DNA of 64,000 bases from a bacterium (GTDB lineage Bacteria > Patescibacteriota > Patescibacteriia > UBA9934). The translations under genes were made by a program, and so were the position numbers. The DNA lies in assembly GCA_027592325.1 (NCBI GenBank), contig JAQCKO010000001.1, positions 20,247 to 84,246 of the forward strand. The letters are read 5' to 3'. Shown here in pieces: positions 1-64,000 of the stretch. The notes below the pieces were generated by a model that worked only from the letters and a program-made list of their open reading frames with translations, had not been told where the DNA came from and made no database searches. The first letter of the stretch is position 1, and each line of letters begins with the position of its first letter.

Positions 1-313
1 ATGTGCCACCATTCGCGCCAGAACATCGTTCTCAAAGGAGGTGTCGGGATTCAAAAGCAATACATAATCCCCATCTGATCGTTTCATCCCTTGATTGACG
101 GCTGCAGCAAATCCTCGATTTTCTGGATTTGGCATATAGATCGCGCCGTATTTCGCTGCGAGCTCCTCGGTTTCTTGCCGCCCAGCATTATCGACGATAA
201 TCAACTCGTAATTGATTCCTTCAGAAACTTCTACTGAAGAAAAGCAGTCTCGCAGAACATGAAGATCTTCTTTATAGGTGACAACAATAATCGATAAGTC
301 GAGCGGTTTCATA
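1..313 (-). CDS. Family 2 glycosyltransferase, 3'-truncated at the window edge (start codon at 313)
   Basis: Minus-strand translation from ATG at 313 reads MKPLDLSIIVVTYKEDLHVLRDC...IIVDNAG...DGDYVLLLNPD, the GT2 N-terminal Rossmann signature. It overlaps the upstream gene stop by 4 nt. Absent from the ORF track because it runs off the window. Confidence 0.6.
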
Positions 314-1010
314 ATTGATGTTTCTTTTTGATGAGTTTCTTTGCGGCTTCGTATTTTTGAATGGCTTTTGGCATGAATCCTAGGCGTTTCCAAGGGATTT
401 TATACGCAATTTTCGGCATCCATTGTGTTCCTATACGCGACGCACCATCAATACGTGCTTTGTACAAATACTCTGGCACGCAAATTCCTGTTTTTCCTTC
501 TGCGAGCATTGTGAGCCATAAATCCCAGTCTTGCAAGCGCCTAACACTTTCATCAAAGCCTGGGAAATCCTCTGCACGAATAAGAGAAGTAGTGTGAATA
601 AAATTTGTGCTCTTTAATTGCTCTTCATCAAACGCAAGAGGCTTGAAGCGCTTCCCCCCAAAATAGAATCCACTATACGCATAACTTGCCGTGCTCGATG
701 TGAGAGCCACTAGCATCTTCTTAAGCGCATACGGTTTCATAACAATGTCTGCATCAACGAAAATGAAATAGTCGCCGGTTGCTGATTTTGCTCCTCTATT
801 CCGCGCGAAATTAGACCCCTGGTTATCTTGATGAATAGCTGTAAGCCGATTTTCGTATACCTCGAGCACTTTTTTTGTACTATCTGTTGATCCATCATCA
901 ACCACAATGATCTCAAGATCAACCCCCTCTTGTACGAGAAGGCTGTCAATACACGCAGGGAGACTTGTAGCATGCTGATACGTTGGAATAATCGCTGAAA
1001 TTTTAGGCAT
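309..1010 (-). CDS. Family 2 glycosyltransferase
   Basis: 233 aa. N-terminus ISAIIPTYQHATSLPACIDSLLVQ...VVDDGSTD is the classic GT2 fold with DxD. Confidence 0.85.
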   Translation of the reverse strand: MPKISAIIPTYQHATSLPACIDSLLVQEGVDLEIIVVDDGSTDSTKKVLEVYENRLTAIHQDNQGSNFARNRGAKSATGDYFIFVDADIVMKPYALKKMLVALTSSTASYAYSGFYFGGKRFKPLAFDEEQLKSTNFIHTTSLIRAEDFPGFDESVRRLQDWDLWLTMLAEGKTGICVPEYLYKARIDGASRIGTQWMPKIAYKIPWKRLGFMPKAIQKYEAAKKLIKKKHQL

Positions 1011-2097
1011 AGCGCTTTATTATTCGCTCGAGCTTTGAAAAGACGCGTTCAGATGTAAATTGCTGCGATCGTTCATGTCCTCTGCGGCCGAGTTGTTGTC
1101 GTCGATCTGGATTCTGAACGAGCTGCTGAAGCCGCTCAACAAGCTCCTCATCATTCTGTACCAGATACCCTGTCTCGCCATCAAGAATTGCCTCTGAAAC
1201 GCCCGGATGGTTGAATCCGACGACGGGAAGCCCAAAATACCCGGCTTCAATATAAACCATCCCAAAGCCTTCCCTGTCTGCTTCAGATTTTGTTGTTGGC
1301 ATGACGAATACATCTGCTGATTGATACGCCTTCACAAGCTCAACATCATCTAACATGCCCGTAAACGTCACGCGGTGATCTATCCCAAGCTTGTGAGCTA
1401 TTGCCTCAAGCCTTGGTTTATCCTCACCATCCCCAGCGATGGTATAGTGGACGTTTTTGAGCATTGGGAGCAGGTTCAACACCCGATCAACCCCTTTTCG
1501 CTCAACAAGACGACATGCGGTGAGCAGGTGAATACTGGTATTTTTATCAGCAACACCTTCGTCATCCGTCCGAAGGCAGGCGGTCATCGAATGACAATCG
1601 ACAAGTGCTGGATTCCCACCTTCGCTGGAATGACGAATCAACGGATTGGATTCGATCAATTCCGAACTCAGCGGCGGATACACAACCATCGGTTTTTCAT
1701 CCTTAGCGAATGCTGCAATTTCATTCGCGAGCGCGTGCGAATTCGTCACAATAAGTTTCGCAGACCAGATGATCCACTTTAGGATCATTCGTCGCCACCA
1801 CGAACGGCGTGCAAGATCAAAATCCATGCCATGAAAAATGAGTACATATGGTGTTCGAGTAACGTATCGCGCAATCATGGCCGCAAATCCAAGTGGATAC
1901 ACATGCGAAATAATGAGAAGGCGTGATGTATGCGCTACCTTTACCACCCAAACAAGTGCCCCTAAAAAACGTGGTGTTTTTGGCCGATAATCAACATCAA
2001 TCGACTGCGCGTAAACGCGGATAAGCTCGGAAAGATACCGAGCAACTCCTCCCTTTTGCGGTGCGTAATCGACAGTTAAGAGACGAATACGTTTCAT
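1003..2097 (-). CDS. Family 1 (GT4-type) glycosyltransferase
   Basis: 364 aa. C-terminal EADREGFGMVYIEAGYFGLPVVGFNHPGVSEAILDGETGYLV is the GT-B retaining glycosyltransferase motif. Confidence 0.85.
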   Translation of the reverse strand: MKRIRLLTVDYAPQKGGVARYLSELIRVYAQSIDVDYRPKTPRFLGALVWVVKVAHTSRLLIISHVYPLGFAAMIARYVTRTPYVLIFHGMDFDLARRSWWRRMILKWIIWSAKLIVTNSHALANEIAAFAKDEKPMVVYPPLSSELIESNPLIRHSSEGGNPALVDCHSMTACLRTDDEGVADKNTSIHLLTACRLVERKGVDRVLNLLPMLKNVHYTIAGDGEDKPRLEAIAHKLGIDHRVTFTGMLDDVELVKAYQSADVFVMPTTKSEADREGFGMVYIEAGYFGLPVVGFNHPGVSEAILDGETGYLVQNDEELVERLQQLVQNPDRRQQLGRRGHERSQQFTSERVFSKLERIIKRYA

Positions 2098-3530
2098 AGC
2101 TTTTTACGAATCAGTAAACGAAGTTGATTCATCTCATTTTTACGGATCGCCCCAAAAACAAATAGCATTACCGGATACACCACACAACCAATAATAATTC
2201 GTAGAAGAACCGGCACGAATGGTGCGAGTAGATAAACAGAAAGCCCCATTGTTAGCCCCGCAAGAACGATGGACCCAATTGTTTTCAAGAGTTGACCCAC
2301 AGAAAATGTCGTGGTCTTTTGCATGACCACCCAATCGACAATGAGCATGAATGCAAAACTTCCAAGTGCCGCGATGCTCGCCCCCGTAATCCCGAATATG
2401 GGAATGAGAACAAGATTAAACACAATATTTAACACCATGGTGGCCGCTCCAATAACCGTCTTGGTCATTTGCCGATCATTACTGTTAAGAAGTGAACCAA
2501 TCGGAAAATCAAGAAAAATGAATAGCAGGACAAAAATTAAAACCTGCAATGGGAGAACCGAGTCAAGAAATGCATCTGAGTACACAAGTGTAATAAGATC
2601 TGGTGCAATTGCCCAAATACCAAACACGATCGGGACTCCAATAAGGGCTAAGTACCAAAATGCGGATGTGAGCTGTTTTTTTAGTTGATCCTGATTTCCT
2701 GCTGCCTCGCTCATTGCGGGGTAAAGTGCAGCGACAAATGCAAGAGGAAGAAATTGAAAAGCATAGGTGAGTTTATAGGCAACGGCATACACACCAACCG
2801 CAGCCTCCCCCATCAGCTGATTTAAAATAAAGCTGTCAACATATGAATAGACTTTCACGAACACGGCGGCAAGAAAAAAGGCAAATGCGGGCTTAAGTGG
2901 CTGAAGGCCTCGTTTCCAGCTTGGAATGAAGGCATGAAACCCAATCCGTCTTCCAAGCATACCAGCCGAAAAAGCAAGGTTCCAACTACTCCCCACGGCA
3001 AGGGCGATCACAAGCAAAGGAAGTGTGGCTGCCCCCGTCAGAAGAAACATCCCACCCACGATGGCTGTCATGGTTTGGCCTATGAAAATACCCAAAGATT
3101 CATAGCGAAGATCGCCTAGGCCGCGAAGGAGGCCAAAAAACGTCAACGATAGTGAATCAGCAATAAGGACAATCAGTCCAATACGTGCAAGAACAAAAAG
3201 CTCCGCAGACATTCCTGGAAACAGGACAGGTAATAAGAGGACAAAGAGAATGGTGAGCGGAATGGTCACGCACTTTACACCGAGAATGAGTTGCGTCCAT
3301 TCTTCTACTTTCACCTTTTGCTTAGCAACTTCACGAATGGCAACCGACGTGAGGCCAATATCATCAAAAACAGCGATAATGGTGATAATGGCAAGGGCGA
3401 GAAAATACACCCCAGTCCCCTCCTGACCAAAAAACCGTGCCACCAGTGCGAAATACACAAATGCAATGGCCTTTTGTCCAACAGATGCAATCGTTAAATA
3501 GAACGTGTTTCGTGCCAAAACCGATGCCAT
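2094..3530 (-). CDS. Polysaccharide/oligosaccharide flippase (Wzx-like, MOP superfamily)
   Basis: 478 aa, about 12-14 predicted TM helices, typical MOP/Wzx topology. Adjacent to glycosyltransferases and overlaps its neighbour by 4 nt. Confidence 0.75.
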   Translation of the reverse strand: MASVLARNTFYLTIASVGQKAIAFVYFALVARFFGQEGTGVYFLALAIITIIAVFDDIGLTSVAIREVAKQKVKVEEWTQLILGVKCVTIPLTILFVLLLPVLFPGMSAELFVLARIGLIVLIADSLSLTFFGLLRGLGDLRYESLGIFIGQTMTAIVGGMFLLTGAATLPLLVIALAVGSSWNLAFSAGMLGRRIGFHAFIPSWKRGLQPLKPAFAFFLAAVFVKVYSYVDSFILNQLMGEAAVGVYAVAYKLTYAFQFLPLAFVAALYPAMSEAAGNQDQLKKQLTSAFWYLALIGVPIVFGIWAIAPDLITLVYSDAFLDSVLPLQVLIFVLLFIFLDFPIGSLLNSNDRQMTKTVIGAATMVLNIVFNLVLIPIFGITGASIAALGSFAFMLIVDWVVMQKTTTFSVGQLLKTIGSIVLAGLTMGLSVYLLAPFVPVLLRIIIGCVVYPVMLFVFGAIRKNEMNQLRLLIRKKL

Positions 3531-3594
3531 AATATGTCTATATTAGTTGATTTTGGACGTAGAAGCAAGGTGGATGAACACATCATTAATCCGT

Positions 3595-3619
3595 GTCATT
3601 CCTGCGAAGGCAGGAATCC
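3595..3619. repeat. Copy of dispersed palindromic hairpin repeat H1 (GTCATTCCTGCGAAGGCAGGAATCC)
   Basis: Near-identical copies in inverse orientation at 45818-45841 and 53359-53386; a variant at 63602-63638. Confidence 0.7.
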
Positions 3620-3674
3620 AACGAATCAAATTTGGCACACGCTAGACCCAGTGTAATCCCGGGGTGGCTAACAG

Positions 3675-3725
3675 ATCCCTCACATTCGTTCGGGAATTAC
3701 GAATTCTCGAGCCTCACGAGAGGTC
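3675..3725. repeat. Inverted pair of the R2 repeat unit (GATCCCTCACATTCGTTCGGGAATT / GAATTCTCGAGCCTCACGAGAGGTC)
   Basis: The left half is the reverse complement of the R2 unit AATTTCTCGAACGAATGTGAGAGATC seen at 61209-61234 and 63641-63666. The right half resembles the copy at 59953-59977. Confidence 0.6.
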
Positions 3726-3812
3726 GATTTGCATTCAATACAAAAACCCACTCCTGCGAGTGAGTCTTTGTATTGAAGCTCGATTGTTAATTGCTATTTC
3801 AGCTGTCCGCGA

Positions 3813-3845
3813 AAATCGATTATTTCGACGGGAAATAATCGATTT
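3813..3845 (-). terminator. Perfect 14-bp stem hairpin downstream of rpsI (AAATCGATTATTTC-GACGG-GAAATAATCGATTT), likely operon terminator
   Basis: A perfect inverted repeat directly after the last gene of the ribosomal cluster. The U-tract on the minus strand is short (TT), so the call is moderate. Confidence 0.45.
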
Positions 3846-3866
3846 GCAGCGCATCTGGAAAACAAT

Positions 3867-4265
3867 TTAACGCTTGCGCCACTGACGTGAGCGACGAGCC
3901 CCACGAAGTCCGAATTTTTTTCGTTCCTTGATGCGTGCATCGCGACTAAGGTAACCCTTTGTCTTAAGAGCGGTTTTGAAGGCATCATTTTCCTTCACGA
4001 GCGCACGTGCAATTCCGAGCTTTACTGCATCAGATTGCCCGCGCATACCTCCTCCGATTGCACGCACGGATACATCAACGCTATCCATGCGACCAACTTC
4101 CTGAAGCGGAAGAAGAGCATTATTGCGCTCCGTTTCGAGTTTAAAATACTCTTTCACCTCACGCCCGTTGACCGTAACCTTCCCAGATCCACCTGGGTAA
4201 ATACGTACCTGTGCAATTGCTGATTTACGACGTCCAAGTGCCTGGATGTATGTGGTTTCTGGCAT
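3867..4265 (-). CDS. rpsI: 30S ribosomal protein S9
   Basis: 132 aa ending ...KRKFGLRGARRSRQWRKR. The uS9 C-terminal signature. Confidence 0.95.
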   Translation of the reverse strand: MPETTYIQALGRRKSAIAQVRIYPGGSGKVTVNGREVKEYFKLETERNNALLPLQEVGRMDSVDVSVRAIGGGMRGQSDAVKLGIARALVKENDAFKTALKTKGYLSRDARIKERKKFGLRGARRSRQWRKR

Positions 4266-4266
4266 A

Positions 4267-4632
4267 CTATACGGTAATCTTAAGGCGACTTAGACGCTCC
4301 TTTCGAAGCTTATTTTTTGGAAGCATACGGCTCACCGCTGCTTCTAGCACCATGGCTGGGCTTTGCTCAAAAAGATCTTTGAGTGATCGAGCCTTGATTC
4401 CACCTGGCCATCCTGTATGGCGGTAGTAAATCTTTTGTTCCATTTTATTGCGGCCGCTGAACGTCATTTTCCCGACATTTTCAACTTCTACGACATCACC
4501 GATATCCTGATTTGGGACATAGTCTGCACGATGCTTCCCAATGAGATGTGTTGCGATATCAGTAGCAAGTCGCCCAAGTGGTTGACCTGCAGCATTGACC
4601 TTATAGGTCTCGCGTGTGAATTGCTTATCCAT
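4267..4632 (-). CDS. rplM: 50S ribosomal protein L13
   Basis: 121 aa. The conserved rplM-rpsI pair. Confidence 0.93.
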   Translation of the reverse strand: MDKQFTRETYKVNAAGQPLGRLATDIATHLIGKHRADYVPNQDIGDVVEVENVGKMTFSGRNKMEQKIYYRHTGWPGGIKARSLKDLFEQSPAMVLEAAVSRMLPKNKLRKERLSRLKITV

Positions 4633-4633
4633 A

Positions 4634-4984
4634 TTAGACGAGTTCGAGCTTTACAACCTCGGCTCCATCTCCTTTGCGAGGTCCCATCTTAACAATGCGG
4701 GTGTATCCTCCTTCACGATCTTTGTACTTTGGACCAATGACATCCATAAGCTTATTCACTGGCTGCTCTGTTGTGAAGAATGCAAGAAGCTGACGGCGCG
4801 CCGCGAGATTCCCTTTCTTCGCCTTTGTGATAAGCTTCTCAACCACAGGCTTCACGGCTTTCGCCTTACCTTGCGTTGTTTGAATGCCATCATAGACGAT
4901 GACACTCGTAGCGAGGTCGCGAAGAAGCGCTTTTCGCGCACTTCGGCTTCGCCCGAGCGTTTTTGTTGTATTTCGGTGGCGCAT
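4634..4984 (-). CDS. rplQ: 50S ribosomal protein L17
   Basis: 116 aa. Immediately downstream of rpoA, as in the alpha operon. Confidence 0.93.
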   Translation of the reverse strand: MRHRNTTKTLGRSRSARKALLRDLATSVIVYDGIQTTQGKAKAVKPVVEKLITKAKKGNLAARRQLLAFFTTEQPVNKLMDVIGPKYKDREGGYTRIVKMGPRKGDGAEVVKLELV

Positions 4985-4985
4985 A

Positions 4986-5741
4986 TTATTCCGTCTCTTC
5001 TTCTGAATCTTCGTTTTCCTGACTCTCTAATACTTTCTCAGTCAGAGAAGCGTGAGAGAGTTGTCCTGCAATCCAATTAAAGTGATTGAGGATTGTCTCG
5101 GTTGCCTTTTCAACAGCAGCTTGTGCTGTAACGGTTCCATCAGTGGTAATGTTCATGATTACCTTATCGTAGTTGGTGATTTCTCCAACACGCGTATTCT
5201 CTACTTGAAGTCCTGCAGCAACGACCGGACTGAAAAGTGCATCAACAGCGATGAGTCCGATTTCAGTTGTTGGGACTGTGCGTTCTTCGGTTGGAAGATA
5301 CCCTCGCCCACGTTCGACAGTGATTTCCATTTCGAAATCCGTGTCCGTCGTCAGCGTTGCAAGAACAAGTTCTCCATTAACGATTTCTACATCTGCATTT
5401 TTTTCGAATCCTGATGCCATCACTTCACCTTTCTTTTTTTGTGAAAGCGTAAGAACAACAGGATCATCACTATGCACAATCATGCGTAGTTTCTTAAGGT
5501 TCAAGATAATGCTAAGTACATCTTCTTTTACCCCTTCAACACCCATAAATTCGTGCTGAGCACCTTTGATTTTTACCGCCGTTACCGCCGCTCCTTCAAG
5601 TGAAGAAAGCAAAACACGGCGCAGGGCGTTTCCGATTGTGGTTCCATAGCCATGATGAAGTGGCTCAATCGTGAGGATTGATTCGTTTTCGTGTTCACCA
5701 TCGGTGAAGACCATCTTTGAGGGAAGCAAAATATTCTCCAT
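4986..5741 (-). CDS. rpoA: DNA-directed RNA polymerase alpha subunit, N-terminal domain only (no alpha-CTD)
   Basis: 251 aa. A full alpha-NTD (dimerisation and beta/beta' contact region) ends ...ILNHFNWIAGQL, followed only by an acidic tail ESQENEDSEEETE. rplQ starts 2 nt later, so there is no room for a CTD. Confidence 0.88.
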   Translation of the reverse strand: MENILLPSKMVFTDGEHENESILTIEPLHHGYGTTIGNALRRVLLSSLEGAAVTAVKIKGAQHEFMGVEGVKEDVLSIILNLKKLRMIVHSDDPVVLTLSQKKKGEVMASGFEKNADVEIVNGELVLATLTTDTDFEMEITVERGRGYLPTEERTVPTTEIGLIAVDALFSPVVAAGLQVENTRVGEITNYDKVIMNITTDGTVTAQAAVEKATETILNHFNWIAGQLSHASLTEKVLESQENEDSEEETE

Positions 5742-5749
5742 AGGGTACG

Positions 5750-6373
5750 TTATCGTGAGTAAAACTCGATAATAAGTTTTGGATCGTAGACCTCTTTCAG
5801 ATCTTCCCCTTCAGGACGTCCCACCACAGTACCTTTGAATGCTCCTTTTTCTAGGTGAAGCCATCCTGGAACTGTGTGTGATTTTGCTCGTTCCTCCATA
5901 TCGGCGAATAGGCCTTTTTTACGCTTATTCTCTCGCACCTCGATTACATCGTCAACTCGAAGCTGGTAAGAAGGGATATTGACCTTCTTTCCGTTTACGA
6001 GGAACATGGCATGACTCACCATTTGTCTTGCCTGTGCACGCGTTTTTGCAAATCCAAGTCGGAATACGGCGTTGTCGAGGCGAGATTCAAGCATGTGCGC
6101 AAGATTCTCTCCAGTGTTCCCAGGAGCCGCAGAAGCCTTTTCGAAATAATTACGAAATTGGCGCTCCATGATGCCATAAATACGCTTTGCTTTCTGCTTT
6201 TCGCGAAGCTGAATCGCATAAACTGAAAGACGTGGATGACGCGCACGTGGACCACCATGTTCTCCAGGAACATATGGACGCCGCTGCATCGTTTTAAGAA
6301 CGCTTTCGCTTGTCGAGAGCGCAACGCCATCGCGTCGGCTCATCTTTGTTAGATGTTTTTGTGTCTTACCCAT
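5750..6373 (-). CDS. rpsD: 30S ribosomal protein S4
   Basis: 207 aa. uS4 family (N-terminal ARY-like region plus S4 RNA-binding domain). Confidence 0.93.
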   Translation of the reverse strand: MGKTQKHLTKMSRRDGVALSTSESVLKTMQRRPYVPGEHGGPRARHPRLSVYAIQLREKQKAKRIYGIMERQFRNYFEKASAAPGNTGENLAHMLESRLDNAVFRLGFAKTRAQARQMVSHAMFLVNGKKVNIPSYQLRVDDVIEVRENKRKKGLFADMEERAKSHTVPGWLHLEKGAFKGTVVGRPEGEDLKEVYDPKLIIEFYSR

Positions 6374-6381
6374 ACCTCACG

Positions 6382-6897
6382 TTATACACGTCGAGCGCGG
6401 CGTGGCCGGCACCCATTATGCGGCACTGGTGTGCGCTCTTTAATTCCTGTAATGCTAAATCCTTTTGCGTTTAGCGAGCGAATTGCAGCATCTTTACCGT
6501 TTCCAATTCCGGTTACGTAAACCATAAGTTCACGGACACCGTAGCGCTCAAGCGCATCTGCAATATCATTTACAACCACTCCGGCTGCATATGGTGTTGC
6601 TTTCTTTGGCCCTTTGAATCCACATTTTCCAGAGCTTGACCATGCAATAATATTTCCATGAGGGTCAGCGACAGAAATAATGGTGTTGTTAAGGCTTGCA
6701 AAAACATAGGCATTTCCTTTAGAAACGCTCTTCATGACACGTTTCTTTCCTTTTGCAGAACGAATATACACTTTCTGATTCGTCGCTTTTGCCTTTGATT
6801 CTGCCTTTTTCTCAGACTGCTTCGCGTCATCTGGCGATGTCACTTGAGTCTCATCGGTAGTAGCCTCTACTACCTGAGTTGTTTTCTCTTCACTCAT
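6382..6897 (-). CDS. rpsK: 30S ribosomal protein S11 with an ~40-aa Lys/Glu-rich N-terminal extension
   Basis: 171 aa. The core from ...KKRVMKSVSKGNAYVFASLNNTIISVADPHGN... is uS11. The N-terminal 40 aa are low-complexity. Confidence 0.9.
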   Translation of the reverse strand: MSEEKTTQVVEATTDETQVTSPDDAKQSEKKAESKAKATNQKVYIRSAKGKKRVMKSVSKGNAYVFASLNNTIISVADPHGNIIAWSSSGKCGFKGPKKATPYAAGVVVNDIADALERYGVRELMVYVTGIGNGKDAAIRSLNAKGFSITGIKERTPVPHNGCRPRRARRV

Positions 6898-6903
6898 AAG
6901 CTT

Positions 6904-7290
6904 TTAGGTCTTCGAGACTACGCGGCGACCGCTACCCGCTGTTTGACGAACGTTTCCACGGCGTGTACGAGAATTTGATTTCGTTCGCTGCCCGCGAGCA
7001 GGAAGATTCTTCGCATGGCGATCTCCTCGGTAAGTCCCAATTTCTTGGAGGCGCTTGACATTTCCTAGCACCTCGCGGCGAAGCTCACCTTCTACCTTCT
7101 GCCCTTTTTCTACAAGTGCACGAATAGTGTTCAGTTGATCTTCACTTAAATCTTTTACGCGGGTGCTCATATCGAGCTGCGATTGCGTTACAATGCGCTC
7201 CGCAGTTGTATTCCCAATTCCATAAACATACGTAAGTGCTATGACTACGCGTTTATTAGATGGAAGGGTAACTCCAGCAATACGTGCCAT
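6904..7290 (-). CDS. rpsM: 30S ribosomal protein S13
   Basis: 128 aa, MARIAGVTLPSNKRVVIALTYVYGIG. Confidence 0.95.
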   Translation of the reverse strand: MARIAGVTLPSNKRVVIALTYVYGIGNTTAERIVTQSQLDMSTRVKDLSEDQLNTIRALVEKGQKVEGELRREVLGNVKRLQEIGTYRGDRHAKNLPARGQRTKSNSRTRRGNVRQTAGSGRRVVSKT

Positions 7291-7292
7291 AA

Positions 7293-7406
7293 TTATCCTT
7301 GTCGTTGCTTATGTCGAGGGTTTTTGCAGACAACGTGTACGCGCCCTTTTCGGCGAATAACGCGGCAATCTCGACAGCGTTTTTTAACTGATGCTTGTAC
7401 TTTCAT
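7293..7406 (-). CDS. rpmJ: 50S ribosomal protein L36
   Basis: Not in the ORF track (too short). Minus-strand translation gives [37 protein letters not shown] (37 aa), the zinc-ribbon bL36 consensus, in the expected infA-rpmJ-rpsM position. Confidence 0.85.
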
Positions 7407-7625
7407 AAGTCATCATGGATTAGATACGTCGAAATCATCCTCTTAAAAGAAGGATGATGTCGTCTTAAGTTCGCATGCCTTACATCCACGTGTCTCAACA
7501 CGTTGATTTTAGTGTCAGATAATCGATGCAGTTTTGGTGAATCGCGATGCGCGGAGCGAGCCGTACTAGAACGTACGGTGAGCGAGCACAGCAGCGATGA
7601 GCCGAAAATGCACGATTATATGGCG

Positions 7626-7841
7626 CTAAAATCTGTAAGTGATGCGGCCTTTTGTGAGATCATAAGGACTAATCTCAACTTTGACGTCATCGCCAGGCAT
7701 AATACGAATTCGGAATTTTCGCAATTTTCCTGACAGATGAGCGATAATTTCTTGGCCTCCGTCAAGTACCACTCGGAACTTGCCGGCAGGAAGAGCTTCT
7801 TCAACTCTTCCTCTTGCCTCGATGAAATCTTTTTCTGCCAT
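7626..7841 (-). CDS. infA: Translation initiation factor IF-1
   Basis: Internal Met of the 96-aa track [74 protein letters not shown] (71 aa) is a full-length S1-fold IF-1. Confidence 0.85.
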
Positions 7842-7960
7842 AAGTGCGAGAAGTCTAACAAATTCAGGCGCTTCTGGCAAGAACAATTTGGATGAAATCC
7901 GCCGGAAGTGTACCAAAATGGGGAAAATAAGTCAAATTGCACTGTGTCTGGATTGTAATC

Positions 7961-7989
7961 TTGACGTTTGAGAAGAAAACCCGTATATT
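7961..7989 (+). promoter_or_regulatory. Near-consensus sigma70-type promoter (TTGACG-17 nt-TATATT) for the 8037 gene
   Basis: -35 TTGACG at 7961-7966, 17-nt spacer, -10 TATATT at 7984-7989. GAGG RBS 5 nt before the ATG at 8037. Confidence 0.5.
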
Positions 7990-8036
7990 TAATCGTCACA
8001 AAACGGTGGATACCCCACCCGGTGACCTGAGGAAAA

Positions 8037-8474
8037 ATGCCCGCTGAAGAATGCCTGAAGGCTACACGTGATCTTGCCAAGCAGATCAGGCGGGTCACTG
8101 GCCTAAAGTCCCAATTTGCGGAAACGGACACGGGAACCGTCATCGTCTTCACCCATACGGGTACGACCGGGCTCGATCTACAGTTGGAACCTCAGCATCA
8201 TGGTGACGATTCTACGAGGATGAGTATCATGATCCGCGTCACCTGCAACGGCGAGTTCATGCACGCATACGTGAGCGTCTCGCCGGAGGGAGATTTCACC
8301 TGCATCGGTGAGGGTGGATGCGGTCATTCAACGGACGATTTTCCGGATGAGTTGTCCGACATGTTCGATGATCAGCCACACGACGCAGACGGTGTGAGGG
8401 AGGAGATCGAGCGCTCCGTCGGGGTCTGGTTGGACTACGGCAACCAAACGCCGAGCAATCTCGCATACACCTAG
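8037..8474 (+). CDS. Hypothetical Cys-containing protein in the GC-rich islet
   Basis: 145 aa. Own promoter and RBS. Local GC ~55-58% against ~45% in flanks. No family recognisable by eye. A CxxxxC-like TCIGEGGCGHS segment is present. Confidence 0.5.
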   Translation: MPAEECLKATRDLAKQIRRVTGLKSQFAETDTGTVIVFTHTGTTGLDLQLEPQHHGDDSTRMSIMIRVTCNGEFMHAYVSVSPEGDFTCIGEGGCGHSTDDFPDELSDMFDDQPHDADGVREEIERSVGVWLDYGNQTPSNLAYT

Positions 8475-8494
8475 CCCGGCGCTGGGCTGCTAGA

Positions 8495-8532
8495 CGCGCT
8501 TCCGACACACGGTCGGAGGCGCGTTTTCTCTT
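8495..8532 (+). terminator. Rho-independent terminator after the 8037-8474 gene
   Basis: GCGCTTCCGAC-ACAC-GGTCGGAGGCGCG stem-loop followed by TTTTCTCTT. Confidence 0.55.
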
Positions 8533-8616
8533 GTATAAGCGAAAGCGCCCACATCTCTGCAGGCGCCACGAGCTATTCAACGAGTACGAACTTGAAGTCG
8601 TCATCTGGAACACGGG

Positions 8617-9123
8617 CTAGGGCGTCGAGAAAACAGCGAGAACAGTGCCCCGTTTGAGAGCCTCGACAGTAAGCGTCGAGCCCCTCGGTACACGGGCGAC
8701 GTTTTCGAAAACGCTGACGGCGCGAAGAACCATCGACGTCTTCGTACCCGCGTCATTAGGCATCTGGAGGGTGATGCGAACGCTGCCCACAACCACCAGG
8801 AGCACCTTATCCTTCGTTTTGTGGTAGTGATCTCCTGCCGGCATCCCAATACGCTTTCCGCGTAGCATCGCGATCTGATCTTGGATCCATCCACGCACCC
8901 CAGGTCGCCCCTCAAAGACGACATAGTAGACGACATGGATTGTCTCAACTGGCACTCCCATGATATCGGCAATCACGGAAAGATGAGTCTGCACCAGATA
9001 GCGACCTGGCTTCGATCCATCTGGTGGAATCTGAAAAGACATTTGCTGCATGACACGAACCTCCCCGCGAAAACCTAGCAAAACAAATTGTAAATGACAA
9101 ACGCTGGATCCTGCAGTCCTCAC
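8617..9123 (-). CDS. Hypothetical protein, possibly cupin-like (GC-rich islet); the true start may be Met25 at 9051
   Basis: 168 aa. G-x5-HYH-x3-D-x6-G (IGMPAGDHYHKTKDKVLLVVVG) approximates cupin motif 1. Convergent with the 8037 gene. GC-rich. Confidence 0.4.
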   Translation of the reverse strand: MRTAGSSVCHLQFVLLGFRGEVRVMQQMSFQIPPDGSKPGRYLVQTHLSVIADIMGVPVETIHVVYYVVFEGRPGVRGWIQDQIAMLRGKRIGMPAGDHYHKTKDKVLLVVVGSVRITLQMPNDAGTKTSMVLRAVSVFENVARVPRGSTLTVEALKRGTVLAVFSTP

Positions 9124-10893
9124 CTACCCTAAAATTGCCTTAATGCGCCGAACACCGGCTGATGACGCTTCCTCTTTTTTGATTTTAAATCCGCCGAGTT
9201 CGCTTGTGCGTTCAACGTGTGGGCCGCCGCAAATTTCAGACGAAAAGTCCCCGATGAAATAGACTTTTATCTTCCCGCCCATTTGCGCGTATTTATCTTC
9301 AAACAGTCCAATCGCTCCGCGTGCCTTTGCCTCTTCTACGGTAAGCAGCTCATGGTGAATTGGCAAATCACTGCCGATTTGCTCGTTCACAATGCGTTCT
9401 ACCTCTTCTATCTGTTCAGGCGTCATTTTTTCTCCATGCGAAAAATCAAATCGGAGCCGCTCACGAGTGATATTACTTCCGCGCTGCTCAACATGATCGC
9501 CAAGAACCGTTCGAAGCGCTTGATGCAATAAATGCGTCGCGGTATGCAGACGAGTCGATTCCGCAGAGTGATCAACAAGCCCTCCTGCAAACTTCTCGCC
9601 TGACCCATCGCGTGAGGTCTCTTGATGTTTTTTAAATTCTGCTTCAAATGCCGCATGGTCAACAGATTGACCATGCTCACGCGCAATCTCTTCGGTCAGC
9701 TCGAGCGGAAATCCAAAGGTTTGATACAAGTCAAATGCATCTGTTCCTGACAGCTGTCCCTTCTTTTCGTAAAGCTTCTCTACTTCACGAAGACCTTTGT
9801 TTAAACTTGTAGCAAATTTTTGTGCTTCTTTCTGAATTTCATCGGTAATCTCTCCCTGATTCGTCCGAAGTTCAGGGTAACCATCCTCAAGCGTGCCGAT
9901 GGTCATATGCACAATACTCGTCAAATCTTTATGCTCACCAGAAATTTTGAGCATTTGGCGTACGGCACGTCGAATCAGCCGGCGCAGAATGTAACCCTGA
10001 TCTTTATTTGATGGGCGCACGCCATCTGAAATCATCATAGTTGCTGCGCGAATATGGTCAGAAATAATGTACAGAGCACGCATGACTTCCACTGTTTCTT
10101 CTGGATTGCCGGAAATAGTTGAAATCTCGGTCAATATCGGCTGGAAGAGCTCGGTCTCATAGACGCTAGCTTTTCCTTGTAAAATAGCCGCCGTACGTTC
10201 AAGCCCCATTCCGGTATCAACATTTCTTTGGGCTAGCGGCGTGAGTACCCCGTCATCCCCCTTATAAAATTGCATAAACACATTATTCCAAATCTCCACC
10301 CAAAGATTGTTTTCTGGATCGAACTTCTCAGGCGCTTCTTCTTCCCCTGTCCAATAAAAAATTTCGGTATCCGGCCCCTGTGGTCCTGTGTGTTTTCCGC
10401 CTGCTGGCCACCAATTGTCATCTTTACCAAGCTTCGCGATGCGCGCATCTGGCACACCTAGCTGAATCCAAAGATTATACGCTTCTTCATCGAAAGGCGC
10501 ATCGTCGTCGCCCGCGAATACACTGACTGCTAAATGATTTGGTGAAATTGCTAGCCATTCCGTTGATGTCAAGAATTCATAACTCCAACGAATAGAATCT
10601 TCTTTAAAATAATCACCAAGTGACCAATTTCCTAGCATCTCAAAAAACGTAAGATGTGTTGCATCTCCTACCTCGTCAATATCACCCGTACGAATACATT
10701 TTTGACTATCCGTAAGCCGATTTCCTGATGGATGCGTTTCGCCCATCAAAAATGGCACCAATGGATGCATGCCCGCCGTTGTAAACAACACCGATGGATC
10801 ATTTTCAGGCACAACCGAAGCAGAAGGAATTTCTGCATGTCCTTTTGATACAAAGAATTCTATAAATTTTCGGCGGAGTGCACTTGCTGTCAT
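9124..10893 (-). CDS. alaS: Alanine--tRNA ligase, compact form lacking the C-terminal C-Ala/oligomerisation domain
   Basis: 589 aa. Class II catalytic core (FTTAGMHPLVPF..., GNWSLGDYFK), and editing-domain metal motifs HTATHLLH and CGGPHV near the C-terminus. Ends about 280 aa short of canonical ~870-aa AlaRS. Confidence 0.88.
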   Translation of the reverse strand: MTASALRRKFIEFFVSKGHAEIPSASVVPENDPSVLFTTAGMHPLVPFLMGETHPSGNRLTDSQKCIRTGDIDEVGDATHLTFFEMLGNWSLGDYFKEDSIRWSYEFLTSTEWLAISPNHLAVSVFAGDDDAPFDEEAYNLWIQLGVPDARIAKLGKDDNWWPAGGKHTGPQGPDTEIFYWTGEEEAPEKFDPENNLWVEIWNNVFMQFYKGDDGVLTPLAQRNVDTGMGLERTAAILQGKASVYETELFQPILTEISTISGNPEETVEVMRALYIISDHIRAATMMISDGVRPSNKDQGYILRRLIRRAVRQMLKISGEHKDLTSIVHMTIGTLEDGYPELRTNQGEITDEIQKEAQKFATSLNKGLREVEKLYEKKGQLSGTDAFDLYQTFGFPLELTEEIAREHGQSVDHAAFEAEFKKHQETSRDGSGEKFAGGLVDHSAESTRLHTATHLLHQALRTVLGDHVEQRGSNITRERLRFDFSHGEKMTPEQIEEVERIVNEQIGSDLPIHHELLTVEEAKARGAIGLFEDKYAQMGGKIKVYFIGDFSSEICGGPHVERTSELGGFKIKKEEASSAGVRRIKAILG

Positions 10894-10935
10894 ATTATGT
10901 TCAAATTATCGTATATCACCTGTTTTATCAAGGGA

Positions 10936-12552
10936 TTATGCATCAACTCCAGAAAGTATCGCCTCCTCTGGTTTTGCCTTTTTTCGCACACGTCGCTCAA
11001 GTCCCACAAGAATAGACAATAGCTCCTCAGCACGAAGAACGTACAAAAGCGCTATATAAACAATAAACGCAAGGCTACCAGCGAATAACCCCTGGCCAAA
11101 TACACCCCAGAAGGTATTTAGTGTGAAACCGAGCGTTTCGGTGGCAATTGTTTTAAAGCCTTGTAATGATCCTGCTGTCACAATTCCCGCAATACTGAAT
11201 TTAATGAGTGCATTCAACACATCACTAAATCCATCTGCCTTTATGCGCGATGAAAGCAAGGCAAAAAGCGCAATCGCCTGTAGTACAGCAGACCCTGAGT
11301 ATGCGATTGCGATACCCTGAATCTGATAATGAGGAGTTAATAATAGTGCTGATGCAATGAATATTGTTGTACTCATAAGGCCAACAATAAACGGCGTCAT
11401 GGAATCATTCTTTGCAAAAAATGCTCTGACAAGAAGAAAAATGAGCCCATGTGCAATCAGACCCATCACAAGCCAACCCATCACATTGGCTGTTTGAATG
11501 GTCTCGGCCCAATCGTACGCACCAGCGCCAACAGCGACACGGACAATTTGCATACGGAGGCCATAGAAGAGAATGGTTGCAGGCACCATAAAAAGGAGCA
11601 TCTGTCGCATGGTAAGTGAAAGGATATCGCGAAAGTCTGCTGTGTCTCGTTTCCCTGCCTTTTCGCAAAGTGATGGAAACGCTGCGATGGCATAAGAAAC
11701 ACCGATAACACCAAGGGGGAAAAAGAATATATTATACGCAAATTGCAGCATGGTCACGGCGCCAACCGTGAGTGTAGATGCTATCGCTGTCATCGCAAGT
11801 AGATTCACCTGCCCTATGGCAAGACCCATCACGCGAGGTGGGAGGTGCCCCGCAATATAGCGAAGCGATGCGTCTCGAAAACGAAAAAGCAACCTGTACC
11901 GGTATCCAACAGCATATAGTCCGATAAGTTGAATCATGAGGTGAAAAAACGCCCCGCCGATCACACCAAATGCAAGCCCATTCAATCCAAATATTGGTAC
12001 GAGAAAAATTGATCCCAAAATGATTCCGAGATTGTAAAAAATAGGGGCAATAGCATACGGGAGAAAAACTTTTGCCCCCTGAAGCGCAGAACCAATCACC
12101 ATAGACGCTCCTAAAATAAGTTGTGCTACGAGCATGAGGCGTAGAAGCTCGATGACAGCAAGCTGTTTCTCGACGTCAAAACCGGGGGCAATGACATCAA
12201 CAAATACAGGAGCCATGATTGCAACAACAACCAGTAGCCCCGAGAAAATGACAGTGAGAATGGTGAGTGTATTACTCGTTAAATCCCATGCCTTCTGCTT
12301 GTGTTTTGCATATTCCTTTGTGAAAAGCGGAATGAAGCTTGCCGAGAGCGCCCCCACGACTATGAGCGCATAAAATAGATCAGGAAGTCGAAAGGCCGCA
12401 AAGTAAATATCAAGTTCATCTGATGCCCCGAATTCACCTGCAAGAATGCGATCTCGAATCAGCCCCACGATGCGCGATAAAATCGAAAAGAAGGCAACCA
12501 AAAATGCGGCGCTTGTAACCGTTCTTGCTGACCGTGATAATGCTTGCCTCAT
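10936..12552 (-). CDS. murJ: Lipid II flippase MurJ (MviN family)
   Basis: 538 aa, 14 TM. N-terminal ...ILSRIVGLIRDRILAGEFGASDELDIYFAAFRLP is the MurJ signature. Confidence 0.85.
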   Translation of the reverse strand: MRQALSRSARTVTSAAFLVAFFSILSRIVGLIRDRILAGEFGASDELDIYFAAFRLPDLFYALIVVGALSASFIPLFTKEYAKHKQKAWDLTSNTLTILTVIFSGLLVVVAIMAPVFVDVIAPGFDVEKQLAVIELLRLMLVAQLILGASMVIGSALQGAKVFLPYAIAPIFYNLGIILGSIFLVPIFGLNGLAFGVIGGAFFHLMIQLIGLYAVGYRYRLLFRFRDASLRYIAGHLPPRVMGLAIGQVNLLAMTAIASTLTVGAVTMLQFAYNIFFFPLGVIGVSYAIAAFPSLCEKAGKRDTADFRDILSLTMRQMLLFMVPATILFYGLRMQIVRVAVGAGAYDWAETIQTANVMGWLVMGLIAHGLIFLLVRAFFAKNDSMTPFIVGLMSTTIFIASALLLTPHYQIQGIAIAYSGSAVLQAIALFALLSSRIKADGFSDVLNALIKFSIAGIVTAGSLQGFKTIATETLGFTLNTFWGVFGQGLFAGSLAFIVYIALLYVLRAEELLSILVGLERRVRKKAKPEEAILSGVDA

Positions 12553-13745
12553 GTGTTCTTTCTACGTTGTTTTTTCTCTGCGTCGGGTTCAAGCGTTTTT
12601 TGCCCTTTTGTGTACAAAACACCATCCTCCGTTGTGAGTATGCGGCGGCGTTTTGTGCCACGGGTTTTTAATCCCAATACCCCAACAAGTGTTAGAAGTA
12701 TAAGGAGAACGAGTAAAGTAATTATAAGTTGTACGAGTGGATTTTGAATATGGAAAAATGAAACCGTAAGAAGAGCTTCATCGGTTGTCGTTATTCCATC
12801 GTCATGCAATGCGGTTAACGTGACCTTGTACGTACCTGGACCGCGAAATTCATGACCAATAGATGTCTGCACCGACGATGACCCATCACCAAAATCCCAT
12901 TTGTAAGAAATATTGTCTTGTGCATCGATCACACGAAACGCATACGCTCTCCATTTTAATACCTCATAGGTAAAATATGATCCGAACGACACGCGCTCCC
13001 CAGCGGTATTGTCCGCGATCTCCTCAATCGTAAATTCTGTTGAATAATCCTCTTTCATTACATTAGCAACTCCCCTTTCAGAGATATCAGTCATGATTAT
13101 AGGGTTCACTGATGGAAGAACTCCGAGTTCAGGTTCAAGCAATGGCGCGTCAACAAGCTCCCCACTCTGGTCATTCGACCCCACAGTGATGGGCTCAGAA
13201 TCACTCACATTTTCGGCGTTTCGCTCATCTTCGTCACAAGCGTATCCTTCCCCATCTGCGTCATCATCGCGTTGATCAGCATTCGGGGTATCTCGACAAT
13301 TATCTTCCTCATCAATTACCCCGTCAGCATCGGAATCAAATACAGGAACAAAAAGGTTGCTCAAATATTCGTTATTTCCCGCATATTCATCTGGTGGGTT
13401 AATCCCACGTAATTCTGCACGAATATTAAATGGACCTTCTGGAATAATAAAATCAATCCAAACATCCTCGCTTTCTCCATCAGCTGCCAGAGAAATTACT
13501 TGACTTGGTCCGAGCGGCGTTGGTCCTTGGTAAAAATACACATAGCCAGAAACATCAACATTCCCAATATTGCGAACACTTGCATATAATCGAGCTTCTT
13601 CGCCTGCAATCAGTGGATCTACCGAGAATCGCACAGAGTGTTTATTTATCTCTATGTCTGCCCCGCTCGTTTGTGCCACAGCTTGGATGGGTGTGCATAG
13701 CAGCAATATCAAAAGAAGAAAACGCATACTAATTCCGTTTATCAA
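12549..13745 (-). CDS. Secreted/membrane-anchored surface protein with thrombospondin type-3 (calcium-binding) repeats and a PKD domain
   Basis: 398 aa. Signal peptide MRFLLLILLLCTPIQAVAQ. Aspartate-rich DxDxDGxxD repeats (DSDADGVIDEEDNCRD...DDDADGEGYACDED). PKD-like YKWDFGDGSS...GTYKVTLTA. C-terminal TM anchor. Confidence 0.65.
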   Translation of the reverse strand: MINGISMRFLLLILLLCTPIQAVAQTSGADIEINKHSVRFSVDPLIAGEEARLYASVRNIGNVDVSGYVYFYQGPTPLGPSQVISLAADGESEDVWIDFIIPEGPFNIRAELRGINPPDEYAGNNEYLSNLFVPVFDSDADGVIDEEDNCRDTPNADQRDDDADGEGYACDEDERNAENVSDSEPITVGSNDQSGELVDAPLLEPELGVLPSVNPIIMTDISERGVANVMKEDYSTEFTIEEIADNTAGERVSFGSYFTYEVLKWRAYAFRVIDAQDNISYKWDFGDGSSSVQTSIGHEFRGPGTYKVTLTALHDDGITTTDEALLTVSFFHIQNPLVQLIITLLVLLILLTLVGVLGLKTRGTKRRRILTTEDGVLYTKGQKTLEPDAEKKQRRKNT

Positions 13746-14649
13746 TACGTATGATCACAAGTAGAAAAAGAATAATGGAAAGCAATATGACTGCAGTGAC
13801 AAGCAGAGGATTATTCCCAAACGGAAGGTGATCTACATTCATTCCATAGTACCCCGTAAGGAGCGTTGCTGGCATAAGGACAACGGAAATAATAGTCAGT
13901 AGGCGTATGATTTCATTTGTCCTGTGAGAAAGGAACGCCTCATTGACATCGAATAGTCCGTCGACAATATTTTTCAGGTTGTCTGTCACCACCCATATTC
14001 CATCGAGTGTGTCACCTATATCATCAAAATAATTCGCCAAAGTAGTCGGTAAAAATGTGCGTTTCACATGCTGTAATTGCTGCATGATAATGCGCTGAGG
14101 ATCAATAACATGACGTAGGTATAGAACATTCCTGCGAACCATTCCAAGTCGTTTGGTTGCAACCCGCGTATGATCATCGTACACGGCTTCCTCAACATCA
14201 TTCACCTCACGCACCACTTCTTGCAGAATCACCTTGGCATCACGAAAAACATAATCGAGCAATTTGTAAAGTAAAAACCCCGGACCGTACTTCGTAAGCT
14301 CACGCTTCATCCGCGTACTCCGAGCGAGTCGCACAAAATATCGATTTACCGCGTCAATCTGCCCTTCTGAAGCCGTCACAATATAATCTGGCCCCACAAA
14401 AATCGATAGATTCACTTTTGTAATCTGAAGTATCTCCTGATGAAAAACCGGAAGCGCAATCACCAGAAAAAGATAATGCTTATATACATCTAATTTAGGG
14501 AGTTGCGTTGCATCACGTACATCATCATAATCGAGTGGATGAAACTTGAATGCATGTTCCATGATTTGAAAATCCTTCTCCTCTAGACCAGAAAAGTGAT
14601 GCCATGTATACGTTTTTAGACCTATGTGTTTATAAGCCATACTACACAA
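13729..14649 (-). CDS. corA: Magnesium/cobalt transporter CorA
   Basis: 306 aa. A C-terminal 2-TM region with the YGMN motif (YYGMNVDHLPF). Confidence 0.8.
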   Translation of the reverse strand: MCSMAYKHIGLKTYTWHHFSGLEEKDFQIMEHAFKFHPLDYDDVRDATQLPKLDVYKHYLFLVIALPVFHQEILQITKVNLSIFVGPDYIVTASEGQIDAVNRYFVRLARSTRMKRELTKYGPGFLLYKLLDYVFRDAKVILQEVVREVNDVEEAVYDDHTRVATKRLGMVRRNVLYLRHVIDPQRIIMQQLQHVKRTFLPTTLANYFDDIGDTLDGIWVVTDNLKNIVDGLFDVNEAFLSHRTNEIIRLLTIISVVLMPATLLTGYYGMNVDHLPFGNNPLLVTAVILLSIILFLLVIIRIDKRN

Positions 14650-15325
14650 CCTTCTTTAAACGACGCTCTTCTTTTCTTGCTTCTTTATCAGCAGCACTGC
14701 TATAGTAATAAAATCCGAGAAGCGCAAATACAGCAAACGATGACGCGATAATAGCCACGAGGTTTATAAAAAAGAGTTCAGCTGACTTTTGCACGAGTCC
14801 CCAATCGGCTCCACCAAGCCCAATCCCAATCGTGACAAGCGGTGGAAGAAGCGCAACAGAAATCGCGATACCACTCACAGCTTCTTTAATGTGATCGAAA
14901 CAAAGAGCAAGTGCTGCGGCAATTCCAGAAGCAATCGCAACCGGAATCATGAAGGAGAGATTTGTTTGCTGCAATATTTCATTCGATGCCCCGATGGGAA
15001 CATAGTACGACGTAATCCAAATAGCGATCGCGATTGCGATAACAATCGAAATCAACACACTAATAAGGGAGAGTTTGATCATCGCCCAATCACGTACAAG
15101 CAGTCCCATGCTGATTCCAAGCACAGGCCAAAGAAGCGGGGCTACAAGCATTGCTCCGATGACAATTGAGGCGCTGTCATTCAAGAGCCCCAGCGCCGCA
15201 ATGATGCTTGAAACGAGAATGAGAATGAGAAAGGTGATGCGTGGTGAAGAATCTTGAATCAGGCGGCTAAGAACCGCTTCGTGCTTTACCTCCTTTGTCG
15301 ATAGAGTGAGTTTCATGAGCTTCAT
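14642..15325 (-). CDS. Hypothetical multi-pass membrane protein (DUF389-like); start reassigned to Met79/82 of the track ORF to avoid a 290-nt overlap with the upstream GT2
   Basis: The track ORF 14642..15559 overlaps the well-supported GT2 at 15267..16025. The internal MKLMKLTLSTKEV start at 15325 or 15316 reduces the overlap to ~50 nt. 6+ TM helices. Confidence 0.45.
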   Translation of the reverse strand: MKLMKLTLSTKEVKHEAVLSRLIQDSSPRITFLILILVSSIIAALGLLNDSASIVIGAMLVAPLLWPVLGISMGLLVRDWAMIKLSLISVLISIVIAIAIAIWITSYYVPIGASNEILQQTNLSFMIPVAIASGIAAALALCFDHIKEAVSGIAISVALLPPLVTIGIGLGGADWGLVQKSAELFFINLVAIIASSFAVFALLGFYYYSSAADKEARKEERRLKKVV

Positions 15326-16025
15326 TATGGCCAAATCCGTATTCAAATAGATTCGTTCGAATCGGACCAAAGTGCCAAATATGGATTTCTGCCAATACGT
15401 AGACGGCAACTGAACGTAGTATACCATCCCGCTTAAAGCGGCGTGTTGACACATGAATGCGCTTACCGCGCTCGAGGTATCCAAAACGACCAATCTTGGC
15501 TGCTCGTAGTCCGTAATCATGATCTTCACAAAAAACGACCGTTTCATCAAAGCCATCAATGGCGTCGTGAAGGTCTTTTTTAACGAGGATAAAAAAACCT
15601 GGAATGTGAGGGTGAATTTTTGCCATCATGCGAACATAGCTATTGTAAATATAATGACCAATTTTTGAACCTAGCCCGGCTTCAATTGGCCAAACGTCGC
15701 AGCTCACAATATCAAGATTACGCTTCTGCATCTCAGCAATCGATGACGCAATAAGGTCTGGCTGCAGAAGAATCGTGTCCGCGTCTAGAAAAAGAATAAG
15801 ATCAGCTGATACGACACTTGCACCCCTATTTCGCCCCTCCCCAGGCAGGCCACCTGGAACAATCGTGGCTCCGAAGGACTCTACAATCTCTCTCGTTCCA
15901 TCATCTGATCCGGCATCGGCAATAATGACCTGCTTTGGCCGCAATGTTTGGCAGTTTATGCTCTCAAGAAGCCGCGGGATCGAATGTACTTCATTGAGCG
16001 TTGGGATAACAATGGAATACGTCAT
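15267..16025 (-). CDS. Family 2 glycosyltransferase
   Basis: 252 aa, MTYSIVIPTLNEVHSIPRLLESINCQT...IIADAGSDDGT...FLDAD. Confidence 0.8.
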   Translation of the reverse strand: MTYSIVIPTLNEVHSIPRLLESINCQTLRPKQVIIADAGSDDGTREIVESFGATIVPGGLPGEGRNRGASVVSADLILFLDADTILLQPDLIASSIAEMQKRNLDIVSCDVWPIEAGLGSKIGHYIYNSYVRMMAKIHPHIPGFFILVKKDLHDAIDGFDETVVFCEDHDYGLRAAKIGRFGYLERGKRIHVSTRRFKRDGILRSVAVYVLAEIHIWHFGPIRTNLFEYGFGHNEAHETHSIDKGGKARSGS

Positions 16026-16456
16026 ACCGAAAGTACGTAAAGAGCAATGCCGCTCGCGACCGACACATTTAATGATCGCTTCTTCTTCATAGGAATTTCA
16101 ACTAAGTTGTCTAGCATTCCCTTTGCGTACGCGTCGAGACCACCCACCTCATTTCCCAAAACAAGAGCAACATCCCCATCACACTTGAATCCGTGAATGG
16201 ACTGTGCCCCGTTTGTATTATCGAGCCCAATGATATGAACACTTTTTTTCTTCATCTCTTCAATAAGCTCGGATAAATCTCGCTTTTCCCATGCGATAAG
16301 GCCTTCCGCACCTAAGGCAACTTTTGAAATCTCCTTTCTTGGTGGTGTTCCTGTAATTCCTGTTAAATAGAGTTTTTCTACACCAAAAGCGGCACAATTA
16401 CGAAATATTGCGCCAACATTATGCAGGCTTCGAATATCGTGGGCGATCACAAACAT
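16022..16456 (-). CDS. SpoU/TrmH-family RNA 2'-O-methyltransferase (TrmL-like, SPOUT fold)
   Basis: 144 aa. IRSLHNVGAIFRNCAAFG ... VLGNEVGGL ... SLNVSVASGIALYVL are SPOUT motifs. Confidence 0.8.
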   Translation of the reverse strand: MFVIAHDIRSLHNVGAIFRNCAAFGVEKLYLTGITGTPPRKEISKVALGAEGLIAWEKRDLSELIEEMKKKSVHIIGLDNTNGAQSIHGFKCDGDVALVLGNEVGGLDAYAKGMLDNLVEIPMKKKRSLNVSVASGIALYVLSV

Positions 16457-16525
16457 TTCAGAAAAGATAGCATAGTATTGACAAAATAGCGATATTGTGC
16501 GAGTATTCGCAAAGAAGGAGGTGTC

Positions 16526-16789
16526 ATGCTGACTGTAATGCTCGCATTCGCGACGATTCCTTTCTGGTACCGGTTTGGGGCCGCTACCACGGAAAAGAAG
16601 TATCTATGGGCATTGTTCCAGTTGATGGCAGGGTATCTTGTCATCCTGGTAAGCGCCGGATGTGAGCTGAATGACGATCGCTCCAGTGGACTGATCATCG
16701 GATGCTGGCTCATGATTGGAGCCTGCAGCGCGATGTTCGGCTTTGCCCGTAACGAACCAGACTACAGCTCACTCCCTCCCCAGGAGTGA
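16526..16789 (+). CDS. Small hypothetical 2-TM membrane protein
   Basis: 87 aa. Strong RBS AAGGAGGTG 3-5 nt upstream of the ATG. Two hydrophobic helices. Confidence 0.45.
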   Translation: MLTVMLAFATIPFWYRFGAATTEKKYLWALFQLMAGYLVILVSAGCELNDDRSSGLIIGCWLMIGACSAMFGFARNEPDYSSLPPQE

Positions 16790-16815
16790 GCGTTTTATTT
16801 TACGCTATACTCACC

Positions 16816-16844
16816 TTGTCAGAATTCCGTTTATCGACTATACT
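16816..16844 (+). promoter_or_regulatory. Promoter TTGTCA-17-TATACT placed 9 nt before the era ATG (leaderless-type)
   Basis: -35 at 16816-16821, -10 at 16839-16844, ATG at 16853. No room for an SD sequence. Confidence 0.45.
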
Positions 16845-16852
16845 CCATCCTT

Positions 16853-17710
16853 ATGCCAAAATCTGGATTCGCCACAATTATCGGCCGCTCGAATGTTGGA
16901 AAATCGACCTTGATTAACAGCATTGTCGGTCAAAAAATCGCCATTACAACTTGGAAGCCACAAACAACGCGTAGACCTATTCAGGGTATTCTCACGAATG
17001 ATCATGGACAAATCGTTTTTGTTGACACGCCAGGAATCATGCAAAAAGCGCGTGATCCGCTAACACAAGCCCTGCTTCGATTTGTCAAAATGGCGCTGAA
17101 AGATATCGAGGTAATCCTCTATGTCGTTGACCCTACCCGCCCAATCGGGAATGAGGAAAAACAGGTTATGCAGCTTATACAAGACATTCAGGTGCCAAAA
17201 CTTCTTGTTATCAACAAAATTGATGATATAGCTGCGCGTCAATACATTGATATGTATCGTGATCTTGAGGAAAAGTTTGACGGGATGATTGAGGTTTCTG
17301 CGATTAAAGGATCGAATGTCAATCGAATTGTCGATTGGGTCATGGAAAAGATACCTGAAGGAGAAATGATGTATCCACACCACCAAAAAAGTAGTCAACC
17401 TGTTGAAGAATTGGTTGCCGAAATTATTCGTGAAAAGCTGTTCTTACGTCTCAGAAAAGAAGTCCCCTATTCAGTTCATGTAGAGGTGGAAGAAATTGAC
17501 CGGCGCAAAAATGGCACCATGTATGTGAAAGCAAAAATCATGACACTTAGTGAGCGTTATAAAAATATGATTATTGGAAAAGGCGGCGTAGGTGTGAAAG
17601 AAGTTGGTCTTAGTAGTAGAAAGGAGCTTGAGGCCATGACAAATGAGAAGATTTTTCTCGATCTTCACGTTGAAACTGATACGCGCTGGGTTGAACGTTT
17701 GGATCAATAA
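16853..17710 (+). CDS. era: GTPase Era
   Basis: 285 aa. G1 GRSNVGKST, G3 DTPG, G4 NKID, and a C-terminal KH domain. Confidence 0.9.
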   Translation: MPKSGFATIIGRSNVGKSTLINSIVGQKIAITTWKPQTTRRPIQGILTNDHGQIVFVDTPGIMQKARDPLTQALLRFVKMALKDIEVILYVVDPTRPIGNEEKQVMQLIQDIQVPKLLVINKIDDIAARQYIDMYRDLEEKFDGMIEVSAIKGSNVNRIVDWVMEKIPEGEMMYPHHQKSSQPVEELVAEIIREKLFLRLRKEVPYSVHVEVEEIDRRKNGTMYVKAKIMTLSERYKNMIIGKGGVGVKEVGLSSRKELEAMTNEKIFLDLHVETDTRWVERLDQ

Positions 17711-17745
17711 AACGCGCGCTAAGCGCGATGCTCGCAAAACGTTCC

Positions 17746-18006
17746 CTACTTAGCCCGCGCCCATTTTTTTAGGCTTTCAAAATCTGTCGAACCACAAATT
17801 GTCTCCTTTGTTTCCGTATTGATAAAAAACGGAACACCGCCGCACATTCCATCATCGTATTGTTTCATCATTTCAGCATGCTCTTCATTTTCCCAAACTT
17901 CATATTTATCAACGGTAACACCAAGTTCGCTTTCTAGTTGCTCGACAACTGGTTTCATTTGGATACAATGAGGACATTGGTTTCCGTAAAATTCTAGTAA
18001 TGCCAT
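17746..18006 (-). CDS. Thioredoxin-fold protein (CPHC active site)
   Basis: 86 aa. MALLEFYGNQCPHCIQMKP is a Trx/Grx-like CxxC. Confidence 0.7.
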   Translation of the reverse strand: MALLEFYGNQCPHCIQMKPVVEQLESELGVTVDKYEVWENEEHAEMMKQYDDGMCGGVPFFINTETKETICGSTDFESLKKWARAK

Positions 18007-18013
18007 AGATGTT

Positions 18014-18553
18014 ATGAAGAATAATCATTCGAATTTTAACACGATACTTGTAAGTATCATTTTTTTATTCGGGATAATGCTCTTAGTCGGACTTCGTTTT
18101 GATGCAATCTGGGCTGGAGGTGAGGGATTCGTTAAGCAACGGACAGCATCAATTGGATCTGACAATTTTGTACGTGGTGAAACAATTATACCTACAACTC
18201 ATAGCTTACTTAAGCTACCCATGGGTTTAATTTGTATTGAGGCAGGTTCTGAACTTACACTTCTCTCGCTTACTGCGGAGGAGAATATTGTCAATCTACG
18301 CTCTGGTCGTATTTCAACAATGGATACATTTCGTGTTCAGATACGAGATAATGAGTATGCCTCATCTGGATACACGAGCTATGTGCACTATTCATGGCTC
18401 GGCGAAATGGAAAAAATTGATCTTATGAATGGCTCTAGTGAACGTATTGATTTACTTGAAGAAACAACAAACATGAGTAGCTTTGTCGCAAAAGACTCAG
18501 CTGCTGCGGATTATTATACCTATTGTGAAACTGTGCTAAATGAGCTGAACTGA
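18014..18553 (+). CDS. Hypothetical N-terminally anchored protein
   Basis: 179 aa, one N-terminal TM. No recognisable family. Confidence 0.45.
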   Translation: MKNNHSNFNTILVSIIFLFGIMLLVGLRFDAIWAGGEGFVKQRTASIGSDNFVRGETIIPTTHSLLKLPMGLICIEAGSELTLLSLTAEENIVNLRSGRISTMDTFRVQIRDNEYASSGYTSYVHYSWLGEMEKIDLMNGSSERIDLLEETTNMSSFVAKDSAAADYYTYCETVLNELN

Positions 18554-19927
18554 TTCACCAAGTTTAGGAATCGCGATATTGGCATGGCTGGTCTGGGACA
18601 GAAAATCTTTGAACACTTTTTTTACCGACTGCTCCCCGTGTACCAAAAAGATCGTTTCCACCTCACCTATATCTGGCTTAAGCCATCGGCGTAATTTTGC
18701 TCGATCCCCATGTGCTGAAAAGGCATCGATTTTTCTCACCTCGGCATGAACTTCAATACTCTCTCCGTGTATAGTGACCGCTTTTGCTCCTTCTTGTAGT
18801 TGTCGCCCGATAGTTCCTTCCGCTTGGTACCCAATAAGCAACACCCCTGATTTCTCGTCAGGTAAATATCGCTTCGCATGATGCATTATCCTACCACCTG
18901 ACATCATGCCACTCCCAGCAATGATGATCTTTGGACGTGTGTCGTTATTGATTGCCATCGAGCTATCTTTTGGAAGTGTTTCTTTTAATCCTGGAAAAGA
19001 AAAGAAATCTTGATCAGGACTTGAAAGAATAGCCCTATCGAACTGGAGGTACTGCTTAAAGTGCCGGTATCGTTCATTTGCGCGTATCGCTAGCGGGCTA
19101 TCGAGATATATTGGTACTTGAGGGACAAGCTGCTTATCGAATAATTCATCTATTTCGTATAGAAGCTCCTGCGTGCGTTCGATAGAAAATGCTGGTATAA
19201 GCAATGTACCTTTACGGCCCAAAATTTTTACTATCATCGAAACAAGTTCCTTACCGCGCTCCATCGTAGGTACATGATCGCGATCACCGTAAGTTGATTC
19301 ACAAACAACAATATTTGCTGAAATGATTGGATCGGTATCGGGAAGAATTGGAATGTCATCATTCCCAATATCTCCACTAAATACAATGCGAAAATCATCT
19401 TCTCTTTCTAGGAGATGTTTGTCGACTTCAACAGCTACAAAGCTTGAACCTAAAATGTGTCCAGCATTTGAAAATCGTATGCGTACACCCTGAATTGGTT
19501 CAAATTGCGTATGATACCCAACACCTTTCATCTGTGATTTCGTCTGCTCGAGGTCTGCGACTTCATACAAATGAGCTTGCTGACACCGTTGGCTTTCTTC
19601 ATGCATCACTCGCATCCCATCCTCCATCACTAAATTCGCGAGAGATTTTGTTGGATTTGTTGAATAAATTGGACCACTGAATCCCTTTTTTACGAGTAGA
19701 GGAAGCCTTCCACAATGATCTAAATGCGCATGCGTGAGTAAAACCAGATCGATCGATGATGGCGCGAAATCAAACTCTTGATAATTATCTGTTGAACAGA
19801 ATTGTTTTCCTTGATAGAGACCGCAGTCAATCAAAATATTCCCGGAAGGGGTATGCAAAAGATAGCATGAACCTGTCACTCCCTTTACTCCTCCATAAAA
19901 TGATAACTGAACACCTCCTTTATTCAT
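18536..19927 (-). CDS. MBL-fold metallo-hydrolase of the beta-CASP ribonuclease family (RNase J/CPSF-like)
   Basis: 463 aa. HAHLDHCG metallo-beta-lactamase motif. beta-CASP length and architecture. Confidence 0.75.
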   Translation of the reverse strand: MNKGGVQLSFYGGVKGVTGSCYLLHTPSGNILIDCGLYQGKQFCSTDNYQEFDFAPSSIDLVLLTHAHLDHCGRLPLLVKKGFSGPIYSTNPTKSLANLVMEDGMRVMHEESQRCQQAHLYEVADLEQTKSQMKGVGYHTQFEPIQGVRIRFSNAGHILGSSFVAVEVDKHLLEREDDFRIVFSGDIGNDDIPILPDTDPIISANIVVCESTYGDRDHVPTMERGKELVSMIVKILGRKGTLLIPAFSIERTQELLYEIDELFDKQLVPQVPIYLDSPLAIRANERYRHFKQYLQFDRAILSSPDQDFFSFPGLKETLPKDSSMAINNDTRPKIIIAGSGMMSGGRIMHHAKRYLPDEKSGVLLIGYQAEGTIGRQLQEGAKAVTIHGESIEVHAEVRKIDAFSAHGDRAKLRRWLKPDIGEVETIFLVHGEQSVKKVFKDFLSQTSHANIAIPKLGESVQLI

Positions 19928-19929
19928 GT

Positions 19930-20373
19930 TTATTGACCGTCAATCGTCACTTGAAATTCACGGTTTGCTGAGAATAAACCAACTGCTGCGAGGATTGAGC
20001 CACACAGTGACATAACACAAAATATGCACCAAGCGTAAAGAACAAACGCCTCAATATACGTAAGGTACAAACCAAACAATAGCATGATGACAACCCCAAA
20101 AATGCTCAAATTCATCAGCCATATTCGTACATTTTTATGATTAATAAGCGCCGAAATCAATAGAAACGTGTACGCAAGGATACCCAACCAACTGTTCGGG
20201 AATCCGAATAAGCGTGCATATTTACTTGAATTTACTGCTCCACAATCGAATGTTTCTCCAATCGAACAAAATGCTGTATCAACCGTTCCTGCTGCGATAA
20301 AACTGAGATAAATCGAGGCTATGAGTCCAAGAAGAGATCCGAGTATGATGAGTGTGAGATGCGAGTATTTCAT
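19930..20373 (-). CDS. Vitamin K epoxide reductase (VKOR)-like membrane protein
   Basis: 147 aa, 4 TM. Loop cysteines (CSIGETFDC) plus a membrane CxxC (AWCIFCV), the VKOR arrangement. Confidence 0.6.
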   Translation of the reverse strand: MKYSHLTLIILGSLLGLIASIYLSFIAAGTVDTAFCSIGETFDCGAVNSSKYARLFGFPNSWLGILAYTFLLISALINHKNVRIWLMNLSIFGVVIMLLFGLYLTYIEAFVLYAWCIFCVMSLCGSILAAVGLFSANREFQVTIDGQ

Positions 20374-20376
20374 GGA

Positions 20377-20745
20377 CTATAGTTCACAGTCATAAAATTC
20401 TGCGAGCTCACGTGCTTCACGTGCTCCCAGTAGTCGTTCTCCATCTGCACGCTCCCATGTTGGCGTGTTCGTGATATCTGGACACAAATCAAATGTTTGC
20501 GATCCTGGAGAGGAACATTCAACAACTTCTAGCTTCCGCACAGAAGAGCCAAGCGCGTCTTTTTGAGCCGCACAAGCGGGACACCAATACGCTTCGTACA
20601 TAACTCCACCCTTTTCTGCAATGCAAGCGGTTAAACTGTCGTATTTTGAAGGAAGATGATTTTTTAGCACAGCGGCAATAATAAGCGCACCGAATACCGC
20701 CGTAGCAGCGATAATAATTGTGAGTGTTGATCGTCGTTTTGGCAT
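20377..20745 (-). CDS. Membrane-anchored thioredoxin-like protein (WCPAC), probable VKOR redox partner
   Basis: 122 aa. N-terminal TM, then a WCPAC active site. 4 nt downstream-adjacent to VKOR. Confidence 0.6.
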   Translation of the reverse strand: MPKRRSTLTIIIAATAVFGALIIAAVLKNHLPSKYDSLTACIAEKGGVMYEAYWCPACAAQKDALGSSVRKLEVVECSSPGSQTFDLCPDITNTPTWERADGERLLGAREARELAEFYDCEL

Positions 20746-20776
20746 AATATGTTCATTATACTGTTAGACCATCGCA

Positions 20777-20805
20777 TTGACAAGTAGCAAACTACACCTT
20801 ATAAT
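20777..20805 (+). promoter_or_regulatory. Perfect consensus promoter TTGACA-17-TATAAT ending 9 nt before the dus ATG (leaderless transcript predicted)
   Basis: TTGACA at 20777-20782, TATAAT at 20800-20805, ATG at 20815. Confidence 0.6.
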
Positions 20806-20814
20806 ACCTCCCTT

Positions 20815-21780
20815 ATGGAACTAAACTGGAAACAGCAAGTACGCCCCATTATCGCCCTCTCCCCCATGGCCGACATGACCGATTCAGCTTATTGTCGCAT
20901 TGTGAAATCGATAGCGTCACCAATTGTATTCCGAGAAATGGTCTCTGCCGAAGCCGTTATTCGTGGGAATGATAAAACCCTCGATATGTCCGCCATTCAT
21001 GAAGATGAACGGCCTCTTGTGCAGCAAATCTTTGGCGCCCACCCTGATTCCATGCGTGAAGCCGCACGCGTCATAGAGGAAGAACATCATCCTGAGGGAA
21101 TTGATATCAATATGGGCTGCCCTGTGTATAAAATTACGTCAAACTTCAATGGAGCTGCGCTTATGAAAGAGCCTGAGCTTGCGGCAACGATTGTAAAAGA
21201 AATGAAGTCTGTCATCTCTGTTCCACTTTCAACAAAAATGCGAGCCGGCTGGTCTGTGCATACAGAATGCATTGATTTCGCAAAACGTATGGAACAAGCT
21301 GGCTCTGATCTTATTACGGTTCATGGCCGTACAAAAGAACAGGCTTACCGAGGGTTATCGAATCGAAATGTGGTACGTGAAGTCAAGAAGGGTGTCCAGG
21401 TTCCCGTACTCTACAACGGCGATGTGTTCACACATGAGGACTACTTTCAGGCTCTTGAAGAGACAGAATGCGATGGTGTGCTCATTGCCCGTGGTGCGCT
21501 TGGAAATCCATGGATTTTTCGCGACATTGAAGCAAGACTCCGTGGTGAACAACCCACACCCGTAACTATACGCGAACGCATTGACGTTATTTGCCAGCAC
21601 CTTGACCTGCACCTTCTTCAATACGGAGAACAATCAATTACAACCTTCCGCAAACACCTGTCGTGGTATTTCAAAGGCATTTCAAATATGAAGCCGTATA
21701 AACAAGAATTAATGACGACGAAAAATCGTAATGAACTCATTGATATTCTTGAAAAGATTGCTTTACATCTTGACGAATAA
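20815..21780 (+). CDS. tRNA-dihydrouridine synthase
   Basis: 321 aa. ...IALSPMADMTDSAYCRIV... is the Dus TIM-barrel with a C-terminal helical domain. Confidence 0.85.
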   Translation: MELNWKQQVRPIIALSPMADMTDSAYCRIVKSIASPIVFREMVSAEAVIRGNDKTLDMSAIHEDERPLVQQIFGAHPDSMREAARVIEEEHHPEGIDINMGCPVYKITSNFNGAALMKEPELAATIVKEMKSVISVPLSTKMRAGWSVHTECIDFAKRMEQAGSDLITVHGRTKEQAYRGLSNRNVVREVKKGVQVPVLYNGDVFTHEDYFQALEETECDGVLIARGALGNPWIFRDIEARLRGEQPTPVTIRERIDVICQHLDLHLLQYGEQSITTFRKHLSWYFKGISNMKPYKQELMTTKNRNELIDILEKIALHLDE

Positions 21781-21814
21781 CACTAAAGCAGGCAAACTTG
21801 CGGCAATCAAGCCT

Positions 21815-22738
21815 ATGAATATTGGCATCCTTACATTCGTTTCAGACAAGAAAAAAATTGCAAAAGGGACAAAATCTCTTATAAAAGAGCTAAAGCAGCG
21901 TGGTCATAAAGTCACCGTACTTTACACGCCGCTTGTTGGCCTTGTGTTCGGGAATGGAAAAAAACTCGTCTATGACGGTAAAGTTTTAAAAAAGGACAGA
22001 TTTGACACAATCCTCGTGCGTCCTGGATTTACAAGCGACCCAAGTGTGCAATCATCCTTTATCAAACAATTTCAGCTGGCCGGTTTTGATATTATCAATT
22101 CGTACATTGGTGTGTTCCGTGCAAAGAACAAAATTCGCTCTTTGCAGCTACTTGATCATTATGATGTTGCCGTTCCAAAAACCGTTGTCACAAAAGATGC
22201 AACAACGATTACCGAAGCCGCAGAAGCATTCCGATTCCCAGTAATCGTTAAAGCGATTTACGGTACCCATGGCCGTGGGGTCTTTTTGGCAGAATCAAAA
22301 CGCTCTCTTGGGCCCATCATTGAGTATTTAACTGCAAAAGAAAAAGGACCCGTATCTCTGCAGGAATATATTCGCGAAGCAAAAGGGAAAGATTTGCGTA
22401 TATTTGTTTGCGGGAAGAAGATCATTGCTGCCATGGAACGTGTAGCAAAAAGTGGTGAATTTCGTGCAAATTTTCATAAGGGAGGAACAGTCACCGTTGC
22501 AGACCTTTCTAAGGAAGAAAAGAAAATGGCTTTACGGGCAGCAAATATCCTTGGGCTCGACATTGCTGGAGTCGATATTCTGCGAACAAAGAGTGGTCCA
22601 AAGATTATTGAAGTCAATTCAAATCCAGGTCTTGAAGGGATAACAAAGGCAAGCGGGGTCAATGTGGCTTCAAAGCTCGCCGACTACATTGAAAAACGTG
22701 CAACAAGAGTCATTAACGCGCGGCAAACCATTGCTTAG
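21815..22738 (+). CDS. RimK-type ATP-grasp ligase (alpha-L-glutamate ligase family); start set at Met29 of the track ORF
   Basis: ATP-grasp fold with a C-terminal DIAGVDIL...IIEVNSNPGLEGI. The upstream 28 codons overlap the end of dus. Confidence 0.7.
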   Translation: MNIGILTFVSDKKKIAKGTKSLIKELKQRGHKVTVLYTPLVGLVFGNGKKLVYDGKVLKKDRFDTILVRPGFTSDPSVQSSFIKQFQLAGFDIINSYIGVFRAKNKIRSLQLLDHYDVAVPKTVVTKDATTITEAAEAFRFPVIVKAIYGTHGRGVFLAESKRSLGPIIEYLTAKEKGPVSLQEYIREAKGKDLRIFVCGKKIIAAMERVAKSGEFRANFHKGGTVTVADLSKEEKKMALRAANILGLDIAGVDILRTKSGPKIIEVNSNPGLEGITKASGVNVASKLADYIEKRATRVINARQTIA

Positions 22739-23066
22739 CAAGACGCACATCATTTTTCATTTTTTTCGTCATCTGTTCAATGGACTCAAATGGAACAAGT
22801 TCAGATAGTTTTGCAAATAGTATGATGTGCAACTCTTCGTCATACAGGTCACCCTCGAAGTCAAAAAGATGAGACTCTAATACGAGCTCGTTTTTTTGAT
22901 TACGGCGAAGGCAGGAAATTGCCTCACGTCGGCGTCCGTCAAACAGAACAATCGATGCATATACACCGACATCATGCTCGATCTTTTCGAGAATGATATT
23001 GGCCGTCGGCATGTGATAAACAGAAGTTGCCTCTTTGATGCCCGTTTGAACGATTCCTGAATACAT
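22713..23066 (-). CDS. Monofunctional riboflavin kinase (start at Met28 of the track ORF)
   Basis: GIVQTGIKEATSVYHMPTANI...E.HLFDFEGDLYDEEL matches the riboflavin kinase PTAN and E-x-H-L-x-DF-x-GDLYG motifs. No FAD-synthetase domain. Confidence 0.65.
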   Translation of the reverse strand: MYSGIVQTGIKEATSVYHMPTANIILEKIEHDVGVYASIVLFDGRRREAISCLRRNQKNELVLESHLFDFEGDLYDEELHIILFAKLSELVPFESIEQMTKKMKNDVRLAKQWFAAR

Positions 23067-23086
23067 AGAAGGACAATATCGAAATT

Positions 23087-23971
23087 TTGTCAGATAAACA
23101 AGATGCGTTTGAATATGCTGCTTTTTCATGCTATGAACATTATGCACATTTAACCACGGAGGCTGAAATGGCCCAGGAACGGCTTTTTACGCGTGATCCT
23201 GGTCAAATTCGGCTACTCGTGGTCGATCTGATGTTCACGCTCCTTCTCGCGAAAGCACATGAACGAAGGTCCATGGTCTGCGATGTATACCGTCAGATTG
23301 GTAAGCTGAGCGACACAGTTCAGGATCAAGATATTTGGTTAGCGATTCAACGTAGGCGGAACGCTCTCGAGCCGCTCAAGGATGATGACAACTACTGGCG
23401 TCTCGTTAACCAGCAGGTACTCGAGGAATTGCTTGTGGGCAGAGCGCTTCAGTACGCAAATACTCGTGGACGAGACATTCACGATTGCATCCTGACGGAC
23501 CCAAGCCACTATACCGTTTGCCACTGGCTTATGCAGGTATTAGCTCAGGCATCAAAAAACGGCATGCGTGTTGTCATCGGATCAAATCAAAGGGTGGCAT
23601 CTGCAAATCATTTGCTGAACCATTTTTTTACAGACAGCCACTTTTCTGCTGTGTACACCTCTGAGATGCTCGGTGTTCGCAAGCCTCATGCAATGTTTTG
23701 GGAGAACATCCTTCAGCGCGAAGGAATCCCTGCACATGAGGCCCGTCACATCGGCAATTCGGTGCGCTCGGACATGGGATCAGTGAACGCAGGAGTTCGT
23801 GCGATACTCCTCGATCCAACACACGAGCACAGATATCACAGTACGGATCCGAAAAACAGCGATAGCCCCGCTGACTACAGAAGACTTGCACAGCTACTGA
23901 AGGCTGGCAGCGTACGGGCAGCAACCAATGCAACTGAGCTCAGGCAACTGCTAGGGCTCAACTCACACTAA
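23087..23971 (+). CDS. HAD-superfamily hydrolase-like protein (possible alternative start at 23168)
   Basis: Motif I-like LLVVDLMFTLL (nucleophile Asp present, Asp+2 replaced by Met). Motif IV-like IGNSVRSD (Asn instead of Asp). Confidence 0.5.
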   Translation: MSDKQDAFEYAAFSCYEHYAHLTTEAEMAQERLFTRDPGQIRLLVVDLMFTLLLAKAHERRSMVCDVYRQIGKLSDTVQDQDIWLAIQRRRNALEPLKDDDNYWRLVNQQVLEELLVGRALQYANTRGRDIHDCILTDPSHYTVCHWLMQVLAQASKNGMRVVIGSNQRVASANHLLNHFFTDSHFSAVYTSEMLGVRKPHAMFWENILQREGIPAHEARHIGNSVRSDMGSVNAGVRAILLDPTHEHRYHSTDPKNSDSPADYRRLAQLLKAGSVRAATNATELRQLLGLNSH

Positions 23972-23998
23972 GAGCGACTGATGATGGTCACTCTTTTC

Positions 23999-25291
23999 TT
24001 ATTGCCAATAAGTTTCCTGCCTGACAAGCAATGCACTTGCGCGCTGCGGCTCGGCCATTATTTCGAAAACAAGCTGTTCCATTCTGCTTGACTGCGATCC
24101 TTTTACATAAATAATATCGCCTCCTTGAATTTCACGATCCAAAAATCTTCCTGCTTCCTGCGATGTTTCAAAATAGTGGATCTGTGATTTTGACATCCCC
24201 GCTTCTTCAGCTGCAATCATTGCCGTTTTCATCCGAGGACCAACTGCAATAAACAATTGTGCATTTTCAGCAACGCTCTTTCCAATGGATGTATGTTCTG
24301 CTTCATCGTACTGCCCCAGCTCTGCCATTTGTCCGAGCGCAGCGATGCGCCTATCACCTTTTTCTTTTGGATCAAATTGTGCAAGAACATCGAGTCCATG
24401 TCGCATCGCTGCCGGAGCGGCATTGTAGCTGTCATCAATAATTAATGAGCCTTTAATCCCGGCAATCGGATACATACGACCAGGGGTTGGCGTAAAGTGG
24501 ACATTCATCCGACTGATAGCTTCTATTGGTTCAATATCAAATTGAATTCCCACCGCGATTGCCGCTAGTGCTGACATGATCGATCCATAACCGAGCATAT
24601 TCGGTAGGCGTAATTGACCAATATGCTGCCCACCAACGACAACATCTGCTTCCGTAAGCGCAAATACTTCATCTGCATCAAAATGATCGTCTATGCGTGT
24701 ACGCATGGTCACATTCTTGGCAGATACATACCCTTGACGTCCATACGTGATGACCGTTTGATCTGTCATCGCTTTCATGCGCATGACGTGTTCGTCATCC
24801 GCGTTTAATATGGCTATACCGTGTGGATTTAGCATCTTTACAAGCGTACTTTTTTCTTCCACAATCTTGTCTACCGATGCATAATATTCTGCATGTACAG
24901 GTGAAATACCCGTAACAACAGCAATATCTGGAGGTGCAATGTCACATAGTAATGCAATGTCTCCAGGATGGTCGGCGCCATACTCGAGTACCATTGTTTT
25001 TGGAATGTCTTCGGTATTATCATGTTTAAAGAGGGCTTTAAACCAAGCAATTGGCGATGATCCTGGCGCATGTGGAATACCCAGGATAGAAAGCGGGACA
25101 CCCAATTCATTGTTATAATTCTTCTTTGCCGAACGCACCAGACCTCCATATGCGAGCACCAGTCGAATTGCTCTTCGTGAGGATGTTTTACCCATTGAAC
25201 CGGTGATCGCGACAATACGCGGGCGATGCCGAGATACGTATGTACGCGCCTTGTGTTGCAGAGCTGTGATGAGCCATTTTTTCATATTCAT
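23999..25291 (-). CDS. murF: UDP-N-acetylmuramoyl-tripeptide--D-alanyl-D-alanine ligase
   Basis: 430 aa. Mur ligase P-loop ITGSMGKTS and a C-terminal domain. Confidence 0.85.
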   Translation of the reverse strand: MNMKKWLITALQHKARTYVSRHRPRIVAITGSMGKTSSRRAIRLVLAYGGLVRSAKKNYNNELGVPLSILGIPHAPGSSPIAWFKALFKHDNTEDIPKTMVLEYGADHPGDIALLCDIAPPDIAVVTGISPVHAEYYASVDKIVEEKSTLVKMLNPHGIAILNADDEHVMRMKAMTDQTVITYGRQGYVSAKNVTMRTRIDDHFDADEVFALTEADVVVGGQHIGQLRLPNMLGYGSIMSALAAIAVGIQFDIEPIEAISRMNVHFTPTPGRMYPIAGIKGSLIIDDSYNAAPAAMRHGLDVLAQFDPKEKGDRRIAALGQMAELGQYDEAEHTSIGKSVAENAQLFIAVGPRMKTAMIAAEEAGMSKSQIHYFETSQEAGRFLDREIQGGDIIYVKGSQSSRMEQLVFEIMAEPQRASALLVRQETYWQ

Positions 25292-27168
25292 CTTGTTGGT
25301 GGAATCTCTAATATGCGCAAAATGTCTTTTGCGACTGTCCCAAAAATTGGTGCTGCAGTATCAGCTGCCCAAGGGGATGTTTTTGGATAATCAAGCATTA
25401 TTACCATGACAAATTTGGGGTCTTCAATCGGTCCATACCCGGCAAAACTGGCATGTGTTACCCCATCTTGGTATCGGCCATCACTACCCGCCACCTGTGC
25501 TGTCCCTGTCTTTCCGGCAATGTAATACCCATCAACTCCTGCTGCTCCCGCATGCCCATGTTCAACAACCGAAACCATCATCGCACCAACAGTTGTTGCA
25601 GCTGAGGATGACAATACACGCCCCATCTGCTCTGGGATCGTTTCCATGACACCTCCTGAACTATCTATTCTCGATTCCACAATATACGGTTTCATACGTA
25701 TACCATCATTTGCGATCGTAGCATACGCATTCGCCAACTGTAAGACAGTAGAGGTAATCCCTTGACCATAACTGGCAGTTGCATAGTAAATTTCTCCACC
25801 TGATTCAAGCGAGGAAATTGTTCCGGCAGCTTCTACATCAAGTTCAACGCCCGTAAGCTCACCAAAACCGAATCGACGAATATAATCCGACATAACCTCG
25901 CCTCCGAGTCGTCTCATTACATCGATCATTCCTGTATTTAGCGACTTTTCAAGTATTTCGACCATAGTGACAATCCCGTTTGCCTTTAAATCGGAATTAC
26001 GGATTGGTTTTGGATGCCCTGCAACCCATTCCTCCCCCATATCGTTGTAGAGTGAATCTTTGTGTACAATCCCACGATCAAGCGCTGCAGCCATTACAAT
26101 CGGCTTAAACACCGATCCGGGTTCATAGGGAGAAAAAATTGATGTATTATTGTACGCCGAAACGGTTTCTGCACTCGCAAAGTCGGAAGGAGAAAAATCT
26201 GGCCCATTACACATGGCAAGAACACGACCTGTTTCGGGTTCGAGGACCACAAGACTCCCACCATCTGCTTGATATCGATCAATACCATTTTTTAGTGCAG
26301 AGCAAGCCGTATATTGTATACTTCTATCTATCGTGAGTACCAAATCGCCGCCATCAATCGCGGCTCCAAAATCGCGTGTACCTGGTTGCGTCCATGTTCC
26401 GCCTGCGCCAACGGGCATATTTAAAAACCCATCTTCACCAGATAAAAATTCATCAAAGTAGCCTTCTATTCCATACTGACCAACCTCACCTGCATCGGTT
26501 TCGCGAACAAATCCGAATACATGTCCTCCAAGTTGTTCTTCTGGATATCCGCGACCTTCTTCGTGGAGAACATAGATACCCGGAATTTGAAGCGCAAGTA
26601 TGGCTTCAATTTGCTTCCCACTTAAATGCCGTTTTATCGGTTCATAAGGATCGTCGTTTTTTTGTAACCGTTCAAAAAGCGAATCAAAAAAAACATAATC
26701 AACGGTTTCTTCAGATTCTGTTGAGGTTTCATGAAGCTGCGGTTCAAGAGGTGCAGCATCATCTTCTTGTACCTCGCTTTCTCGTACGCCTTCAAATAAC
26801 GATGCGGGAACTTCTTCCACTTCAGGCTTCTCAGTGTTGGACCTGACATCGTATCCAAGAAGTTCTGAAATGCGTGCAGCCGCATAATGAGGATCTATCA
26901 CCTCACGCGGATCTGCATACAAGAATCCCGTTTCTTCCGAGGTTACTGCCGGATATATTCTGCCAGTTTTATGATCACGTACAAAAATGGTCCCACGTGT
27001 TGCGTGTAATTCTTCGTATAGTTGATGCTGATTTTGCGAGAGCGTATCGTAAAACGCTGCGTTGACAATTTGGACATGAAATAATCGAGCGCCAAGGAGA
27101 ACTCCCGACAGCAGGAGACCAATTTTAACGGTCAACAACCGTGTTCGATGCACAGAAGATTTCCTCAT
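25288..27168 (-). CDS. ftsI: Class B penicillin-binding protein (FtsI/PBP2-type D,D-transpeptidase)
   Basis: 626 aa. N-terminal TM. SVFKP (SxxK), SLN (SxN) and KTGT motifs. 4-nt overlap with murF. Confidence 0.85.
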   Translation of the reverse strand: MRKSSVHRTRLLTVKIGLLLSGVLLGARLFHVQIVNAAFYDTLSQNQHQLYEELHATRGTIFVRDHKTGRIYPAVTSEETGFLYADPREVIDPHYAAARISELLGYDVRSNTEKPEVEEVPASLFEGVRESEVQEDDAAPLEPQLHETSTESEETVDYVFFDSLFERLQKNDDPYEPIKRHLSGKQIEAILALQIPGIYVLHEEGRGYPEEQLGGHVFGFVRETDAGEVGQYGIEGYFDEFLSGEDGFLNMPVGAGGTWTQPGTRDFGAAIDGGDLVLTIDRSIQYTACSALKNGIDRYQADGGSLVVLEPETGRVLAMCNGPDFSPSDFASAETVSAYNNTSIFSPYEPGSVFKPIVMAAALDRGIVHKDSLYNDMGEEWVAGHPKPIRNSDLKANGIVTMVEILEKSLNTGMIDVMRRLGGEVMSDYIRRFGFGELTGVELDVEAAGTISSLESGGEIYYATASYGQGITSTVLQLANAYATIANDGIRMKPYIVESRIDSSGGVMETIPEQMGRVLSSSAATTVGAMMVSVVEHGHAGAAGVDGYYIAGKTGTAQVAGSDGRYQDGVTHASFAGYGPIEDPKFVMVIMLDYPKTSPWAADTAAPIFGTVAKDILRILEIPPTR

Positions 27169-27185
27169 GCGGGTAGTATACCGCT

Positions 27186-27614
27186 CTAATCTGAGAATTG
27201 CACTTCTTCTTCAGGAACAGACTTTCCTACCCCCATTATTACCTCTCCACTCACAGAAAATTCTGCAATGCGCATGATTTCCCCATCTTCCGAGGCATAA
27301 TCGCGAAACAGCATAGAATCCTGAACCTCTCCATCTTCATCAACCACATTCCCTTTTGTCTCAAAGGTGAGCTCAAATTCTACTCCTTGATGAACCTGCA
27401 TATCTTCAGAAGCATCGATCTCTGTTTCAAATTCAGTCATAAAGAGCACTTCATCTGACGCAACGTCAATAGAAATCCAAATATCTTCATCGTGAATCCA
27501 AATCATTTCCTCACCACTTTCAAGTTCTATAAGATCAACGTGGCGAGGCGCAACTGTACGCCCTGAAATAACGAGCTCACCACCTTCAAGTAATGCTGTT
27601 TTCAGATCTGGCAT
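27186..27614 (-). CDS. Hypothetical highly acidic protein immediately upstream of ftsI
   Basis: 142 aa, ~30% Asp+Glu, no TM. Confidence 0.45.
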   Translation of the reverse strand: MPDLKTALLEGGELVISGRTVAPRHVDLIELESGEEMIWIHDEDIWISIDVASDEVLFMTEFETEIDASEDMQVHQGVEFELTFETKGNVVDEDGEVQDSMLFRDYASEDGEIMRIAEFSVSGEVIMGVGKSVPEEEVQFSD

Positions 27615-27617
27615 AAT

Positions 27618-27968
27618 CTATTTCTTCAAATGCATAAAATGTAGAAATGGGATAGCAAATACATTGAAAATAAGGATGACTATAAGCCAAGATTTTTTAT
27701 GCTCATTGTCTAGGGTTGTTGCGGTGTACAGTCGATGAATGGCATAAACGAAGGTAACAAAGAAAAGGATAGCTGTCACAAAATAACTGAGTAACATAAG
27801 ACTCGCTGCAATACCAGTAAATAGCGTAATGACATCTGCCTCAGAACTATTCACTGCGATGAGAATAGCCATAATCGTTACGAGTGCACCGTAAATAAAG
27901 GGCCAAAGTACCAGTATATCCCACCAACGATTTGTTTTGGTCATATCTTTGTTCATATTAAAGGCCAA
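27618..27968 (-). CDS. Hypothetical 3-4 TM membrane protein upstream of ftsI
   Basis: 116 aa. Confidence 0.45.
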   Translation of the reverse strand: MAFNMNKDMTKTNRWWDILVLWPFIYGALVTIMAILIAVNSSEADVITLFTGIAASLMLLSYFVTAILFFVTFVYAIHRLYTATTLDNEHKKSWLIVILIFNVFAIPFLHFMHLKK

Positions 27969-28539
27969 GAGTTAAATTAAATGTATTATCCTGTTCCTCG
28001 CTTTCTTTTGTAAAATCTACCTCAACCATACGGCGTTCTCCTTGCTTATCATCGAAGAGAATATACCCATGTTTACATCCGAACTCGTACACCTCTTTTG
28101 TTACTTTAACATCTTGCATACAGTAGTCAATGACGTCTTGCACACGTCCCTCCTTCCACCACTGCACGGCAAGTAGTCCATGTGCACTTTTGCTGGTTCC
28201 AATCGTCGCAGCTGCGACATCATCAAGTTTTATACGAAATCCTAGGCTTTTGTGAATATGGTCGAGCATATCGCACTGCGGCAACTTTAATAAGTCCCCG
28301 GCATAATAACGATTCATAACAGGTAAATCAAATCCGATGGTGTTGTATCCAATGACACGATCACAGTCTTCAAGCCGTTTACACAATTGAGCAACTTCAT
28401 CTTCTAAAAATGATTCCCAGGTATCTGTCTCGTAAAAGTATGCACAAATAACCGATACATTCAATTTATTCGGAAAATATCCTCCGACGTCATTAAATGT
28501 ATTTGCCGTTTCAATATCGAGTACAACGTCTTTTCCCAT
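27958..28539 (-). CDS. DEDD-type 3'-5' exonuclease (RNase H-like fold)
   Basis: 193 aa. VVLDIETANT (Exo I), IGYNTIGFDLP (Exo II) and YCMQDVKV (Exo III-like). Confidence 0.6.
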   Translation of the reverse strand: MGKDVVLDIETANTFNDVGGYFPNKLNVSVICAYFYETDTWESFLEDEVAQLCKRLEDCDRVIGYNTIGFDLPVMNRYYAGDLLKLPQCDMLDHIHKSLGFRIKLDDVAAATIGTSKSAHGLLAVQWWKEGRVQDVIDYCMQDVKVTKEVYEFGCKHGYILFDDKQGERRMVEVDFTKESEEQDNTFNLTLGL

Positions 28540-28557
28540 ATGCGAAATTCTAGCATG

Positions 28558-29112
28558 TCATTCTGCTTGGAATGCCTTCATGTTATACACATGCATGTTT
28601 CCATGTGGGAGCGCTACTGTACGAGTTGGAACGCACCCAGGAAATTGAAATCCATGTGAGATCACAATGGCATGCTCTGGCAAGGTACGGACAATTGGGC
28701 GAATTTTTTCCATCGTCTCGGTGAGCAAATAGAGGCAAAGAACATCGACATCCGATAGATCCGCCTTCATAAAGCTACACGTATGAATTTCTGGAGTGAT
28801 TGGGGCTTTGTGGAGTTTAAATCGAAGGCGTGTCCAATGTGTCAGAATTGGGTTAATATCATACCCAATGACACGCGTTGCATTGTATTCCTTCGCGGCA
28901 ACAAGTAAAAAATCCCCTGCACCAGAACCTAAATCGGCGACAACCTGACCTTGTTCAAGCGGGAGTGCATCGAACATTTCTCGGATAAGTTTTTTTCTTG
29001 TCGCAACAAATGGCGCGCCGCTCATTATGGTGAGGAAGAATGTTGCTATTGCATAAGAAAAGGCCGTTAAAATAACCGCGACGATAATCAATATGCCGAT
29101 CCAAATATTCAT
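28558..29112 (-). CDS. Class I SAM-dependent methyltransferase with an N-terminal TM anchor
   Basis: 184 aa. VADLGSGAGDF (motif I) ... IGYDIN. Confidence 0.65.
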   Translation of the reverse strand: MNIWIGILIIVAVILTAFSYAIATFFLTIMSGAPFVATRKKLIREMFDALPLEQGQVVADLGSGAGDFLLVAAKEYNATRVIGYDINPILTHWTRLRFKLHKAPITPEIHTCSFMKADLSDVDVLCLYLLTETMEKIRPIVRTLPEHAIVISHGFQFPGCVPTRTVALPHGNMHVYNMKAFQAE

Positions 29113-29145
29113 AATGCATCTATTATTCTGTTTTATATCTGAAGT

Positions 29146-29643
29146 TTACTCCCACCATTTTGCATAGGGTGTTTCTGCGAGTAAATATAATTCTTTCTTC
29201 TTATTTGGATGCTTCTTAAGCAACTTCTTTGCAAATATTTGATCAAGTGAATAGCGCCCTCCCCCGCTAAAAAACAGAATACTCGCAATGGCAACAAGTA
29301 GAACCTGTGTTTGTAAATCACGAAAGTCGATGATGACACGCTCAAGGAAAATAGCCACGCTCATTTCAATAAGAACGATGGTACCAACAGCGCGCGCAAA
29401 CAGACCTGATACGGACAGAAGTCCGGCAATAATTTCAACAACACTGAAAAAGATGATGAGCCCTAATGCAAATTCTCCTGGCAGTTCGGCAAGGATAGTA
29501 TCTGATGTTTGCCTCACAAAGGTAAAACGACTCAACCCGGAAAGAATAAGCGAAACACCAAAAATAATACGGAGTGGAATCATTCCCCACATTGGCCGCG
29601 TTGCAAGCAGAGTTAATAAGGCCTTTTCTGTCCGGTGTTTCAT
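29146..29643 (-). CDS. DoxX-family membrane protein (start at internal Met to avoid overlap with the downstream GH5 gene)
   Basis: 4 TM. LRIIFGVSLILSGLSRF resembles DoxX. Confidence 0.45.
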   Translation of the reverse strand: MKHRTEKALLTLLATRPMWGMIPLRIIFGVSLILSGLSRFTFVRQTSDTILAELPGEFALGLIIFFSVVEIIAGLLSVSGLFARAVGTIVLIEMSVAIFLERVIIDFRDLQTQVLLVAIASILFFSGGGRYSLDQIFAKKLLKKHPNKKKELYLLAETPYAKWWE

Positions 29644-29647
29644 GATG

Positions 29648-30643
29648 TCAAGATTCAATAATGTGCTTCCCGGCATTCCATAACCGTTCATCACCTTGTT
29701 GCCGCAAATAATACCACCATTCTACTCCCCATAGATAGGCTGCATCAAGTCCTGTGCGCTTCGCAAATGACATGTGACGCCACAAATCCTCTGCTGTGAA
29801 TAATTCATATGCCGCTTGCAGATTCATATCTTTTGGTGAATGACGAAACCAAGGTTCGACTTGCAATTCCGAGATAATCACTTCACCAGCGAACAGACGT
29901 GCGAGCTGAGATTGTAATCGATACACAGCTGGCGTATGTGGAAAAACGTTATAGCCTATAGGTTCTGTGTATACAATACGATAGAGACTAATGCCAAGAA
30001 TATCGAATCCTGGCGCATGAAAAAGCCAAAATGACTGCTCCCCGCTTGTTGTGCGTTGTAGTTTGTGTTCGTTATCAATCTCGCGAACTAGTTGCGTAAG
30101 ATTTTGTACACGTTCAATGCTCGGCTGCGGACATTCACCGAACGGAAAAAACGGTTCGTTTTCTACCTGCCACGCATAAAGAACTGGATGTGTACTGTAG
30201 CGAGACATAAGCGCAATCGTCAGTGCTTCGATGCCAGGTTCAATGCGGCTATGATCAGCATCTACCCATTCCGGGAGAAAACATTCAGGCCATCTTGGGA
30301 CCTTTACTCCAAGCGCGAGCGTTATACGAACATCATGCGCGGCTGCTTCTTCGAAAATATAGTCGAGCTCAGAAAAATCATAGACACCTGGAGCGGTTTC
30401 AATTTGAGACCAATACGCCGGAATACGAAGATACTTTATGTTTAGTTCTTCAAGTATTGCCCGGTATGCATCTTTCCAGTCAACGCCTAAATACGTTGCG
30501 TACGGGACAGAAAATGTCGCTCCCCATGTTGGAGATTTTTTTGGCAGAGTAGTGGAGAGCAGCAACGCAAGCGCTGAAGCAAATACCATGAGCAAAAGCA
30601 CGACTGACCGATGCTTATATTTCTTCTCGTTGTTCCCGAACAT
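29648..30643 (-). CDS. Membrane-anchored glycoside hydrolase, GH5-like (cellulase/mannanase superfamily)
   Basis: 331 aa. N-terminal TM. WQVENEPF (the NEP acid/base motif) and VIISELQVEPW (nucleophile Glu). Confidence 0.55.
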   Translation of the reverse strand: MFGNNEKKYKHRSVVLLLMVFASALALLLSTTLPKKSPTWGATFSVPYATYLGVDWKDAYRAILEELNIKYLRIPAYWSQIETAPGVYDFSELDYIFEEAAAHDVRITLALGVKVPRWPECFLPEWVDADHSRIEPGIEALTIALMSRYSTHPVLYAWQVENEPFFPFGECPQPSIERVQNLTQLVREIDNEHKLQRTTSGEQSFWLFHAPGFDILGISLYRIVYTEPIGYNVFPHTPAVYRLQSQLARLFAGEVIISELQVEPWFRHSPKDMNLQAAYELFTAEDLWRHMSFAKRTGLDAAYLWGVEWWYYLRQQGDERLWNAGKHIIES

Positions 30644-32180
30644 AATTCATCCATCCCTCAAGAAATTGAATTCCTACCTTTACCGGTGATTCAATAATAA
30701 AGTCGAAGAAGTAAATAATAAAATTGAGTTTTGAAAATTTAAACGAAAGCCAACGCCCTGCTCTCACGACGGGCAGCATGAAAAAGTCGAAGACAGAACC
30801 TATAAGGCCTGTGCGATCGCGTGAGACGATGATATCTCGGACCGTCGCTCGAATACGGATTGCGAAGAAAAGGACAAGCGATACGAAAAAAAGAAACGTA
30901 ATGATCGAGAGCCAAGGAAATTGCAGCTGAGTGAGCAGCAACGCTATCACTCCATACACAAACAGCAGCACAACCCAATACACGACGGTTAACAAACGAG
31001 AAATAGCCGTAAACGAATCTCTTTTTACACGCACATTCAAATGCTCATGATCTGCCCCAACGACAAGTGCCTTCACTGCTGTAATATAATCTTCCTCATT
31101 TTTTCGTTCCGGAATAGTGATTGTAAGGCCAATAAGGGCAAGCAATACAGGTGGCGTAAAGACGGTCACCGAAAGCGGAATCAATGACACATGTCCATAG
31201 ACAAGAAGGTCGTAAGGAACATCCATCATGAGCGCTACAAGTGTTTTTGTAAGAAAAATGAACAAAATTGATTTGAAGACGGTTCTACGCAATTTGGTTC
31301 GAAATTCTTTCGTTCGTGTTTTTAGCTTCTTTTTAACCTCTTTTGCGAGGAATTCTGGATCATTGAGAAGCGCAGTGACGTCATCAGTATCTTCTATCAC
31401 GTCACGCATGACACGGAAGAGTCCGGTTTTTCGGCGCAACAAAATGGCAAGCCGAACGGTCACAGGACTTTGGATTTGACGATTCACTGCTTCAATAACG
31501 ATAGAAAGATTGCCTGCTAGCTCTTCGATAAGCGTACCCGGCGCATGACCAGGCCATTGAGGATAATACAGCGTGAGCAGTCTGAAACGAAGCGTTGCAA
31601 TATTGGAGCGAAGTAACACTTTATGAATAGCTAAATACAGTCGCAAATCTTTATCCTCTTCCTGAACAATTAGTCGAGGATCCCAAATAATACGATGCTT
31701 CATCTCAGCATACATATAGCTGACGAGTGCTTCATCGCGCACAGGTGGTGTGAGTAAATACTCAATTTCCGTTGAGAGAACGTCGACGATAAAGCTGAAT
31801 GCCTGTTCACGATCACTTGGAAGTTTATCAGCTGCCCGAAGTAAGGGCTCGTACTTCATGATGATGGGATTGAGCGTATTCACGAACACTTCAGGGATTT
31901 CATTATTCGGCAAGTACTTTGCCCAAATGAGTTCACGTAAAATATTTTTCCCAATATCATCAAGGGGAATATCTGCACCGAGGAAACGTCGTAACATGCG
32001 CTGGATGGCATTGCGACGAAGAAGATGTTCTTCTTGATATTCAACAGCCGTCCGTACTTTTTCATAAAAAGAACCAGCGCTCGTAGCCGGAGCACTCACT
32101 TCAATGGCTTCTTCTCCTTCTACAGCAAGCTGATGTTCTGCTTTCAGCGATACTGCAAGGTCACGTATGCGTTCTGACAT
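30615..32180 (-). CDS. Hypothetical protein with an ~300-aa soluble N-domain and a C-terminal polytopic membrane domain
   Basis: 521 aa. 6+ TM in the C-terminal half. No recognisable family. Confidence 0.45.
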   Translation of the reverse strand: MSERIRDLAVSLKAEHQLAVEGEEAIEVSAPATSAGSFYEKVRTAVEYQEEHLLRRNAIQRMLRRFLGADIPLDDIGKNILRELIWAKYLPNNEIPEVFVNTLNPIIMKYEPLLRAADKLPSDREQAFSFIVDVLSTEIEYLLTPPVRDEALVSYMYAEMKHRIIWDPRLIVQEEDKDLRLYLAIHKVLLRSNIATLRFRLLTLYYPQWPGHAPGTLIEELAGNLSIVIEAVNRQIQSPVTVRLAILLRRKTGLFRVMRDVIEDTDDVTALLNDPEFLAKEVKKKLKTRTKEFRTKLRRTVFKSILFIFLTKTLVALMMDVPYDLLVYGHVSLIPLSVTVFTPPVLLALIGLTITIPERKNEEDYITAVKALVVGADHEHLNVRVKRDSFTAISRLLTVVYWVVLLFVYGVIALLLTQLQFPWLSIITFLFFVSLVLFFAIRIRATVRDIIVSRDRTGLIGSVFDFFMLPVVRAGRWLSFKFSKLNFIIYFFDFIIESPVKVGIQFLEGWMNYVREQREEI

Positions 32181-32182
32181 AA

Positions 32183-32905
32183 TTAGAAAAATGTTCGATC
32201 ACTTGTATGGCGAATATGCTCAAATGCTTCTTCGGCCGTATCAACAATAGTATACAGCCCTATATCTTCTTTTGAAATGGTGTCGAATTCTTCATACAGT
32301 GTACTCCGAATGAATGCATCCAGCGGCCTCCAGAATGCTGTGCCAACTAATATCACAGGGACAGGCTCAGATTTCTTTGTCTGAATGAGCGTAAGAATTT
32401 CAAATAATTCATCCATTGTTCCAAAGCCACCCGGAAAATAGACGTATGCTTGCGCAGAAGCAGCCAGAATAACTTTTCGGGTGAAGAAATAATGAAATGC
32501 ATGCGATCCATTGACATATGGATTGATGCGTTGCTCCATGGGAAGTTGAATATTCAGTCCAATCGACGCACCACCAGCGTCGTGAGCGCCTTTATTCCCT
32601 GCTTCCATAATACCTGGCCCGCCTCCTGTCACAACAGTAAAATCGTGCTCTGCGAGCAAATTCCCTAGCTTCACGGCTTCTTGATACCAGTGACTCGTCG
32701 GCGCGAGTCGGGCAGATCCGAAAATTGTCACTTCTTTTGAAAGTGTTGAAAGAAATTGGAAACCTTCCACAAACTCCGACATGATCCGGAAAATTCGCCA
32801 GGTTATATCAGACATTTCATTCGGTACCTGATCATGCTCTTTACGATCAAGACAAGCACGTTCTTCTGACGTGAGAGGAATACGAGGACACGTTTTCATA
32901 TACAT
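32183..32905 (-). CDS. LOG-family protein (cytokinin riboside 5'-monophosphate phosphoribohydrolase / TIGR00730)
   Basis: 240 aa. TIFGSARL...VVTGGGPGIMEAGNKGA...PGGFGTMDELFE is the LOG signature. Confidence 0.8.
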   Translation of the reverse strand: MYMKTCPRIPLTSEERACLDRKEHDQVPNEMSDITWRIFRIMSEFVEGFQFLSTLSKEVTIFGSARLAPTSHWYQEAVKLGNLLAEHDFTVVTGGGPGIMEAGNKGAHDAGGASIGLNIQLPMEQRINPYVNGSHAFHYFFTRKVILAASAQAYVYFPGGFGTMDELFEILTLIQTKKSEPVPVILVGTAFWRPLDAFIRSTLYEEFDTISKEDIGLYTIVDTAEEAFEHIRHTSDRTFF

Positions 32906-33063
32906 ACATCATAGCATGCCGCTCCCGTAAACAATGAAGCGGTTCATACATATTTGTCTATATTGTTGTATCTGAAGCTATGATGGTGAAAACGGCTCAT
33001 GAACGTGTGCAAAGCCCGTGCTTGTCATTAACGCCCTGAACAGGATTCTGAATACACCCTCAG

Positions 33064-34059
33064 CTAAAATGGATGAAGCAAATTATGACGTCTTGACTGT
33101 TTTTCCGTTAATCGGCTTCGAAGCGCAGCACCAATCGCCGTCAAGTATAGAAGCACCTCATTTTGCTCGACGAATGGAATGGATAATCGTTCAACTACCG
33201 GAAATACATTTAATGAAAGAGATGTGAGCGTTGACAGTTGATCCGGACCTATCACTCCTGCATCGCCGGCCAGATACAGTCGAGGAATCTCGTACCCTAA
33301 CGAACGAAAATGCGTTACCACGCGCTGTATAGACGATTCGATCAGTTGCATTTCCACTGTATCAACGCGATTATCATGTTTGACGGCATTGTTTGCAGAA
33401 CGTATTGCACCTAGCGGTATAGAACGTGAGAAAAAGAGTCCACCAAAATAATCAAATAAACTTATTGTCGGCCAGTCACTATCTAGCTCAAGCAGCACTG
33501 CCAGTTCATTGTCTTTCAGAGCAACAATTTCACTACCAAAGTGTAAAATTGCACGATAATTGCTAAGCGCCTGCATTTCTATCACGGTCAAATCTACCTT
33601 TGGTACATGCAAAGCGCTCTGTATGTGGCCAGTATCTTCTCGTTCAGCCATGTACACGTCAAGGAGTAGGTAGTCATTCACACGTGCCGATTCTTCGATA
33701 GAGATGACGGCATCAGCGGTTTCTATAGGTGATCGACGCGCGACAGCCTGTAAAAGGTCGGCTTGAAACTGTACCTCAGACAGGCCTGATTTACACCAAA
33801 TACCCATGGTATACATACGGGAATTTGGCATCGATGCAATGGCGGAAATACGTCCGAGCGAACCTAGAAATGGCTCCAATGTTCTTAGAACTTCTTCTCC
33901 ATGTTGAATACGCCCGTCAACAATCATGCCTTCTGGAATAGGAATAGTCTGAAGCGCATGAATCGAACCTTTATTTGCAAGGACGGCGCATCGAACGCTT
34001 TGATCTGTAAATTGGATGCCAACAGTTTTTCCTCCCATATAGGGCATATTTAGCCCCAT
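33064..34059 (-). CDS. pilM: PilM-like type IV pilus assembly protein (actin-like ATPase fold), divergent
   Basis: 331 aa. Last gene of the pilus operon. N-terminal GIQFTD in place of the GIDIG phosphate-1 motif. Assignment rests partly on context. Confidence 0.5.
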   Translation of the reverse strand: MGLNMPYMGGKTVGIQFTDQSVRCAVLANKGSIHALQTIPIPEGMIVDGRIQHGEEVLRTLEPFLGSLGRISAIASMPNSRMYTMGIWCKSGLSEVQFQADLLQAVARRSPIETADAVISIEESARVNDYLLLDVYMAEREDTGHIQSALHVPKVDLTVIEMQALSNYRAILHFGSEIVALKDNELAVLLELDSDWPTISLFDYFGGLFFSRSIPLGAIRSANNAVKHDNRVDTVEMQLIESSIQRVVTHFRSLGYEIPRLYLAGDAGVIGPDQLSTLTSLSLNVFPVVERLSIPFVEQNEVLLYLTAIGAALRSRLTEKQSRRHNLLHPF

Positions 34060-34071
34060 TATACCATGAGG

Positions 34072-34572
34072 CTATCGCGTGAGAGAGATCGAAGAAGTAT
34101 TCTCAGATTCGCAGGCTTGAATAGTAATCGAGCCAGTCGTTGCCTTAGTGATGACGTATCCTGTTGTTCCTGCAGTCCAAGCAGTTGCACCTTGTGGACT
34201 AATTGGCATGGAACCCATGTATCCCTCCGTAACTAATCCACTCAAATCGGCACAGTGTGTATCACTCGCAACAGTTGCATCACATGTGTCGTCATCACAG
34301 CCGGTTGAATCCGTACCAATCATATATATTTGTGCGGCTGTCATATTATCTTTTATCTCTGTCAAATAATCGCCGCCATTATCTACCTGATCAATCTTAA
34401 TCGCATGAAGCAGCTCAGCGATATCAGAGAAGCGCCGAGCGTCACGTGCATCTTGAAATCGTGTACCTGGGTCAAGCGCCGCAAATACCACAGCCGCAAG
34501 GACGGCAAGAATAGAGATGACAATTAATAATTCAACGAGCGTGAATCCTTTTTGTGAAGAAAATCTTTTCAT
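34072..34572 (-). CDS. Type IV major pilin (prepilin N-terminal methylation motif)
   Basis: Start at MKRFSSQKG|FTLVELLIVISILAVLAAV. Cleavage after Gly, Phe+1, Glu+5. A C-terminal Cys pair (CDDDTC...C) for a disulfide loop. ~166 aa. Confidence 0.75.
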   Translation of the reverse strand: MKRFSSQKGFTLVELLIVISILAVLAAVVFAALDPGTRFQDARDARRFSDIAELLHAIKIDQVDNGGDYLTEIKDNMTAAQIYMIGTDSTGCDDDTCDATVASDTHCADLSGLVTEGYMGSMPISPQGATAWTAGTTGYVITKATTGSITIQACESENTSSISLTR

Positions 34573-34606
34573 AGATATGATTGGAAGTATTTTACCATAG
34601 GTGCGA

Positions 34607-35038
34607 TCAATCAATCTCACTCCAACTGGTGATATCTACCGACGAACCACTGACAGAAATTGCTGCAGATGCATTACGCACGTAGCCATTATTATCCGAT
34701 TCGACTGTAATTGTGCATGATGACGAGCATGGCGTTGCAGAGATAACAATCGTGCAATCAGCATTTCCCACACTTATGGCTCCGCCTGAATACGATGTGT
34801 CACGAGAAATACGTAACATTGCTTCATGAACACACGACTCTGCCGCTCCAATCGCATGGCCAGAAGCACGCGTCCCCTCCCCTAGCTCAATCGATCCAAT
34901 GGTCAAAAACACAAGACTTGATGTAACCACGAGTACAAGCGCTGTAAGTACCACAATACCTACCGTTGCCGCTGCGCCACGCGTATCAGACCTCAAGCGG
35001 GATACGAATAGCTGTTTGAAATTCTTCAACATAGTCAA
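34607..35038 (-). CDS. PilX-like pilus assembly protein (N-terminal PilX_N-type hydrophobic segment, no Glu+5)
   Basis: 143 aa. RG-AAATVGIVVLTALVLVVTSSL. Confidence 0.45.
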   Translation of the reverse strand: MTMLKNFKQLFVSRLRSDTRGAAATVGIVVLTALVLVVTSSLVFLTIGSIELGEGTRASGHAIGAAESCVHEAMLRISRDTSYSGGAISVGNADCTIVISATPCSSSCTITVESDNNGYVRNASAAISVSGSSVDITSWSEID

Positions 35039-35504
35039 AAAATGGTGAATTAGATGAGTTTATCGCTTCTAAAGTGTACTCGACCAAAACGATTCCTGCA
35101 TCATCAGCACTTGTAAGATTCGTGAAAACGAGATTCGTCACACGAACACGACCGGTTGTTAATTGTGTTGTTACGCCATTTATTCCTATTTGTAACGATC
35201 CATCATCTTCTGTCAGACTAAAGACCGTTGGATCTTCGCCGGAATCAACCATCGCGAACCGAAGCACTCCTGGATCAACGTCGAATGTTGAGCTTCCGAC
35301 CGTAATACTTGCTGCATGTCGGGCTGCATACGACAGTTTTGCCTGTATGATCGCGGCATTGTAGGCAACTTCAGCGAGCACCTCTGATTTTGCGCGATTT
35401 CGTGTCAGCGTTACAACATACTGCGTAGTAGCGATGAGGACAGAGCTCACAATCGCGACGTACAAAATCATCTCTACAAGGGTTGATCCACGCTTATTCA
35501 ACAT
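34986..35504 (-). CDS. Minor pilin / pseudopilin (prepilin-type)
   Basis: 172 aa. MLNKRG|STLVEMILYVAIV with Glu+5. Confidence 0.65.
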   Translation of the reverse strand: MLNKRGSTLVEMILYVAIVSSVLIATTQYVVTLTRNRAKSEVLAEVAYNAAIIQAKLSYAARHAASITVGSSTFDVDPGVLRFAMVDSGEDPTVFSLTEDDGSLQIGINGVTTQLTTGRVRVTNLVFTNLTSADDAGIVLVEYTLEAINSSNSPFFDYVEEFQTAIRIPLEV

Positions 35505-38319
35505 AGGAAATTGTCACATCTTCGAGCACCGGTGATGCCGATGTTGTTCCTGTCATATAGGCTTTCCACTGAAACCACTGCGTTCCACTTGTACCCGAAT
35601 GTGTCGCGAGCGAATCTCCACTTGTAGTGAATGTTGTTGCCGGGGTTCCATCTGACCCAACCCAAAGCGCATCGGCAAGCTCCGCCTCCGATGACGCTGT
35701 TCGAATACGAAATACAATATCGCCCGTCCCCGATTCCGTCCACTCAATCAATTGCCAGCTTGCAGAGGTTGATCCAGAATCATACGGTTGTGATGTGAAA
35801 TTGCCCTCATACGCATAGTCAGAAATGCTTCCTGGACCGAGTATCTGTAACTCAAGCGCATCATTCGCTGAGGCAACGTATGCATAGGTGCCGTCGTGGA
35901 AGACCCCTTGACCCCAATCATTCAAATCATACGTCACTTGCTGAGTCATAGAACCAGAAGAAACCGTCCAGCGTTGAAATTCATCATCTGTGTCCTCTGA
36001 TGCAATATAAATCGCCGCCCCACCACTTTCAACAAAGATATCCCAAATATCACCGGCAACATCGGCCGTTGTGAGCTCAGCAGGTGATCCGGGTGTTGAA
36101 ATGTCAAATTGATGAATTTCCGGATCAGCACTTAAAGTTCTTCCAACGTATAAGATCTCATTTGTGCTATCCACCTCAATTTCGAAGGCATCTGCAGCAC
36201 CAGTCAAATCTTGAGAAGAGCTTGTCAAAGAGGCCGGTGTTGACCAATCAAAAATCCATAACTCATTTGATGCGCCCGCACCATACATATAATCATCGTA
36301 AAATTTGATGCGTCGAATGTGCGTTCCGGTATTAACTGAATCCACAAATGAAGGGCTGGCGACACTCGATACATCGATAAGAAAAACTTCGTCCGCGGTC
36401 GATGCAAATCGTCCTAGCGTCACATAATTGCCTGATTTATCGAGTCCAATGCCATCTGAAGCCCCAGATGCGTCATAAAACCCCGCGCGCGTAGGAGATG
36501 ATTTCGTGGAAATGTCAATAATATCAAGCTCACGATTATTATGCGTTGTGGCTAAATAGGCGTAATTTCCATCAACCACCAAGTCATTCACATATGCACC
36601 AATTTCAAACCATCCCGTTAAAGAAGGTGTCGACGGAGTAGAAATATCGTAAATCAGAAACTCTGGCCCCGATGCGTCAGGATACGTTCCAATGTAAGCG
36701 TAATCGCCAGACACAACGATCGGACGTGCATTCGCTGTTCCAGAGATATTAGCCGATCCTATACTCGATAATACCGCCCATCCCCCTGTAGATGGCCCCA
36801 TTACCACAAGTTCACCGCTTCCATCTGAAGTGACATAAAAAATGTAACTTCCATAATCTGCAATATCGAGCGGCTGAGCGGCCAAATCGATGTTTTCATC
36901 TTCTGTGAGTCCATCAAGATCAATGATTTGCAAGTCTTCGGACGCATTTGTAGATGCAACAAATGCACGATCCGTATTCGGGTCAACAGAAAATGCCCTA
37001 TGTGTATTGCCTGTAATTAATGAGTCACCCACAGCAAACGATGATGCTGGATTGGTAATATCAATTTCGTAAAAACTTGCAATCGTCCCGCTTCCATCTC
37101 GCGAGACATAAAGAATCGTGCCGCTCACAGCAATGTGATAACTTGTTTGAGTTCCAACTAAATCAAGATCTGCAACCTCAGAATAATCAGATAAATCCAT
37201 CACCGCGAGCTCCTTTGATGTATTAGCCGTTGCAATATATGCATAGCTACTGTCAAGGGCGATGTCGCGCACACGGGCCGTTGCATCATAAGAACCGAGG
37301 AAGGACGGTGAGGCCGGGCTTGCAAGACTGTAAACAAATACTTCATCACCAGATGCATCGTTTGCTCTACCAACGACAAGTGTTGAATCAATAATCGCAA
37401 CGTCGTATGCATCCTCCGTCCCAGAAATATCGACGCTACCTACTTCTGTCATCGTGAGCAAATTTACAATTACAACCTCTTTTGCATCATCGCCGGTTAC
37501 CACATATCCATACTCTGTATAAATCGCAAGGTCATACGGCGTATACGAGCCAAGCTCAATTCCATCAATAAGGGTAGGTGCCACATTTTCAACGTTTGAC
37601 ACATCGTAACGATTTAATTCATCCCCAGTTGTTGCATCGAGCAGTACAAGGAGCTCATCCTGCGACTCCCATAGCAATAGCTCGATAGGAGCTGCACTCC
37701 CCGGGAGTGAGACAGTATACAATTCTTCAAGTGTAGACCAATCTGTTGAAACAGTCCGTAGGTCAATATCGCCGTCTCCTGATGCTGCCTGAGCCGTTGA
37801 CCCAAAAAAACTTCCATTATTAAATTCTGAGAGTAAATCTTGTGTCCACGTTTGTACTGCTGCAAAGTTGTACACGTAAAACACATGCGAGAGATTTACC
37901 AGTTTACTCGCCAATGTATACCAATTGATTGAAATTGTGATCTTTTTTGTTGCAGAATCTGCGACTCCACTTGCAGCAATATCCCCCGTAAGACTACCCG
38001 TTCGTGTGACATCTTCAACCAAAATACTGCGTGTATAGTTAGTAAGCACGCTTTCTGAACCAGATGCAAGTGCATAGCTTCCTAAAGCGGTATCTAAATG
38101 ATATGTTCCAGATGAAATGGTAGAAAAGTCTTGGTATGCAACAGAACGCACTCCCTCTATGCCTTCTTGAAGTAACCCAGAAGCAGCCACATAGTCAACC
38201 CCCTGTTTTCCTGATGCCGTAGCACGAAAAAGTGCACCAACCCCCGCTGATGCAAGCAAAGCGAAAATAGCGATGGCGAGTAGTATTTCGAATAATGCTA
38301 ACCCACGCTCGTCCTTCAT
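35494..38319 (-). CDS. Giant prepilin-like protein with a C-terminal beta-propeller (LVIVD-type repeats); putative pilus tip adhesin (PilY1-analogous)
   Basis: 941 aa. MKDERG|LALFEILLAIAIFALL (Gly, Glu+5), followed by many repeats of the form Y[AD][VI]A...D.YAY[IV]A...(S/T)...EL..(I/M)D, typical of beta-propeller blades. Confidence 0.65.
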   Translation of the reverse strand: MKDERGLALFEILLAIAIFALLASAGVGALFRATASGKQGVDYVAASGLLQEGIEGVRSVAYQDFSTISSGTYHLDTALGSYALASGSESVLTNYTRSILVEDVTRTGSLTGDIAASGVADSATKKITISINWYTLASKLVNLSHVFYVYNFAAVQTWTQDLLSEFNNGSFFGSTAQAASGDGDIDLRTVSTDWSTLEELYTVSLPGSAAPIELLLWESQDELLVLLDATTGDELNRYDVSNVENVAPTLIDGIELGSYTPYDLAIYTEYGYVVTGDDAKEVVIVNLLTMTEVGSVDISGTEDAYDVAIIDSTLVVGRANDASGDEVFVYSLASPASPSFLGSYDATARVRDIALDSSYAYIATANTSKELAVMDLSDYSEVADLDLVGTQTSYHIAVSGTILYVSRDGSGTIASFYEIDITNPASSFAVGDSLITGNTHRAFSVDPNTDRAFVASTNASEDLQIIDLDGLTEDENIDLAAQPLDIADYGSYIFYVTSDGSGELVVMGPSTGGWAVLSSIGSANISGTANARPIVVSGDYAYIGTYPDASGPEFLIYDISTPSTPSLTGWFEIGAYVNDLVVDGNYAYLATTHNNRELDIIDISTKSSPTRAGFYDASGASDGIGLDKSGNYVTLGRFASTADEVFLIDVSSVASPSFVDSVNTGTHIRRIKFYDDYMYGAGASNELWIFDWSTPASLTSSSQDLTGAADAFEIEVDSTNEILYVGRTLSADPEIHQFDISTPGSPAELTTADVAGDIWDIFVESGGAAIYIASEDTDDEFQRWTVSSGSMTQQVTYDLNDWGQGVFHDGTYAYVASANDALELQILGPGSISDYAYEGNFTSQPYDSGSTSASWQLIEWTESGTGDIVFRIRTASSEAELADALWVGSDGTPATTFTTSGDSLATHSGTSGTQWFQWKAYMTGTTSASPVLEDVTISYVE

Positions 38320-38768
38320 AATGTTGAGATGGTTCCGATGGCATTAATCGTCACCGCCACTGTTCGCGATGTATTCTCGTCTGTAATCGTCAGAGTTTGC
38401 GCCCCTGAAGCTGCATCGCCATTTCCGAAATCAAATCGTATGGTATTACCACCGCTATTTGAAATGGAAAGCTGGCCAGAAAGCGTATGTACTTCATCGT
38501 AATTTGTATCGCGTGATCCGTATGTTGCTCCTTTAAAAAGAGTATAGGATGTTGAATCGATCCGCACACTCCACATGTCATCTGATTCGCCATACATCGT
38601 CCTTAGCTGTGCTCTGCGTAATACTTCGATCAATCCATCCTCTGCTAGTTCAAGCTGATGGTTAGCGAATGCACGACCGGTGAGTGCCGTACTTATAACA
38701 GATAGCGTGGTAATGAGCGCGACCACGATAATGACCTCGACGAGGGTGAAGCCAAACTGTTTCGTCAT
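38316..38768 (-). CDS. Pseudopilin / minor pilin (GspH/FimT-like)
   Basis: 150 aa. MTKQFG|FTLVEVIIVVALI. Confidence 0.7.
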   Translation of the reverse strand: MTKQFGFTLVEVIIVVALITTLSVISTALTGRAFANHQLELAEDGLIEVLRRAQLRTMYGESDDMWSVRIDSTSYTLFKGATYGSRDTNYDEVHTLSGQLSISNSGGNTIRFDFGNGDAASGAQTLTITDENTSRTVAVTINAIGTISTL

Positions 38769-39859
38769 ATTGTGACACTGCCAGTGATTGAATAAATTGG
38801 CGTCAAAATAGAAAGTGCCAATAAGCCGACAAAAAGACCAAGCGCAATAAGGAGAACTGGTTCAATCATTGATGCAAGATTTTTCGATAAGACTTCTATA
38901 CGCTCCTCATAATAATCTGCCAAATAATTGAGTGTTGCTCCCAAATGCCCTGACCGCTCTCCGACTGCCGCCATACGCCTCAACATTTTCGGATACAATT
39001 TTGGGGCAATTTCCAAACTTTCCGACAGTGTCATGCCGGTTTTTACGCGTTCAAGTGCGCGCTTCGCCATCTGTTTATATGCGACATTCCCAAGCGCATC
39101 GCTCGTTACTTTAGTTGCCTCGACAATCGGCGTACCGCTCTCAAGTAGTGTTGAAAGGATTCGACAAAACCGTGCTCGCTGATAGTCGTTCACAAAGCTA
39201 TTGAGTCCTGGTATGTATAAATATGTTCTATCAATATACGGCCGTGCAAATGGCAGACGTGACAACATCACACTCCCAATCAAGACAGCAATCGTGAAAA
39301 CAGTAATAAGAAGGCCATGCCGATCAAAAAGGTTTGCCGTCCAGATAAGCGCACGTGTTGTAATTGGTAACTCAACATTAAGCGAAGTAAAAACATCGGT
39401 AATTTGTGGCAAAACAAAATTTGCTATTCCAAAAAACAAGGCAAGTGACGCAGTAAATACAAGTCCAGGGTAAAGCATAGACGATTGAACCTGTCGCTTA
39501 ATTTTCAAGTCACGCTCCATTTGAATAAATACACGCTCTAAATTCATTGCAAGGGTTCCAGACTGTTCTCCAATGATAATCGAGCTCACAATAAATGGCT
39601 TAAAAATACGTGGTTCAAGCTGTAATGCATCGCCTAGGCTCGCCCCTGCATGCACACGCTTTGATAGACGTTCTAAAACTGGTCGCAATGCACTCCGTTT
39701 GGGTGATTGATCAAAGAGAATATCAAGCGACTCCGGGAGCGTCAGTCCAGCAGAAAGCATAACGGACAAGTTTTTTAAAAACTGAACTAAGTCGACTCCT
39801 TTAACGCCTGTCGTTATTTGAAATGCGAGAATCTTTTTAAGCAGGGTTTTGTTCGCCAT
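38765..39859 (-). CDS. pilC: Type IV pilus platform protein PilC (GspF family)
   Basis: 364 aa. Two GspF repeats with 3 TM. 4-nt overlaps on both sides. Confidence 0.85.
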   Translation of the reverse strand: MANKTLLKKILAFQITTGVKGVDLVQFLKNLSVMLSAGLTLPESLDILFDQSPKRSALRPVLERLSKRVHAGASLGDALQLEPRIFKPFIVSSIIIGEQSGTLAMNLERVFIQMERDLKIKRQVQSSMLYPGLVFTASLALFFGIANFVLPQITDVFTSLNVELPITTRALIWTANLFDRHGLLITVFTIAVLIGSVMLSRLPFARPYIDRTYLYIPGLNSFVNDYQRARFCRILSTLLESGTPIVEATKVTSDALGNVAYKQMAKRALERVKTGMTLSESLEIAPKLYPKMLRRMAAVGERSGHLGATLNYLADYYEERIEVLSKNLASMIEPVLLIALGLFVGLLALSILTPIYSITGSVTI

Positions 39860-39860
39860 A

Positions 39861-41552
39861 CTACTTCGTTACGCGCAATACTTCTTCAAGTGCAGTCACA
39901 CCAGCAAGCGCCTGCTCGACGCCATGCTGAAGCATCGTCACCATTCCTTCCTGAATAGCCACCTCTTGTATTTCATCACTGTTTTTTTGCTGCATGATTG
40001 CAACGCGTACGGCATCAGTTACTTCAAGGATTTCAAAAATCCCAACGCGACCACGGAATCCTGTTTGACCACAAACTGGACACCCTTTTGCATGAAAAAG
40101 CCTTAATTCTGCGAACGGGCGACCAGCAAGCTGCTTTTCGATTGCCGCCTTCACCTCTGGACGTGATTCGATCAATTGCAACTCTTCAGCACTAGCTTGC
40201 TTACTGTACAAACATTTTCTACATAGCTGCCTCACAAGTCGCTGTGCAACGACACCAATCATTGTTGAGCTGATCAAAAACTCCTCTACCGACATATCGC
40301 GAAGTCTTGGAAAAGCGGTTGCCGCATTGTTTGTATGAAGCGTTGAAAGCACTAAATGGCCTGTCAGTGCTGCGTTAACGGCAATATCGGCTGTTTCTGA
40401 ATCACGAATTTCTCCGACCATAATAATATCGGGGTCTTGACGCACAATTGAACGTAACCCTTTTGCAAATGTCAGCTTTGTTTTTTCATTGACTTGAATT
40501 TGATTTACCCCATCAATATCGTACTCTACAGGATCTTCAATGGTCGAAATATTGACATTGCGTTTATTGAGCATTTTTACGCCAGCATACAATGTCGTCG
40601 TTTTACCACTCCCCGTCGGTCCGGTGACTAAAATCATTCCCCATGGTTTCTTAATTGCATCCGCGAACAAGTCAAGTTCCCGAGTGTGGAATCCCAAATC
40701 ACGTAAGCTAAATTGTCGTGAACGCTCAGAAAGCAGTCGCATCACGACTTTTTCTCCGTCAGTGACAGGGACAATTGAAACACGAATTTCAATATCTTCC
40801 TTTCGCTTTGATTCATACGATATCTTTCCGTCAAGGGCGGACTGATGTTCATCAGTTGGTAATCGAGATAACACTTTTATACGCGTCACCATATGGTCGT
40901 GCAGTTTTTTCGGCACGGTCACGACATCGTGCAATAATCCATCAACTCGAAAACGTACTAAGGTCTCTTCATCCTCTGGTTCAATATGTACGTCTGATGC
41001 TCTCGCTTGGTACGCACGTTCTATAAGTTCCTCAACCAACTGAATGACAGCCTGACCGGAAGCATCGATATCTTTTCCACCTGCACGCTCAATATAATCT
41101 GCAAGGACCGTCTCTGCATCCTTTTCAAAAAGGTGATAATGCGATGTTAAATCTCGCGGCGTAACAAATACGTAACGAATTTCATGCCGAGTAAATTTTT
41201 CAAGAAGACTTTTTGTCTCTAGATCGCCAGGATGTGAGGTTGCAACGCGTATAAATCCTTCATGCAATTGAAGCGGAAAGACATGATTCGCCCTTGCAAA
41301 ACTTTCAGGAATAAGCCGAAGAACGTTACGATCAACCTGAAAATCTGCAAGCTCTAAAAACGGTACACTTAACATATCGGCAATTAATTGTCCTATTTGA
41401 CGATCTTCAAGAGCATCTGATTCAACTAAAACAGTGTAAAGATCCTTTTGTTCTTTTTTTGCCGTTTCACTTGCAGCAGTGAAGGTCTCTTCCGTAACTG
41501 CTCCAGACGTTACAAGTGCTTTTTTGTATTGTTCCTCCGAAAGTAATGACAT
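39861..41552 (-). CDS. pilB: Type IV pilus assembly ATPase PilB (GspE family)
   Basis: 563 aa. Walker A LVTGPTGSGKTTT, Asp box, His box, and a tetracysteine motif CPVCGQTGFRGRVGIFE. Confidence 0.9.
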   Translation of the reverse strand: MSLLSEEQYKKALVTSGAVTEETFTAASETAKKEQKDLYTVLVESDALEDRQIGQLIADMLSVPFLELADFQVDRNVLRLIPESFARANHVFPLQLHEGFIRVATSHPGDLETKSLLEKFTRHEIRYVFVTPRDLTSHYHLFEKDAETVLADYIERAGGKDIDASGQAVIQLVEELIERAYQARASDVHIEPEDEETLVRFRVDGLLHDVVTVPKKLHDHMVTRIKVLSRLPTDEHQSALDGKISYESKRKEDIEIRVSIVPVTDGEKVVMRLLSERSRQFSLRDLGFHTRELDLFADAIKKPWGMILVTGPTGSGKTTTLYAGVKMLNKRNVNISTIEDPVEYDIDGVNQIQVNEKTKLTFAKGLRSIVRQDPDIIMVGEIRDSETADIAVNAALTGHLVLSTLHTNNAATAFPRLRDMSVEEFLISSTMIGVVAQRLVRQLCRKCLYSKQASAEELQLIESRPEVKAAIEKQLAGRPFAELRLFHAKGCPVCGQTGFRGRVGIFEILEVTDAVRVAIMQQKNSDEIQEVAIQEGMVTMLQHGVEQALAGVTALEEVLRVTK

Positions 41553-41917
41553 TAGGCGAGTTCCGCTTTGATTTTGTCGATCACATCTCCAATAGATGTA
41601 TCTGATTTCACAATAAAATCTTTTGCGCCGAGTTCTTTTGCCCGAGCCATATCTTCATCTTGTCCAAGATTTGACAGCACATAAACAGGAATAGTGTTTA
41701 GATCACTATCTGCAGACATTGCTTCAAGTACTCCAAATCCATCGAGCTTTGGCATGATAAGATCGAGTAAAATGAGTTTTGGACGAGCGCCTCGCATCAT
41801 TTCAAGCCCCATTTCTCCGTCAACAGCAAACTCTGCATCAATCCCTTCGTTTTTGAGCTTCGTACTGTAAATTTTTGAGAGGAATTTATCGTCCTCAATA
41901 ATCAACACTTGAGCCAT
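41552..41917 (-). CDS. Stand-alone CheY-like response regulator receiver
   Basis: Start at MAQVLIIEDD. Phospho-acceptor Asp in LLDLIMP. Its stop overlaps the pilB ATG (TAATG). Confidence 0.75.
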   Translation of the reverse strand: MAQVLIIEDDKFLSKIYSTKLKNEGIDAEFAVDGEMGLEMMRGARPKLILLDLIMPKLDGFGVLEAMSADSDLNTIPVYVLSNLGQDEDMARAKELGAKDFIVKSDTSIGDVIDKIKAELA

Positions 41918-41939
41918 ACTAACTTCATTATACCATTTT

Positions 41940-43634
41940 TTACCACGATCCACCTCCGCCTCCACCAAAACCACCCCCAGAGACTCCCCCACCAGATGAA
42001 CCGCTTGACGTCGGAGCGGCCGCAGATGCAATACTTGTCGTAACCGCGCTGAGATCATTCAAGACGGTCAAAGCACCGTACTGTACTCCATTTGCATGAA
42101 CCCATTCCGGAGTTTTGACGTTGATATCCTTGAATACGTTCGCCCATTTATGCGTAAGTTTAAACGCGATCGCGTAGGGAAGCATTGTTGTAAATAATTG
42201 TTCATCTTCTTCAAATTTAGCACGATATGTTTCTGCTGTTTCTAAATAGAGTTTGAATCCGAGCAATCTTCTCACCAATTCATTACCAGCTGGCGTACGC
42301 TTTGGCATCAATACTCCAAAACAGACGGTCAAGAGCCCTGAAAACACTGATGTCACAATCAATAAACTCCCATATACGGTCCCGCCAAAAAATGTACCCA
42401 TGACAAATATCGCCATGCCCACCAGCATAAAGACAATCACATGTCTGTGACTATTTTTTGTGAAGATATCGGCGTTGTCTATTGCCTGTTTTAGCTTCGG
42501 TTTCACTTGTGTTTCTATTTTTTCTGCGCCGTTTTTTTTGAATGCAGCGAGCGTAACCGTTTCACGTTCGGAAAACAACAGATCAAAAAGCGCTTTATGC
42601 GCAGAATCAAGTCCTTCCCCGTCGCGTTTTTTTACAAAATGTAATTTGGTTTCAGGAATTCGCTTAGATGTATGCTCATCAACAACAATCGTCAGGTACC
42701 CGCTTGAAGCAAGGGTAATAATCATGACAGAAATATCATGAGAGACTACTCCCGTGCGCGTAAACATTCCTGCATATGTTGGCAGTAAATCGTTAGGGGA
42801 TTCGTACTCTGCAATAATGGTATGCATTCTAGGGTCTCGGCCATGTCTGAACCAAAACCATACGACAAAGAATATCCAAATAAGGGGCATTGCTGCGAGC
42901 CAATTATCTTCTAGAAACCACGTCAAACGCTCGGAACCCAAAGGCTCTCTCACAATACCTTTTGTGAACCCAATCGCTATTGTCCCAAATCCATCACCGG
43001 TAAAAATAGCCCCCTGATCAAGAGCATCTTCCGACGTTTTTTCTATTGTACAGTTTTGTTCCTTAGAGCCGAATGTCCCCGTATAACAACTTTCCTCAAG
43101 CGAATATGCTCCTTCTGGCAATCTTACCGACCCACTAAACATACTTACAGGCACCTCCCACTCTTCCCCTGTCACATTCCAGTAGAATTCATCTTTGTCC
43201 TCTAAGTAGAGAAGCGCCCTGTCAACGGTATAAAAAATTGTGTAATTGTGTTGCCGCTGAGTAAGGTAGACGTCCGGGTCTCCGATTTTAATGCGTACAT
43301 AGCGTCCTGCGCGAGAAATTTCGAACGGAACTTCCTTTCCATCCATATATACCGCATACACATCTAGTTCAATACGTTGTCTATTTCCAAATTGATCCGT
43401 GTAACGGAATGGAATATCCCGAAATATGCCATGTTTCATTGATCCTTCAAAGAAATTCGTAGCTATTTCTTCTCGCACCGAAATTGTCGCGTCTTCATGT
43501 ATCTCAATATCAACATGCATCCGATCAATCGCCCAGCTACCCGAAGAAGGCTGTGCGTCTACAAGTCGCGGAAAAAGAAAACTACTCGAGGAACAGATTA
43601 CGATTAACAATATGACCTTCCAGTGTTTCTGCAT
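41940..43634 (-). CDS. DUF2207-family membrane protein with a Gly-rich C-terminal tail
   Basis: 564 aa. Signal peptide, large N-terminal domain, 3 TM, and a C-terminal SSGSSGGGVSGGGFGGGGGGSW tail. Confidence 0.6.
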   Translation of the reverse strand: MQKHWKVILLIVICSSSSFLFPRLVDAQPSSGSWAIDRMHVDIEIHEDATISVREEIATNFFEGSMKHGIFRDIPFRYTDQFGNRQRIELDVYAVYMDGKEVPFEISRAGRYVRIKIGDPDVYLTQRQHNYTIFYTVDRALLYLEDKDEFYWNVTGEEWEVPVSMFSGSVRLPEGAYSLEESCYTGTFGSKEQNCTIEKTSEDALDQGAIFTGDGFGTIAIGFTKGIVREPLGSERLTWFLEDNWLAAMPLIWIFFVVWFWFRHGRDPRMHTIIAEYESPNDLLPTYAGMFTRTGVVSHDISVMIITLASSGYLTIVVDEHTSKRIPETKLHFVKKRDGEGLDSAHKALFDLLFSERETVTLAAFKKNGAEKIETQVKPKLKQAIDNADIFTKNSHRHVIVFMLVGMAIFVMGTFFGGTVYGSLLIVTSVFSGLLTVCFGVLMPKRTPAGNELVRRLLGFKLYLETAETYRAKFEEDEQLFTTMLPYAIAFKLTHKWANVFKDINVKTPEWVHANGVQYGALTVLNDLSAVTTSIASAAAPTSSGSSGGGVSGGGFGGGGGGSW

Positions 43635-44574
43635 ATTTAGGCTCTCCGGCGGGAGTTGTTAAGAAAAAGAAGTAATTATGTGATGTCGGATTTGCAACAG
43701 CTTGAAGCGCATCTAAGCCTGGAGAGGCGACTGGCCCCGGCGGAAGGCCCGTATTACGATACGTATTATAGGCAGATTCAACCGCTAAATCATCGAAACT
43801 TGGTCGAGTTGTCTTTTTGCCAGTGACATAATTTACCGTTGCATCAGATTGGAGCGCCATACCAATTTCGAGACGGTTAAAGAAGATTCCTGCAACAATT
43901 TCCATTTGGTCGGACGTTAATACTTCTCGCTGCACAATAGATGCAAGTGTGATCGAGTCATGCAGACTCAGATTTGGGTGTATCACAACCCGCTCCTGCA
44001 TTGTATCAAGCAATGTTTTTGCGACATCTTCTGCTGTTGCTGATGTGAAAAATCGATAGGTATCTGGAAAGAAATATCCTTCAAGAGAAGGAAGATCCGC
44101 TACTTCTTCTGCGCGGACGATGAGTGGATGATCTGAGAATGGACCAGGGAGCTCAGTTGCCGCCCGCCATTTCTCCTGAGAGATGCCAGAAATAGCCGCA
44201 AGCTCCTCACCAATTTGCTTCATCGTATAGCCTTCTGGAATCGTCAGAGTAAATTCTTCCCTTGCCTGCGTGCTGCTCAGAATATCTGTAATGGTCTTAT
44301 ACGATGCTCCGCGTGGCAACGAAAACACCCCTGCGTGTAATTCTGAAGACCGGCCAGAAAGCCGCAAATAGACCTTGTACCAAAATGTATTATTCACAAT
44401 GCGCTGATCACCAAGTTCTCCCGCAATCGCACGCGCGCTTGTGCCTGAGGCAATCTCAAGTTGCACCGTATCTGACGAAGCACCACGTAGCCATGTATTC
44501 CAAACAAAACTCGTGGCTATTGGGAGACTTATGAGCAAAAGGAGAACGAATAGAGACGTAAGAATTGTTTTCAT
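43582..44574 (-). CDS. mltG: Endolytic murein transglycosylase MltG (YceG-like); start at internal MKTILTSL
   Basis: N-terminal TM plus YceG domain (...GVFSLPRGASYKTITDIL...EGYFFPDTY...). Confidence 0.8.
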   Translation of the reverse strand: MKTILTSLFVLLLLISLPIATSFVWNTWLRGASSDTVQLEIASGTSARAIAGELGDQRIVNNTFWYKVYLRLSGRSSELHAGVFSLPRGASYKTITDILSSTQAREEFTLTIPEGYTMKQIGEELAAISGISQEKWRAATELPGPFSDHPLIVRAEEVADLPSLEGYFFPDTYRFFTSATAEDVAKTLLDTMQERVVIHPNLSLHDSITLASIVQREVLTSDQMEIVAGIFFNRLEIGMALQSDATVNYVTGKKTTRPSFDDLAVESAYNTYRNTGLPPGPVASPGLDALQAVANPTSHNYFFFLTTPAGEPKYAETLEGHIVNRNLFLE

Positions 44575-45068
44575 AGAATCAACATCAGGATTGAAATCAA
44601 GCTTCCTAAAATGAAGCCAGCAAGAACATCTGACACATAATGAACACCTGTAAATAAGCGTGAAGCGGCAATGAACCCGGCAACAATAGCGAAAAGCAAA
44701 ACATACCAAGAAACTGCGGCAACATTTGAAATGATGAATAGATGCGAGAGCGTTGCTGATGCTGCGAAACTCGCAGCGGTATGTGTAGAGGGAAAACTAT
44801 ACGTATGAACCCAAAGATCGAACGTTGCTTCGGTACGCGGGCGCGGTCGCTTCACGAAATATTGAAGACAGAGCGCAATAACACTTGGAATGAATACGGC
44901 AAAAAACATTCCAATGAGCTGCGATGCATCTTGCAAAATGAGAACAAGTGCCAAATAAACGAGCAAGTAAAAATACAGGCCAAACCTGGCCACAAAAAAC
45001 CAAAATGGACGAAACGCCCCTCCTGCATTGTAGAAGCCTTCCGAAAGGCGCTGATCAATATTCTTCAC
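44571..45068 (-). CDS. PAP2-family phosphatase (undecaprenyl-diphosphatase-like)
   Basis: 165 aa. YSFPSTHTAASFA (PSGH motif) and VHYVSDVLAG (SRxxxxxHxxxD-like). Confidence 0.75.
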   Translation of the reverse strand: MKNIDQRLSEGFYNAGGAFRPFWFFVARFGLYFYLLVYLALVLILQDASQLIGMFFAVFIPSVIALCLQYFVKRPRPRTEATFDLWVHTYSFPSTHTAASFAASATLSHLFIISNVAAVSWYVLLFAIVAGFIAASRLFTGVHYVSDVLAGFILGSLISILMLIL

Positions 45069-45085
45069 AGGATGATTGTAGCAAA

Positions 45086-45862
45086 TTACGGCAACTTTTT
45101 CACAGACTTCTGAAGCCGTTTCATCTCGGCACGTTTTTCTTCTATTCCGGCCATAATCTTGTCTGCATGCTTTGGACGTTCAAGGTTTTTTTGCGTATAG
45201 GGACAGGCATCGGCAATGGGACATGCCCAGCAGCGTGGATTTTTTATACAGATATACCGTCCAAATGGCACAAACACCTGATTTACAATACGTTTATTCT
45301 CGTCTGGAATAAGCTCAAGAAGTTGTGTCTCGGTTGATGCAGGTGTGTGAGATTTCACCCATCCAAGACGTTTTGTGACCCGATGGACATGCGTATCAAC
45401 GGCAATTGCAGGCTTGTTAAATGCATACGGTAAGAGAACACTAGCCGTTTTACGTCCAACCCCTGGAAGCTGTATCAATTCCTCCATAGTCTTCGGCACT
45501 TCCCCGCCAAATGTATCGCAGAGCATAATGCCAAGTGCCACCAAATGCGTTGCTTTTTGACGAAACATACCAATGCTTGAGATATACGGAAGAATCTCTT
45601 CTTTTGATGCCCCTGCAAGCGCATGTGCGTCGGGAAATCGATCAAATAATGCCGGTAGTAGTTTCAAGACCTGTTCATCCCGCGTTCTTGCAGAAAGAAG
45701 AACAGCTACCAAACATTGATAGCTATTTCCAATCGCAAGCCCGCCCTGTTCTGGAAACGCCTTTTTCAGTCGATTAAGAACGTCGATCACGATTTCTTGT
45801 TGATTCTCGCTTCGATTGATTCCTGCCTTGGCAGGAATGACGAATTTCTGATGCTGAGCCAT
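45086..45862 (-). CDS. nth: Endonuclease III (HhH-GPD with 4Fe-4S cluster) carrying a ~40-aa basic C-terminal extension
   Basis: LLSARTRDE ... LPGVGRKTASVLL ... CxxxxxxCxxCxxxxxC (CIKNPRCWACPIADACPY). Confidence 0.85.
   Translation of the reverse strand: MAQHQKFVIPAKAGINRSENQQEIVIDVLNRLKKAFPEQGGLAIGNSYQCLVAVLLSARTRDEQVLKLLPALFDRFPDAHALAGASKEEILPYISSIGMFRQKATHLVALGIMLCDTFGGEVPKTMEELIQLPGVGRKTASVLLPYAFNKPAIAVDTHVHRVTKRLGWVKSHTPASTETQLLELIPDENKRIVNQVFVPFGRYICIKNPRCWACPIADACPYTQKNLERPKHADKIMAGIEEKRAEMKRLQKSVKKLP
45818..45855. repeat. H1 hairpin repeat copy (GATTCCTGCCTTGGCAGGAATGA) plus partial R2 (CGAATTTCTGATG)
   Basis: See the repeat families. Confidence 0.6.
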
Positions 45863-45919
45863 GCCCCGAGCTTATCATCTTCGCATCAAACCTCCAACGT
45901 CACACCTGAACCTGTTCTA

Positions 45920-46777
45920 TTACGACCTACAGTAGACACGCTGTTCCTTGTATCGATGGTACTCAATCCCTTCATCTGCATCACCCGACTCACGAGGCTG
46001 ATAGACGAATACATTGACGCATTTTTGATCAACCCATTCAATGCGCGCTCCACCAGCTCCGCCAAGACCACCGTAATACTCAGAAAAATATTCCTCATCT
46101 TCGGTTAATTCTCCGACTGTCTCACGCTCCCCCGTCAGGAGATTCATGACGACGACATTCGGATTCCCCTCATGCGCGCTCGGATTATCGTACACATACA
46201 CAACCCACTCTTCTGTTGGACTCACCGCATGAGAACCAAACATTGGCGAAGAATTTTCAAAAATTGCATCCTCAACAATCGTACCTGTTTCTACGTCTAA
46301 ATAGGCTAGCTGTACATTCGGGACCTCGCCTTCAGGTATTTTACGCACAATCACACGACCATCGTAATTAAGTTGAGGTACCGCATACAATTGGTGTGCA
46401 GCATCGCCACGAGTAGCGCGATGAACAGCAACCTCATCTCCTGTTTCACGGTCAATCATGTAGATACCTGATGCATAATCACCTGAAAAAAGCGGTCCGT
46501 TATAGAAAAGTGGAGGTACTGTACTGAGACGCTGTTTGTATGTTTCCATCGTGTTGTCAAGCCGTTTTTGATACTCTGCCTGTAATTCGGCCTCGGCTGT
46601 AAGTGAATCAGCCGCCATATCGCGCTGACGAAGAAAAACAAATACAAGTAGAGCCAGTGCGGCAAGTACAAGGATAAATAATACAACGAAAAGTCCGGTA
46701 GAGGCATGGCCATGTCGGCGTAAATGTTCAGGTGACGGCATAGGTACACCAGCAGGTCGTTTGAGTTCTTCAGGCAT
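45920..46777 (-). CDS. Hypothetical N-terminally anchored protein (probable beta-rich extracytoplasmic domain)
   Basis: 285 aa, one TM near the N-terminus. Confidence 0.45.
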   Translation of the reverse strand: MPEELKRPAGVPMPSPEHLRRHGHASTGLFVVLFILVLAALALLVFVFLRQRDMAADSLTAEAELQAEYQKRLDNTMETYKQRLSTVPPLFYNGPLFSGDYASGIYMIDRETGDEVAVHRATRGDAAHQLYAVPQLNYDGRVIVRKIPEGEVPNVQLAYLDVETGTIVEDAIFENSSPMFGSHAVSPTEEWVVYVYDNPSAHEGNPNVVVMNLLTGERETVGELTEDEEYFSEYYGGLGGAGGARIEWVDQKCVNVFVYQPRESGDADEGIEYHRYKEQRVYCRS

Positions 46778-46818
46778 ATAAGCGTGATTAATGAAAAGTG
46801 ATTAGGGTTATAGCTTCG

Positions 46819-46882
46819 ATGTTCGAACGGACAACACAGCTCACCTTATCTCGTGGCTCAAATCTGCTGTGTTGTCGAACAT
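46819..46882 (-). other. Long imperfect hairpin (17-22 bp stem, ~25-nt loop) abutting the gpmI stop codon
   Basis: ATGTTCGAACGGACAACACAGC ... GCTGTGTTGTCGAACAT. No U-tract follows. Confidence 0.4.
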
Positions 46883-48471
46883 TATAACAAACTGGTTCCT
46901 GTCATCTGCGGAGGCTTCTTAATCCCCATCGATTCGAGAATTGTCGGTGCAATATCAGCAAGCATGCCAACGGGTGGTAACATCGACAGATCCCCGTTTG
47001 GGACATCGCCAGAAAGTCCTGGCCGACCTTCTAAATGATTCGCAATCACCCAAAATGGAACTGGATTCGTGCTATGTTCTTTGTCACGCTCCCCTGTCTG
47101 TACATTCATCACCTCTTCCGCATTTCCATGATCCGCCGTAATAAACACCACTCCATTTTTCTCAAGTGTTTTTTTTACAATTGTTCCAAGACATTCATCG
47201 GTAACTTTCATTGCCTCAAGCGTGGCTTCATAATTTCCTGTATGCGCAACCATGTCCGGATTCGCGAAATTAATCGCTATAAAATCGTAATTGTCTGTTT
47301 CAATTTGGCGCACAACTTCTGCCGTCATTTCTCGCGCTGACATCTCTGGTTGTTCATCGTAGTTTGCAACATTTGGTGATGGAATAATTTTTCGGTCCTC
47401 GGCCGGAAATGGTTTTTCATGCGCCCCATTCAAGAAAAACGTTACATGAGCATATTTTTCTGTTTCTGCAATGTGCAATTGCGTCATTCCTGCTTTTGAA
47501 ATCACCTCTGCAAGCGTATTTTCAAGAAACACCGGTGGATACGCGACGGTAACCGGAAGTCCCGTTTCATATTCAGTCATGGTGATAAACGGGACATTTT
47601 TCATGTAAGCACGATCAAACGCGTCAAAGCCTGGCATCACAAATGCCTTCGTTATTTGCCGCGCACGGTCAGGACGAAAGTTAAAGAAGATTACCACATC
47701 TCCTTCATTGACGGTTGCAATGGGTTTGCCGCGTTTGGTCATGACGGTTGGCAAAAATTGCTCATCATACACCTCTTTGGCGTACGATGCCTTAATCGCT
47801 TCTATTGGATCTTCCGCTACCACTGCTGACTCCCCAAGCGCAATGGCACGATACGCTCTTTGCGTGCGGTCCCAGCGCGTATCCCTATCCATTGCATAGT
47901 AACGGCCTGAAAGGGTTGCAATCTCCCCAATGCCAATATCATCCATCTGTGTGATGAGTTCTGAAACAAATTCAAGGCCTGAATTATAAAGGGTATCACG
48001 ACCGTCAAGAATTGGATGCACGGCAACACGCTTGAGGCGTTTTTTCTTCGCCATGCGTAAAATTTCATAGCAATGCCGATTCGCTCCATGCACATTCCCA
48101 GACGACATAATACCCATCACATGCAGCGTGCCCTTGGTTTGCTTCACATGCTTCAATGCTGAAAGGATCGCCTCATTCTCGTAAAAGGCGCGCGATTCAA
48201 TATCACGTTCAATCCGAGGAAGCGACTGATAGTAAACGCGACCAGCTCCAATGGTCAAATGACCTACTTGTGAGTTTCCCATCTCGCCCCACATGAGTCC
48301 GACAGTCTCCCCCGATGCCCGCAACGTCATGGTTGGATAGCGCTTGATAAAACTGTCGATATTGGGTGTTTTTGCTCGTGTAACCGCATTGCCCTCTCCA
48401 TCTGGCGCAACACCAAGCCCGTCACAAACAATTAATACTGCCGGTCGTGGACGTTGATTTGCATTTGACAT
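46882..48471 (-). CDS. gpmI: 2,3-bisphosphoglycerate-independent phosphoglycerate mutase
   Basis: 529 aa. N-terminal VLIVCDGLG. iPGM metalloenzyme architecture. Confidence 0.9.
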   Translation of the reverse strand: MSNANQRPRPAVLIVCDGLGVAPDGEGNAVTRAKTPNIDSFIKRYPTMTLRASGETVGLMWGEMGNSQVGHLTIGAGRVYYQSLPRIERDIESRAFYENEAILSALKHVKQTKGTLHVMGIMSSGNVHGANRHCYEILRMAKKKRLKRVAVHPILDGRDTLYNSGLEFVSELITQMDDIGIGEIATLSGRYYAMDRDTRWDRTQRAYRAIALGESAVVAEDPIEAIKASYAKEVYDEQFLPTVMTKRGKPIATVNEGDVVIFFNFRPDRARQITKAFVMPGFDAFDRAYMKNVPFITMTEYETGLPVTVAYPPVFLENTLAEVISKAGMTQLHIAETEKYAHVTFFLNGAHEKPFPAEDRKIIPSPNVANYDEQPEMSAREMTAEVVRQIETDNYDFIAINFANPDMVAHTGNYEATLEAMKVTDECLGTIVKKTLEKNGVVFITADHGNAEEVMNVQTGERDKEHSTNPVPFWVIANHLEGRPGLSGDVPNGDLSMLPPVGMLADIAPTILESMGIKKPPQMTGTSLL

Positions 48472-48493
48472 ACGGGGGCATTATACAGGTTTC

Positions 48494-48706
48494 AAGGCTC
48501 AGAAGACAGGTACCCGTCATTTCTGCAAAGCGGTGGCAGCTAGGCGGAGCCTGGTCCGGTCTGCCCGGCTTCGACGTGGCTCTGCCGGAGAATCCGACGT
48601 TTCTATTATTGCGCCCGCCTGCCCTTAACGAAAGCCCGTCTGACGCGGGCGTGGAAATCTCTCTGATTCGAATCGATCCTTCGACTCACGGCATTCGCTC
48701 AAGATG
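48494..48706 (+). ncRNA. Candidate structured small RNA (GC-rich, multiple stems), class unknown
   Basis: ~210 nt at ~60% GC between gpmI and secF. Preceded by TTGCAT-17-TATACA (48459-48487) and ended by the 48707-48735 terminator. Contains stems GCGCCCGCCTGCCC/GGGCAGG-like and GCCCGTC..GACGCGGGC. Confidence 0.3.
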
Positions 48707-48735
48707 AAAAAAACGCACTGAGTGCGTTTTTTTTA
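48707..48735. terminator. Bidirectional intrinsic terminator (AAAAAAACGCAC-TGAG-TGCGTTTTTTTT)
   Basis: A-run / hairpin / T-run. Terminates secF on the minus strand and any plus-strand transcript from the left. Confidence 0.7.
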
Positions 48736-48759
48736 CGTTCTGATTGTACAAACGATGTT

Positions 48760-49662
48760 CTACTCTTTCCCTTTCGATCCCATTTTCTCCCACAAAACAA
48801 GCAGCGGAGATGCAACAAAAATCGATGAATACGCTCCTGAGACAACTCCAATAATGAGCGCCAGAATGAACGGTCGCGTTGTTTCTCCACCAAAGAAGTA
48901 AATTGCTAACAAAACAAGAAGCGTTGTCAGCGAAGTATTCATCGATCGCGCAAAACTTTGCACAACACTCATATTTACCACCTCACCAAAGTTCATTTTT
49001 TTATGCCGATTCTGCGTCAGATTTTCCCGTGTACGGTCAAAAACGACAATGGTATCATTAATTGAATAGCCCAGAATCGTGAGCAACGCCGCAACAACGG
49101 CAGTATCAACCTGATATCCAAACGTCGATCCAAGTACAGCAAATACGCCAAGCGGGATCATCACATCGTGTATCGCTGCAATAATAGTAAGTAGTCCATA
49201 TTTCCAACTTGAAATTGGTTCTGATACTTTTCGGAATGCCCATGCGACATAAACGACAATAAGCGCGAGAAGCAATGCGACTGCCACAATTGAGCGCCGC
49301 TTTAGCTCGTCACCAATGACAGGCCCAACACTTTCAAACCGTAGCTCTTCAAACTCTCCGAATGACGCAGCAAATGCGGCAAGAAGCTCATCATGCTGTT
49401 CACGTGTCAGCGGTTCAGTTTTGAGCAAAAACCCTCCATCTGTCGTTTGTACCGATGCATCATATCCGGCTGATTCTGACGCAGCGCGCATCTCTTCAAG
49501 ACTGACTTCAGCAACAGGATTGACTTCAAGAAGACTTCCTCCTGTAAAGTCGATACCGAGATTAAGTCCAAAGGTCAAAATTGCGACCATCGATGCAATG
49601 ACGAGGAGTGACGATATTCCGAGCCAGATTGGTGAACGTTTGATAATTTCGAACGACTGCAT
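48760..49662 (-). CDS. secF: Protein translocase subunit SecF (start at internal Met to abut secD)
   Basis: 6 TM, ...LGIDFTGGSLLEV.... Confidence 0.85.
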   Translation of the reverse strand: MQSFEIIKRSPIWLGISSLLVIASMVAILTFGLNLGIDFTGGSLLEVNPVAEVSLEEMRAASESAGYDASVQTTDGGFLLKTEPLTREQHDELLAAFAASFGEFEELRFESVGPVIGDELKRRSIVAVALLLALIVVYVAWAFRKVSEPISSWKYGLLTIIAAIHDVMIPLGVFAVLGSTFGYQVDTAVVAALLTILGYSINDTIVVFDRTRENLTQNRHKKMNFGEVVNMSVVQSFARSMNTSLTTLLVLLAIYFFGGETTRPFILALIIGVVSGAYSSIFVASPLLVLWEKMGSKGKE

Positions 49663-49663
49663 A

Positions 49664-51685
49664 CTACTTCTTTTTCTTATCGCCATTATAGAGCCATGGC
49701 TTTTGGAACAGCTTAAATTGACTTGCGAATTTGAGGAATACACGCGTTACAAGAACTGCCGTAAGCATAGAGATAATAATACCGAGCGCGAGTGTGAGGG
49801 CAAATCCCTTCACAAAGCTGGTACTCATAGCGAACAGAATAATCGCCGCAATGAGCGTGGTTGCATTTCCATCACGAATGGATGTCCAGGCCCGTTTGAA
49901 TCCTTCGTTGATTGCAGAAGGAAGATCACGCCCACTGCGAAGCTCTTCTTTCAATCGCTCAAAGATAAGCACATTCGCATCAACGGCCATTCCGATCGAA
50001 AGGATGAATCCAGCGATTGACGCAAGGCTCAGAGTCACGCCAAGCCATTTGTAGAGGGCGAGGTTCGTCACGGTGTACACGCCAAGCGCCAGCACAGCAA
50101 TGACTCCAGCAAGGCGATAATAGAGAATCATGAAGGCAGTGACCAAAATGAGCCCAGCGATTGCGGCTTGAATACTCCGATCAAGTGAAACCTGCCCAAG
50201 GGTTGGTCCAACGGTTCGTTGAGAAAGCAGATCGATCGGCACCGGAAGTGCCCCTGCATTTAGGCGCTGCGCAAGAAGTTTTGCTTCATCGAGGGTAAAT
50301 CCACCAGTAATTGTTGCCTCACCTCCGTAAATCGCTTGCTGAACAATAGGGGTCGAAATCGCCTCTCCATCAAGGAAGATTCCTATAACCTCTCCAATAT
50401 TCGCTTCGGTGATTTGGCCAAACAGCTCTCCCCCAACCGCGTCAAAATCTAAAACGACGAATGGTGTTCCAGTGAATTGATCGAAGGCTACTGAAGCACC
50501 TCGGACATTCCCTCCAGAAAGTTCGGTATTCTCCCAAGGATCAATGCTGAGTACATCTCCGGCCGTTGTCCATGGCATTTCAATATGCGCAATTTCATAT
50601 GCCGTTTTTGAACGAGTATCCTCTCGGAATATGAGATGATATCCGAATTGCGTTTCAACAAGCTCAGAAATCTCTCCGTCAGAAAGATCATCAAAAAGCG
50701 CATTTTCAAATGGTTCGACCATCATGCCACGAGTCACCCAGTCAAGGCTTCCGCCGACTGTTGCCGACGCTGTGTCATCACTTTGCTCTTCAGCCACCTC
50801 TGCAAAATTCTCTTTCGTCAAATTGGAAAGCAGTTCTTGCGCGAGCAGCTGTGCCTCTATTTTTGTTCGATCATTTGTACATCCCTCTGAATCTTGGTGA
50901 CAAAGCAAAATATGTGACCCAAGCACCTCTTCGCGTGCTTCAGATCGGAGGTAATTTACAATGTGAATTGATGACGTTCCTTCATATAATCCATCAACGA
51001 CACCTGGCTGCAGGCGACGATTCGAAGCGAATTCATCAGCGAGTCCATCAAAAATCGGATGCGTATCATCAATGAATCCAATATATCCACCTAATTGAGC
51101 GGTGGTGATATCAACCGAAAGTTCCCCTGCAATGACAGAAAAATCTTCTCCAGCAAATGCACGGTCAAGAACGGCAAGGGCATCTTCGCGCTCAATAGTA
51201 TTTGCGGAATCAATCTCTGCTTGCTGTTCGTCAGTGACTTCAAGGTCAACCTCTTCAAGAGGTGTTTTGAACTCCAGAATAGGCGTTTCCCCAATTTCCT
51301 GAATGGCATCGCTAATATCGAAGACTCCGGCAAGCTCAACAATGACACGATAGTGATCGCCCTGAATATTCGTTTGTACGACAGGTTCCGAAACACCATA
51401 TGCGTTCACACGGCGCTCGATCACATCGCGAACGCCCTCCAGTGCATTTGCGCGATCTGACTCCGGAATAGTCGTCATATCAGCCTCGTACACCAAATGC
51501 GCTCCGCCTTGAAGGTCGAGACCTAGCCGAAATGGTTCGTCGTTGAGCGGAAGTGCGCTACCCAAAACCTGATTCCAAGGTCCAGGAAAAGCGACGGAGA
51601 GAAAGAAAAAAGACAACAATAGAACACCTACGACACTCGCCGTCAGTTTTCGCATCAATTTCGATCGTTTCGTTGATTTTGCCAT
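49664..51685 (-). CDS. secD: Protein translocase subunit SecD with an inserted parvulin-type (PpiC) domain in the periplasmic region
   Basis: 673 aa. SecD TM bundle at the C-terminus. The internal segment GGSLDWVTRGMMVEPFENALFDLSDGEISELVETQFGYHLIF matches the parvulin PPIase signature. Confidence 0.85.
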   Translation of the reverse strand: MAKSTKRSKLMRKLTASVVGVLLLSFFFLSVAFPGPWNQVLGSALPLNDEPFRLGLDLQGGAHLVYEADMTTIPESDRANALEGVRDVIERRVNAYGVSEPVVQTNIQGDHYRVIVELAGVFDISDAIQEIGETPILEFKTPLEEVDLEVTDEQQAEIDSANTIEREDALAVLDRAFAGEDFSVIAGELSVDITTAQLGGYIGFIDDTHPIFDGLADEFASNRRLQPGVVDGLYEGTSSIHIVNYLRSEAREEVLGSHILLCHQDSEGCTNDRTKIEAQLLAQELLSNLTKENFAEVAEEQSDDTASATVGGSLDWVTRGMMVEPFENALFDDLSDGEISELVETQFGYHLIFREDTRSKTAYEIAHIEMPWTTAGDVLSIDPWENTELSGGNVRGASVAFDQFTGTPFVVLDFDAVGGELFGQITEANIGEVIGIFLDGEAISTPIVQQAIYGGEATITGGFTLDEAKLLAQRLNAGALPVPIDLLSQRTVGPTLGQVSLDRSIQAAIAGLILVTAFMILYYRLAGVIAVLALGVYTVTNLALYKWLGVTLSLASIAGFILSIGMAVDANVLIFERLKEELRSGRDLPSAINEGFKRAWTSIRDGNATTLIAAIILFAMSTSFVKGFALTLALGIIISMLTAVLVTRVFLKFASQFKLFQKPWLYNGDKKKK

Positions 51686-51814
51686 AAATTTTGCTGCCGA
51701 AACCTTACGCGATTCATTCTAAAAAGTAAAGATTCCGTGGTGGATAGGTTGTTTGCAGGGTGAAATAGAATGGAGACCGGAAAAGAGTCCGATAGATCCC
51801 CCATTGGGCCGCAG

Positions 51815-52165
51815 CTAATCCCGTTTAAACTTCACACTAAACTGCGGTACCCAGCGATTATCATATTCGTCAACAATTTCTACATTTTCATTTTCCATAA
51901 ATTTATTCATCACCAAATCAGAAAGCAACTCCTTGTCTGTTTCAATTTCTAGCTTCAAATCAGACATCTGTGCTGCCTCACCGCTATTCGCTGATTCAAC
52001 CTCGTTCTGAATACCTTTTCGTTCTTCACGAAGTGCTTTCGTTTCTTCTTGAATTTCTTTATACCGAGCGGAATGTTCTAGCTCGTCGGTCATCATTTTA
52101 CGAATGTCACGTAGCTTCTTTTTATTCGTCTCCATTCGTTTGTAAACTTCTTCAATTGAAGGCAT
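51815..52165 (-). CDS. Hypothetical coiled-coil protein
   Basis: 116 aa, charged heptad-like sequence. Confidence 0.45.
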   Translation of the reverse strand: MPSIEEVYKRMETNKKKLRDIRKMMTDELEHSARYKEIQEETKALREERKGIQNEVESANSGEAAQMSDLKLEIETDKELLSDLVMNKFMENENVEIVDEYDNRWVPQFSVKFKRD

Positions 52166-52318
52166 ATCACAGTAATGTTAGGGGTTAGCAGTGCTCCTAT
52201 GCTGACGGAAGCGATTATAGCAGATTGGATGATTGCTCGTGGCCAATAACAAGTAGCGAGTGGCTCAAGCAAGTCCTCCAACCTACACCTCTAACTTTAT
52301 ACCTGTCGTCCTGCAACC

Positions 52319-52347
52319 TTTACAATTCCCTATTTTCCTGCTATATT
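52319..52347 (+). promoter_or_regulatory. Promoter TTTACA-17-TATATT ending 10 nt before the trhO ATG (leaderless-type)
   Basis: Positions 52319-52324 and 52342-52347; ATG at 52358. Confidence 0.45.
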
Positions 52348-52357
52348 TTGCCGTAAT

Positions 52358-53356
52358 ATGGCGCAACTTCGAAACAAACTATCAAAGGAAGATTGCCTTA
52401 AAAAACTCGCTGCGGAAGATTTTCGTCGCGTGTCTATTTCGTTTTATCGGTATGTGCGCATAGAAGACCCCCAATCCTTCCGAGACATCCTTTGGACCGA
52501 ATGGAATGATCTTGGAATTTTTGGACGTATTTATGTTTCAAAGGAAGGGATCAATGCCCAATTTTCTGTTCCAGAACACAATGTTGAGCGACTTCGAGCC
52601 GCGGTAGATGCACGTCCCGAGCTAAACGCCGTTCCGTTCAAAATTGGTGTAGAAGAAAATGGTGTGAGTTTTTGGAAACTCACTATTAAGGTGCGTGAGC
52701 ATATTCTTGCGCATGGAATTGATGATCTCGACATGACCACGGCGGAAGTCGGCGAACATCTTCCAGCAGAATCGTACAATGCCTTCATTGAAAATGGAGC
52801 CACCGTAGTTGATATGCGCAATAAGTATGAGAGTGACATTGGGCATTTTGAAGGAGCAGTACGGCCAAAGGCGCAAACATTCCGTGAAGAACTTCCAGAG
52901 GTTTTGGATGCGCTTAAAGGAAAAGAAGAAGAACCCGTTCTTTTGTACTGCACTGGGGGCATTCGCTGCGAGCCAACGAGCGCGTATTTGAAGCAACATG
53001 GATTCAAAGAAGTATATCAGCTAAATGGCGGGATTATTCAATATTCACACGAGGTGAAAGAAAAAGGCCTCGATTCCAAATATATTGGAAAGAATTTCGT
53101 TTTTGATGGTCGGCGTGACGAAACAATTACCGGCGATGTTCTCGGTACTTGCGCGATTTGTCATGCACCGAGCGATGAGTATATTGACTGCGCCAATATT
53201 GCCTGTCATGTGATGTTTATTGAATGCGGAGCTTGTCAAGAAACGCTTGAACAATGCTGTAGCGACGAATGCAAACGTGTGAACAACCTTCCTGCAGCAG
53301 AACAAAAAGCCCTCCGCCGAGGAAAAAAGGCGAAGTTTGTTTATAGTAGAACGTAG
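52358..53356 (+). CDS. trhO: Rhodanese-domain tRNA uridine(34) hydroxylase (YceA/TrhO, UPF0176)
   Basis: 332 aa. Rhodanese active Cys in CTGGIRCE. C-terminal Cys-rich tail. Confidence 0.8.
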   Translation: MAQLRNKLSKEDCLKKLAAEDFRRVSISFYRYVRIEDPQSFRDILWTEWNDLGIFGRIYVSKEGINAQFSVPEHNVERLRAAVDARPELNAVPFKIGVEENGVSFWKLTIKVREHILAHGIDDLDMTTAEVGEHLPAESYNAFIENGATVVDMRNKYESDIGHFEGAVRPKAQTFREELPEVLDALKGKEEEPVLLYCTGGIRCEPTSAYLKQHGFKEVYQLNGGIIQYSHEVKEKGLDSKYIGKNFVFDGRRDETITGDVLGTCAICHAPSDEYIDCANIACHVMFIECGACQETLEQCCSDECKRVNNLPAAEQKALRRGKKAKFVYSRT

Positions 53357-53358
53357 AA

Positions 53359-53386
53359 GGATTCCTGCCTTCGCAGGAATGACGAA
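53359..53386. repeat. H1 hairpin repeat copy (GGATTCCTGCCTTCGCAGGAATGACGAA)
   Basis: Perfect 9-bp stem with a TTCG loop, between convergent genes. Confidence 0.65.
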
Positions 53387-53411
53387 CAGAGCGTTTTAGC
53401 CTTTATAACCT

Positions 53412-54026
53412 CTACTTCCTCCTCGCCACCAACACCCCATGATCCATATCTAAAATCTCGATGCCTTCATACTTCCCTGATGCCCGTACATAGGCATCAA
53501 ATTTCGCGACTTTGTCTGGGTAGTCGAGCATATTATCGGCAACAATAATCGATCCAGACCGAAGCAGCGGCTCGGCCAATTTCAAATAGACATGATACTG
53601 ACTTTTATTCGCATCTAGGAAGAGAAGATCGATAGGGCGGGCGATTCCTACAAGTGCTGATTCGATTTCCGCTTCAATAAGTTCTACATTCGCTGCTTCT
53701 ACCGCTTCAAAATACTCTCTTGCCTCCTTTGCCTTATACGGTTCCTTTTCAATGGTGAGAATATTTCCCCCATAACTCTCTGCCGCTTTCGCCATCCATA
53801 ATGTGGAATACCCGACAGAAGTTCCCAGCTCCACAATATGAGCGGGTTGCTGTGTTCTGATCAGTTGCGAGATCCACTCTGCGGTTTTACGTCCAATCAT
53901 CCAAAAACCAACATTATGGTCCACACCCCACTTTTTTTTATACTCGTCAGAAATTCCCGTTTCACGGAATGCTGCATCGAGTCGCTCTAAACGCGAAGTG
54001 ATTTCTTGAAAACGTTGTTCATTCAT
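53412..54026 (-). CDS. Class I SAM-dependent O-methyltransferase (family 3, caffeoyl-CoA OMT-like)
   Basis: 204 aa. IVELGTSVGYSTLW ... LLFLDANK. Confidence 0.8.
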   Translation of the reverse strand: MNEQRFQEITSRLERLDAAFRETGISDEYKKKWGVDHNVGFWMIGRKTAEWISQLIRTQQPAHIVELGTSVGYSTLWMAKAAESYGGNILTIEKEPYKAKEAREYFEAVEAANVELIEAEIESALVGIARPIDLLFLDANKSQYHVYLKLAEPLLRSGSIIVADNMLDYPDKVAKFDAYVRASGKYEGIEILDMDHGVLVARRK

Positions 54027-54045
54027 GCAAAAAAGACTACCATAC

Positions 54046-54074
54046 TTGACAAAAATTCACAGATAGTACAATGT
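54046..54074 (+). promoter_or_regulatory. Candidate promoter TTGACA ... TACAAT/CAATGT for an intergenic plus-strand transcript
   Basis: TTGACA at 54046-54051. -10-like TACAAT at 54067-54072 (15-nt spacer) or CAATGT at 54069-54074 (17-nt spacer). Confidence 0.35.
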
Positions 54075-54079
54075 TGTAT

Positions 54080-54250
54080 CTAGTACTTTAGGATCAGCAA
54101 TGATCCAATCTCGTTGCCATGGCGTGTGGGTGGGCACGCTATGCGCATGTACGGCGCAGACAATTCGGTTGGGGAGCTGATTTGTTCGCGGCATGCGGGG
54201 CGTCACCTGATTCGTTTAGCTGAACGATGATGGTGGCGCCCGCCTTTTTT
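54080..54250 (+). ncRNA. Candidate small RNA between the promoter and the first of two tandem intrinsic terminators
   Basis: A GGGGCGTCACC...GGTGGCGCCC stem followed by T9 at ~54195-54250. The second terminator (15-bp stem CGCCTTCTGAAATGG / CCATTTCAGAAGGCG + T8) is at 54297-54385. Confidence 0.3.
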
Positions 54251-54296
54251 TTCTTGACCATTTAAACGAATCACGCTAGGCTCACAGTAAGTACAC

Positions 54297-54385
54297 TCAC
54301 GCCTTCTGAAATGGTTCCCGTAGGTTTTTCGTCTTCTCCATCGTGCCTTCGCAAAGAGCCATTTCAGAAGGCGTCTTTTTTTTCA
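54297..54385 (+). terminator. Strong intrinsic terminator (15-bp perfect stem, long loop, T8)
   Basis: Overlaps the 3' end of the minus-strand DUF1653 gene. Confidence 0.55.
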
Positions 54386-54594
54386 ACAGTTTTTTTAAAC
54401 CTCGGACGGCCATTCACTTTCTCAAGAAACATCGTTTTTGGCCTCGCCCAGAAGCGACCATCTTGGCCTCGGTAGATGACCAGCATCTCCCTCGTTTCTG
54501 TTTGCTCGGCCTCAAAAAGGACTTCGTAAATTCCACCTTTATAGTGCTTGTACGTGCCAGGTTCGATCATACTTGACAAGTATAGCCGAGACAA
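54364..54594 (-). CDS. DUF1653-domain protein
   Basis: 76 aa. YKHYKGGIYEV core typical of DUF1653. Confidence 0.65.
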   Translation of the reverse strand: MSRLYLSSMIEPGTYKHYKGGIYEVLFEAEQTETREMLVIYRGQDGRFWARPKTMFLEKVNGRPRFKKTVEKKDAF

Positions 54595-54616
54595 CTAACG
54601 TATTGCCACTTCGTTT

Positions 54617-54686
54617 CAGAGCCGAAGCTGAGTGGTCAGCGCCGACATGGCAGTCGGAGGTCGCAGGTTCGAATCCTGCCGGCTCT
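54617..54686 (+). tRNA. tRNA-like gene with canonical acceptor, D and T arms (GGTTCGAATCC) but a 6-nt anticodon loop (ATGGCA); identity undetermined, possibly GGC-like
   Basis: AGAGCCG/CGGCTCT acceptor, GCTG-AGTGGT-CAGC D-arm, GCAGG-TTCGAAT-CCTGC T-arm. The only consistent anticodon stem (CCGAC/GTCGG) leaves a 6-nt loop. No encoded CCA. Confidence 0.55.
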
Positions 54687-54688
54687 AT

Positions 54689-54760
54689 TGCATCTGTAGC
54701 TCAACTTGCTAGAGCAGCGAACATGGTTCGAAGGTCAACGGTTCAAACCCGGTCAGATGC
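54689..54760 (+). tRNA. tRNA-like gene / possible tRNA pseudogene: D-loop lacks GG, and the anticodon arm is 2 nt short (CGAA-CATGG-TTCG)
   Basis: GCATCTG/CAGATGC acceptor, GCTC-AACTTGCTA-GAGC D-arm, AACGG-TTCAAAC-CCGGT T-arm (one mismatch). 2 nt after the previous tRNA. Confidence 0.4.
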
Positions 54761-54774
54761 ATTCTTCCGCGCAT

Positions 54775-54797
54775 GCGCGTTTTCTTCGTCCGTCATT
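54775..54797 (+). terminator. Short palindromic hairpin CGCGCATGCGCG + TTTTCTTCG after the tRNA pair
   Basis: Likely a tRNA transcript terminator. Confidence 0.4.
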
Positions 54798-55097
54798 TCG
54801 AAAGATTTGGCGGGCGTTTTCCTTTACAAAATCTGCAAATTTTGGCAAACTTTTCATTGCCGGCAGGCTAGGGAGAAGAACATCTGAAGCGCACTCCTCC
54901 CTCCACGTGACGGACCACGGCACCGGCCCTTACGACTCACCTCTCCCTGAGGTGGGTCGTCTTCTTTTTTTAAGTGTCGCTTTGCCCGACTTCTTGCCAC
55001 ATGTAATCGCTCAGTGAATCCGCCCTGCATGTCAACATCTGGCCCAAGCGATTGACCTTCGCTCTCAGCTCGGTGGCACAAGAATGTTTTGCATACA

Positions 55098-55128
55098 AAA
55101 AACACTCCGTTCTTGGAGTGCTTTTTCG
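55098..55128. terminator. Bidirectional terminator AAAAAACACTCC-GTTCTT-GGAGTGCTTTTT downstream of secA
   Basis: A-run / hairpin / T-run. Confidence 0.65.
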
Positions 55129-55207
55129 TATTCCCTGACCCGTCCCACTTCGTGCTTCTATACGCTCAGGATTTCGAGGGACACCGTTTTCTCATTCCCC
55201 ATGCCGG

Positions 55208-57997
55208 CTAGGATTTTCCGTGGCAATGTTTGTACTTTTTAGGCGTTCCATCTGATTTTGTCGCTCCACATGGACAAGAGTCATTACGGCCGACTTTTTC
55301 GCTCTCGGTTGTATTTGCCGCTCCTTGTGCAATAGTCCTTTGAAGCGCGCGGCGGAAGGTTGTTCCCTTCCCTGCCTCTGACTTCTTTGCTCCCTGAAGA
55401 ACGACTTTTGATGTTTCGATGATACTCGGAGCGAGCTGTATGACTTCACGCGCGGCCATGACCTGGTCAAGAATTTTAAAACTATTGTAAACCACTTCAC
55501 GCGCGATGCTTTGCTGCAGGCCTTCATACAACTGAAAGGCTTCTTTTTTGTATTCAATAAGCGGGTCGCGCTGACCGTATCCACGCAGCCCAATTGATCG
55601 CCGCAAATAGCGCATCGAATCAAGATGCCGCACCCAAGTATTATCGATCGCACGCAAAATGAGCGTGCACATCATATTCTGCAGACGTTCATCATTGTTG
55701 AACGTCTCTTTGGCCGCTTCCGCACGCTTACGCGCTTCAGCCATGAAAGCCTCTATGACTTCGGTGCGCTGACGAGCTAGCTCTTCTTGATCCTTCGAAA
55801 ACTCACCAAGCGATGTACGAATCTTTGACTTCACCTCTTCTGGCAAGGTCATAATGGTCCCAAGTACCTCGAGGATTTCCTTTGGATCGTAATCCGGCGC
55901 ATCTCCGCCGCGGAAGACAGATGGGACATCAACTTGCTGACCGGTATGAAAGAGAACCACACGCTCAATTTCTTCTTCTGTCATGCGCAAAATCTCGCTC
56001 GTTGGATTGATGGTTCCTTCCAAAACACCATTTCGCTTTGTATAAATCCCCTCACGATGCTTATTCAGTACATCATCATATTCAAGCACATGCTTACGCG
56101 AATCAAAGTTCCGCCCCTCAACACGCATTTGCGCCTTTTCAAGCGAGTTTGTGATGATTTTACTCTCAATCGGGACGTCAGCCGGCATATTAAGTGCCGA
56201 AAGCATGCCCTTTGCGCGATCTGAACCGAAAATACGCATGAGCTTATCGTCCATGGAAACATAAAATTGCGTACTCCCCGGGTCTCCCTGACGACCAGAA
56301 CGTCCACGTAACTGATTATCTATCCGTCGCGATTCATGCCGCTCGGTTCCAATCACATGCAATCCACCAAGTGCCTTTACTTCTTCTTCACGCTCTTTTT
56401 CTTTCGGCTGACCACCAAGCACAATATCAACGCCACGACCGGCCATATTGGTCGCGACCGTCACCGCGGCTTTGCGTCCTGCTTGGGCAACAATTTCTGC
56501 CTCACGTTCGTGATTTTTTGCATTTAAGACTTCATGCTTCACTCCCGCCTTTTTAAGTGCGGCTGAAACAACATCATTATCTTCAATCGAAACCGTACCA
56601 ATTAGCACCGGCTGACCAAGCTCCTGCTTTTCTTTTACATCCTTAATGATAGCTGAAAGTTTCCCTTCCAAACTTTGATACATTTTATCTGACGCATCGA
56701 TGCGGGCAATTGGTTGATTCGTTGGGATCTCAACGACATCGAGCTCGTAAATCTTTGAAAATTCCTCCGCTTCCGTTGCCGCCGTACCTGTCATCCCAGA
56801 GAGTTTTTCATATATGCGGAAATAGTTCTGAAACGTGATCGTCGCAAGTGTTCGGCTTTCACGGCGAATTTCGACCCCCTCTTTTGCCTCAATTGCCTGG
56901 TGAAGTCCATCACCAAAACGACGTCCTTCCATAATACGACCCGTAAATTCATCAACGATTTTCACCTCACCGTCTTGCACTACATATTCACGATCCTTTT
57001 CATAAACGGCATGCGCCCGAAGTGCCTGCTCGGCATGATGCACATATTCAAGTCCCTTGTCGGTGTAGAGATTCTCCACACCAAGCCGCTTTTCAAGCAG
57101 GGCAATTCCAGCGTCCGTAAATGTTGCCGCGCGCATTTTTTCGTCAACATTATAATGTACTTCAAGCTTGAGATCGGTGATAAGACTAGCAAATCGGGTA
57201 TATAAATCTGCCGATTCCTCTGCTGGCGCTGAAATAATCAGCGGCGTTCGAGCTTCATCGATAAGAATTGAGTCGATTTCATCAATCAAGGCATAGTGCA
57301 GCTCACGTTGAACGCGGGCCTCAATACGTGTGGCCATATTGTCACGAAGGTAATCAAAGCCGAATTGATTATTCGTCCCATAGGTAATGTCTGCCGCATA
57401 GGCTTCTTTGCGTTCTGCTGGCCGCAAAAAATCCATTTGTATGCGAAACGAACCTATGTTGTCACGCGCTTGATCGTCTTCGCTATCCGCCTTAAAACTC
57501 TCATCATACAAATAGCCGCCTTCATGCTGAATCACCCCAAGAGTCAGCCCTAGAAAACCAAAAATCTGCCCCATCCAAACGGCATCACGCTTTGCAAGGT
57601 AGTCATTAACCGTTACCACATGCACGCCTTTCCCGGTAAGAGCATTCAAATAAATAGGGAGTGTTGAGGTAAGCGTTTTCCCTTCTCCCGTACGCATTTC
57701 CGCAATCCCAGCCTGGTGCAGGACGATTCCTCCCATGAGCTGTACATCATAATGACGCTGCGAAAGCGTACGCTTCGCCGCTTCACGCACAACAGCAAAG
57801 GCTTCTGACATCAAACTATCCGTCGTCTCACCTTTTTCAATGCGTGCTTTAAATTCATGAGTCTTTGCGCGTAAATCGCTATCGCTAAGCGTTTCGATTG
57901 TCCCTTCAAGCTTGCCAATCTCCTCTGCCTGCCCGCTCAAGCCATCAAGAATTTTCTTATTCTGGTCGCCAAAAATCGCCTTTAGAAGTCGGTTCAT
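55208..57997 (-). CDS. secA: Preprotein translocase ATPase SecA
   Basis: 929 aa. DEAD-like motor domains. C-terminal zinc-binding CPCGATKSDGTPKKYKHCHG. Confidence 0.95.
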   Translation of the reverse strand: MNRLLKAIFGDQNKKILDGLSGQAEEIGKLEGTIETLSDSDLRAKTHEFKARIEKGETTDSLMSEAFAVVREAAKRTLSQRHYDVQLMGGIVLHQAGIAEMRTGEGKTLTSTLPIYLNALTGKGVHVVTVNDYLAKRDAVWMGQIFGFLGLTLGVIQHEGGYLYDESFKADSEDDQARDNIGSFRIQMDFLRPAERKEAYAADITYGTNNQFGFDYLRDNMATRIEARVQRELHYALIDEIDSILIDEARTPLIISAPAEESADLYTRFASLITDLKLEVHYNVDEKMRAATFTDAGIALLEKRLGVENLYTDKGLEYVHHAEQALRAHAVYEKDREYVVQDGEVKIVDEFTGRIMEGRRFGDGLHQAIEAKEGVEIRRESRTLATITFQNYFRIYEKLSGMTGTAATEAEEFSKIYELDVVEIPTNQPIARIDASDKMYQSLEGKLSAIIKDVKEKQELGQPVLIGTVSIEDNDVVSAALKKAGVKHEVLNAKNHEREAEIVAQAGRKAAVTVATNMAGRGVDIVLGGQPKEKEREEEVKALGGLHVIGTERHESRRIDNQLRGRSGRQGDPGSTQFYVSMDDKLMRIFGSDRAKGMLSALNMPADVPIESKIITNSLEKAQMRVEGRNFDSRKHVLEYDDVLNKHREGIYTKRNGVLEGTINPTSEILRMTEEEIERVVLFHTGQQVDVPSVFRGGDAPDYDPKEILEVLGTIMTLPEEVKSKIRTSLGEFSKDQEELARQRTEVIEAFMAEARKRAEAAKETFNNDERLQNMMCTLILRAIDNTWVRHLDSMRYLRRSIGLRGYGQRDPLIEYKKEAFQLYEGLQQSIAREVVYNSFKILDQVMAAREVIQLAPSIIETSKVVLQGAKKSEAGKGTTFRRALQRTIAQGAANTTESEKVGRNDSCPCGATKSDGTPKKYKHCHGKS

Positions 57998-58168
57998 ATT
58001 GGGCCATGCTAGTTGATTTTCGCTTGAAAGTAAAGGAAGTGAATAGCGAGTAGAAAGTAGGAGTGGAAAGTAGGTTTGAGCGTATCTCGAGCCAACAGCT
58101 TACAGCTACGTTATAACTTGCATCCATCAAATTTTTGTGATACCTTATTCGTCACTGAAGGAGGAACC

Positions 58169-58342
58169 ATGCCCGAAGATCCGAAGATGATTGGCCAGCA
58201 ACCATCACCGCCACCAACAGAACCCCCCACACCGGTCCGCTCATCGAGTGGACTGGAGTTGAGAACGGTGATGGTTCCAATGCCCCAACGCCCCCCCATG
58301 CTCGCCCTAGCCGAAGACGTTGTCGGCTGGCAGCGCAAGTGA
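58169..58342 (+). CDS. Possible small Pro-rich ORF with a strong RBS (GGAGG), in a 60% GC intergenic block
   Basis: MPEDPKMIGQQPSPPPTEPPTPVRSSSGLELRTVMVPMPQRPPMLALAEDVVGWQRK (57 aa). Other frames of the same GC-rich block are also open and Pro-rich, so coding status is uncertain. Confidence 0.25.
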   Translation: MPEDPKMIGQQPSPPPTEPPTPVRSSSGLELRTVMVPMPQRPPMLALAEDVVGWQRK

Positions 58343-58512
58343 TCACCCAACCACCCGCGCCGGTCAGAAGCGTGGAGCCCCCGCAGGACGGACCGTATTC
58401 GCTCCACAATTGGTTCGCACTCTTCAAGCCAAAAAAGCCCAAAACCTACACTCCCCCTCACCCCGCCGGCGACAAGAAGCGCTAGCGGGGTTTCTCTTTC
58501 GGTCGAAAAAAT

Positions 58513-58560
58513 GGTAACTCGGTTACCGAAATTTCGGTAACCGAGTTACCATTTTTTTTG
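58513..58560. terminator. Perfect 20-bp palindromic bidirectional terminator (AATGGTAACTCGGTTACCGAAATTTCGGTAACCGAGTTACCATTTTTTTT)
   Basis: A-run before, T8 after. Lies between the GC-rich block and murC. Confidence 0.7.
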
Positions 58561-58581
58561 CGCACATGCTAATCTACACCC

Positions 58582-59856
58582 ATGTTCGAAGCGCAAAACG
58601 TACACATTATCGGTATTGGAGGGATTGGAACATCAGCTGTTGCCAGATGGTTTTTGGAGCAGAATAAAGCGGTTTCTGGGTCTGATGCGAAAGCGAGCGA
58701 CTTAACCCATGCGCTCTCCAAAGAAGGCGCTCAGGTAAAGCTTGGACACTTCGCCGACAATATTCCTTCTGTGTGTGACTTCATCGTTTACTCAAGTGCC
58801 GTTCCGAAGACAAACGTTGAACGCCAGGCGGCAGACGAACGTGGTATTCCCTCGCTTTCATACCCAGAATTTCTCGGACAGCTCGCCAAAACAAAACGCA
58901 CGATTGCTGTAAGTGGAACAAATGGAAAATCGACCACAACGGCAATGATTGCGAAGATTTTTCTTGATGCCGGGTTCGATCCTACCGTCATTATTGGAAC
59001 AAAATCTCCCGATCTCCCACACGAGAACCTGCGCATTGGAAAAAGCGATTGGTTCATTGTTGAAGCATGTGAGCATATGGCGCATATGCTCAATATTGCG
59101 CCCGAGATTGCCGTTGTCACGAATGTGGAAGAAGATCACCTCGATTTTTACCGCGACATTGACCATATACGCGATAGCTTTCAGGAATGGATTGACGGTG
59201 CGAAGTATATTGTGTTGAATGCGAAAGATACTGAATCGCAAAAATTGAAAACCACCGGTGCCTCTTACTTTGGTCTTGGTGCCGATATTCAACTATCCGT
59301 ACCTGGAGCATTCAATCAAGCAAACGCGGCAGCGGCGATTGAGGTCGCGAAACTTGCGGGGATTGATGAAGCAAACGCACGAGCAAGCCTGAAGGCCTTT
59401 CAAGGAACCTGGCGGCGTTTCGAGATGGTTGGCGCACGGAATGGAACCGACATCTACTCAGACTATGCCCATCATCCGACCGCGGTTCAGGGGGCGATTC
59501 AAGGCTTTAAAACGAGTTTCCCTGATCGTCGGCTGATCATCTGTTTCGAACCACATCAATTCTCTCGTACCGAAGAGCTATTCGATGAATTCGCCGCAAG
59601 TTTCGGCAACGCGGACGTTTTGATTCTCTCTGAAATTTATGAAGTGGAAGGCCGAAATGAATCACATGGCATTACATCAAAAGATTTAATCGAAGCGATC
59701 AAAAAACAAAGCCCAAATTTGGACACACATTATGCAGCAAATTTACATGAAGCAGAAACGCTTGTGCGGCGCATCATCGAAAACGGTGATATTTTCGTCG
59801 CGATGGGCGCAGGTGACATTGATCAAATTGCGCGGAATTTAGTTGATGGTAAATAG
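58582..59856 (+). CDS. murC: UDP-N-acetylmuramate--L-alanine ligase
   Basis: 424 aa. IIGIGGIGTSAVA ... GTNGKSTTT Mur ligase motifs. Confidence 0.9.
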   Translation: MFEAQNVHIIGIGGIGTSAVARWFLEQNKAVSGSDAKASDLTHALSKEGAQVKLGHFADNIPSVCDFIVYSSAVPKTNVERQAADERGIPSLSYPEFLGQLAKTKRTIAVSGTNGKSTTTAMIAKIFLDAGFDPTVIIGTKSPDLPHENLRIGKSDWFIVEACEHMAHMLNIAPEIAVVTNVEEDHLDFYRDIDHIRDSFQEWIDGAKYIVLNAKDTESQKLKTTGASYFGLGADIQLSVPGAFNQANAAAAIEVAKLAGIDEANARASLKAFQGTWRRFEMVGARNGTDIYSDYAHHPTAVQGAIQGFKTSFPDRRLIICFEPHQFSRTEELFDEFAASFGNADVLILSEIYEVEGRNESHGITSKDLIEAIKKQSPNLDTHYAANLHEAETLVRRIIENGDIFVAMGAGDIDQIARNLVDGK

Positions 59857-59952
59857 GCTCCGTCGTGTCTTGTGTCTCTCACCACCATCATTACAATCTG
59901 CAGGCAGCAATGCGAACAAACATGGTTCATGCTTCGTAAGAAAACGATTTGT

Positions 59953-60012
59953 GAATTCTCGAGCGTAGCGAGAGATCAACTCGCGTAGATCCCTCGCCTC
60001 ACGACGTTCGCT
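59953..60012. repeat. Inverted pair of R2-like repeat units (GAATTCTCGAGCGTAGCGAGAGATC ... GATCCCTCGCCTCACGACGTTCGCTC)
   Basis: Same architecture as 3675-3725, in the murC-murB spacer. Confidence 0.55.
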
Positions 60013-60047
60013 CCCGGCTGAGCCGAGCAGGCTGGAATTCACCATCC

Positions 60048-61055
60048 ATGACCTGTAAGCTGAAACGTTTCTCCTTACCTCTAACCACTACCATGACCTT
60101 CGAAGAACACCTTCAATCTATCTTCCCTGGCCGGCTGAAAACAAATGAGTTGCTTGGAAAACATTTAAATTTTCGCATTGGCGGTCCTGCCCGATTTTTT
60201 GCTGAGGTAAAAACCGTCGAAGAGCTTGTCCATGCTATTCAGCTCTGTAAAGAACATGAGGTCGAATTCTTCGTACTTGGCGGAGGGTCGAATACGCTTG
60301 CAAGCGATGAAGGATTTGATGGCGTCGTCCTTAAGCTTGCTATGCGTGACATTGTAATCAACGGAACACATCTTGTTGCTGATGCTGGAGCAATATCTGC
60401 ATCTGTTGCGCGCAAAACGGCCGATGCTGGGCTTGCCGGATTCACTTGGGCCATCTCGCTCCCAGGAACCATAGGCGGTGCGATTCGTGGAAATGCTGGC
60501 TGTTTTGGAGGCGAAATGAAAGATACCGTGACCAAGGTGGAAGTGTATCGTGTTGGTCAGATTGTGGAACTCACCAATCGCGATTTAAAATTTGGATACC
60601 GAGATTCGTGGGTTAAACACTCAGACGATATTGTTCTGCGGGTCTACATGGAGCTGCAGAAAAGCAATCGTGAAGAACTTCTTGCCGAACTGAAAGCCAT
60701 TGTTGAAAAACGCAAAGCATCACAGCCACTTTATGCAGGAAGCGCCGGATGCATTTTCAAAAACTATGAGATAGATTCCGTCGAGGAGCTGAAACGGTTG
60801 AAGGCCTATGATGTCTTCCCCGAAGCCATGCTAGAAGCGCGTCGTATTTCGGCTGGCTGGGTGATTGACCAGCTGGACCTCAAAGGAAAGCAAATTGGCG
60901 GCGCGAAAGTAAGCGACGAGCATGGGAATTTCGTCGTAAATTTAGGCGATGCAACAGCAGATGACATTGTGCAACTTGTTGCGCTCATCAAAACAAAAGC
61001 GCGCAACACCTTCGGTATTCAGCTGCACGAGGAAATTAAGTACTTAGGGTTTTAG
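60048..61055 (+). CDS. murB: UDP-N-acetylenolpyruvoylglucosamine reductase (FAD-binding); alternative start at 60096
   Basis: 335 aa. FRIGGPARFF ... FVLGGGSN FAD-binding PCMH motifs. Confidence 0.85.
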   Translation: MTCKLKRFSLPLTTTMTFEEHLQSIFPGRLKTNELLGKHLNFRIGGPARFFAEVKTVEELVHAIQLCKEHEVEFFVLGGGSNTLASDEGFDGVVLKLAMRDIVINGTHLVADAGAISASVARKTADAGLAGFTWAISLPGTIGGAIRGNAGCFGGEMKDTVTKVEVYRVGQIVELTNRDLKFGYRDSWVKHSDDIVLRVYMELQKSNREELLAELKAIVEKRKASQPLYAGSAGCIFKNYEIDSVEELKRLKAYDVFPEAMLEARRISAGWVIDQLDLKGKQIGGAKVSDEHGNFVVNLGDATADDIVQLVALIKTKARNTFGIQLHEEIKYLGF

Positions 61056-61081
61056 GTATGCAGCGCGATCCATGTCTTGCG

Positions 61082-61165
61082 TAGCTATTGGCGTAAGCTG
61101 TTAGTCCGGCAGCTTATCTACGATTAGTGCCGGATCCGGCTGAGTAAAACGACAGCCGGACTAGT
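61082..61165 (+). repeat. ~85-nt hairpin-forming intergenic element (IR-A); its first 33 nt are perfectly repeated in inverse orientation at 63767-63799
   Basis: TAGCTATTGGCGTAAGCTGTTAGTCCGGCAGCT... Internal AGTCCGGC...GCCGGATCCGGC...GCCGGACT stems. Confidence 0.65.
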
Positions 61166-61208
61166 AGCAAGTAGCCGAGCTTATCCTTCACTGCGTTCAG
61201 GAATGTAC

Positions 61209-61234
61209 AATTTCTCGAACGAATGTGAGAGATC
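61209..61234 (+). repeat. R2 repeat unit AATTTCTCGAACGAATGTGAGAGATC (preceded by a partial H1)
   Basis: Identical 26-mer at 63641-63666. Confidence 0.7.
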
Positions 61235-61382
61235 TCTTCGTCACACCTGCGAAGTTAAGGATCCAGCGAATCGAACACGAAAAACGAGAGATTGCCACTT
61301 TGTTCACTCCTCGAAGTACAAATTACCGAAGGTTCTTGACCACAACCCACCACCTACAACCTAATCTCTAACCTATTCCAGT

Positions 61383-62639
61383 ATGCACATCAAACAAATC
61401 GACCCCGACATCACCAAATATCTCGAGGCTGAGCTGAATCGTCAGCGAGAAGGGCTTGAAATGATTCCATCTGAAAACTTTACCTCACGCGCCGTGCTTG
61501 AAGCACTTGGATCCGTTGCAACGAATAAATACGCAGAGGGCTATCCGGGACGGAGATACTATGGAGGATGTGAATTTATTGACAAGATTGAACAGCTTGC
61601 AATTGACCGCGCCAAGGAGCTCTTTGACGCGGAGCATGTGAATGTTCAACCGCTTTCAGGAGCACCGGCAAATATCGCGGTCTACGAAGCCCTGCTTGAA
61701 CCAGGCGATACCGTGCTTGGGATGGATCTTTCGCATGGCGGCCATCTCACCCACGGACATCCGGTGACGCAATCGGCCCACATCTATAACTTTATCCGCT
61801 ACAAAACGAATACCGAGGGAGTCATCGATCTTGATAATCTGCGTAAGATGGCGCTTGAACATAAACCGAAAATGATCTTAGTCGGGTATTCTGCCTACTC
61901 ACGTGAGATTGATTTTGAAGCCGTGAAAGCCATTGCCAATGAAGTTGGCGCCCTCACCATGGCTGATATCGCTCATATTGCCGGACTTATTGCCGGTGGC
62001 GTGATGAAAAATCCTGTGCCTATTTTTGATGTTGTCACAACAACCACACATAAATCCCTTCGCGGGCCGCGTGGTGGAATGATTCTTTGTAAAAAGCAAT
62101 TCGCGAAGGCCGTGAATAAGGCTGTCTTTCCGGGATTGCAAGGAGGACCTCATGAAAATGTGATAGCAGCGAAGGCTATTGCATTCAAAGAAGCGCTTTC
62201 ACCAGAGTTCAAAGTATATGCTGCACAAATCAAAGCAAATGCAAAAGCGCTTGAAGTGGTATTTATAGAAAATGGCTACAACATCATGTTCGGAAAAACC
62301 GAGAATCATCTGTTACTTGTTGATGTTATGAGTTCAAAGAATGTGACCGGTCAACAGGCAGAAGAAGCGCTCGATAAGGCTGGGATCACTGTGAATAAAA
62401 ATATGATCCCCGACGATCCTCGCAGTCCATTCGATCCTTCAGGAATTCGATTCGGTACCCCTGCCCTTACAACCCGCGGGATGAGAGAAGAGGAAATGAA
62501 ACAAATTGCGGGGTGGATGCATGAAGCAATTATCAATCATGAGGATGATGCCAAGCTCGCAGCAATTCGCGAAGATGTGAAGCAACTCACCGCCCGCTTC
62601 CCGCTGTATGAGGGATTGAGTTACGAAAGGGGGGAATAA
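61383..62639 (+). CDS. glyA: Serine hydroxymethyltransferase
   Basis: 418 aa. PLP-binding TTTTHKSLRGPRGG. Confidence 0.95.
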   Translation: MHIKQIDPDITKYLEAELNRQREGLEMIPSENFTSRAVLEALGSVATNKYAEGYPGRRYYGGCEFIDKIEQLAIDRAKELFDAEHVNVQPLSGAPANIAVYEALLEPGDTVLGMDLSHGGHLTHGHPVTQSAHIYNFIRYKTNTEGVIDLDNLRKMALEHKPKMILVGYSAYSREIDFEAVKAIANEVGALTMADIAHIAGLIAGGVMKNPVPIFDVVTTTTHKSLRGPRGGMILCKKQFAKAVNKAVFPGLQGGPHENVIAAKAIAFKEALSPEFKVYAAQIKANAKALEVVFIENGYNIMFGKTENHLLLVDVMSSKNVTGQQAEEALDKAGITVNKNMIPDDPRSPFDPSGIRFGTPALTTRGMREEEMKQIAGWMHEAIINHEDDAKLAAIREDVKQLTARFPLYEGLSYERGE

Positions 62640-62710
62640 GCGAATATCACTTCCTACACTCCCATAATTCCTTTACTTTTCCCCTAATTTATCGTATTCT
62701 CGCCGCATCT

Positions 62711-63547
62711 ATGAGCGAGCTTTTACGAGGAACTCCGCTTGCAAAAGCGATCCGTCAAAAATTAAAAGAACGTATTTCAGGCCATGTGGAAACACCAGGA
62801 CTTGCAGCAATTTTGGTTGGCGACGATCCAGCTTCGCACCTCTACGTCAGCCTTAAAGAACGTGCAGCAAAGCAGGCGGGAATGTATTTTGAGCGCATTG
62901 AATTCCCTGCCGATATCACCCAAGGCAAGCTGATAAAAGCAGTGAAAAAGCTGAATGAACGTGATGATATTCACGGCATTTTAGTTCAGCTTCCCCTCCC
63001 CAATCAAAATGAAGACGCCGTGATTGCAGCCATTAATCCAAAGAAAGATGTTGATGGATTTCATAAAGAGAGCTTGAAGGCCCTCGAAAAAGGAGAACGG
63101 AGTTTAATTCCACCTGTCGCACTTGCGGTCATGCGTCTTGTACAAGCGAGCCAGCAACCGCTTCAGAATAAAACGGCCGTGGTGCTTTCGAATCATGAAA
63201 TTTTTGCGTCGCCGATTATCGAACTCATGAAAGAAGCAGGTGTGAGTGCGAGCTATTTGAACCCAAATAGCTCATCACTTGCCTCAAAAACACGTGCGGC
63301 AGATATTATCGTTATCGCCCTCGGTCGCGCAGGCTTCCTTACTCCGCACATGGTTGAACCAGGAGCAATCGTGATAGACGTTGGCACGAATGAAACGGAA
63401 GATGGCGTTGTTGGCGATATTGCGCCGGAGCTGATTGGCCATGCCGGTTTTGTAAGCCCCGTTCCCGGAGGCGTTGGTCCACTTACGGTCGCTTACCTTC
63501 TAAACAATGTCGTCCGAGCAATGTTGTTGCAGCGGGATAGTGATTAG
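62711..63547 (+). CDS. folD: Bifunctional methylenetetrahydrofolate dehydrogenase/cyclohydrolase
   Basis: 278 aa. GILVQLPLP ... PGGVGPLT. Confidence 0.9.
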   Translation: MSELLRGTPLAKAIRQKLKERISGHVETPGLAAILVGDDPASHLYVSLKERAAKQAGMYFERIEFPADITQGKLIKAVKKLNERDDIHGILVQLPLPNQNEDAVIAAINPKKDVDGFHKESLKALEKGERSLIPPVALAVMRLVQASQQPLQNKTAVVLSNHEIFASPIIELMKEAGVSASYLNPNSSSLASKTRAADIIVIALGRAGFLTPHMVEPGAIVIDVGTNETEDGVVGDIAPELIGHAGFVSPVPGGVGPLTVAYLLNNVVRAMLLQRDSD

Positions 63548-63601
63548 GGTTTCAGGGGCTACAGCTCTCGGGTTTCAGCTTACAGGTATGGTGTAGATCT
63601 C

Positions 63602-63666
63602 GTCATTCCTGTACCAGCCTGACGGCAAACAGGAAATCACAATTTCTCGAACGAATGTGAGAGATC
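63602..63666 (+). repeat. H1 variant (with an 18-nt insertion) fused to the R2 unit
   Basis: GTCATTCCTG-taccagcctgacggcaaa-CAGGAAATCAC + AATTTCTCGAACGAATGTGAGAGATC. Confidence 0.65.
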
Positions 63667-63714
63667 CATAATTACCGTCGCCCCATAAATCGAACCGAGT
63701 TCAGCGTTTATCAT

Positions 63715-63799
63715 CATCCTGTCCGGCTGTCGCATTGCTCGCCGGATCTGGTACTTCTCAAAGATGAGCTGCCGGACTAACAGCTTACGCCAATAGCTA
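63715..63799 (-). repeat. Inverted copy of the ~85-nt IR element (IR-B); the terminal 33 nt 63767-63799 are the exact reverse complement of 61082-61114
   Basis: AGCTGCCGGACTAACAGCTTACGCCAATAGCTA. Confidence 0.65.
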
Positions 63800-64000
63800 T
63801 CAAAGGAACGTCGACACAATTCCGAAGACCATAACGAGTGCTGCCAAAAACACCACCCACGTAGGAATCACCAAACAGCGCTTTGGGAGGCATACATGCC
63901 CCTTTGCCCGCTCGTATAAAAGAATGATTAATAGCCCTGTCGAGCTGACAAAAATCGATCCGGTAACGCCAATAACGCCAATAAAATCTCGCGCCCCAAG
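63800..64000 (-). CDS. C-terminal end of an unidentified membrane protein, 5'-truncated at the window edge
   Basis: Minus-strand frame reads ...GVIGVTGSIFVSSTGLLIILLYERAKGHVCLPKRCLVIPTWVVFLAALVMVFGIVSTFL*. It ends at 63800. Confidence 0.35.
   Translation of the reverse strand, partial: LGARDFIGVIGVTGSIFVSSTGLLIILLYERAKGHVCLPKRCLVIPTWVVFLAALVMVFGIVSTFL

Follow-up and report, generated by a model that had tools for sequence, protein, structure and literature searches.

The window analysed here, a stretch of 64,000 nucleotides from a bacterium of the Patescibacteriota, contains at 3595–3619 a short palindrome which recurs elsewhere in the same DNA, and this raises the question of what kind of repeat it is, what recognizes it and how its copies came to lie where they do. 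In a preliminary description the repeat, called H1, had been taken for a genome-specific family resembling REP/BIME elements, with four copies at gene junctions, with a possible role in stabilizing mRNA and with a REP-associated tyrosine transposase (RAYT) as a partner to be looked for. We find that H1 belongs to a hairpin family that is already known from Neisseria and other bacteria. Most probably (we put the probability at roughly 0.8) H1 is an NTS/dRS3-SRM hairpin which acts at the level of DNA as a substrate of an Ssn nuclease, the copies in the window having been left behind by elements of this type.

When the window is searched with the 25-mer GGATTCCTGCCTTCGCAGGAATGAC, exact matches are obtained at 53359–53383 and, as the reverse complement, at 3595–3619, and in addition there is a match with one mismatch at 45817–45841 and another with three mismatches at 1610–1634. 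None of 100 dinucleotide-preserving shuffles of the window contained a match. Together with a covariance model which was built independently of the window this confirms that H1 is a real, dispersed and oriented hairpin repeat. Three of the four copies originally listed are thereby retained; the first of them has its coordinates unchanged, and two are now delimited as 45817–45841 (formerly 45818–45841) and 53359–53383 (formerly 53359–53386). The copy at 1610–1634 had been missed, and the site at 63602–63638 turned out to be another repeat.

The layout of H1 in the window is (Y)GTC-ATTCCTGC-GAAG-GCAGGAAT-C. Two copies are intact and match exactly, namely copy A (3595–3619, plus strand), which reads (T)GTC-ATTCCTGC-GAAG-GCAGGAAT-CC, and copy C (53359–53383, minus strand), which reads (C)GTC-ATTCCTGC-GAAG-GCAGGAAT-CC. 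Copy B (45817–45841, minus strand; one mismatch) has an intact stem as well, so that A, B and C share a perfect 8-bp stem ATTCCTGC/GCAGGAAT with a 4-nt loop, which on the strand starting with GTCAT is GAAG in A and C and CAAG in B. The loop is CTTC/GAAG (CTTG/CAAG at 45817) and not TTCG. Folded as single-stranded DNA these three copies have energies between −6.8 and −8.7 kcal/mol and z values between −3.4 and −4.1, with −8.7 kcal/mol (z −4.1) for copy A and −7.7 kcal/mol for copy C. Copy E (1610–1634, minus strand; three mismatches) is partly decayed and has one mismatch and one G-T pair in its stem. In covariance-model alignments the order GTC-stem-loop-stem-C is kept in all four copies.

The covariance model R1 derives from 120 distinct copies, all of them from other genomes (alignment A4); the hairpin sets were gathered by a pattern with three substitutions permitted, and very divergent relatives are unrepresented in them. 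Run over the window with filters off, R1 returned exactly four sites below E = 1e-5, the E-values being rough owing to the calibration of so short a model: 3591–3622 (copy A, 43.4 bits, E 1.7e-8), 53356–53387 (copy C, 40.6 bits, E 8.3e-8), 45814–45845 (copy B, 36.5 bits, E 8.4e-7) and 1607–1638 (copy E, 35.4 bits, E 1.6e-6, the weakest). In the reverse orientation the model reached just 14–16 bits, the GTCAT orientation scoring about 20–29 bits higher.

The stem covaries. In the 120-copy alignment 98.6% of the stem cells are paired, as compared with just 22–47% in slid registers, and five of the eight stem pairs show changes on both sides, values that were reached in none of 500 shuffles. The variable stem pair is U-A in 67 copies and C-G in 46, with 3 unpaired combinations. 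A position table of 142 copies gives T or C at position −1, G as the first loop base in 96% and A as the third in 97%; the C directly 3′ of the stem is invariant by design of the search pattern and is followed by C or T (70% and 30%) and then by A (81%). This shows that the conservation of the hairpin reaches unpaired positions and is oriented.

A full-text search with the core sequence led to a study of the Neisseria Transformation Sequence (NTS), CGTCATTCCCGCGMAVGCGGGAATCYRG, which extends the dRS3 palindrome ATTCCC-N8-GGGAAT (PMC11893778; Nat Commun 2025). According to this study SsnA, a GIY-YIG protein of 94 aa, binds and cuts the NTS solely as single-stranded DNA and on one strand only; for binding the C located 3′ of the palindrome matters most, while cleavage requires the three nucleotides on its 5′ side (PMC11893778). 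In Neisseria Ssn limits the recombination of transforming DNA, and in many phyla ssn genes are flanked by NTS-like sequences, termed Ssn-related motifs (SRM); that an Ssn binds and cuts single-stranded DNA on one specific strand is known only for the Neisseria and Wolbachia proteins acting on their own repeats (PMC11893778).

Measured against these definitions, H1 has the palindromic stem of 8 bp with a loop of 3–5 nt, and GTC 5′ and C 3′ of the palindrome are present in all four copies. Neither the NTS with at most one mismatch nor the SRM search pattern retrieves any copy from the window: the published SRM pattern has no match there, while positive controls carrying the C variant do match, and the window copies differ from the NTS consensus at 2–5 positions (copy E at only 2), the limit of the paper being 1. 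The copies fail the SRM pattern because their T-A pair falls on a position where the pattern allows only V/S.

The surroundings of the copies were taken from about 68 ORFs scanned against Pfam and NCBIfam; among the genes present are those for ribosomal proteins, peptidoglycan synthesis and SecA/SecDF as well as a cluster for type IV pili. Together with the names borne by homologues, these scans assign the window to a genome of the Patescibacteria (CPR). Copy A is intergenic; it precedes the start of a Wzx-like flippase gene (2094–3530, minus strand) by 65 nt and lies downstream of the T-tract terminator of rpsI (3746–3761). Copy C is the sole hairpin in the 55-nt spacer between two convergent genes assigned by Pfam, 52358–53356 (plus strand, rhodanese/UPF0176) and 53412–54026 (minus strand, O-methyltransferase). 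The remaining two copies lie within ORFs, copy B in codons 8–15 of an endonuclease III (nth) ORF and copy E in a GT4 glycosyltransferase ORF. The placement at gene junctions that had been proposed for the whole family consequently holds for A and C and has to be given up for B and E.

Of the other explanations, the one that fares best takes H1 as an RNA hairpin, i.e., a 3′ stabilizer, a processing or termination signal free of a U-tract or a 5′-UTR structure. For this speak the position of copy C and of an extra copy adjoining fmt at convergent 3′ gene ends, the position of copy A in the leader or promoter region of a flippase-GT operon and the stability of the hairpins; the loop, read on the GTCAT strand, also frequently resembles a GNRA loop (GAAA, GCAA, GGAA). 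However, no T-tract follows 3′ of any copy, as had been noted before, and the terminator scan calls the neighbouring sites 3746–3761 and 53310–53323 instead; on the transcribed strand GTCAT is in sense for B and E and in antisense for A; two copies are inside ORFs; and Rfam, applied to the whole window at gathering thresholds, yields only two tRNA-like matches and none at the hairpins. Moreover, the identity across phyla covers the unpaired GTC and C, which a generic stabilizing hairpin does not need, and SsnA shows no interaction with RNA (PMC11893778). The inconsistent orientation, the copies in ORFs, the conserved unpaired flanks and a binding protein restricted to single-stranded DNA disfavour the mRNA-stabilizing role suggested earlier, and we regard an RNA-level function of the family as improbable. 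At individual sites H1 may have a secondary effect on RNA.

Next to H1 there are further repeats in the window. A second module, TTCYCGAACGAATGTGAGRGATC, is found at 3674–3696 (minus strand), 61212–61234 (plus) and 63644–63666 (plus), i.e., three matches where 0.04 are expected, and at all three sites an H1 or H1-like hairpin is no more than 55 nt away, so that a mosaic like that of BIMEs results. Among 206 loci the module is present only in those from the same organism. At 61233–61257 (plus strand) the second module adjoins the sequence GTCACACCTGCGAAGTTAAGGATCC, a possible decayed remnant of H1 which has lost its stem; its identity of 19 out of 25 positions was counted by eye, it is not significant with the covariance model and its fold (z −1.3) is like that of shuffles.

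The element at 63602–63638 (plus strand), counted previously as a copy with a loop insertion, consists of a long loop closed by a 7-bp stem and has only TCGTCATTCCTG and CAGGAA in common with H1. As the covariance model gives no match even at E<=10 we rejected it as a member of the family; it is a paralogue of 61198–61234 and represents a different local repeat (alignment A5; direct repeat D5).

Outside the window, an ENA scaffold (L203) is identical to window positions 1–12097 and reaches 9 kb further. This extension contains one more H1 copy, the one adjoining the fmt 3′ end, which brings the total to 5 in about 73 kb. In a syntenic relative 20.7 kb are free of copies, an absence that indicates a gain specific to the lineage. 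None of the solo copies showed a polymorphism between an empty and a filled site, and we can only infer their mobility.

We also scanned one genome per species, in eight-kb blocks, with GTCATTCCTGCNNNNGCAGGAATC. At least 120 genome blocks, representing more than 15 phyla, contain the exact T-variant core, and H1 is not a genome-specific signature as had been supposed. The matches listed include Flavobacteriia, Nitrospirota, Chloroflexota, Planctomycetota, Rickettsiales (including Rickettsia), Omnitrophota, Gamma- and Alphaproteobacteria, several lineages of the candidate phyla radiation (CPR) and a Nanoarchaeota MAG. Viral contigs rarely carry the motif (33 stretches in a collection of 2.9 million contigs), and phages are therefore not obvious carriers. 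In a locus from Rickettsia (L053) we noticed elements of 117–128 nt bounded by the same hairpins.

Elsewhere the T-variant hairpins are linked to genes for small GIY-YIG proteins of the Ssn type. In one locus (L084) hairpins of this variant at 844–867 (plus strand) and 1187–1210 (minus strand) bracket a GIY-YIG gene at 876–1178, and in a second one (L093) inverted T-variant hairpins are arranged in the same way around a GIY-YIG ORF, the two bracketed ORFs being 96–100 aa long. With the bracketed GIY-YIG protein 80 metagenomic loci were fetched, whose encoded relatives are 58–74% identical. A hairpin is located within 150 nt of the gene, which codes for about 96 aa, in 68 of these 80 loci; a plus-strand copy is found upstream in 45 of 75 cases and a minus-strand copy downstream in 64 of 78, the median distance being 15 nt in the first case and 16.5 nt in the second. 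The hairpin density amounts to 5.9 per kb near the GIY-YIG gene versus 0.79 per kb elsewhere. T-A variants (49) and C-G variants (85) are mixed at the GIY-YIG genes and often occupy opposite ends of one gene.

In the metagenomic loci the hairpins flanking the gene are inverted, and their polarity is always GTCAT-outward. The same polarity is the commonest one in pairs that enclose no gene (71 as against 31, 29 and 12 for the other arrangements), and the commonest spacer class of these gene-less pairs is 20–24 nt, which results in mini-elements of 60–75 nt. The linked GIY-YIG proteins, about 96 aa in length and candidate members of CDD family cd10448 (GIY-YIG_unchar_3), belong to Pfam PF01541; with NCBIfam one of them (P0241) stays below threshold (20.3 bits at a cut-off of 56.05 bits), the protein of the second locus mentioned above (L093) has no match, and no solved structure matches the linked protein by sequence. 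An ssn/GIY-YIG gene was found neither in the 64-kb window, for which a six-frame GIY-YIG regular expression, tblastn with an Ssn-type protein and the Pfam/NCBIfam scan of about 68 ORFs, gap ORFs included, were used, nor in the further 9 kb of the scaffold.

The linkage bears also on the possibility that H1 is a recombinase target, that is an insertion or attachment site for an IS110/Piv-type or a phage recombinase. A precedent exists in the dRS3 repeats of Neisseria, whose use by the recombinase of a filamentous prophage is cited in the introduction of the NTS paper (PMC11893778), and such a role would be compatible with H1 being an Ssn substrate. Against it stand the lack of a recombinase, a prophage or an IS beside any copy in the window, the rarity of the motif in viral contigs and the tight linkage to GIY-YIG genes, which a recombinase would leave unexplained. 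We consider this explanation quite improbable, even more so than a function in RNA. That H1 is a classical REP/BIME repeat mobilized by a RAYT encoded elsewhere is hardly tenable, for although short palindromes, imperfect to perfect, that recur in many copies and both orientations, lie mainly outside genes and join other modules in mosaics would suit it, the scan of the approximately 68 window ORFs brought up no Y1 transposase, be it a RAYT or another PF01797-type protein, and no IS110 or other transposase either, the gene flanked by the hairpins elsewhere codes for a GIY-YIG nuclease (68 of 80 loci) and the head of H1 is GTCAT, whereas the REPs recognized by RAYTs have a conserved GTAG-type head.

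Copy E encodes RHSSEGGNP within the GT4 glycosyltransferase ORF (1003–2097, minus strand). At 1561–1585 (plus strand) lies a decayed inverted partner, identical to H1 at 18 of 25 positions as counted by eye, and both together form an inverted pair of 74 nt (1561–1634) with the GTCAT ends pointing outward and a spacer of 24 nt, which falls into the commonest class (20–24 nt) of the gene-less pairs elsewhere. The partner is the weakest member of the set and goes undetected by the covariance model at E<=10; in a fold of 1555–1650 it pairs with copy E.

Protein and DNA alignments show that an in-frame insertion of 26 aa (78 nt; 1570–1647, minus strand) in the interdomain linker of the glycosyltransferase holds the mini-element. 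The insertion is missing from all 11 aligned homologues, among them two that are 75% and 69% identical (P0002 and P0003) and nine more (alignment A1), and the DNA alignment with the closest relative (L122) agrees with it. It sits between the two Pfam domains of the ORF, and in an AlphaFold2 model of the protein residues 154–186 have a pLDDT below 50 between two well-folded domains. Copy E makes up the left half of this decayed mini-element of 74 nt, which was inserted in-frame. In the linker of the closest relative the model gives a weak match (10.9 bits, E about 1), and we do not claim an ancestral element there.

Copy B corresponds to codons 8–15 (VIPAKAGI) of the annotated nth ORF (45086–45862, minus strand). 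Most nth homologues start at about residue 16–21 of the window ORF, the stretch with copy B being an N-terminal extension (alignment A2), and the NCBI annotation of the protein from a near-identical strain (P0121) uses the same upstream ATG and starts with MAQHQKFVIPAKAGI. Copy B is thus either translated as VIPAKAGI or situated within the 5′ leader. The corresponding locus of a syntenic relative (L206) has an amino acid identity of 53–54% and is too diverged to set an insertion boundary; a faint resemblance is seen in the relative at this place. No papers were found when the literature was searched for IPAFAGMT, VIPAKAGI and similar peptides. The preliminary description had held that copies falling inside coding regions would speak against the family. 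Two of the four copies do fall there, and because both are insertions they do not count against it.

For H1 as an NTS/dRS3-SRM hairpin the following course of events may be envisaged. Very small elements encoding Ssn, a single-domain GIY-YIG protein of about 95 aa, would be bounded at both ends by inverted, oriented hairpins of 25–28 nt; the same hairpins would occur also singly and in inverted pairs that enclose no gene, both being derivatives of this minimal selfish unit. The GTCAT-bearing strand, once single-stranded, would fold into the 8-bp hairpin; the cognate Ssn would bind the stem together with the adjacent 3′ C and nick a few nucleotides 5′ of GTC. An element of this type would have deposited the copies in the window, which comprise solo hairpins and the decayed 74-nt mini-element, mostly in intergenic DNA, and the two copies in ORFs would have been accepted at tolerant positions, a protein N-terminus and an interdomain linker. 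The cognate Ssn would be encoded outside the window, at present or in the past of this host, and the window copies may still be substrates for it. The elements presumably spread by a mechanism that depends on Ssn.

In place of a vague REP-like label H1 thereby receives a specific identity as the recognition site of a recently described family of nucleases specific for single-stranded DNA. The published motif overlooks the T-A stem variant, common as it is; the range of the family is extended to bacteria of the candidate phyla radiation, and a case is documented in which a hairpin pair was inserted in-frame into the linker of an enzyme. For annotation, the family accounts for recurrent peptides such as VIPAKAGI and RHS.EGGNP at the ends of ORFs and inside them, and start codons upstream of such hairpins may be artefacts.

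The host, a bacterium of the CPR/Patescibacteria, presumably depends on the uptake of DNA, and type IV pilus genes are present in the window. If the wider reading is true, a nuclease specific for single-stranded DNA would gate the survival of incoming or replicating single strands in a CPR bacterium, gene-less mini-elements would remodel proteins by in-frame insertion, as the palindromic elements do in Rickettsia, and the census of the family would fall substantially short of the true number in AT-rich lineages (CPR, Rickettsiales, Flavobacteriia). That all of this applies jointly, i.e., an active Ssn-hairpin system gating single-stranded DNA in a CPR bacterium along with protein remodelling by mini-elements and a substantial underestimate due to the T-A variant, is a tentative idea which we think is rather unlikely as a whole.

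Finally, H1 can be compared with the known families of small palindromic repeats. The Correia elements of Neisseria are about 100–200 bp long, with terminal inverted repeats and a duplicated TA, and their RNA is a substrate of RNase III; effects of Correia/NEMIS elements on transcription and RNA processing are known. What they have in common with H1 is the type of abundant small inverted-repeat element at gene boundaries; the sequences are unrelated and no Correia-type features are seen in H1. The Rickettsia palindromic elements (RPE) and other MITEs that lie in-frame in genes resemble the insertion in the glycosyltransferase in that a palindromic mini-element is placed in-frame in a gene of the housekeeping type, at a surface or linker position, and leaves the ORF intact (reviewed in PMC10969869). 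The H1 element differs in being 74 nt long, decayed, a single case and located in a patescibacterial host, while RPEs are in-frame elements of about 100–150 bp in Rickettsia genes; the resemblance is one of behaviour only.

With REP/BIME repeats H1 shares the short dispersed palindromes that fold as single-stranded DNA hairpins and are part of mosaics, and in both systems the repeats flank the gene of the nuclease recognizing them. The partner, however, is a GIY-YIG nuclease for H1-type hairpins and an HUH/Y1 transposase for REPs, the head sequence is another one, and H1-type hairpins flank the gene in inverted and not in direct orientation. Regarding the features by which BIMEs are defined, two of the four copies lie outside genes, the single inverted pair is intragenic, and mosaics with the second module exist at three sites. 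The REP/BIME-like behaviour initially noted is supported, H1 being present in multiple copies, mostly at gene boundaries, in both orientations and in mosaics.

The closest counterpart is the NTS/SRM system. H1 differs from it by one stem pair, which is T-A instead of C-G and compensatory, by its host, the Patescibacteria (CPR) being a group unmentioned in the main text of the paper, by having no ssn gene in 73 kb of the host genome and by having two of four copies inside ORFs versus 2% reported for N. meningitidis (PMC11893778). In common are the (C/T)GTC, the 8-bp palindrome ATTCCNGC/GCNGGAAT, the loop of 4 nt, G-rich when read on the GTCAT strand, and the 3′ C, further the occurrence in multiple, mostly extragenic copies and, for H1-type hairpins in other genomes, the inverted copies around a GIY-YIG gene for about 95 aa. 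To sum up, H1 is REP-like in its behaviour, yet it is not a RAYT-REP and does not represent a new kind of system; what it adds to the NTS/SRM family is modest, namely a T-A variant that is common, the presence in CPR bacteria and a mini-element inserted in-frame.

Two further repeats have copies close to hairpins of the dispersed repeat H1. The module TTCYCGAACGAATGTGAGRGATC is present in the window at 3674-3696 (-), 61212-61234 (+) and 63644-63666 (+), and at all three copies an H1 or H1-like hairpin lies at most 55 nt away. Among the 206 loci fetched, this module is restricted to those of the same organism. A third intergenic repeat, GAATTCTCGAGC..GCGAGAG, which contains a short hairpin, occurs at 3694-3732, adjoining copy A (the intact intergenic H1 hairpin at 3595-3619 on the plus strand), and at 59946-59984 upstream of murB, the two sites being 74% identical over 39 nt. 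Outside this genome, we find in Flavobacteriaceae bacterium GF1 (L041, 6602-7827) a tandem array of five H1-type hairpins with the T-A stem pair, all in direct orientation and spaced by about 300 nt, which adjoins a fragment of a GIY-YIG gene at the end of the block.

Two sequences could be traces of such elements. Within the iPGM ORF the exact 11-mer GTCATTCCTGC, corresponding to the 5' half of H1, is found at 47483-47493 (+) with no matching 3' arm, and may be due to chance or be a remnant. In the closest relative the homologous interdomain linker of the GT4 glycosyltransferase (L122, 1931-1972) reads CGTCATCCTGAGCGAGCGGAGCGAGTCGAAGGATC, encoding RRHPERAERVEGS, and matches the covariance model of the H1-type hairpins weakly (10.9 bits, E about 1). 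This match may have arisen by chance, or it may reflect an older element that once occupied this site.

The window also contains larger symmetrical structures. The gene at 58111-58461 (-) and murC (58582-59856, +) diverge from a gap of 120 nt, in which lies a perfect palindrome of 52 nt (58506-58557), consisting of AAAAAATGGTAACTCGGTTACCGAAA and its complement without a spacer. Moreover, the 2.6-kb glyA-folD segment is flanked by 59-nt inverted repeats (61082-61140 and 63741-63799) which are 88% complementary and both intergenic. Downstream of the iPGM gene there is a GC-rich intergenic region of 288 nt (48472-48759), at the end of which stands a strong hairpin (48707-48733) that resembles a bidirectional terminator and has runs of A and T on its flanks; a search of this region against Rfam gave nothing better than E 0.15, and it is possibly an uncharacterised small RNA.

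Two neighbouring tRNA-like genes at 54618-54687 and 54690-54761 (+) score 52.8 and 42.9 bits as tRNA with Rfam. ARAGORN reports only the first of the pair, with an abnormal two-base anticodon call "(gg)", and its anticodon loop as judged by eye has 6 nt (CCGAC-ATGGCA-GTCGG). Possibly these are unusual CPR tRNAs, pseudogenes or the result of an assembly error.

Among the encoded proteins, a SecD-like one of 673 aa (49664-51685, -) is an unusual fusion, in which SecD P1 subdomains enclose a peptidyl-prolyl isomerase domain of the PPIC type (residues 247-352). RpoA (4986-5741, -), for whose C-terminal domain Pfam gave no match, has only 251 aa and alanyl-tRNA synthetase (9124-10893, -) only 589 aa, both being shorter than the typical bacterial versions.

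Follow-up and report, generated by a model that had tools for sequence, protein, structure and literature searches.

The closest described relatives of the repeats treated here are the CGTC-type REPs and the motifs associated with Ssn nucleases. CGTC-1 REPs carry a CGTC or TGTC tag, an 8-bp stem starting with AT, a 4-nt loop and a CCA tail; in Neisseria they correspond to dRS3. No enzyme was known for this family as of 2013, and the wider class also includes Rickettsia RPE-4 and RPE-6 (Di Nocera, De Gregorio, Rocco 2013, PMC3733652). According to the same authors, REPs as a rule are overrepresented downstream of ORFs, those of CGTC type have never been found beside RAYT genes, and the CGTC families are perhaps heading for extinction (PMC3733652). 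The description of Ssn nucleases and their hairpins dates only from 2025 and draws mainly on cultured Proteobacteria. SsnA, a 94-aa protein with a single GIY-YIG domain, binds the NTS, the longer version of the Neisseria hairpin, and cuts nearby, acting on ssDNA only; RNA is not bound (Chenal et al. 2025, Nat Commun 16:2388, PMC11893778). Binding depends most on the C immediately 3' of the palindrome, and the three bases that precede the palindrome matter for cleavage. In N. meningitidis the SsnA/NTS pair modulates natural transformation, and ssn genes are typically flanked by Ssn-related motifs (SRM); Patescibacteria are unmentioned in that work (PMC11893778).

The window, a 64,000-nt stretch of DNA from a member of the Patescibacteriota, contains ordinary housekeeping, cell-wall and type IV pilus genes. 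Among named organisms, its SecA (at most 66% identity) and MurB (at most 67%) have their nearest homologues in the Patescibacteria group and Candidatus Uhrbacteria, and a search for a relative of about 90% identity for intergenic comparison gave MurB homologues of at most 69% identity. The first-pass annotation had reported a repeat, R2, as identical 26-mers (AATTTCTCGAACGAATGTGAGAGATC) at 61209-61234 and 63641-63666. The match is indeed exact, and none of 100 shuffles reproduced it. Identity between these two copies extends over 28 nt (61207-61234 and 63639-63666) and stands at 92% over 37 nt, and a reverse-complement copy with 91% identity over 23 nt lies at 3674-3696. To avoid circularity, the window copies were left out of the R2 covariance model (R1), which was built from 22 copies, all from other genomes, and used to scan the entire window unfiltered. 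Four matches were significant; the next best had an E value of 0.74, and no other fell below 0.7. Three belong to type a, with the loop region GAACGAATGTGA: 61207-61238 on the plus strand, in the murB/glyA gap (exact 26-mer, E 6.1e-9); 63639-63670, also plus, 92 nt past the folD stop (exact 26-mer, E 2.9e-8); and 3670-3701 on the minus strand, between rpsI and a flippase-like gene (E 8.4e-8). The fourth, at 59951-59981 (plus, E 3.4e-4), is a type b variant (GAGC-GTA-GCGA) that forms the left arm of a dimer in the murC/murB gap. All four are intergenic, in a window of which gaps make up about 10%; all have same-strand gene neighbours and lie forward on the transcribed strand. R2 is thus a genuine repeat, and chance is excluded as its source. 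The window copies lack a 5' (C/T)GTC tag and have CAAT, GTAA or GTGA in its place. The C directly 3' of the palindrome is kept in the copies at 61207, 63639, 3670 (minus) and 59951, as well as in the arm at 3698-3725 (ending GAT-C or GGT-C).

As ssDNA, R2 is predicted to fold into an outer stem of 4-5 bp (TCYC/GRGA), a tandem G.A/A.G mismatch, an inner stem of 2 bp and a GAAT tetraloop. The tandem mismatch is invariant and a C follows the palindrome. That the repeat might hold a conserved secondary structure had been raised at first pass, and compensatory changes bear this out. In a model-based alignment of 31 R2 units, 98% of the cells are paired and two of the six pairs show compensatory changes (C-G/U-A in nine sequences, A-U/G-C in three), giving a covariation score reached by none of 500 shuffles; the pattern used to collect the units fixed most core positions, so this covariation speaks for the few positions that were free to vary. 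The variable position of the outer stem covaries with its partner, and G-C replaces A-T at the inner pair of variants such as those in L020 (position 3386), at 59951 in the window and in L024 (position 13473), a second contig of the same genome. In the minus-strand copy at 3670-3701 a stem pair is C-G where other copies have T-A, and the minimum free energy fold is ((((..((....))..)))). The (TC)n/(GA)n stems also permit an alternative register, with the 3' partners slid by -2, which yields 84% pairing and no compensatory changes. In isolation the hairpin is weak, at -2 to -3.7 kcal/mol as DNA (z 0.85 to -1.05) and -6 to -7 kcal/mol as RNA (z about -0.9).

The conserved R2 core measures 20-22 nt and recurs unchanged in about 20 unrelated contigs. 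A genome scan for the core TTCYCGAACGAATGTGAGRGAT returned four sites, all in Patescibacteria MAGs (two Ryanbacteria, one Saccharibacteria and one unclassified); a further 14 loci were found in metagenomes and two on IMG/VR contigs, the GC content of the contigs ranging from 34 to 67%. At least one of these loci, L020, encodes PurH and a TonB_C protein, which are atypical for Patescibacteria, so the core is not confined to that group. Outside Patescibacteria the usual form is TGTC[AT]-TCYC-GAACGAATGTGA-GRGA-TC(T/C), that is, TGTC[AT]-TCYC-GA-AC-GAAT-GT-GA-GRGA-TC, and further Patescibacteria copies carry AAGT, AGCT or AACT at the tag position, again without (C/T)GTC. The units occur singly, paired in inverted orientation with similar or dissimilar units (L015, L016, L018, L020), next to GTCATTCC-type hairpins in L022, and in one 38-nt tandem array in L019. 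The last was considered as a CRISPR-like array and rejected, its tandem units having identical "spacers"; an RNA gene downstream of a tRNA was likewise considered for R2 and rejected. Pfam assignments for ORFs beside R2 in the metagenome loci gave ordinary housekeeping genes and no transposase. In Ryanbacteria-like contigs a larger conserved element surrounds R2. The core string turned up in no paper when the literature was searched.

Diverged R2 units had been described as head-to-head pairs at two sites, with potential hairpins of about 25 bp. One member of each pair, 3670-3701 (minus) and 59951-59981, is confirmed as R2 by the covariance model, but the partner arms at 3698-3725 and 59985-60015 went undetected by it, and their likeness to R2 is loose. 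The first partner (3698-3725, plus) is an R2b-like unit with a DNA hairpin of its own (z -2.6), set head-to-head with 3670-3701 as described. The second (59985-60015, minus) is a decayed unit that completes the murC/murB dimer and aligns to the right-hand ssn-flanking hairpin of a relative, L032 (see below); here, however, the arrangement of 59951-60015 is tail-to-tail. The region of the first partner arm, 3694-3732, is 74% identical over 39 nt to that of the R2b arm, 59946-59984. A third inverted neighbour, the weak R2-like unit of GAACGCAGTGA type at 61178-61208 (minus, E 0.74), stands head-to-head with the copy at 61207, and a unit of the same type recurs at 13795-13820 of L024, adjoining an H1. 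As for the long hairpins, none is predicted: the arms within each pair are complementary over only about half their length and fold into separate small hairpins. The fold z-score as DNA is -1.5 for 3670-3725 and -0.02 for 59951-60015 (-0.59 for the latter as RNA), compared with -11.7 for a perfect dimer with 25-bp arms on metagenome contig L016. The inverted pairs are heterodimers of independently folding units, with the single tagged hairpin as the functional unit.

The second repeat of the window, H1, has the consensus (C/T)GTC-ATTCCTGC-GAAG-GCAGGAAT-CCA/CCT, comprising a tag, an 8-bp stem starting with AT, a 4-nt loop and a tail. The second covariance model, for H1/SRM hairpins, took as its sole input the hairpins on either side of ssn genes in Neisseria, Azospirillum, Shinella, Sinorhizobium and Photobacterium, and it matched H1 four times in the window, with E values from 7e-9 to 2e-5; R2 was not found by this SRM-derived model in the same scan. 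The best match, at 3594-3621 (plus, E 6.7e-9, DNA z -3.4), reads TGTC-ATTCCTGC-GAAG-GCAGGAAT-CCA. The others, all on the minus strand, lie between convergent genes at 53357-53384 (E 5.7e-8), at the predicted 5' end of an HhH-GPD gene at 45815-45842 (E 2.3e-5), and at 1608-1635 within a glycosyltransferase gene, where the repeat is in frame and encodes RHSSEGGNP (E 1.5e-6). A variant with a 16-nt loop, a CGTC tag and a 7-bp stem occupies 63602-63637 (plus, DNA z -3.1), and a decayed copy at 61239-61266 (plus) matches with an E value of only 7.7, being identical by eye to 3593-3630 at about 28 of 37 positions. Three H1 copies keep a perfect 8-bp stem. What sets H1 apart from the NTS, CGTCATTCCCGCGMAVGCGGGAATCYRG, is its tail and a single compensatory pair, T-A in place of C-G. 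H1 is a canonical, NTS-like CGTC-1 REP. The published SRM pattern, HGTCWYN(0-2)YYVSBRHN(0-5)WNVSBRGN(0-2)RNCYNB, has no match to R2 or H1 in the window, and H1 fails it because of the compensatory T-A pair only; elsewhere the pattern gave two matches in L028 and nine in the Neisseria control.

H1 and R2 tend to share spacers. Three of the four R2-bearing gaps contain H1 or a decayed H1, and R2 is present in three of the five H1-bearing gaps, an overlap with a hypergeometric p of about 0.013 among 27 gaps, a value inflated by the repeats themselves lengthening these gaps. Another gap of the same genome (L024, 13440-13870) contains an H1 and an R2c unit along with a head-to-head dimer of R2b and R2a. 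The adjacency to H1 claimed at first pass holds for 63639, where the long-looped H1 lies directly 5', and for 3670, with an H1 50 nt away, but not for 61207, which had been placed immediately after H1-like sequence: its upstream neighbour is better read as the weak inverted R2-like unit, and the decayed H1 follows directly 3' instead. The two repeats had been thought to form a composite module. They are related and clustered and plausibly mobile, but because order, spacing and orientation vary by site they do not make up a fixed one. Mobility of the class is plausible because hairpin-ssn-hairpin cassettes exist, one of them at a relative's murC/murB gap. H1 and R2 belong to one superfamily of tagged hairpin repeats (CGTC-REPs/Ssn-related motifs), and, like the dRS3/NIME arrays of Neisseria, the spacers that contain them are mosaics of independent units.

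The link to Ssn nucleases comes from the murC/murB gap. The gene order folD (minus), glyA (minus), murC (plus), murB (plus), hpf (plus) ... secA (plus) is common to five relatives, and the distance between murC and murB varies widely. The two genes overlap in L033, stand 2 nt apart in L031 and 69 nt apart in L028, and are separated by a DUF559 gene at the P0008 locus. In the window the gap is 191-236 nt and holds the R2b dimer and no gene. In L032 it reaches 740 nt, with a small membrane ORF followed by a 93-aa ORF that lies between two inverted R2-like units, found by the R2 model with E values of 0.015 and 1.3e-4. This ORF encodes a GIY-YIG protein (Pfam PF01541, E 3e-17). It matches the SsnA orthologue of N. 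gonorrhoeae, which has nine NTS around it, with an E value of 1e-11, 35% identity and 96% coverage, and it matches GIY-YIG genes of Planktothrix, Shinella, Spirosoma, Sinorhizobium, Azospirillum and Novosphingobium with E values down to 2e-20. For most of these genes a check confirmed tagged hairpins on the flanks. The assignment to SsnA was made via the Neisseria chromosome record, as PDB and NCBIfam cannot separate cd10448 from other small GIY-YIG proteins. Moreover, the arms of the window's murC/murB dimer resemble the hairpins flanking the L032 gene: only 21 of 2000 shuffles aligned as well on the left and 3 of 2000 on the right (better than 99% and 99.85%, respectively).

R2-type hairpins flank Ssn homologues at two further loci. 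The R2 model found two matches beside the Spirosoma homologue (E 6e-5) and three beside that of Planktothrix (E 6e-4 to 1e-3), and these hairpins, which the SRM pattern misses, have the same layout of outer stem, GA, inner stem and loop. A one-sided case is seen in Ryanbacteria (L002/L017), where an R2-bearing element is followed, at a distance of about 110 nt, by the start of a GIY-YIG gene. As an independent control on the class, the NTS-type model was applied around 38 ssn homologues from IMG/VR and gave 77 matches, almost all of them no more than about 300 nt from the gene; R2-type matches at the same loci were rare and weak (four, E > 0.02), so the link between R2 and ssn is carried by the three loci and the one-sided L002. 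A search of the window plus an extra 10 kb of the same genome (74 kb) gave no Ssn homologue, the best E value being 0.29.

R2 belongs to the known, Ssn-linked CGTC-REP/SRM class, as a subclass with G.A in the stem, in a phylum outside the published work. We think it probable that R2 is a CGTC-tagged hairpin of this class linked to Ssn-type nucleases, with H1 as its NTS-like member. On the model of Neisseria SsnA and the NTS, R2-type hairpins would be bound, and nicked nearby on ssDNA, by a GIY-YIG Ssn protein of about 93 aa whose gene would typically be bracketed by its own hairpins. Copies would arise or stay behind as hairpin-ssn-hairpin cassettes or as gene-less single units or dimers, and would accumulate in a few tolerant intergenic spacers, which would give the H1/R2 mosaics seen here. 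By the same analogy an Ssn enzyme of this genome would act on R2, and we infer that R2 and H1 elements move and may have some part in handling incoming or replicating ssDNA. The window copies might be bound but uncut, cut by an enzyme of other specificity, or relics.

A bolder version makes the hairpin-ssn-hairpin unit an active mobile element, driven by a GIY-YIG ssDNA nuclease through a new mechanism, with the R2 dimers as its gene-less derivatives or excision footprints. It is suggested by the orthologous murC/murB gap, which is seen essentially empty, with a full cassette, or with a solo dimer; we regard it as a tentative and rather unlikely account. Also unlikely, in our judgment, is that R2 and H1 are inert here, fossils of a lost SRM-ssn element that serve as neutral spacer and occasional recombination substrate. 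The lack of ssn within 74 kb would fit such a history, as would the loss of the GTC tag from the window R2 copies, the visible decay of several partner arms and one H1, and the suggestion that CGTC families are on their way out (PMC3733652). However, because 74 kb is a small fraction of the genome, not finding ssn in it carries little weight; two of the R2 copies show no difference over 28 nt, three retain the full 20-nt core that is conserved across phyla, and three H1 stems are perfect over 8 bp.

A role in RNA, as a 3' UTR or intercistronic hairpin that stabilises the upstream mRNA or provides a processing site, as for classical REPs, seems to us quite improbable. All four significant copies do lie between same-strand genes and forward on the transcribed strand, in keeping with the general enrichment of REPs downstream of ORFs (PMC3733652), but four of four in one orientation gives a p of only 0.125, and the partner arms are oppositely oriented. 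Moreover, the RNA hairpin is weak (-6 to -7 kcal/mol, z about -0.9), and SsnA does not bind RNA (PMC11893778). Rfam searches of the window and the Patescibacteria loci, at gathering and permissive thresholds, gave only tRNAs at gathering and nothing over R2 at E<=5. A Rho-independent terminator was rejected for R2, which has no T-run and no site in the terminator scan; the terminator-like hairpin of rpsI is a separate element, at 3746-3761. Mobilisation by a RAYT (an IS200/IS605-like Y1 transposase), which would make R2 a classical REP/REPIN, is very unlikely. Dispersed hairpin units that carry a short 5' tag would fit it, and inverted dimers are known, including the perfect 25-bp-arm dimer of L016, but the tag is not GTAG or GTGG, Pfam calls over about 0-51.5 kb and ORF scans over 45.9-63.5 kb of the window revealed no Y1 transposase, CGTC-type REPs have never been seen flanking RAYT genes (PMC3733652), and the gene between the R2-like units in L032 encodes a GIY-YIG nuclease. 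Finally, the notion that R2 is a likeness of chance or of low-complexity intergenic DNA, which the first-pass annotation had named as what would undo the family and for which the low-complexity (TC)n/(GA)n stems and the weakly matching partner arms might speak, can be set aside as next to impossible, given the 26-mer that none of 100 shuffles matched, E values down to 6e-9 from a model of foreign copies, and an identical core in about 20 unrelated contigs.

The probable reading, that R2 is an Ssn-linked hairpin of the CGTC-REP/SRM class, leaves the basic picture of such repeats unchanged and extends a known system. The Ssn system, at least its DNA half, reaches Patescibacteria. Since the published search pattern misses the subclass with tandem G.A and a GAAT loop, published censuses probably undercount the family. 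That a core of 20-22 nt is preserved in such dissimilar genomes suggests strong constraint on a protein-DNA interface, and the states of the murC/murB gap offer a concrete handle on the mobility of the element. If the mobile reading were true, a near-identical core across phyla would mean that a single nuclease specificity has spread horizontally, perhaps with exchange between episymbiotic Patescibacteria and other bacteria. Since a dependence on DNA uptake is assumed for Patescibacteria, a nuclease specific for ssDNA, together with its cognate sites, would merit testing in this group.

Compared with known systems, the spacers resemble the NIMEs of Neisseria and the BIMEs of E. coli in that several repeat families (here H1, R2a/b/c and I1) are interleaved in one spacer with varying order and orientation; the arrays here are small, however, with two to four units per gap and no regular alternation. 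As in the REP/REPIN-RAYT system, hairpins stand on both sides of a nuclease or transposase gene present in one copy, and inverted dimers lacking the gene are dispersed in the genome, but here the enzyme is GIY-YIG and not HUH-Y1, there is no GTAG tag, and transposition is putative. The likeness to CGTC-REPs (PMC3733652) is closer. H1 has all the listed CGTC-1 features, including dimers, intergenic sites and the occasional intragenic copy. R2 outside Patescibacteria has the TGTC tag, the AT stem start, nine stem positions when G.A is counted, and a 4-nt loop, and head-to-head and tail-to-tail heterodimers are found between unidirectional or convergent ORFs, as in that class. The agreement of R2 is partial, with 4-5 + 2 (G.A) + 2 stem positions, a GAAT loop, a CTC or CCA tail and no tag in the window; the described families, compared here by text description, have fully paired stems of 8-9 bp, and their reported hosts are Proteobacteria, Chlorobi, Bacteroidetes, Spirochaetes and Thermotogae, with no Patescibacteria among them. 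Relative to Ssn/NTS-SRM (PMC11893778), R2 differs in its tandem G.A stem and conserved GAAT loop, in the Patescibacteria copies without a GTC tag, and in having no ssn gene within 74 kb. Common to both are short hairpins with a tag that recur at many intergenic sites, a C directly behind the palindrome, and the hairpin-ssn-hairpin layout, in which R2-type hairpins bracket single-domain GIY-YIG genes of about 93 aa homologous to SsnA.

The murC-murB block of the window (58000-63800) is inverted with respect to five relatives (L028, L031, L032 and L033 among those compared). In the relatives the genes run folD- glyA- murC+ murB+ hpf+ .. secA+. The gene order of the window is secA- .. murC+ murB+ glyA+ folD+, and hpf is absent from this neighbourhood. 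Both breakpoints of the inversion fall in gaps rich in repeats. In relatives (the P0008 locus, L027, L028, L031 and L032), small genes that may be selfish are dispersed through the murC-murB neighbourhood. They comprise a DUF559 (Vsr-like endonuclease) gene in the murC|murB gap, a number of 23S_rRNA_IVP genes, and DUF1653.

Within the window, glyA-folD is bracketed by an 80-nt inverted repeat (61082-61161 and 63721-63799, 86% identity) that contains internal palindromes with arms TAGTCCGGC[AT]G. L023, a contig from a different assembly, terminates inside this repeat, as would be expected if the repeat were multi-copy; no further copies were detected in the other loci. Upstream of murC lies a perfect 52-nt palindrome (58506-58557; 26-bp arms, spacer 0), edged by A6 and T8, that separates two divergent genes, a 116-aa ORF on the minus strand and murC on the plus strand. 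It scores as terminator-like in both directions, yet no gene ends there on the plus strand.

Hairpin repeats also occur at other loci. About 2.8-3.2 kb past the left end of the window, in the same genome, an intergenic mosaic of ~430 nt (L024:13440-13870) holds a head-to-head dimer of the R2b and R2a variants of the R2 hairpin, an R2c unit, an H1 hairpin and more small hairpins, among them one with the sequence ...TTCGACTCACTACATTCGCTCAGGATCTCGCAATGAC; the L025 contigs, from a different assembly, terminate at this mosaic. L019:1-130 is a tandem R2 array with a period of 38 nt and identical inter-unit sequence. In three Ryanbacteria-like contigs (L002:4985-5185, L004:2425-2625 and L009:40-280), R2 sits inside a conserved element of ~170 nt, the ends of which are inverted over long range (CTCAGTGTCTTCG ... 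CGAAGACACTGAG); in two of the three the element is directly 3' of a tRNA gene. L022, a 'viral' contig of 67% GC, is dense with GTCATT[CG]C-type hairpins whose inner stems are long. Its six largest ORFs, of 222-617 aa, gave no Pfam match.

Rfam gives two neighbouring tRNA-like matches in the window, 54618-54687 and 54690-54761, with 2 nt between them. ARAGORN called the former alone, with an unassignable anticodon.

One NTS-like H1 copy (1608-1635, minus strand; E 1.5e-6 with the covariance model built from ssn-flanking hairpins in Proteobacteria) lies inside a glycosyltransferase gene (1003-2097, minus strand). It is in frame with that gene and is translated as RHSSEGGNP; it is an intragenic REP like those described from Rickettsia and others.

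Follow-up and report, generated by a model that had tools for sequence, protein, structure and literature searches.

The RNA polymerase alpha subunit's C-terminal domain (alpha-CTD) is where UP elements make contact, as does a large proportion of the transcription activators known, and to our knowledge it is treated in textbooks as universal in Bacteria. Canonical RpoA proteins (E. coli, 329 aa; B. subtilis, 314 aa; TIGR02027) share the N-terminal domain (alpha-NTD) fold, the GNALRR motif and the operon position of the protein described here, which is encoded in a 64-kb stretch of DNA (‘the window’). They carry in addition a helix-hairpin-helix CTD of ~70–85 aa (PF03118) for UP elements and activators, whereas the window RpoA has none. 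Shortened alphas have also been engineered in E. coli, reportedly by Igarashi and Ishihama and by Blatter et al. in 1994, in the form of the alpha-235 and alpha-256 truncations. Polymerases containing these subunits are catalytically active with basal sigma-dependent initiation, and with respect to the NTD they are cut at essentially the same point as the window RpoA. The engineered forms, however, were made in the laboratory and kill E. coli when they are its sole alpha, whereas the window form is natural and conserved.

When E. coli alpha is cut at about residue 235, an active core still assembles, with UP-element and class I activation lost (PMC8321222). The same paper lists CTD loss in Hodgkinia, Tremblaya and Euglena plastids, and mentions ‘Parcubacteria’ in one sentence. 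The Hodgkinia and Tremblaya alphas resemble the window RpoA in the natural loss of the CTD, the retention of the NTD, and the setting of small genomes with few regulators. These organisms are extremely reduced endosymbionts, whereas the window organism, an ultra-small bacterium, is no intracellular symbiont but belongs to a huge environmental radiation; the NTD is eroded in some Hodgkinia but fully intact in the window RpoA; and, unlike in the endosymbionts, CTD loss is common to many lineages of Patescibacteria, with related lineages bearing distinct replacement tails. The word ‘polymerase’ does not appear in the main text of the paper cited for CTD loss in Parcubacteria, Nelson and Stegen 2015 (PMC4508563), neither RNA polymerase nor promoters are mentioned in a 2024 perspective on Patescibacteria, and a 2025 study of alpha-CTD evolution describes the domain as ‘ubiquitously present across all Bacteria’ (PMC12531629). 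In the literature searched, alpha-CTD loss in CPR/Patescibacteria was treated nowhere beyond the one sentence in PMC8321222. CTD-less alphas are thus already known, the Parcubacteria case included, but they are barely described. Archaeal RpoD and eukaryotic Rpb3 (AC40) are homologous assembly-platform subunits that naturally lack an alpha-CTD; the window RpoA scored 15.6 bits against the archaeal subunit D model NF001988, for which the cutoff is 153, and is therefore clearly of the bacterial type.

The features of the locus are collected in Table 1. The gene encodes a bacterial RpoA, with both NTD domains, the alpha-NTD fold and the expected operon position. In a Pfam scan, the protein matched PF01193 (residues 26–221, E = 8.8e-19) and PF01000 (residues 56–171, E = 6.6e-31), both above cutoff, and PF03118 was not found, although the same kind of scan detected this domain in E. 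coli RpoA at E = 3e-24. The rpoA model TIGR02027 scored 248.1 against a cutoff of 227.8 and was matched over positions 3–228 of 298. All NF0035xx (PRK05182) equivalogs scored below cutoff because only ~250 of 320 model positions were matched; for NF003519 the score was 266.6 against a cutoff of 277, with positions 1–250 of 320 covered. When aligned with solved structures, the window RpoA covered residues 23–245 of the 314-aa B. subtilis alpha, and its last residues, QLSHASLTEKVLESQENED, lay opposite the B. subtilis interdomain linker LTDEAQHAEIMVEKEEDQK. The ends of these two alignments, at residue 245 of 314 and at NF003519 position 250 of 320, place the stop of the window RpoA inside the interdomain linker. 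The TAA stop codon (4988..4986) is separated by a spacer of 1 nt from the ATG of rplQ (4984..4982), so that there is nothing past the stop in which a CTD could be encoded. The original prediction of an alpha with a complete NTD and no CTD was thus borne out by the open reading frame, the Pfam scan, the alignment and the fold match described below, and the 13-aa acidic tail and the rplQ start codon beginning 2 nt past the rpoA stop were found as described in it. The gene order rpsM-rpsK-rpsD-rpoA-rplQ is that of the canonical alpha operon and recurs in related loci. An Rfam scan of the window returned two tRNAs only, and the alpha-operon leader was not found in it.

Table 1. Coordinates of the rpoA locus and of two promoter-like sites in the window
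Feature	Positions	Strand	Basis or remark
rpoA, CTD-less RNA polymerase alpha, 251 aa, ATG start	4986..5741 (including stop)	minus	ORF, Pfam, TIGR02027, fold
alpha-NTD, residues ~1–226 (dimerisation, beta/beta' assembly platform)	5064..5741	minus	Pfam limits, fold match
C-terminal extension, residues 227–251: QLSHASLTEK and acidic tail VLESQENEDSEEETE	4989..5063	minus	B. subtilis linker alignment
rplQ (ribosomal protein L17)	4634..4984	minus	Ribosomal_L17, E = 7e-34
rpsM-rpsK-rpsD, directly upstream of rpoA	5750..7290	minus	Pfam S4 and S11; S13 from ORF translation
Perfect TTGACA-17-TATAAT	20777..20805	plus	Consensus scan; in 69-bp divergent spacer 20746..20814
11/12 promoter-like site in spacer 20746..20814		minus	-35 hexamer overlaps that of the plus-strand site

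An AlphaFold2 model of the window RpoA was built on 34 homologues and reached a mean pLDDT of 86.4, with high values through residue ~230 and values of 46–62 in the tail. A Foldseek search of the PDB with this model matched exclusively alpha chains of bacterial polymerases (E ~1e-25), including those of Clostridium thermocellum, S. aureus, M. tuberculosis, Thermus and E. coli. The best matches had an rmsd of ~1.6–2.3 Å over ~217–221 columns at 39–43% identity; TM-scores were ~0.86–0.92 when normalised by the target, for NTD-only chains, and 0.72–0.82 when normalised by the query. The NTD sequence is strongly conserved, and R41 and R42 of GNALRRVLLSS were invariant in an alignment of 25 diverse homologues; work on E. 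coli has shown arginines of this motif to be required for beta binding. The predicted structure accordingly has a complete alpha-NTD.

Close relatives of the protein have the same architecture. The best 120 matches among 5.8 billion proteins, at 66–92% identity, derive from NCBI, JGI, ENA and Logan assemblies with contigs of up to 874 kb, and those that are named belong to ‘Candidatus Uhrbacteria’ or ‘Patescibacteria group’, the former being placed within the Parcubacteria group in the NCBI taxonomy. All 120 are 240–287 aa long and contain PF01000 and PF01193, and none contains PF03118. Their common C-terminus consists of the motif GQLxHASLTE(K/Q) followed by a variable tail of 10–37 aa, with a net charge between -1 and -16 and in no case zero or positive. 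The alpha of Candidatus Uhrbacteria UBA11707, from the genome survey described below, is 247 aa long and 69% identical to the window RpoA. With its NTD, motif, net-negative tail and adjoining rplQ, the window RpoA belongs to this acidic-tailed, Uhrbacteria-like type of CTD-less alpha.

The wider distribution of CTD loss was surveyed by scanning one genome per GTDB species with a 10-sequence alignment, which yielded at least 80 loci. In each of the 80 loci listed, rpoA was re-called and tested with an iterated CTD HMM. The CTD was present in all 59 listed loci from outside Patescibacteria, among them Bacillota, Planctomycetota, Chloroflexota, Actinomycetes, Alphaproteobacteria, Elusimicrobia and Nitrospirota. 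The listed Patescibacteria comprised 3 loci with a CTD (one from Andersenbacteria) and 18 without, the latter including Uhrbacteria, Magasanikbacteria, Falkowbacteria, Parcubacteria and Paceibacteria and a few records that are obviously mislabelled. The gene for L17 directly followed rpoA in all 18 CTD-less loci listed, and the CTD HMM found no CTD in any frame within 3 kb on either side of rpoA in any of them; in the three Patescibacteria that have a CTD, the same HMM detected it at E = 1e-13 to 1e-17. Giovannonibacteria alphas also keep the CTD. The truncation is consequently lineage-specific, but widely common across Patescibacteria. One CTD-bearing Patescibacteria rpoA (346 aa) lies in an infA-rpmJ-rpsM-rpsK-rpsD-rpoA-rplQ-rplM-rpsI operon of identical order, and the window gene is hence a truncated ortholog of ordinary rpoA and not a paralogue. 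CTD-less and CTD-bearing Patescibacteria interleave in an unbootstrapped neighbour-joining tree of the NTDs, which suggests several losses, although we do not rely on this tree.

Apart from the unusual length of the protein, nothing suggests a pseudogene or an error of sequencing or assembly, in which a frameshift or premature stop would hide a downstream CTD. The best 120 homologues and the 18 reference genomes listed have the same architecture, the NTD is under strong conservation, rplQ leaves no room for a CTD, and the three plus-strand open reading frames that overlap rpoA have no Pfam matches. We regard such an error as practically excluded: a frameshift, which had been raised beforehand as an alternative to be eliminated, is rejected on the conservation among homologues and the directly abutting rplQ. 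The annotation of the window rpoA is sound and describes a genuine truncation.

The CTD might instead act in trans, if another part of the genome encoded a stand-alone alpha-CTD-like protein or, as in Francisella, a second alpha paralogue with a CTD. In the window, the best tblastn match to the E. coli CTD had an E of 0.5 and lay inside secA, and the iterated CTD HMM with all filters off gave a best E of 0.26 on the six-frame translation of the 64 kb, inside rpsM. Both hits are noise, and a CTD hidden in another frame or strand of the window was rejected on these grounds; this absence holds for 64 kb of the source genome only. Stand-alone CTD-like open reading frames do exist in nature. A profile of Patescibacteria (CPR) CTDs retrieved 38 short PF03118-only proteins from 5.8 billion proteins, and seven of their contigs were examined. 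All four of the CTD-only matches located in ribosomal-protein operons turned out to be artefacts: one was cut off by the end of its contig, two came from assemblies with frameshifts, and one was due to a scaffold gap of Ns. The remaining three are genuine and have neighbourhoods without a ribosomal-protein operon: one of 115 aa that shares a phage-like locus with DnaB, HNH and YopX, one of 68 aa in the middle of an 88-kb contig, and a recurrent one of 129 aa, the two non-phage cases lying among other metabolic or efflux genes. The examined contigs thus argue, if weakly, against a trans-encoded CTD in CTD-less Patescibacteria. Considering also that no CTD was found near rpoA in the 18 CTD-less loci listed, and that an untethered CTD would lose the linkage to the NTD that makes it useful, we judge provision of the CTD in trans to be very improbable.

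We therefore turn to what has taken the place of the CTD. The acidic tail of the window RpoA, ESQENEDSEEETE, is 13 aa long, or 15 aa with a net charge of -8 when counted from the LTEK motif, and there is no basic residue among the last 15 residues of the protein. It may be a leftover of the interdomain linker, or it may be an active module, which either keeps upstream DNA off the polymerase by mimicking DNA or as an electrostatic brush, or offers a docking site to a basic DNA-binding partner in place of the CTD. An active role would fit the net-negative charge of all 120 close relatives, which persists despite the varying length (10–37 aa) and sequence of their tails and could reflect selection for function, against a passive stub. 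It would also fit the high conservation of the GQLxHASLTE(K/Q) motif ahead of the tail, and the acidic linkers with an AT-hook or lysine-rich end that sister lineages bear at the same position and that mark the alpha C-terminus as a site of functional innovation. Ordinary CTD-bearing alphas, however, have acidic linkers too (e.g., VEKEEDQKEK in B. subtilis), so that the composition alone is what would be expected of a remnant. In addition, the alphas of three Patescibacteria loci (L007, L010 and L011; 232–234 aa) are essentially tail-less, and a tail is therefore dispensable. An active module consequently appears unlikely to us, and we favor a passive remnant of the linker.

In most other CTD-less alphas of Patescibacteria, the C-terminus is a lysine-rich cluster, and in one large clade it is a canonical AT-hook (KKRGRPKK). 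Other CTD-less alphas were sought among 1.84 billion cluster representatives (50% identity), from which the best 150 matches were taken. By the CTD HMM, 85 of these have a CTD and 65 do not, ~20–30 of the latter being junk sequences that are chimeric or contain frameshifts. Of the genuine CTD-less ones, 23 have an acidic or neutral low-complexity stretch that ends in a lysine-rich cluster (KKRGRPKK in 4 of the 23), and 17 are acid-only. A lysine-rich tail was likewise seen in 11 of the 18 CTD-less reference genomes listed, a short acidic or neutral tail in 4, and no tail in 3 (232–234 aa); KKRGRPKKSE occurs in one of the 18, Candidatus Parcubacteria BM507. When five RGRP-tailed alphas were used as a profile, the search brought up 120 clusters with 46–100% identity to the first query (most 61–96%), named Parcubacteria, Falkowbacteria or Patescibacteria. 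RGRP was present within the last 20 residues in 114 of the 120 clusters listed, a fraction biased upward by the presence of the motif in the query, and was preceded by a linker of 27–79 aa with a median net charge of -8. The RGRP C-termini scored 12.5–14.1 bits with the 13-residue Pfam AT_hook model, just under the threshold of 17.4. A single alpha (P0129) has SAP/HeH-like repeats instead of an AT-hook.

AT-hooks attach to AT-rich DNA in its minor groove, as the alpha-CTD does at UP elements. By analogy, a tethered AT-hook is a plausible minimal substitute for the alpha-CTD, and in the literature searched we found no paper that ties AT-hooks to rpoA in the sense of a CTD replacement. The AT-hook- or lysine-rich-tailed alphas share with the window RpoA the CTD-less NTD (40–50% identity), the acidic stretch and the operon. 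With their ends, they could plausibly bind AT-rich DNA in the minor groove by minimal means, whereas the tail of the window RpoA has no basic residue. The motif [KR][KR]RGRP[KR]K was not found in the last ~20 residues of the window RpoA, which end in VLESQENEDSEEETE, and the protein is outside the AT-hook-tailed type. The replacement tails of the sister lineages are the more novel lead, and the acid-only form of the window is the null end-state. Neither these basic or AT-hook tails nor the clade-wide occurrence of the truncation had been part of the original prediction.

Promoter-like sequences in the window were examined with a sigma-70-like consensus scan. In the first 20 kb, 44 sites were found compared with 32.5 ± 5.6 in shuffles, a modest excess. 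The whole window contains 103 sites, 17 of which score at least 10/12, and 6 of these 17 lie in intergenic DNA, which makes up 10% of the window. At both sites of the divergent spacer listed in Table 1, the -10 hexamer ends 9 nt ahead of the ATG. The -35 and -10 elements had been described as very consensus-like; this applies to the one perfect and the one 11/12 site of that spacer, but less so to the window as a whole, given the modest overall excess. Of 61 genes, 14 have a -10-like hexamer 5–11 nt upstream of their start codon, compared with 0–8 (mean ~4) at control offsets, and Shine-Dalgarno-like motifs were not enriched (4 of 61 genes, compared with 3–11 at control offsets). Several genes of the window accordingly look leaderless. 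These strong core promoters and leaderless-type starts fit, as far as sequence can indicate, a polymerase that depends on sigma-read elements, and the consensus-like promoters may be linked to CTD loss. The AT content upstream of the -35 element was 55–73% against a background of 52–54% in a small sample of seven promoter-like sites, and this mild enrichment may leave room for some other upstream recognition.

Taken together, we consider it likely that the gene is a genuine, functional rpoA, the only one detected locally, of Uhrbacteria-like Patescibacteria that lost its CTD within the linker, and that it specifies an assembly-only alpha with a passive tail stub, serving sigma-dependent promoters. 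An ancestor of the window lineage would have lost the alpha-CTD by truncation within the interdomain linker, and the 15-residue acidic tail would be what is left of this linker, probably a disordered stub that does not bind DNA. With the CTD lost, the alpha dimer would serve solely as a scaffold for the assembly of beta and beta', and the polymerase would neither make alpha contacts to the minor groove of UP elements nor be recruitable by activators of the class I type that dock on the alpha-CTD. The original prediction had taken the missing CTD to imply a simplified promoter architecture, and the loss of UP-element reading and of alpha-CTD-dependent activation would follow from the biochemistry of the E. 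coli and B. subtilis enzymes. If these contacts are absent, promoter strength would have to come from the sigma-read core elements (-35 and -10), and regulation would have to proceed through sigma, through beta/beta' or by repression.

A broader and more tentative possibility is that upstream promoter contact has been remodelled across the whole radiation. The folded CTD would have been discarded, many lineages would have acquired, at the end of an acidic linker, an UP-like reader of the AT-rich minor groove with ~10 residues in the form of an AT-hook or lysine-rich end, and the acid-only window lineage would use sigma-only core promoters, many of them leaderless, or an unknown basic adaptor.

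For CTD-less Patescibacteria, these findings would mean that one entire level at which promoters are recognised and activated is missing or constructed in another way. When promoters and regulons are predicted in such genomes, neither UP elements nor class I activation should be taken for granted. The alpha-truncation experiment has in effect already been done by nature in free-standing lineages, and neighbouring lineages with a CTD, with an AT-hook or lysine-rich end, or with an acid-only tail form a comparative series on the value of upstream contact between alpha and DNA.

In a large Patescibacteria clade, whose members are named Parcubacteria or Falkowbacteria, the RNA polymerase alpha subunit ends in an AT-hook (KKRGRPKK), with the N-terminal domain followed by an acidic linker of 27-79 aa and then by this motif. 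Lys-rich clusters form the C-terminal end of many other alphas that lack the CTD. No published description of AT-hook or Lys-rich alpha tails was found in the literature searched. A further alpha of 332 aa (P0129), obtained from a single 2,964-bp Logan contig, carries two SAP/HeH-like (Rho_N-like) repeats after an acidic stretch, at the position of the CTD; its match to SAP_new25 (E=8e-5) is under the Pfam threshold.

Genuine small stand-alone alpha-CTD-like ORFs were found at three loci, each comprising PF03118 only (68-129 aa). One is located in a phage-like locus, adjoining DnaB, HNH and YopX, and the remaining ones have other metabolic or efflux genes nearby and are without a ribosomal-protein operon. 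The coordinates of these ORFs and of the other features described here are listed in the table below.

Features of the window and of related loci (P, related alpha proteins from protein searches; L, genomic loci of relatives or of PF03118-only matches)
Feature	Sequence	Position	Strand	Remarks
Ribosomal protein S11	window	6382-6897	-	171 aa
Alanyl-tRNA synthetase	window	9124-10893	-	589 aa only
Divergent intergenic spacer	window	20746-20814	both	69 bp; back-to-back predicted promoters
RimK-like ATP-grasp enzyme	window	21731-22738	+	
Stand-alone riboflavin kinase domain protein	window	22713-23147	-	
941-aa protein	window	35494-38319	-	within same-strand gene run
SecD/SecF-type translocase subunit	window	49664-51685	-	
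Two adjacent tRNA genes	window	54618-54761	+	
AT-hook-tailed alphas	P0128, P0135, P0149, P0232, P0334-P0451			
AT-hook-tailed alpha	L012	3001-3834		
Stand-alone alpha-CTD-like ORF	L090	849-1196		
Stand-alone alpha-CTD-like ORF	L083	5001-5207		
Stand-alone alpha-CTD-like ORF	L086	648-1037		

The alanyl-tRNA synthetase of the window terminates directly after the second additional domain, and its usual C-terminal region appears to be missing; it appears to be a further case, beside rpoA, of domain loss in an essential protein. The Pfam domain of S11 starts at residue 61, preceded by a low-complexity N-terminal extension that is first acidic and then Lys-rich, and the SecD/SecF-type subunit contains a PpiC-type peptidyl-prolyl isomerase domain (residues ~247-354). 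The window also encodes a riboflavin kinase domain; ribKL/ribF were reported missing from the Parcubacteria genomes examined by Nelson and Stegen (PMC4508563). A long run of minus-strand genes (29000-45000) possibly belongs to a locus for type IV pili. It includes a 941-aa protein with LVIVD/beta-propeller repeats and an N-terminal pilin-type methylation motif (weak, under the Pfam threshold). At 54027-55207 the window has its longest intergenic region, which contains both tRNA genes.

In the divergent spacer, the -35 hexamers of the two predicted promoters are palindromic and overlap (TTGACA/TGTCAA). The plus-strand promoter, facing a Dus-family gene, scored 12/12 against the consensus, and the minus-strand promoter, facing a 122-aa ORF, scored 11/12. 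Both -10 hexamers end 9 nt upstream of the respective ATG. Of all 61 gene starts in the window, 14 are preceded at a distance of 5-11 nt by a -10-like hexamer, compared with a mean of ~4 at control offsets; starts surveyed include 20745 (-), 20815 (+), 16853 (+), 48471 (-) and 52358 (+). Shine-Dalgarno-like motifs were not enriched upstream of the same starts (4 genes, against 3-11 at control offsets). Together, the proximity of -10-like hexamers to the starts and the unenriched Shine-Dalgarno-like motifs suggest that leaderless mRNAs and Shine-Dalgarno-independent initiation are frequent.

What the first reader, a model, noticed from the sequence alone, without database searches (positions are those of the whole stretch)
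8037..9123. GC-rich (about 55-58%) two-gene islet inserted between infA and alaS where map/adk/secY would be expected
The flanks are ~42-47% GC; this 1.1 kb block is markedly richer. It holds two convergent unknown genes. One (8037-8474) has its own near-consensus promoter, RBS and terminator. The other (8617-9123) has a degenerate cupin motif 1. The conserved spc/alpha operon upstream of infA is absent here, suggesting a rearrangement or horizontal acquisition at this point.
Basis: seen in the sequence. Interest (0 to 1): 0.55.

Follow-up and report, generated by a model that had tools for sequence, protein, structure and literature searches.

The report
Small foreign two-gene insert beside infA
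A 1.1-kb GC-rich stretch carrying two small protein genes with no known relatives was inserted, probably by horizontal transfer, into the short spacer between alaS and infA of an uncultured Patescibacteria (CPR) bacterium; this is a real but fairly ordinary example of a small foreign gene insert ("islet").

Summary
Positions 8005-9123 form the strongest GC peak in the window (0.565 per kb against 0.456, z=4.3). They hold two convergent ORFs, ORF1 at 8037-8474 (+) and ORF2 at 8617-9051 (-).

The extra GC lies almost entirely at third codon positions of these two frames. GC3 is 0.685 and 0.607, against 0.398±0.040 for host genes, and no size-matched host chunk exceeds 0.586. So both ORFs are real coding sequences with foreign codon usage.

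In the syntenic CPR relatives (PKD-murJ-alaS-infA-rpsM-rpsK), alaS and infA lie only 89-294 bp apart. No relative encodes anything like ORF1 or ORF2. Both proteins are orphans: a 5.8-billion-protein search for each, plus an exhaustive HMMER search for ORF2, returned only self hits.

ORF2 has a degenerate cupin motif 1 and two sub-threshold cupin-profile hits. ORF1 is an acidic protein of unknown fold.

The alaS-infA junction is ancestral in this clade, and in other lineages the spot holds unrelated accessory genes. I found no integrase, flanking repeats or donor.

Verdict: a lineage-specific horizontally acquired islet of unknown function and modest interest.

The parts
8005..9123 (.). Inserted GC-rich islet. 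The compositional core is 8005-8912. The insertion must lie between the alaS stop (9124) and the conserved infA promoter P1 (7935).
   Evidence: GC change-point model. Relatives have only 89-294 bp between alaS and infA.
8037..8474 (+). ORF1: a 145-aa acidic orphan protein (pI 4.4; 26 D+E against 10 K+R). NCBI annotates only an 81-aa version that starts at M65.
   Evidence: GC by codon position 0.575/0.432/0.685; codon-usage z=-3.3. No family, PDB or homologue hit. AF2 pLDDT 45: N-terminal helix, about 6 strands, C-terminal helix.
7961..7989 (+). Promoter-like site for ORF1 (TTGACG-17-TATATT). It lies in the low-GC, native-looking spacer, back to back with infA P1.
   Evidence: This is a consensus match only: 4 sites were found in the region against 1.5±1.2 expected.
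8029..8032 (+). GAGG ribosome-binding site, 4 nt before the ORF1 ATG
   Evidence: Read from the sequence.
8492..8536 (+). Intrinsic-terminator-like hairpin after ORF1 (15 bp, 9 G-C pairs, then TTTTCTCTTG)
8535..8567 (-). Hairpin after ORF2 (10-bp stem GGCGCCUGCA/UGUGGGCGCU, then UUCGCUUAU); a weaker terminator candidate
   Evidence: MFE and centroid structures.
8617..9051 (-). ORF2: a 144-aa basic orphan protein (pI 10.1) with a degenerate cupin motif 1 (G69..H75-x-H77..D81..G89) and a P122-x-G124 remnant of motif 2. It probably reads on from alaS transcription.
   Evidence: GC by codon position 0.634/0.407/0.607. Codons 51-145 have codon-usage z=-3.8, while codons 1-50 look host-like at z=+0.3. 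Pfam FdtA E=0.02 and PHROG 7851 E=0.005 over residues 71-122. Only self hits.
9060..9066 (-). GGGGAGG ribosome-binding site, 8 nt before the ORF2 ATG
   Evidence: Read from the sequence.
7852..7935 (-). Native tandem infA promoters: P1 TTGACT-17-TACACT (7935-7907) and P2 TTGCCA-17-TAGACT (7880-7852). They mark the retained ancestral spacer.
   Evidence: The same P1/P2 layout occurs in the spacers of L003, L057 and L073.
7626..7844 (-). infA, the left flanking core gene, with host-like GC3 of 0.30-0.40
   Evidence: Pfam eIF-1a E=1e-23; GC3 profile.
9124..10893 (-). alaS, the right flanking core gene (589-aa short form). Its C-terminus is intact (..RRIKAILG*), as in relatives.
   Evidence: Pfam tRNA-synt_2c E=1e-139; alaS tails of relatives.

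Best explanation
This is a lineage-specific insertion of about 1.1 kb of foreign DNA. It lies in the alaS-infA spacer of an uncultured Patescibacteria (CPR) bacterium, just after the alaS stop codon and upstream of the conserved infA promoters. It carries two genuine but orphan protein-coding genes in convergent orientation.

Shown: the composition is foreign, both frames are coding, the block is absent from relatives, and the same arrangement was assembled independently.

Inferred: the donor was an unsampled organism or mobile element of roughly 55-60% GC. Insertion occurred by illegitimate recombination at a boundary between transcription units, where extra DNA does little harm. ORF2 is co-transcribed with alaS, since it has a strong RBS, lies 72 nt downstream, and no clear terminator intervenes. 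ORF1 is expressed from its own promoter and stopped by a strong hairpin.

Function (inferred, weak): ORF2 is most likely a small single-domain beta-barrel of the cupin/RmlC-like type that binds a small molecule such as a sugar nucleotide. It lacks the motif 2 histidine usually needed for metal binding. ORF1 is a small acidic alpha+beta protein that may act as a binding partner or inhibitor. Nothing ties the two genes into one system.
For: Composition:
- The block is the top GC peak of the window, z=4.3.
- The excess GC is at third codon positions of the two frames: GC3 0.685 and 0.607 against 0.398±0.040 in 45 host genes. Both values exceed the maximum of 0.586 among 161 size-matched host chunks. 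GC1 and GC2 are normal.
- Codon-usage z-scores are -3.3 and -2.5.
- GC3 of the flanking infA (0.30-0.40) is host-like.

Coding:
- In the shuffle test, ORF length and periodicity matched the observation together in 0 of 2000 shuffles.

Synteny:
- The alaS-infA gaps are 181, 133, 197, 89 and 294 bp in L003, L057, L073, L040 and L009, against 1279 bp here.
- The PKD-murJ-alaS-infA-rpsM-rpsK order is conserved.
- The infA P1/P2 promoter layout is retained at 7852-7935.
- No ORF1 or ORF2 homologue is present in 160 alaS loci from relatives.

Orphan status:
- Searches (5.8 billion proteins; full HMMER on 1.84 billion representatives, ORF2) gave only self hits or spurious repeat-protein hits.

Assembly:
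- Logan, ENA and NCBI assemblies of one sample span the islet at 100% identity.
- A contig from a second sample links alaS, ORF2 and part of ORF1.

Cupin hint:
-, plus the motif definition in PMC3765361.
Against: - No donor was found in phage, plasmid or viral collections.
- There is no integrase, tRNA, target-site duplication or terminal repeat, so the insertion mechanism is unknown.
- The nearest relatives are only about 50-63% identical in AlaRS. The insertion is therefore poorly dated and could be shared by unsampled closer relatives.
- ORF2's first ~50 codons look host-like, so the right boundary is uncertain and ORF2 could be a chimera.
- The function calls are weak. Both cupin-profile hits are below threshold, PDB sequence searches were empty, and the AF2 models scored pLDDT 40.6 and 45.0 with no significant fold matches.
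- In the second sample the contigs break at 7847 and 8182, so the left junction is confirmed from one sample only.
Confidence: 0.75

Rival explanations
1. The genes are old, fast-evolving residents that were never transferred. Their odd composition would then reflect local mutation or selection bias rather than foreign origin.
For: No donor was found. The alaS-infA gap also holds lineage-specific orphans in other CPR lineages, for example L013 and L004. ORF2's 5' third is host-like.
Against: The GC3 excess of 5-7 host standard deviations is confined to 0.9 kb, and infA next to it has normal GC3. Gap genes in relatives are not compositionally deviant (L013 0.543 against 0.511, L004 0.529 against 0.525). 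The closest syntenic relatives have empty spacers.
Confidence: 0.1
2. The block is the decaying remnant of a larger foreign insertion or mobile element. The two ORFs would be leftovers with no current function.
For: The block is very small, has no mobility genes, and its genes are orphans. ORF2 has a degenerate motif 1 and only a vestige of motif 2. ORF2 may be a chimera of host-like 5' and foreign 3' parts.
Against: Both ORFs are intact and fill 78% of the block. Each has an RBS and its own hairpin, and codon periodicity is preserved. ORF2 has the size of a complete single-domain cupin.
Confidence: 0.1
3. The block is an assembly chimera: a fragment from another organism joined into this contig by mistake.
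For: The source is a metagenome-assembled genome. In a second sample the contigs end at 7847 and 8182, at the left edge of the block.
Against: Three assemblies (ENA, Logan, NCBI) span both junctions identically. The second sample independently joins alaS to ORF2 and ORF1 at 100% identity. That assembly is visibly low-coverage, with a run of N inside alaS. A chimera would need two false joins 1.1 kb apart, and no repeat exists at the junctions.
Confidence: 0.03
4. The region is a structured non-coding RNA or another non-coding element, and the ORFs are artefacts of high GC.
For: GC-rich patches in lower-GC genomes are often RNA genes. Several overlapping long ORFs occur in other frames.
Against: No Rfam hit even at E<=1, other than a hairpin-level match. 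The two named frames show strong GC3-over-GC2 periodicity, and the alternative frames show the off-frame pattern (GC2 0.65). The shuffle test also argues against it.
Confidence: 0.02

Closest known systems
Genomic islets (small horizontally acquired insertions carrying ORFan genes at operon boundaries)
   Same: Atypical base composition and codon usage, absence from syntenic relatives, position between two conserved core genes at a terminator/promoter boundary, and genes with no known relatives.
   Different: It is much smaller than classical genomic islands. It has no integrase, tRNA target or flanking direct repeats, and no identifiable donor. The host is a reduced-genome CPR bacterium.
RmlC-like cupins of the FdtA/WxcM C-terminal type (Pfam PF05523; dTDP-sugar 3,4-ketoisomerases)
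   Same: ORF2 is about 140 aa and predicted to be strand-rich. It has G-x5-H-x-H followed by a hydrophobic strand ending in G. The weak profile match aligns H75 and H77 with profile positions 49 and 51. From memory, these correspond to the catalytic histidine pair of FdtA (Davis, Thoden and Holden 2007, cited in PMC3765361); I did not verify this here.
   Different: The score is below the curated threshold (15.1 against 23 bits). There is no PDB or homologue hit. The protein is basic (pI 10.1). No dTDP-sugar pathway genes (RmlA/RmlB, aminotransferase, acyltransferase) lie next to it.
Variable accessory-gene slots between conserved core genes
   Same: In other CPR lineages the same alaS-infA gap holds unrelated accessory genes: an HD-domain protein plus an ECF-type sigma factor (L037), a PaaX-like regulator (L016), two DUF2268 proteins (L021), and orphans (L013, L004).
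   Different: Those lineages are distant, and their gap genes are not compositionally foreign. Repeated insertion at a true hotspot, as opposed to independent neutral insertions, has not been shown.

Membership tests
Cupin superfamily | Motif 1: G(X)5HXH(X)3,4E(X)6G (PMC3765361) | tested here: inconclusive
   ORF2 has G69-x5-H75-x-H77-x3-D81-x7-G89. The G-x5-HxH core is present, but E is replaced by D and the last spacing is 7 rather than 6 (sequence; definition).
Cupin superfamily | Motif 2: G(X)5PXG(X)2H(X)3N, 15-50 residues after motif 1 | tested here: not met
   Only P122-R123-G124 is present, at a suitable distance (26 residues after G89). The G, H and N positions are E116, L127 and A131.
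Cupin superfamily | Double-stranded beta-helix (small barrel) fold | tested here: inconclusive
   The single-sequence AF2 model is strand-rich but has pLDDT 40.6 and pTM 0.32. The Foldseek search of PDB gave no significant hit and no cupin.
FdtA / WxcM C-terminal family (PF05523) | Profile-HMM score at or above Pfam's gathering threshold | tested here: not met
   15.1 bits (E=0.02) against a cut-off of 23, over residues 71-113. Supporting but also weak: PHROG 7851 'cysteine dioxygenase' (another cupin) E=0.005 over residues 74-122. NCBIfam gave no hit.
FdtA / WxcM C-terminal family (PF05523) | Genomic context of dTDP-deoxysugar biosynthesis genes | tested here: not met
   The neighbours are alaS, murJ, infA and ribosomal protein genes. 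The nearest glycosyltransferase and flippase cluster is about 4.5 kb away, beyond rpsI, and contains no RmlA/RmlB or aminotransferase.
Classical genomic island / integrative element | Atypical composition and absence from related genomes | tested here: met
Classical genomic island / integrative element | Integrase or transposase, a tRNA or other att site, and flanking direct repeats | tested here: not met
   There are only two small ORFs with no recombinase domain and no tRNA nearby. Only chance-level 10-12-nt repeats flank the block.
Toxin-antitoxin or anti-phage defence module | Match to known defence or TA protein families; co-oriented two-gene operon | tested here: not met
   PADLOC and Pfam gave no hit. 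The genes are convergent, each with its own hairpin. The acidic/basic pairing (pI 4.4 and 10.1) is only suggestive.

The most novel reading that the evidence does not exclude
The acidic ORF1 and basic ORF2 could form a previously undescribed two-protein module, for example an effector with its inhibitor or immunity protein, or a small defence or counter-defence pair. It would have been captured from a phage or a neighbouring organism. ORF2 might also found a new, very divergent cupin-like family. More broadly, the alaS-infA gap may be a recurrent slot for accessory genes across Patescibacteria.
Probability: 0.08. Interest if true: 0.5.

Novelty: new member of a known kind. Interest (0 to 1): 0.22.

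Why it matters
CPR/Patescibacteria genomes are small and streamlined, so clear cases of recent foreign DNA next to core translation genes help show how these organisms gain genes. This case is clean: the boundaries are sharp, the core flanks are conserved, and syntenic relatives have an empty site. It also corrects a tempting misreading, because the absence of secY-adk-map upstream of infA is an old clade-wide arrangement and not a local rearrangement. Beyond that, the finding is an ordinary islet of orphan genes of unknown function.

Tried and rejected
- **RNA gene hypothesis.** Rfam at gathering thresholds and at E<=1 gave nothing relevant.
- **Family assignment.** Pfam, NCBIfam, PHROGs and PADLOC gave nothing for ORF1 and only sub-threshold cupin hints for ORF2. 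The Polysacc_synt_C hit (E=0.0018) falls on the hydrophobic LLVVVG stretch, and I rejected it as spurious.
- **Homologue searches.** Searches returned self hits only. In the exhaustive HMMER search for ORF2, the three non-self hits were repeat proteins matching 'PPSGTEPG' or 'VRGWIGD' motifs, so I rejected them.
- **PDB sequence search.** Nothing.
- **Structure prediction.** Single-sequence AF2 gave pLDDT 40.6 (ORF2) and 45.0 (ORF1). The Foldseek searches of PDB were non-significant. p32/Mam33-type acidic proteins among the ORF1 hits are noted only as a weak hint.
- **Donor search.** Viral contigs, phage records and plasmid records gave no match.
- **Closer relatives to define an empty site.** The metagenome and genome scans with AlaRS found nothing above 63% identity.
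- **Strain variation for dN/dS.** The other assemblies are 99.9-100% identical and show no differences within the islet.
- **Contig break as evidence of presence/absence polymorphism.** I rejected this as weak because that assembly is low-coverage, with scaffold Ns.
- **Flanking repeats as insertion scars.** Chance-level only.
- **Read-through of the alaS TAG into the in-frame ORF 8617-9123.** I rejected this because relatives' AlaRS ends at the same place and the downstream sequence is compositionally foreign.
- **Literature search for the sample accessions.** No papers.

Full report
**Observation**

The window averages 45.6% GC. The 1-kb stretch starting at 8001 has the highest GC in the window (0.565, z=4.3), and the stated interval 8037-9123 is 0.557. 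A two-boundary likelihood model puts the GC-rich block at 8005-8912, with 0.576 inside and 0.457 outside.

Two convergent ORFs fill the block. ORF1 is at 8037-8474 on the + strand and encodes 145 aa. ORF2 is on the - strand and ends at 8617. Its most plausible start is the ATG at 9051, giving 144 aa, with GGGGAGG 8 nt upstream.

ORF1 has three expression signals:
- a promoter-like site, TTGACG-17-TATATT, at 7961-7989;
- a GAGG ribosome-binding site at 8029-8032;
- a 15-bp hairpin at 8492-8526 followed by a T-rich tail.

ORF2 is followed on its own strand by a 10-bp hairpin at 8544-8567 and then UUCGCUU.

**Are the ORFs real genes?**

Yes, with good support. The excess GC is concentrated at third codon positions of exactly these two frames. 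By codon position, GC is 0.575/0.432/0.685 for ORF1 and 0.634/0.407/0.607 for ORF2. For 45 confident genes in the window the values are 0.563/0.388/0.398, with GC3 sd 0.040. The alternative overlapping ORFs show the off-frame pattern instead, with GC2 near 0.65.

No 145-codon chunk of host genes reaches these GC3 values (maximum 0.586 in 161 chunks). Synonymous codon usage is an outlier for both ORFs, at z=-3.3 and z=-2.5.

In 2000 shuffles of the block, a second non-overlapping ORF of at least 145 aa occurred with P=0.0015. The observed periodicity occurred with P=0.0005. Both occurred together zero times. No Rfam family matches the region, even at E<=1.

**Is it an insertion?**

The flanking genes on the minus strand are murJ, alaS (589 aa), then the islet, then infA, rpmJ, rpsM, rpsK, rpsD, rpoA, rplQ, rplM and rpsI.

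A scan of 185,579 species genomes with AlaRS found relatives that are at best 63% identical. The ones sharing the neighbourhood are Patescibacteria/CPR MAGs such as Uhrbacteria. Fifteen of these loci contain both alaS and infA.

In L003, L057 and L073 the full order PKD-murJ-alaS-infA-rpsM-rpsK is conserved. The alaS-infA gaps are:

| Locus | Gap (bp) |
|---|---|
| L003 | 181 |
| L057 | 133 |
| L073 | 197 |
| L040 | 89 |
| L009 | 294 |
| this window | 1279 |

The short spacers of relatives share a tandem promoter layout ahead of infA: TTGACA-17-TACAAT, then TTGCxA-17-TAGAAT. The window retains both promoters at 7935-7907 and 7880-7852. AlaRS ends at the same residues as in relatives. So about 1.1 kb was added between the alaS stop codon and the native infA promoter region.

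GC3 of infA (0.30-0.40) is host-like, and the last ~90 codons of alaS are only mildly raised (0.47-0.53). Within ORF2, GC3 climbs from about 0.47 in the first 30 codons to 0.70-0.73 in the 3' half. The right edge of the foreign DNA may therefore lie inside ORF2, near 8912.

**The 'missing secY/adk/map' claim**

The window contains no secY, adk or map. The same is true of relatives: alaS, not map, precedes infA across this group of CPR lineages. The separation of the infA-rpoA block from the spc operon is therefore an old, clade-wide arrangement and says nothing about the islet.

In more distant lineages the alaS-infA gap holds other genes:
- a conserved 400-685-aa protein in L020, L054, L075, L058 and L031;
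- an HD-domain protein plus an ECF-type sigma factor in L037;
- a PaaX-like regulator in L016;
- two DUF2268 proteins in L021;
- orphans in L013 and L004.

None of these resembles ORF1 or ORF2. The spot tolerates insertions, as expected for a terminator/promoter boundary.

**Assembly reliability**

The ENA scaffold (52 kb), a Logan contig (53 kb) and the NCBI contig (107.5 kb) all span the islet at 100% identity.

In a second sample, a 3.8-kb contig joins alaS, ORF2 and the 3' part of ORF1 at 100% identity. However, it ends at 8182, and the neighbouring contig starts at 7847. The same start is seen in NCBI MAG GCA_027621985.1, a strain 99.9% identical to the window. That assembly is low-coverage, with scaffold Ns inside alaS, and no repeat lies at the junction. 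I therefore treat the break as uninformative. A chimera is very unlikely.

**What do the proteins do?**

Both are orphans. The word-indexed search of 5.8 billion proteins returned only the query's own records. The exhaustive HMMER search of 1.84 billion representatives with ORF2 returned itself plus three spurious repeat proteins. Viral, phage and plasmid collections had nothing.

*ORF2* (pI 10.1) contains G69-x5-H75-x-H77-x3-D81-x7-G89. This is a two-deviation version of cupin motif 1. A P-x-G remnant of motif 2 follows 26 residues later, but it lacks the histidine and asparagine (motif definitions from PMC3765361).

Two independent cupin-type profiles hit the same residues below threshold: Pfam FdtA at E=0.02 (15.1 bits against a cut-off of 23) and PHROG 7851 at E=0.005. 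PDB sequence search, AF2 (pLDDT 40.6) and Foldseek gave no support.

I judge a cupin-like barrel likely (about 60%) but unproven. Membership of the FdtA family is not established, and no deoxysugar pathway genes accompany the gene.

*ORF1* (pI 4.4) has no hit of any kind. Its low-confidence model (pLDDT 45) shows a helix, about six strands and a second helix.

**Mechanism of acquisition**

This is unknown. There is no recombinase, tRNA or meaningful flanking repeat. The donor is inferred to have about 55-60% GC, from GC3 and from the general relation between GC3 and genomic GC (established knowledge, not tested here). High-GC CPR relatives do exist: L057 is 60.5% GC.

**Verdict**

This is a real, compositionally foreign, lineage-specific two-gene islet at an ancestral alaS-infA junction. 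The horizontal-acquisition reading is supported, and the rearrangement reading is not. It is a new instance of a well-known kind of feature, its function is unknown, and its interest is modest.

Noticed in passing
window 7852-8019 (minus strand); L003, L057 and L073 alaS-infA spacers: The spacers upstream of infA share tandem promoter-like sites (TTGACA-17-TACAAT, then TTGCxA-17-TAGAAT). They also share a DnaA-box-like TATCCAC motif (ATATCCACA, CTATCCACA, TTATCCACG; GTATCCACC in the window, inside the small hairpin at 8005-8019). This could be a conserved regulatory site.
   Followed up: partly
window 58150-58560: The second-highest GC peak (about 0.60) lies in the gap between the divergent secA and murC genes. 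It holds a strong RBS, a 57-aa proline-rich ORF that overlaps (GTGA) a 48-aa Pro/Lys-rich ORF, and then a perfect ~22-bp palindromic hairpin flanked by A6 and T8. GC is flat across codon positions and there is no Rfam hit, so this is not the same phenomenon as the islet.
   Followed up: partly
window 7847 and 8182; L002, L167, L168: In a second sample, and in the 99.9%-identical NCBI MAG GCA_027621985.1, contigs end exactly at 7847 and 8182. That leaves 334 bp at the islet's left edge unbridged. The likely cause is low coverage, but strain heterogeneity at this junction is not excluded.
   Followed up: partly
window 8617-9123 (minus strand): The ORF containing ORF2 is in the same reading frame as alaS and begins immediately after the alaS TAG stop codon. 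I judged this a coincidence (a 1 in 3 chance). AlaRS in relatives ends at the same residues.
   Followed up: partly
window 49664-51685 (minus strand): A 673-aa SecD-like protein carries a PpiC-type rotamase (PPIase) domain inserted between the SecD N-terminal P1 part and the P1 head (Pfam).
   Followed up: no
window 54618-54761: Rfam finds two adjacent tRNAs (52.8 and 42.9 bits). ARAGORN reports only the first, with an undetermined anticodon.
   Followed up: no
window 4986-5741 and 6382-6897 (minus strand): rpoA encodes only 251 aa, with Pfam hits to RNA_pol_L and RNA_pol_A_bac and no alpha C-terminal domain on record. rpsK encodes 171 aa, and its sequence begins with a long lysine- and glutamate-rich stretch that looks like an N-terminal extension.
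   Followed up: no
L020 11838-13049, L054 12000-13436, L075 2301-3872, L058 12985-14277, L031 17737-19794: A conserved 400-685-aa protein sits immediately upstream of infA in several more distant CPR lineages. Pairwise E-values run from 1e-15 to 1e-44, and there is a weak match to the GlxA beta-barrel domain. Its function is unknown.
   Followed up: partly
loci L005-L082: The 589-aa short AlaRS, which lacks the C-terminal C-Ala domain, has its closest homologues (50-61% identity) in MAGs labelled as very different phyla: Lentisphaeria, Spirochaetes, Clostridia and DPANN archaea. This could reflect wide sharing of the short form or mislabelled bins.
   Followed up: no
window 32183-41552 (minus strand): A type IV pilus-like cluster: T2SSE ATPase, T2SSF platform protein, several N_methyl prepilin-like proteins and a 941-aa LVIVD-repeat protein.
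   Followed up: no
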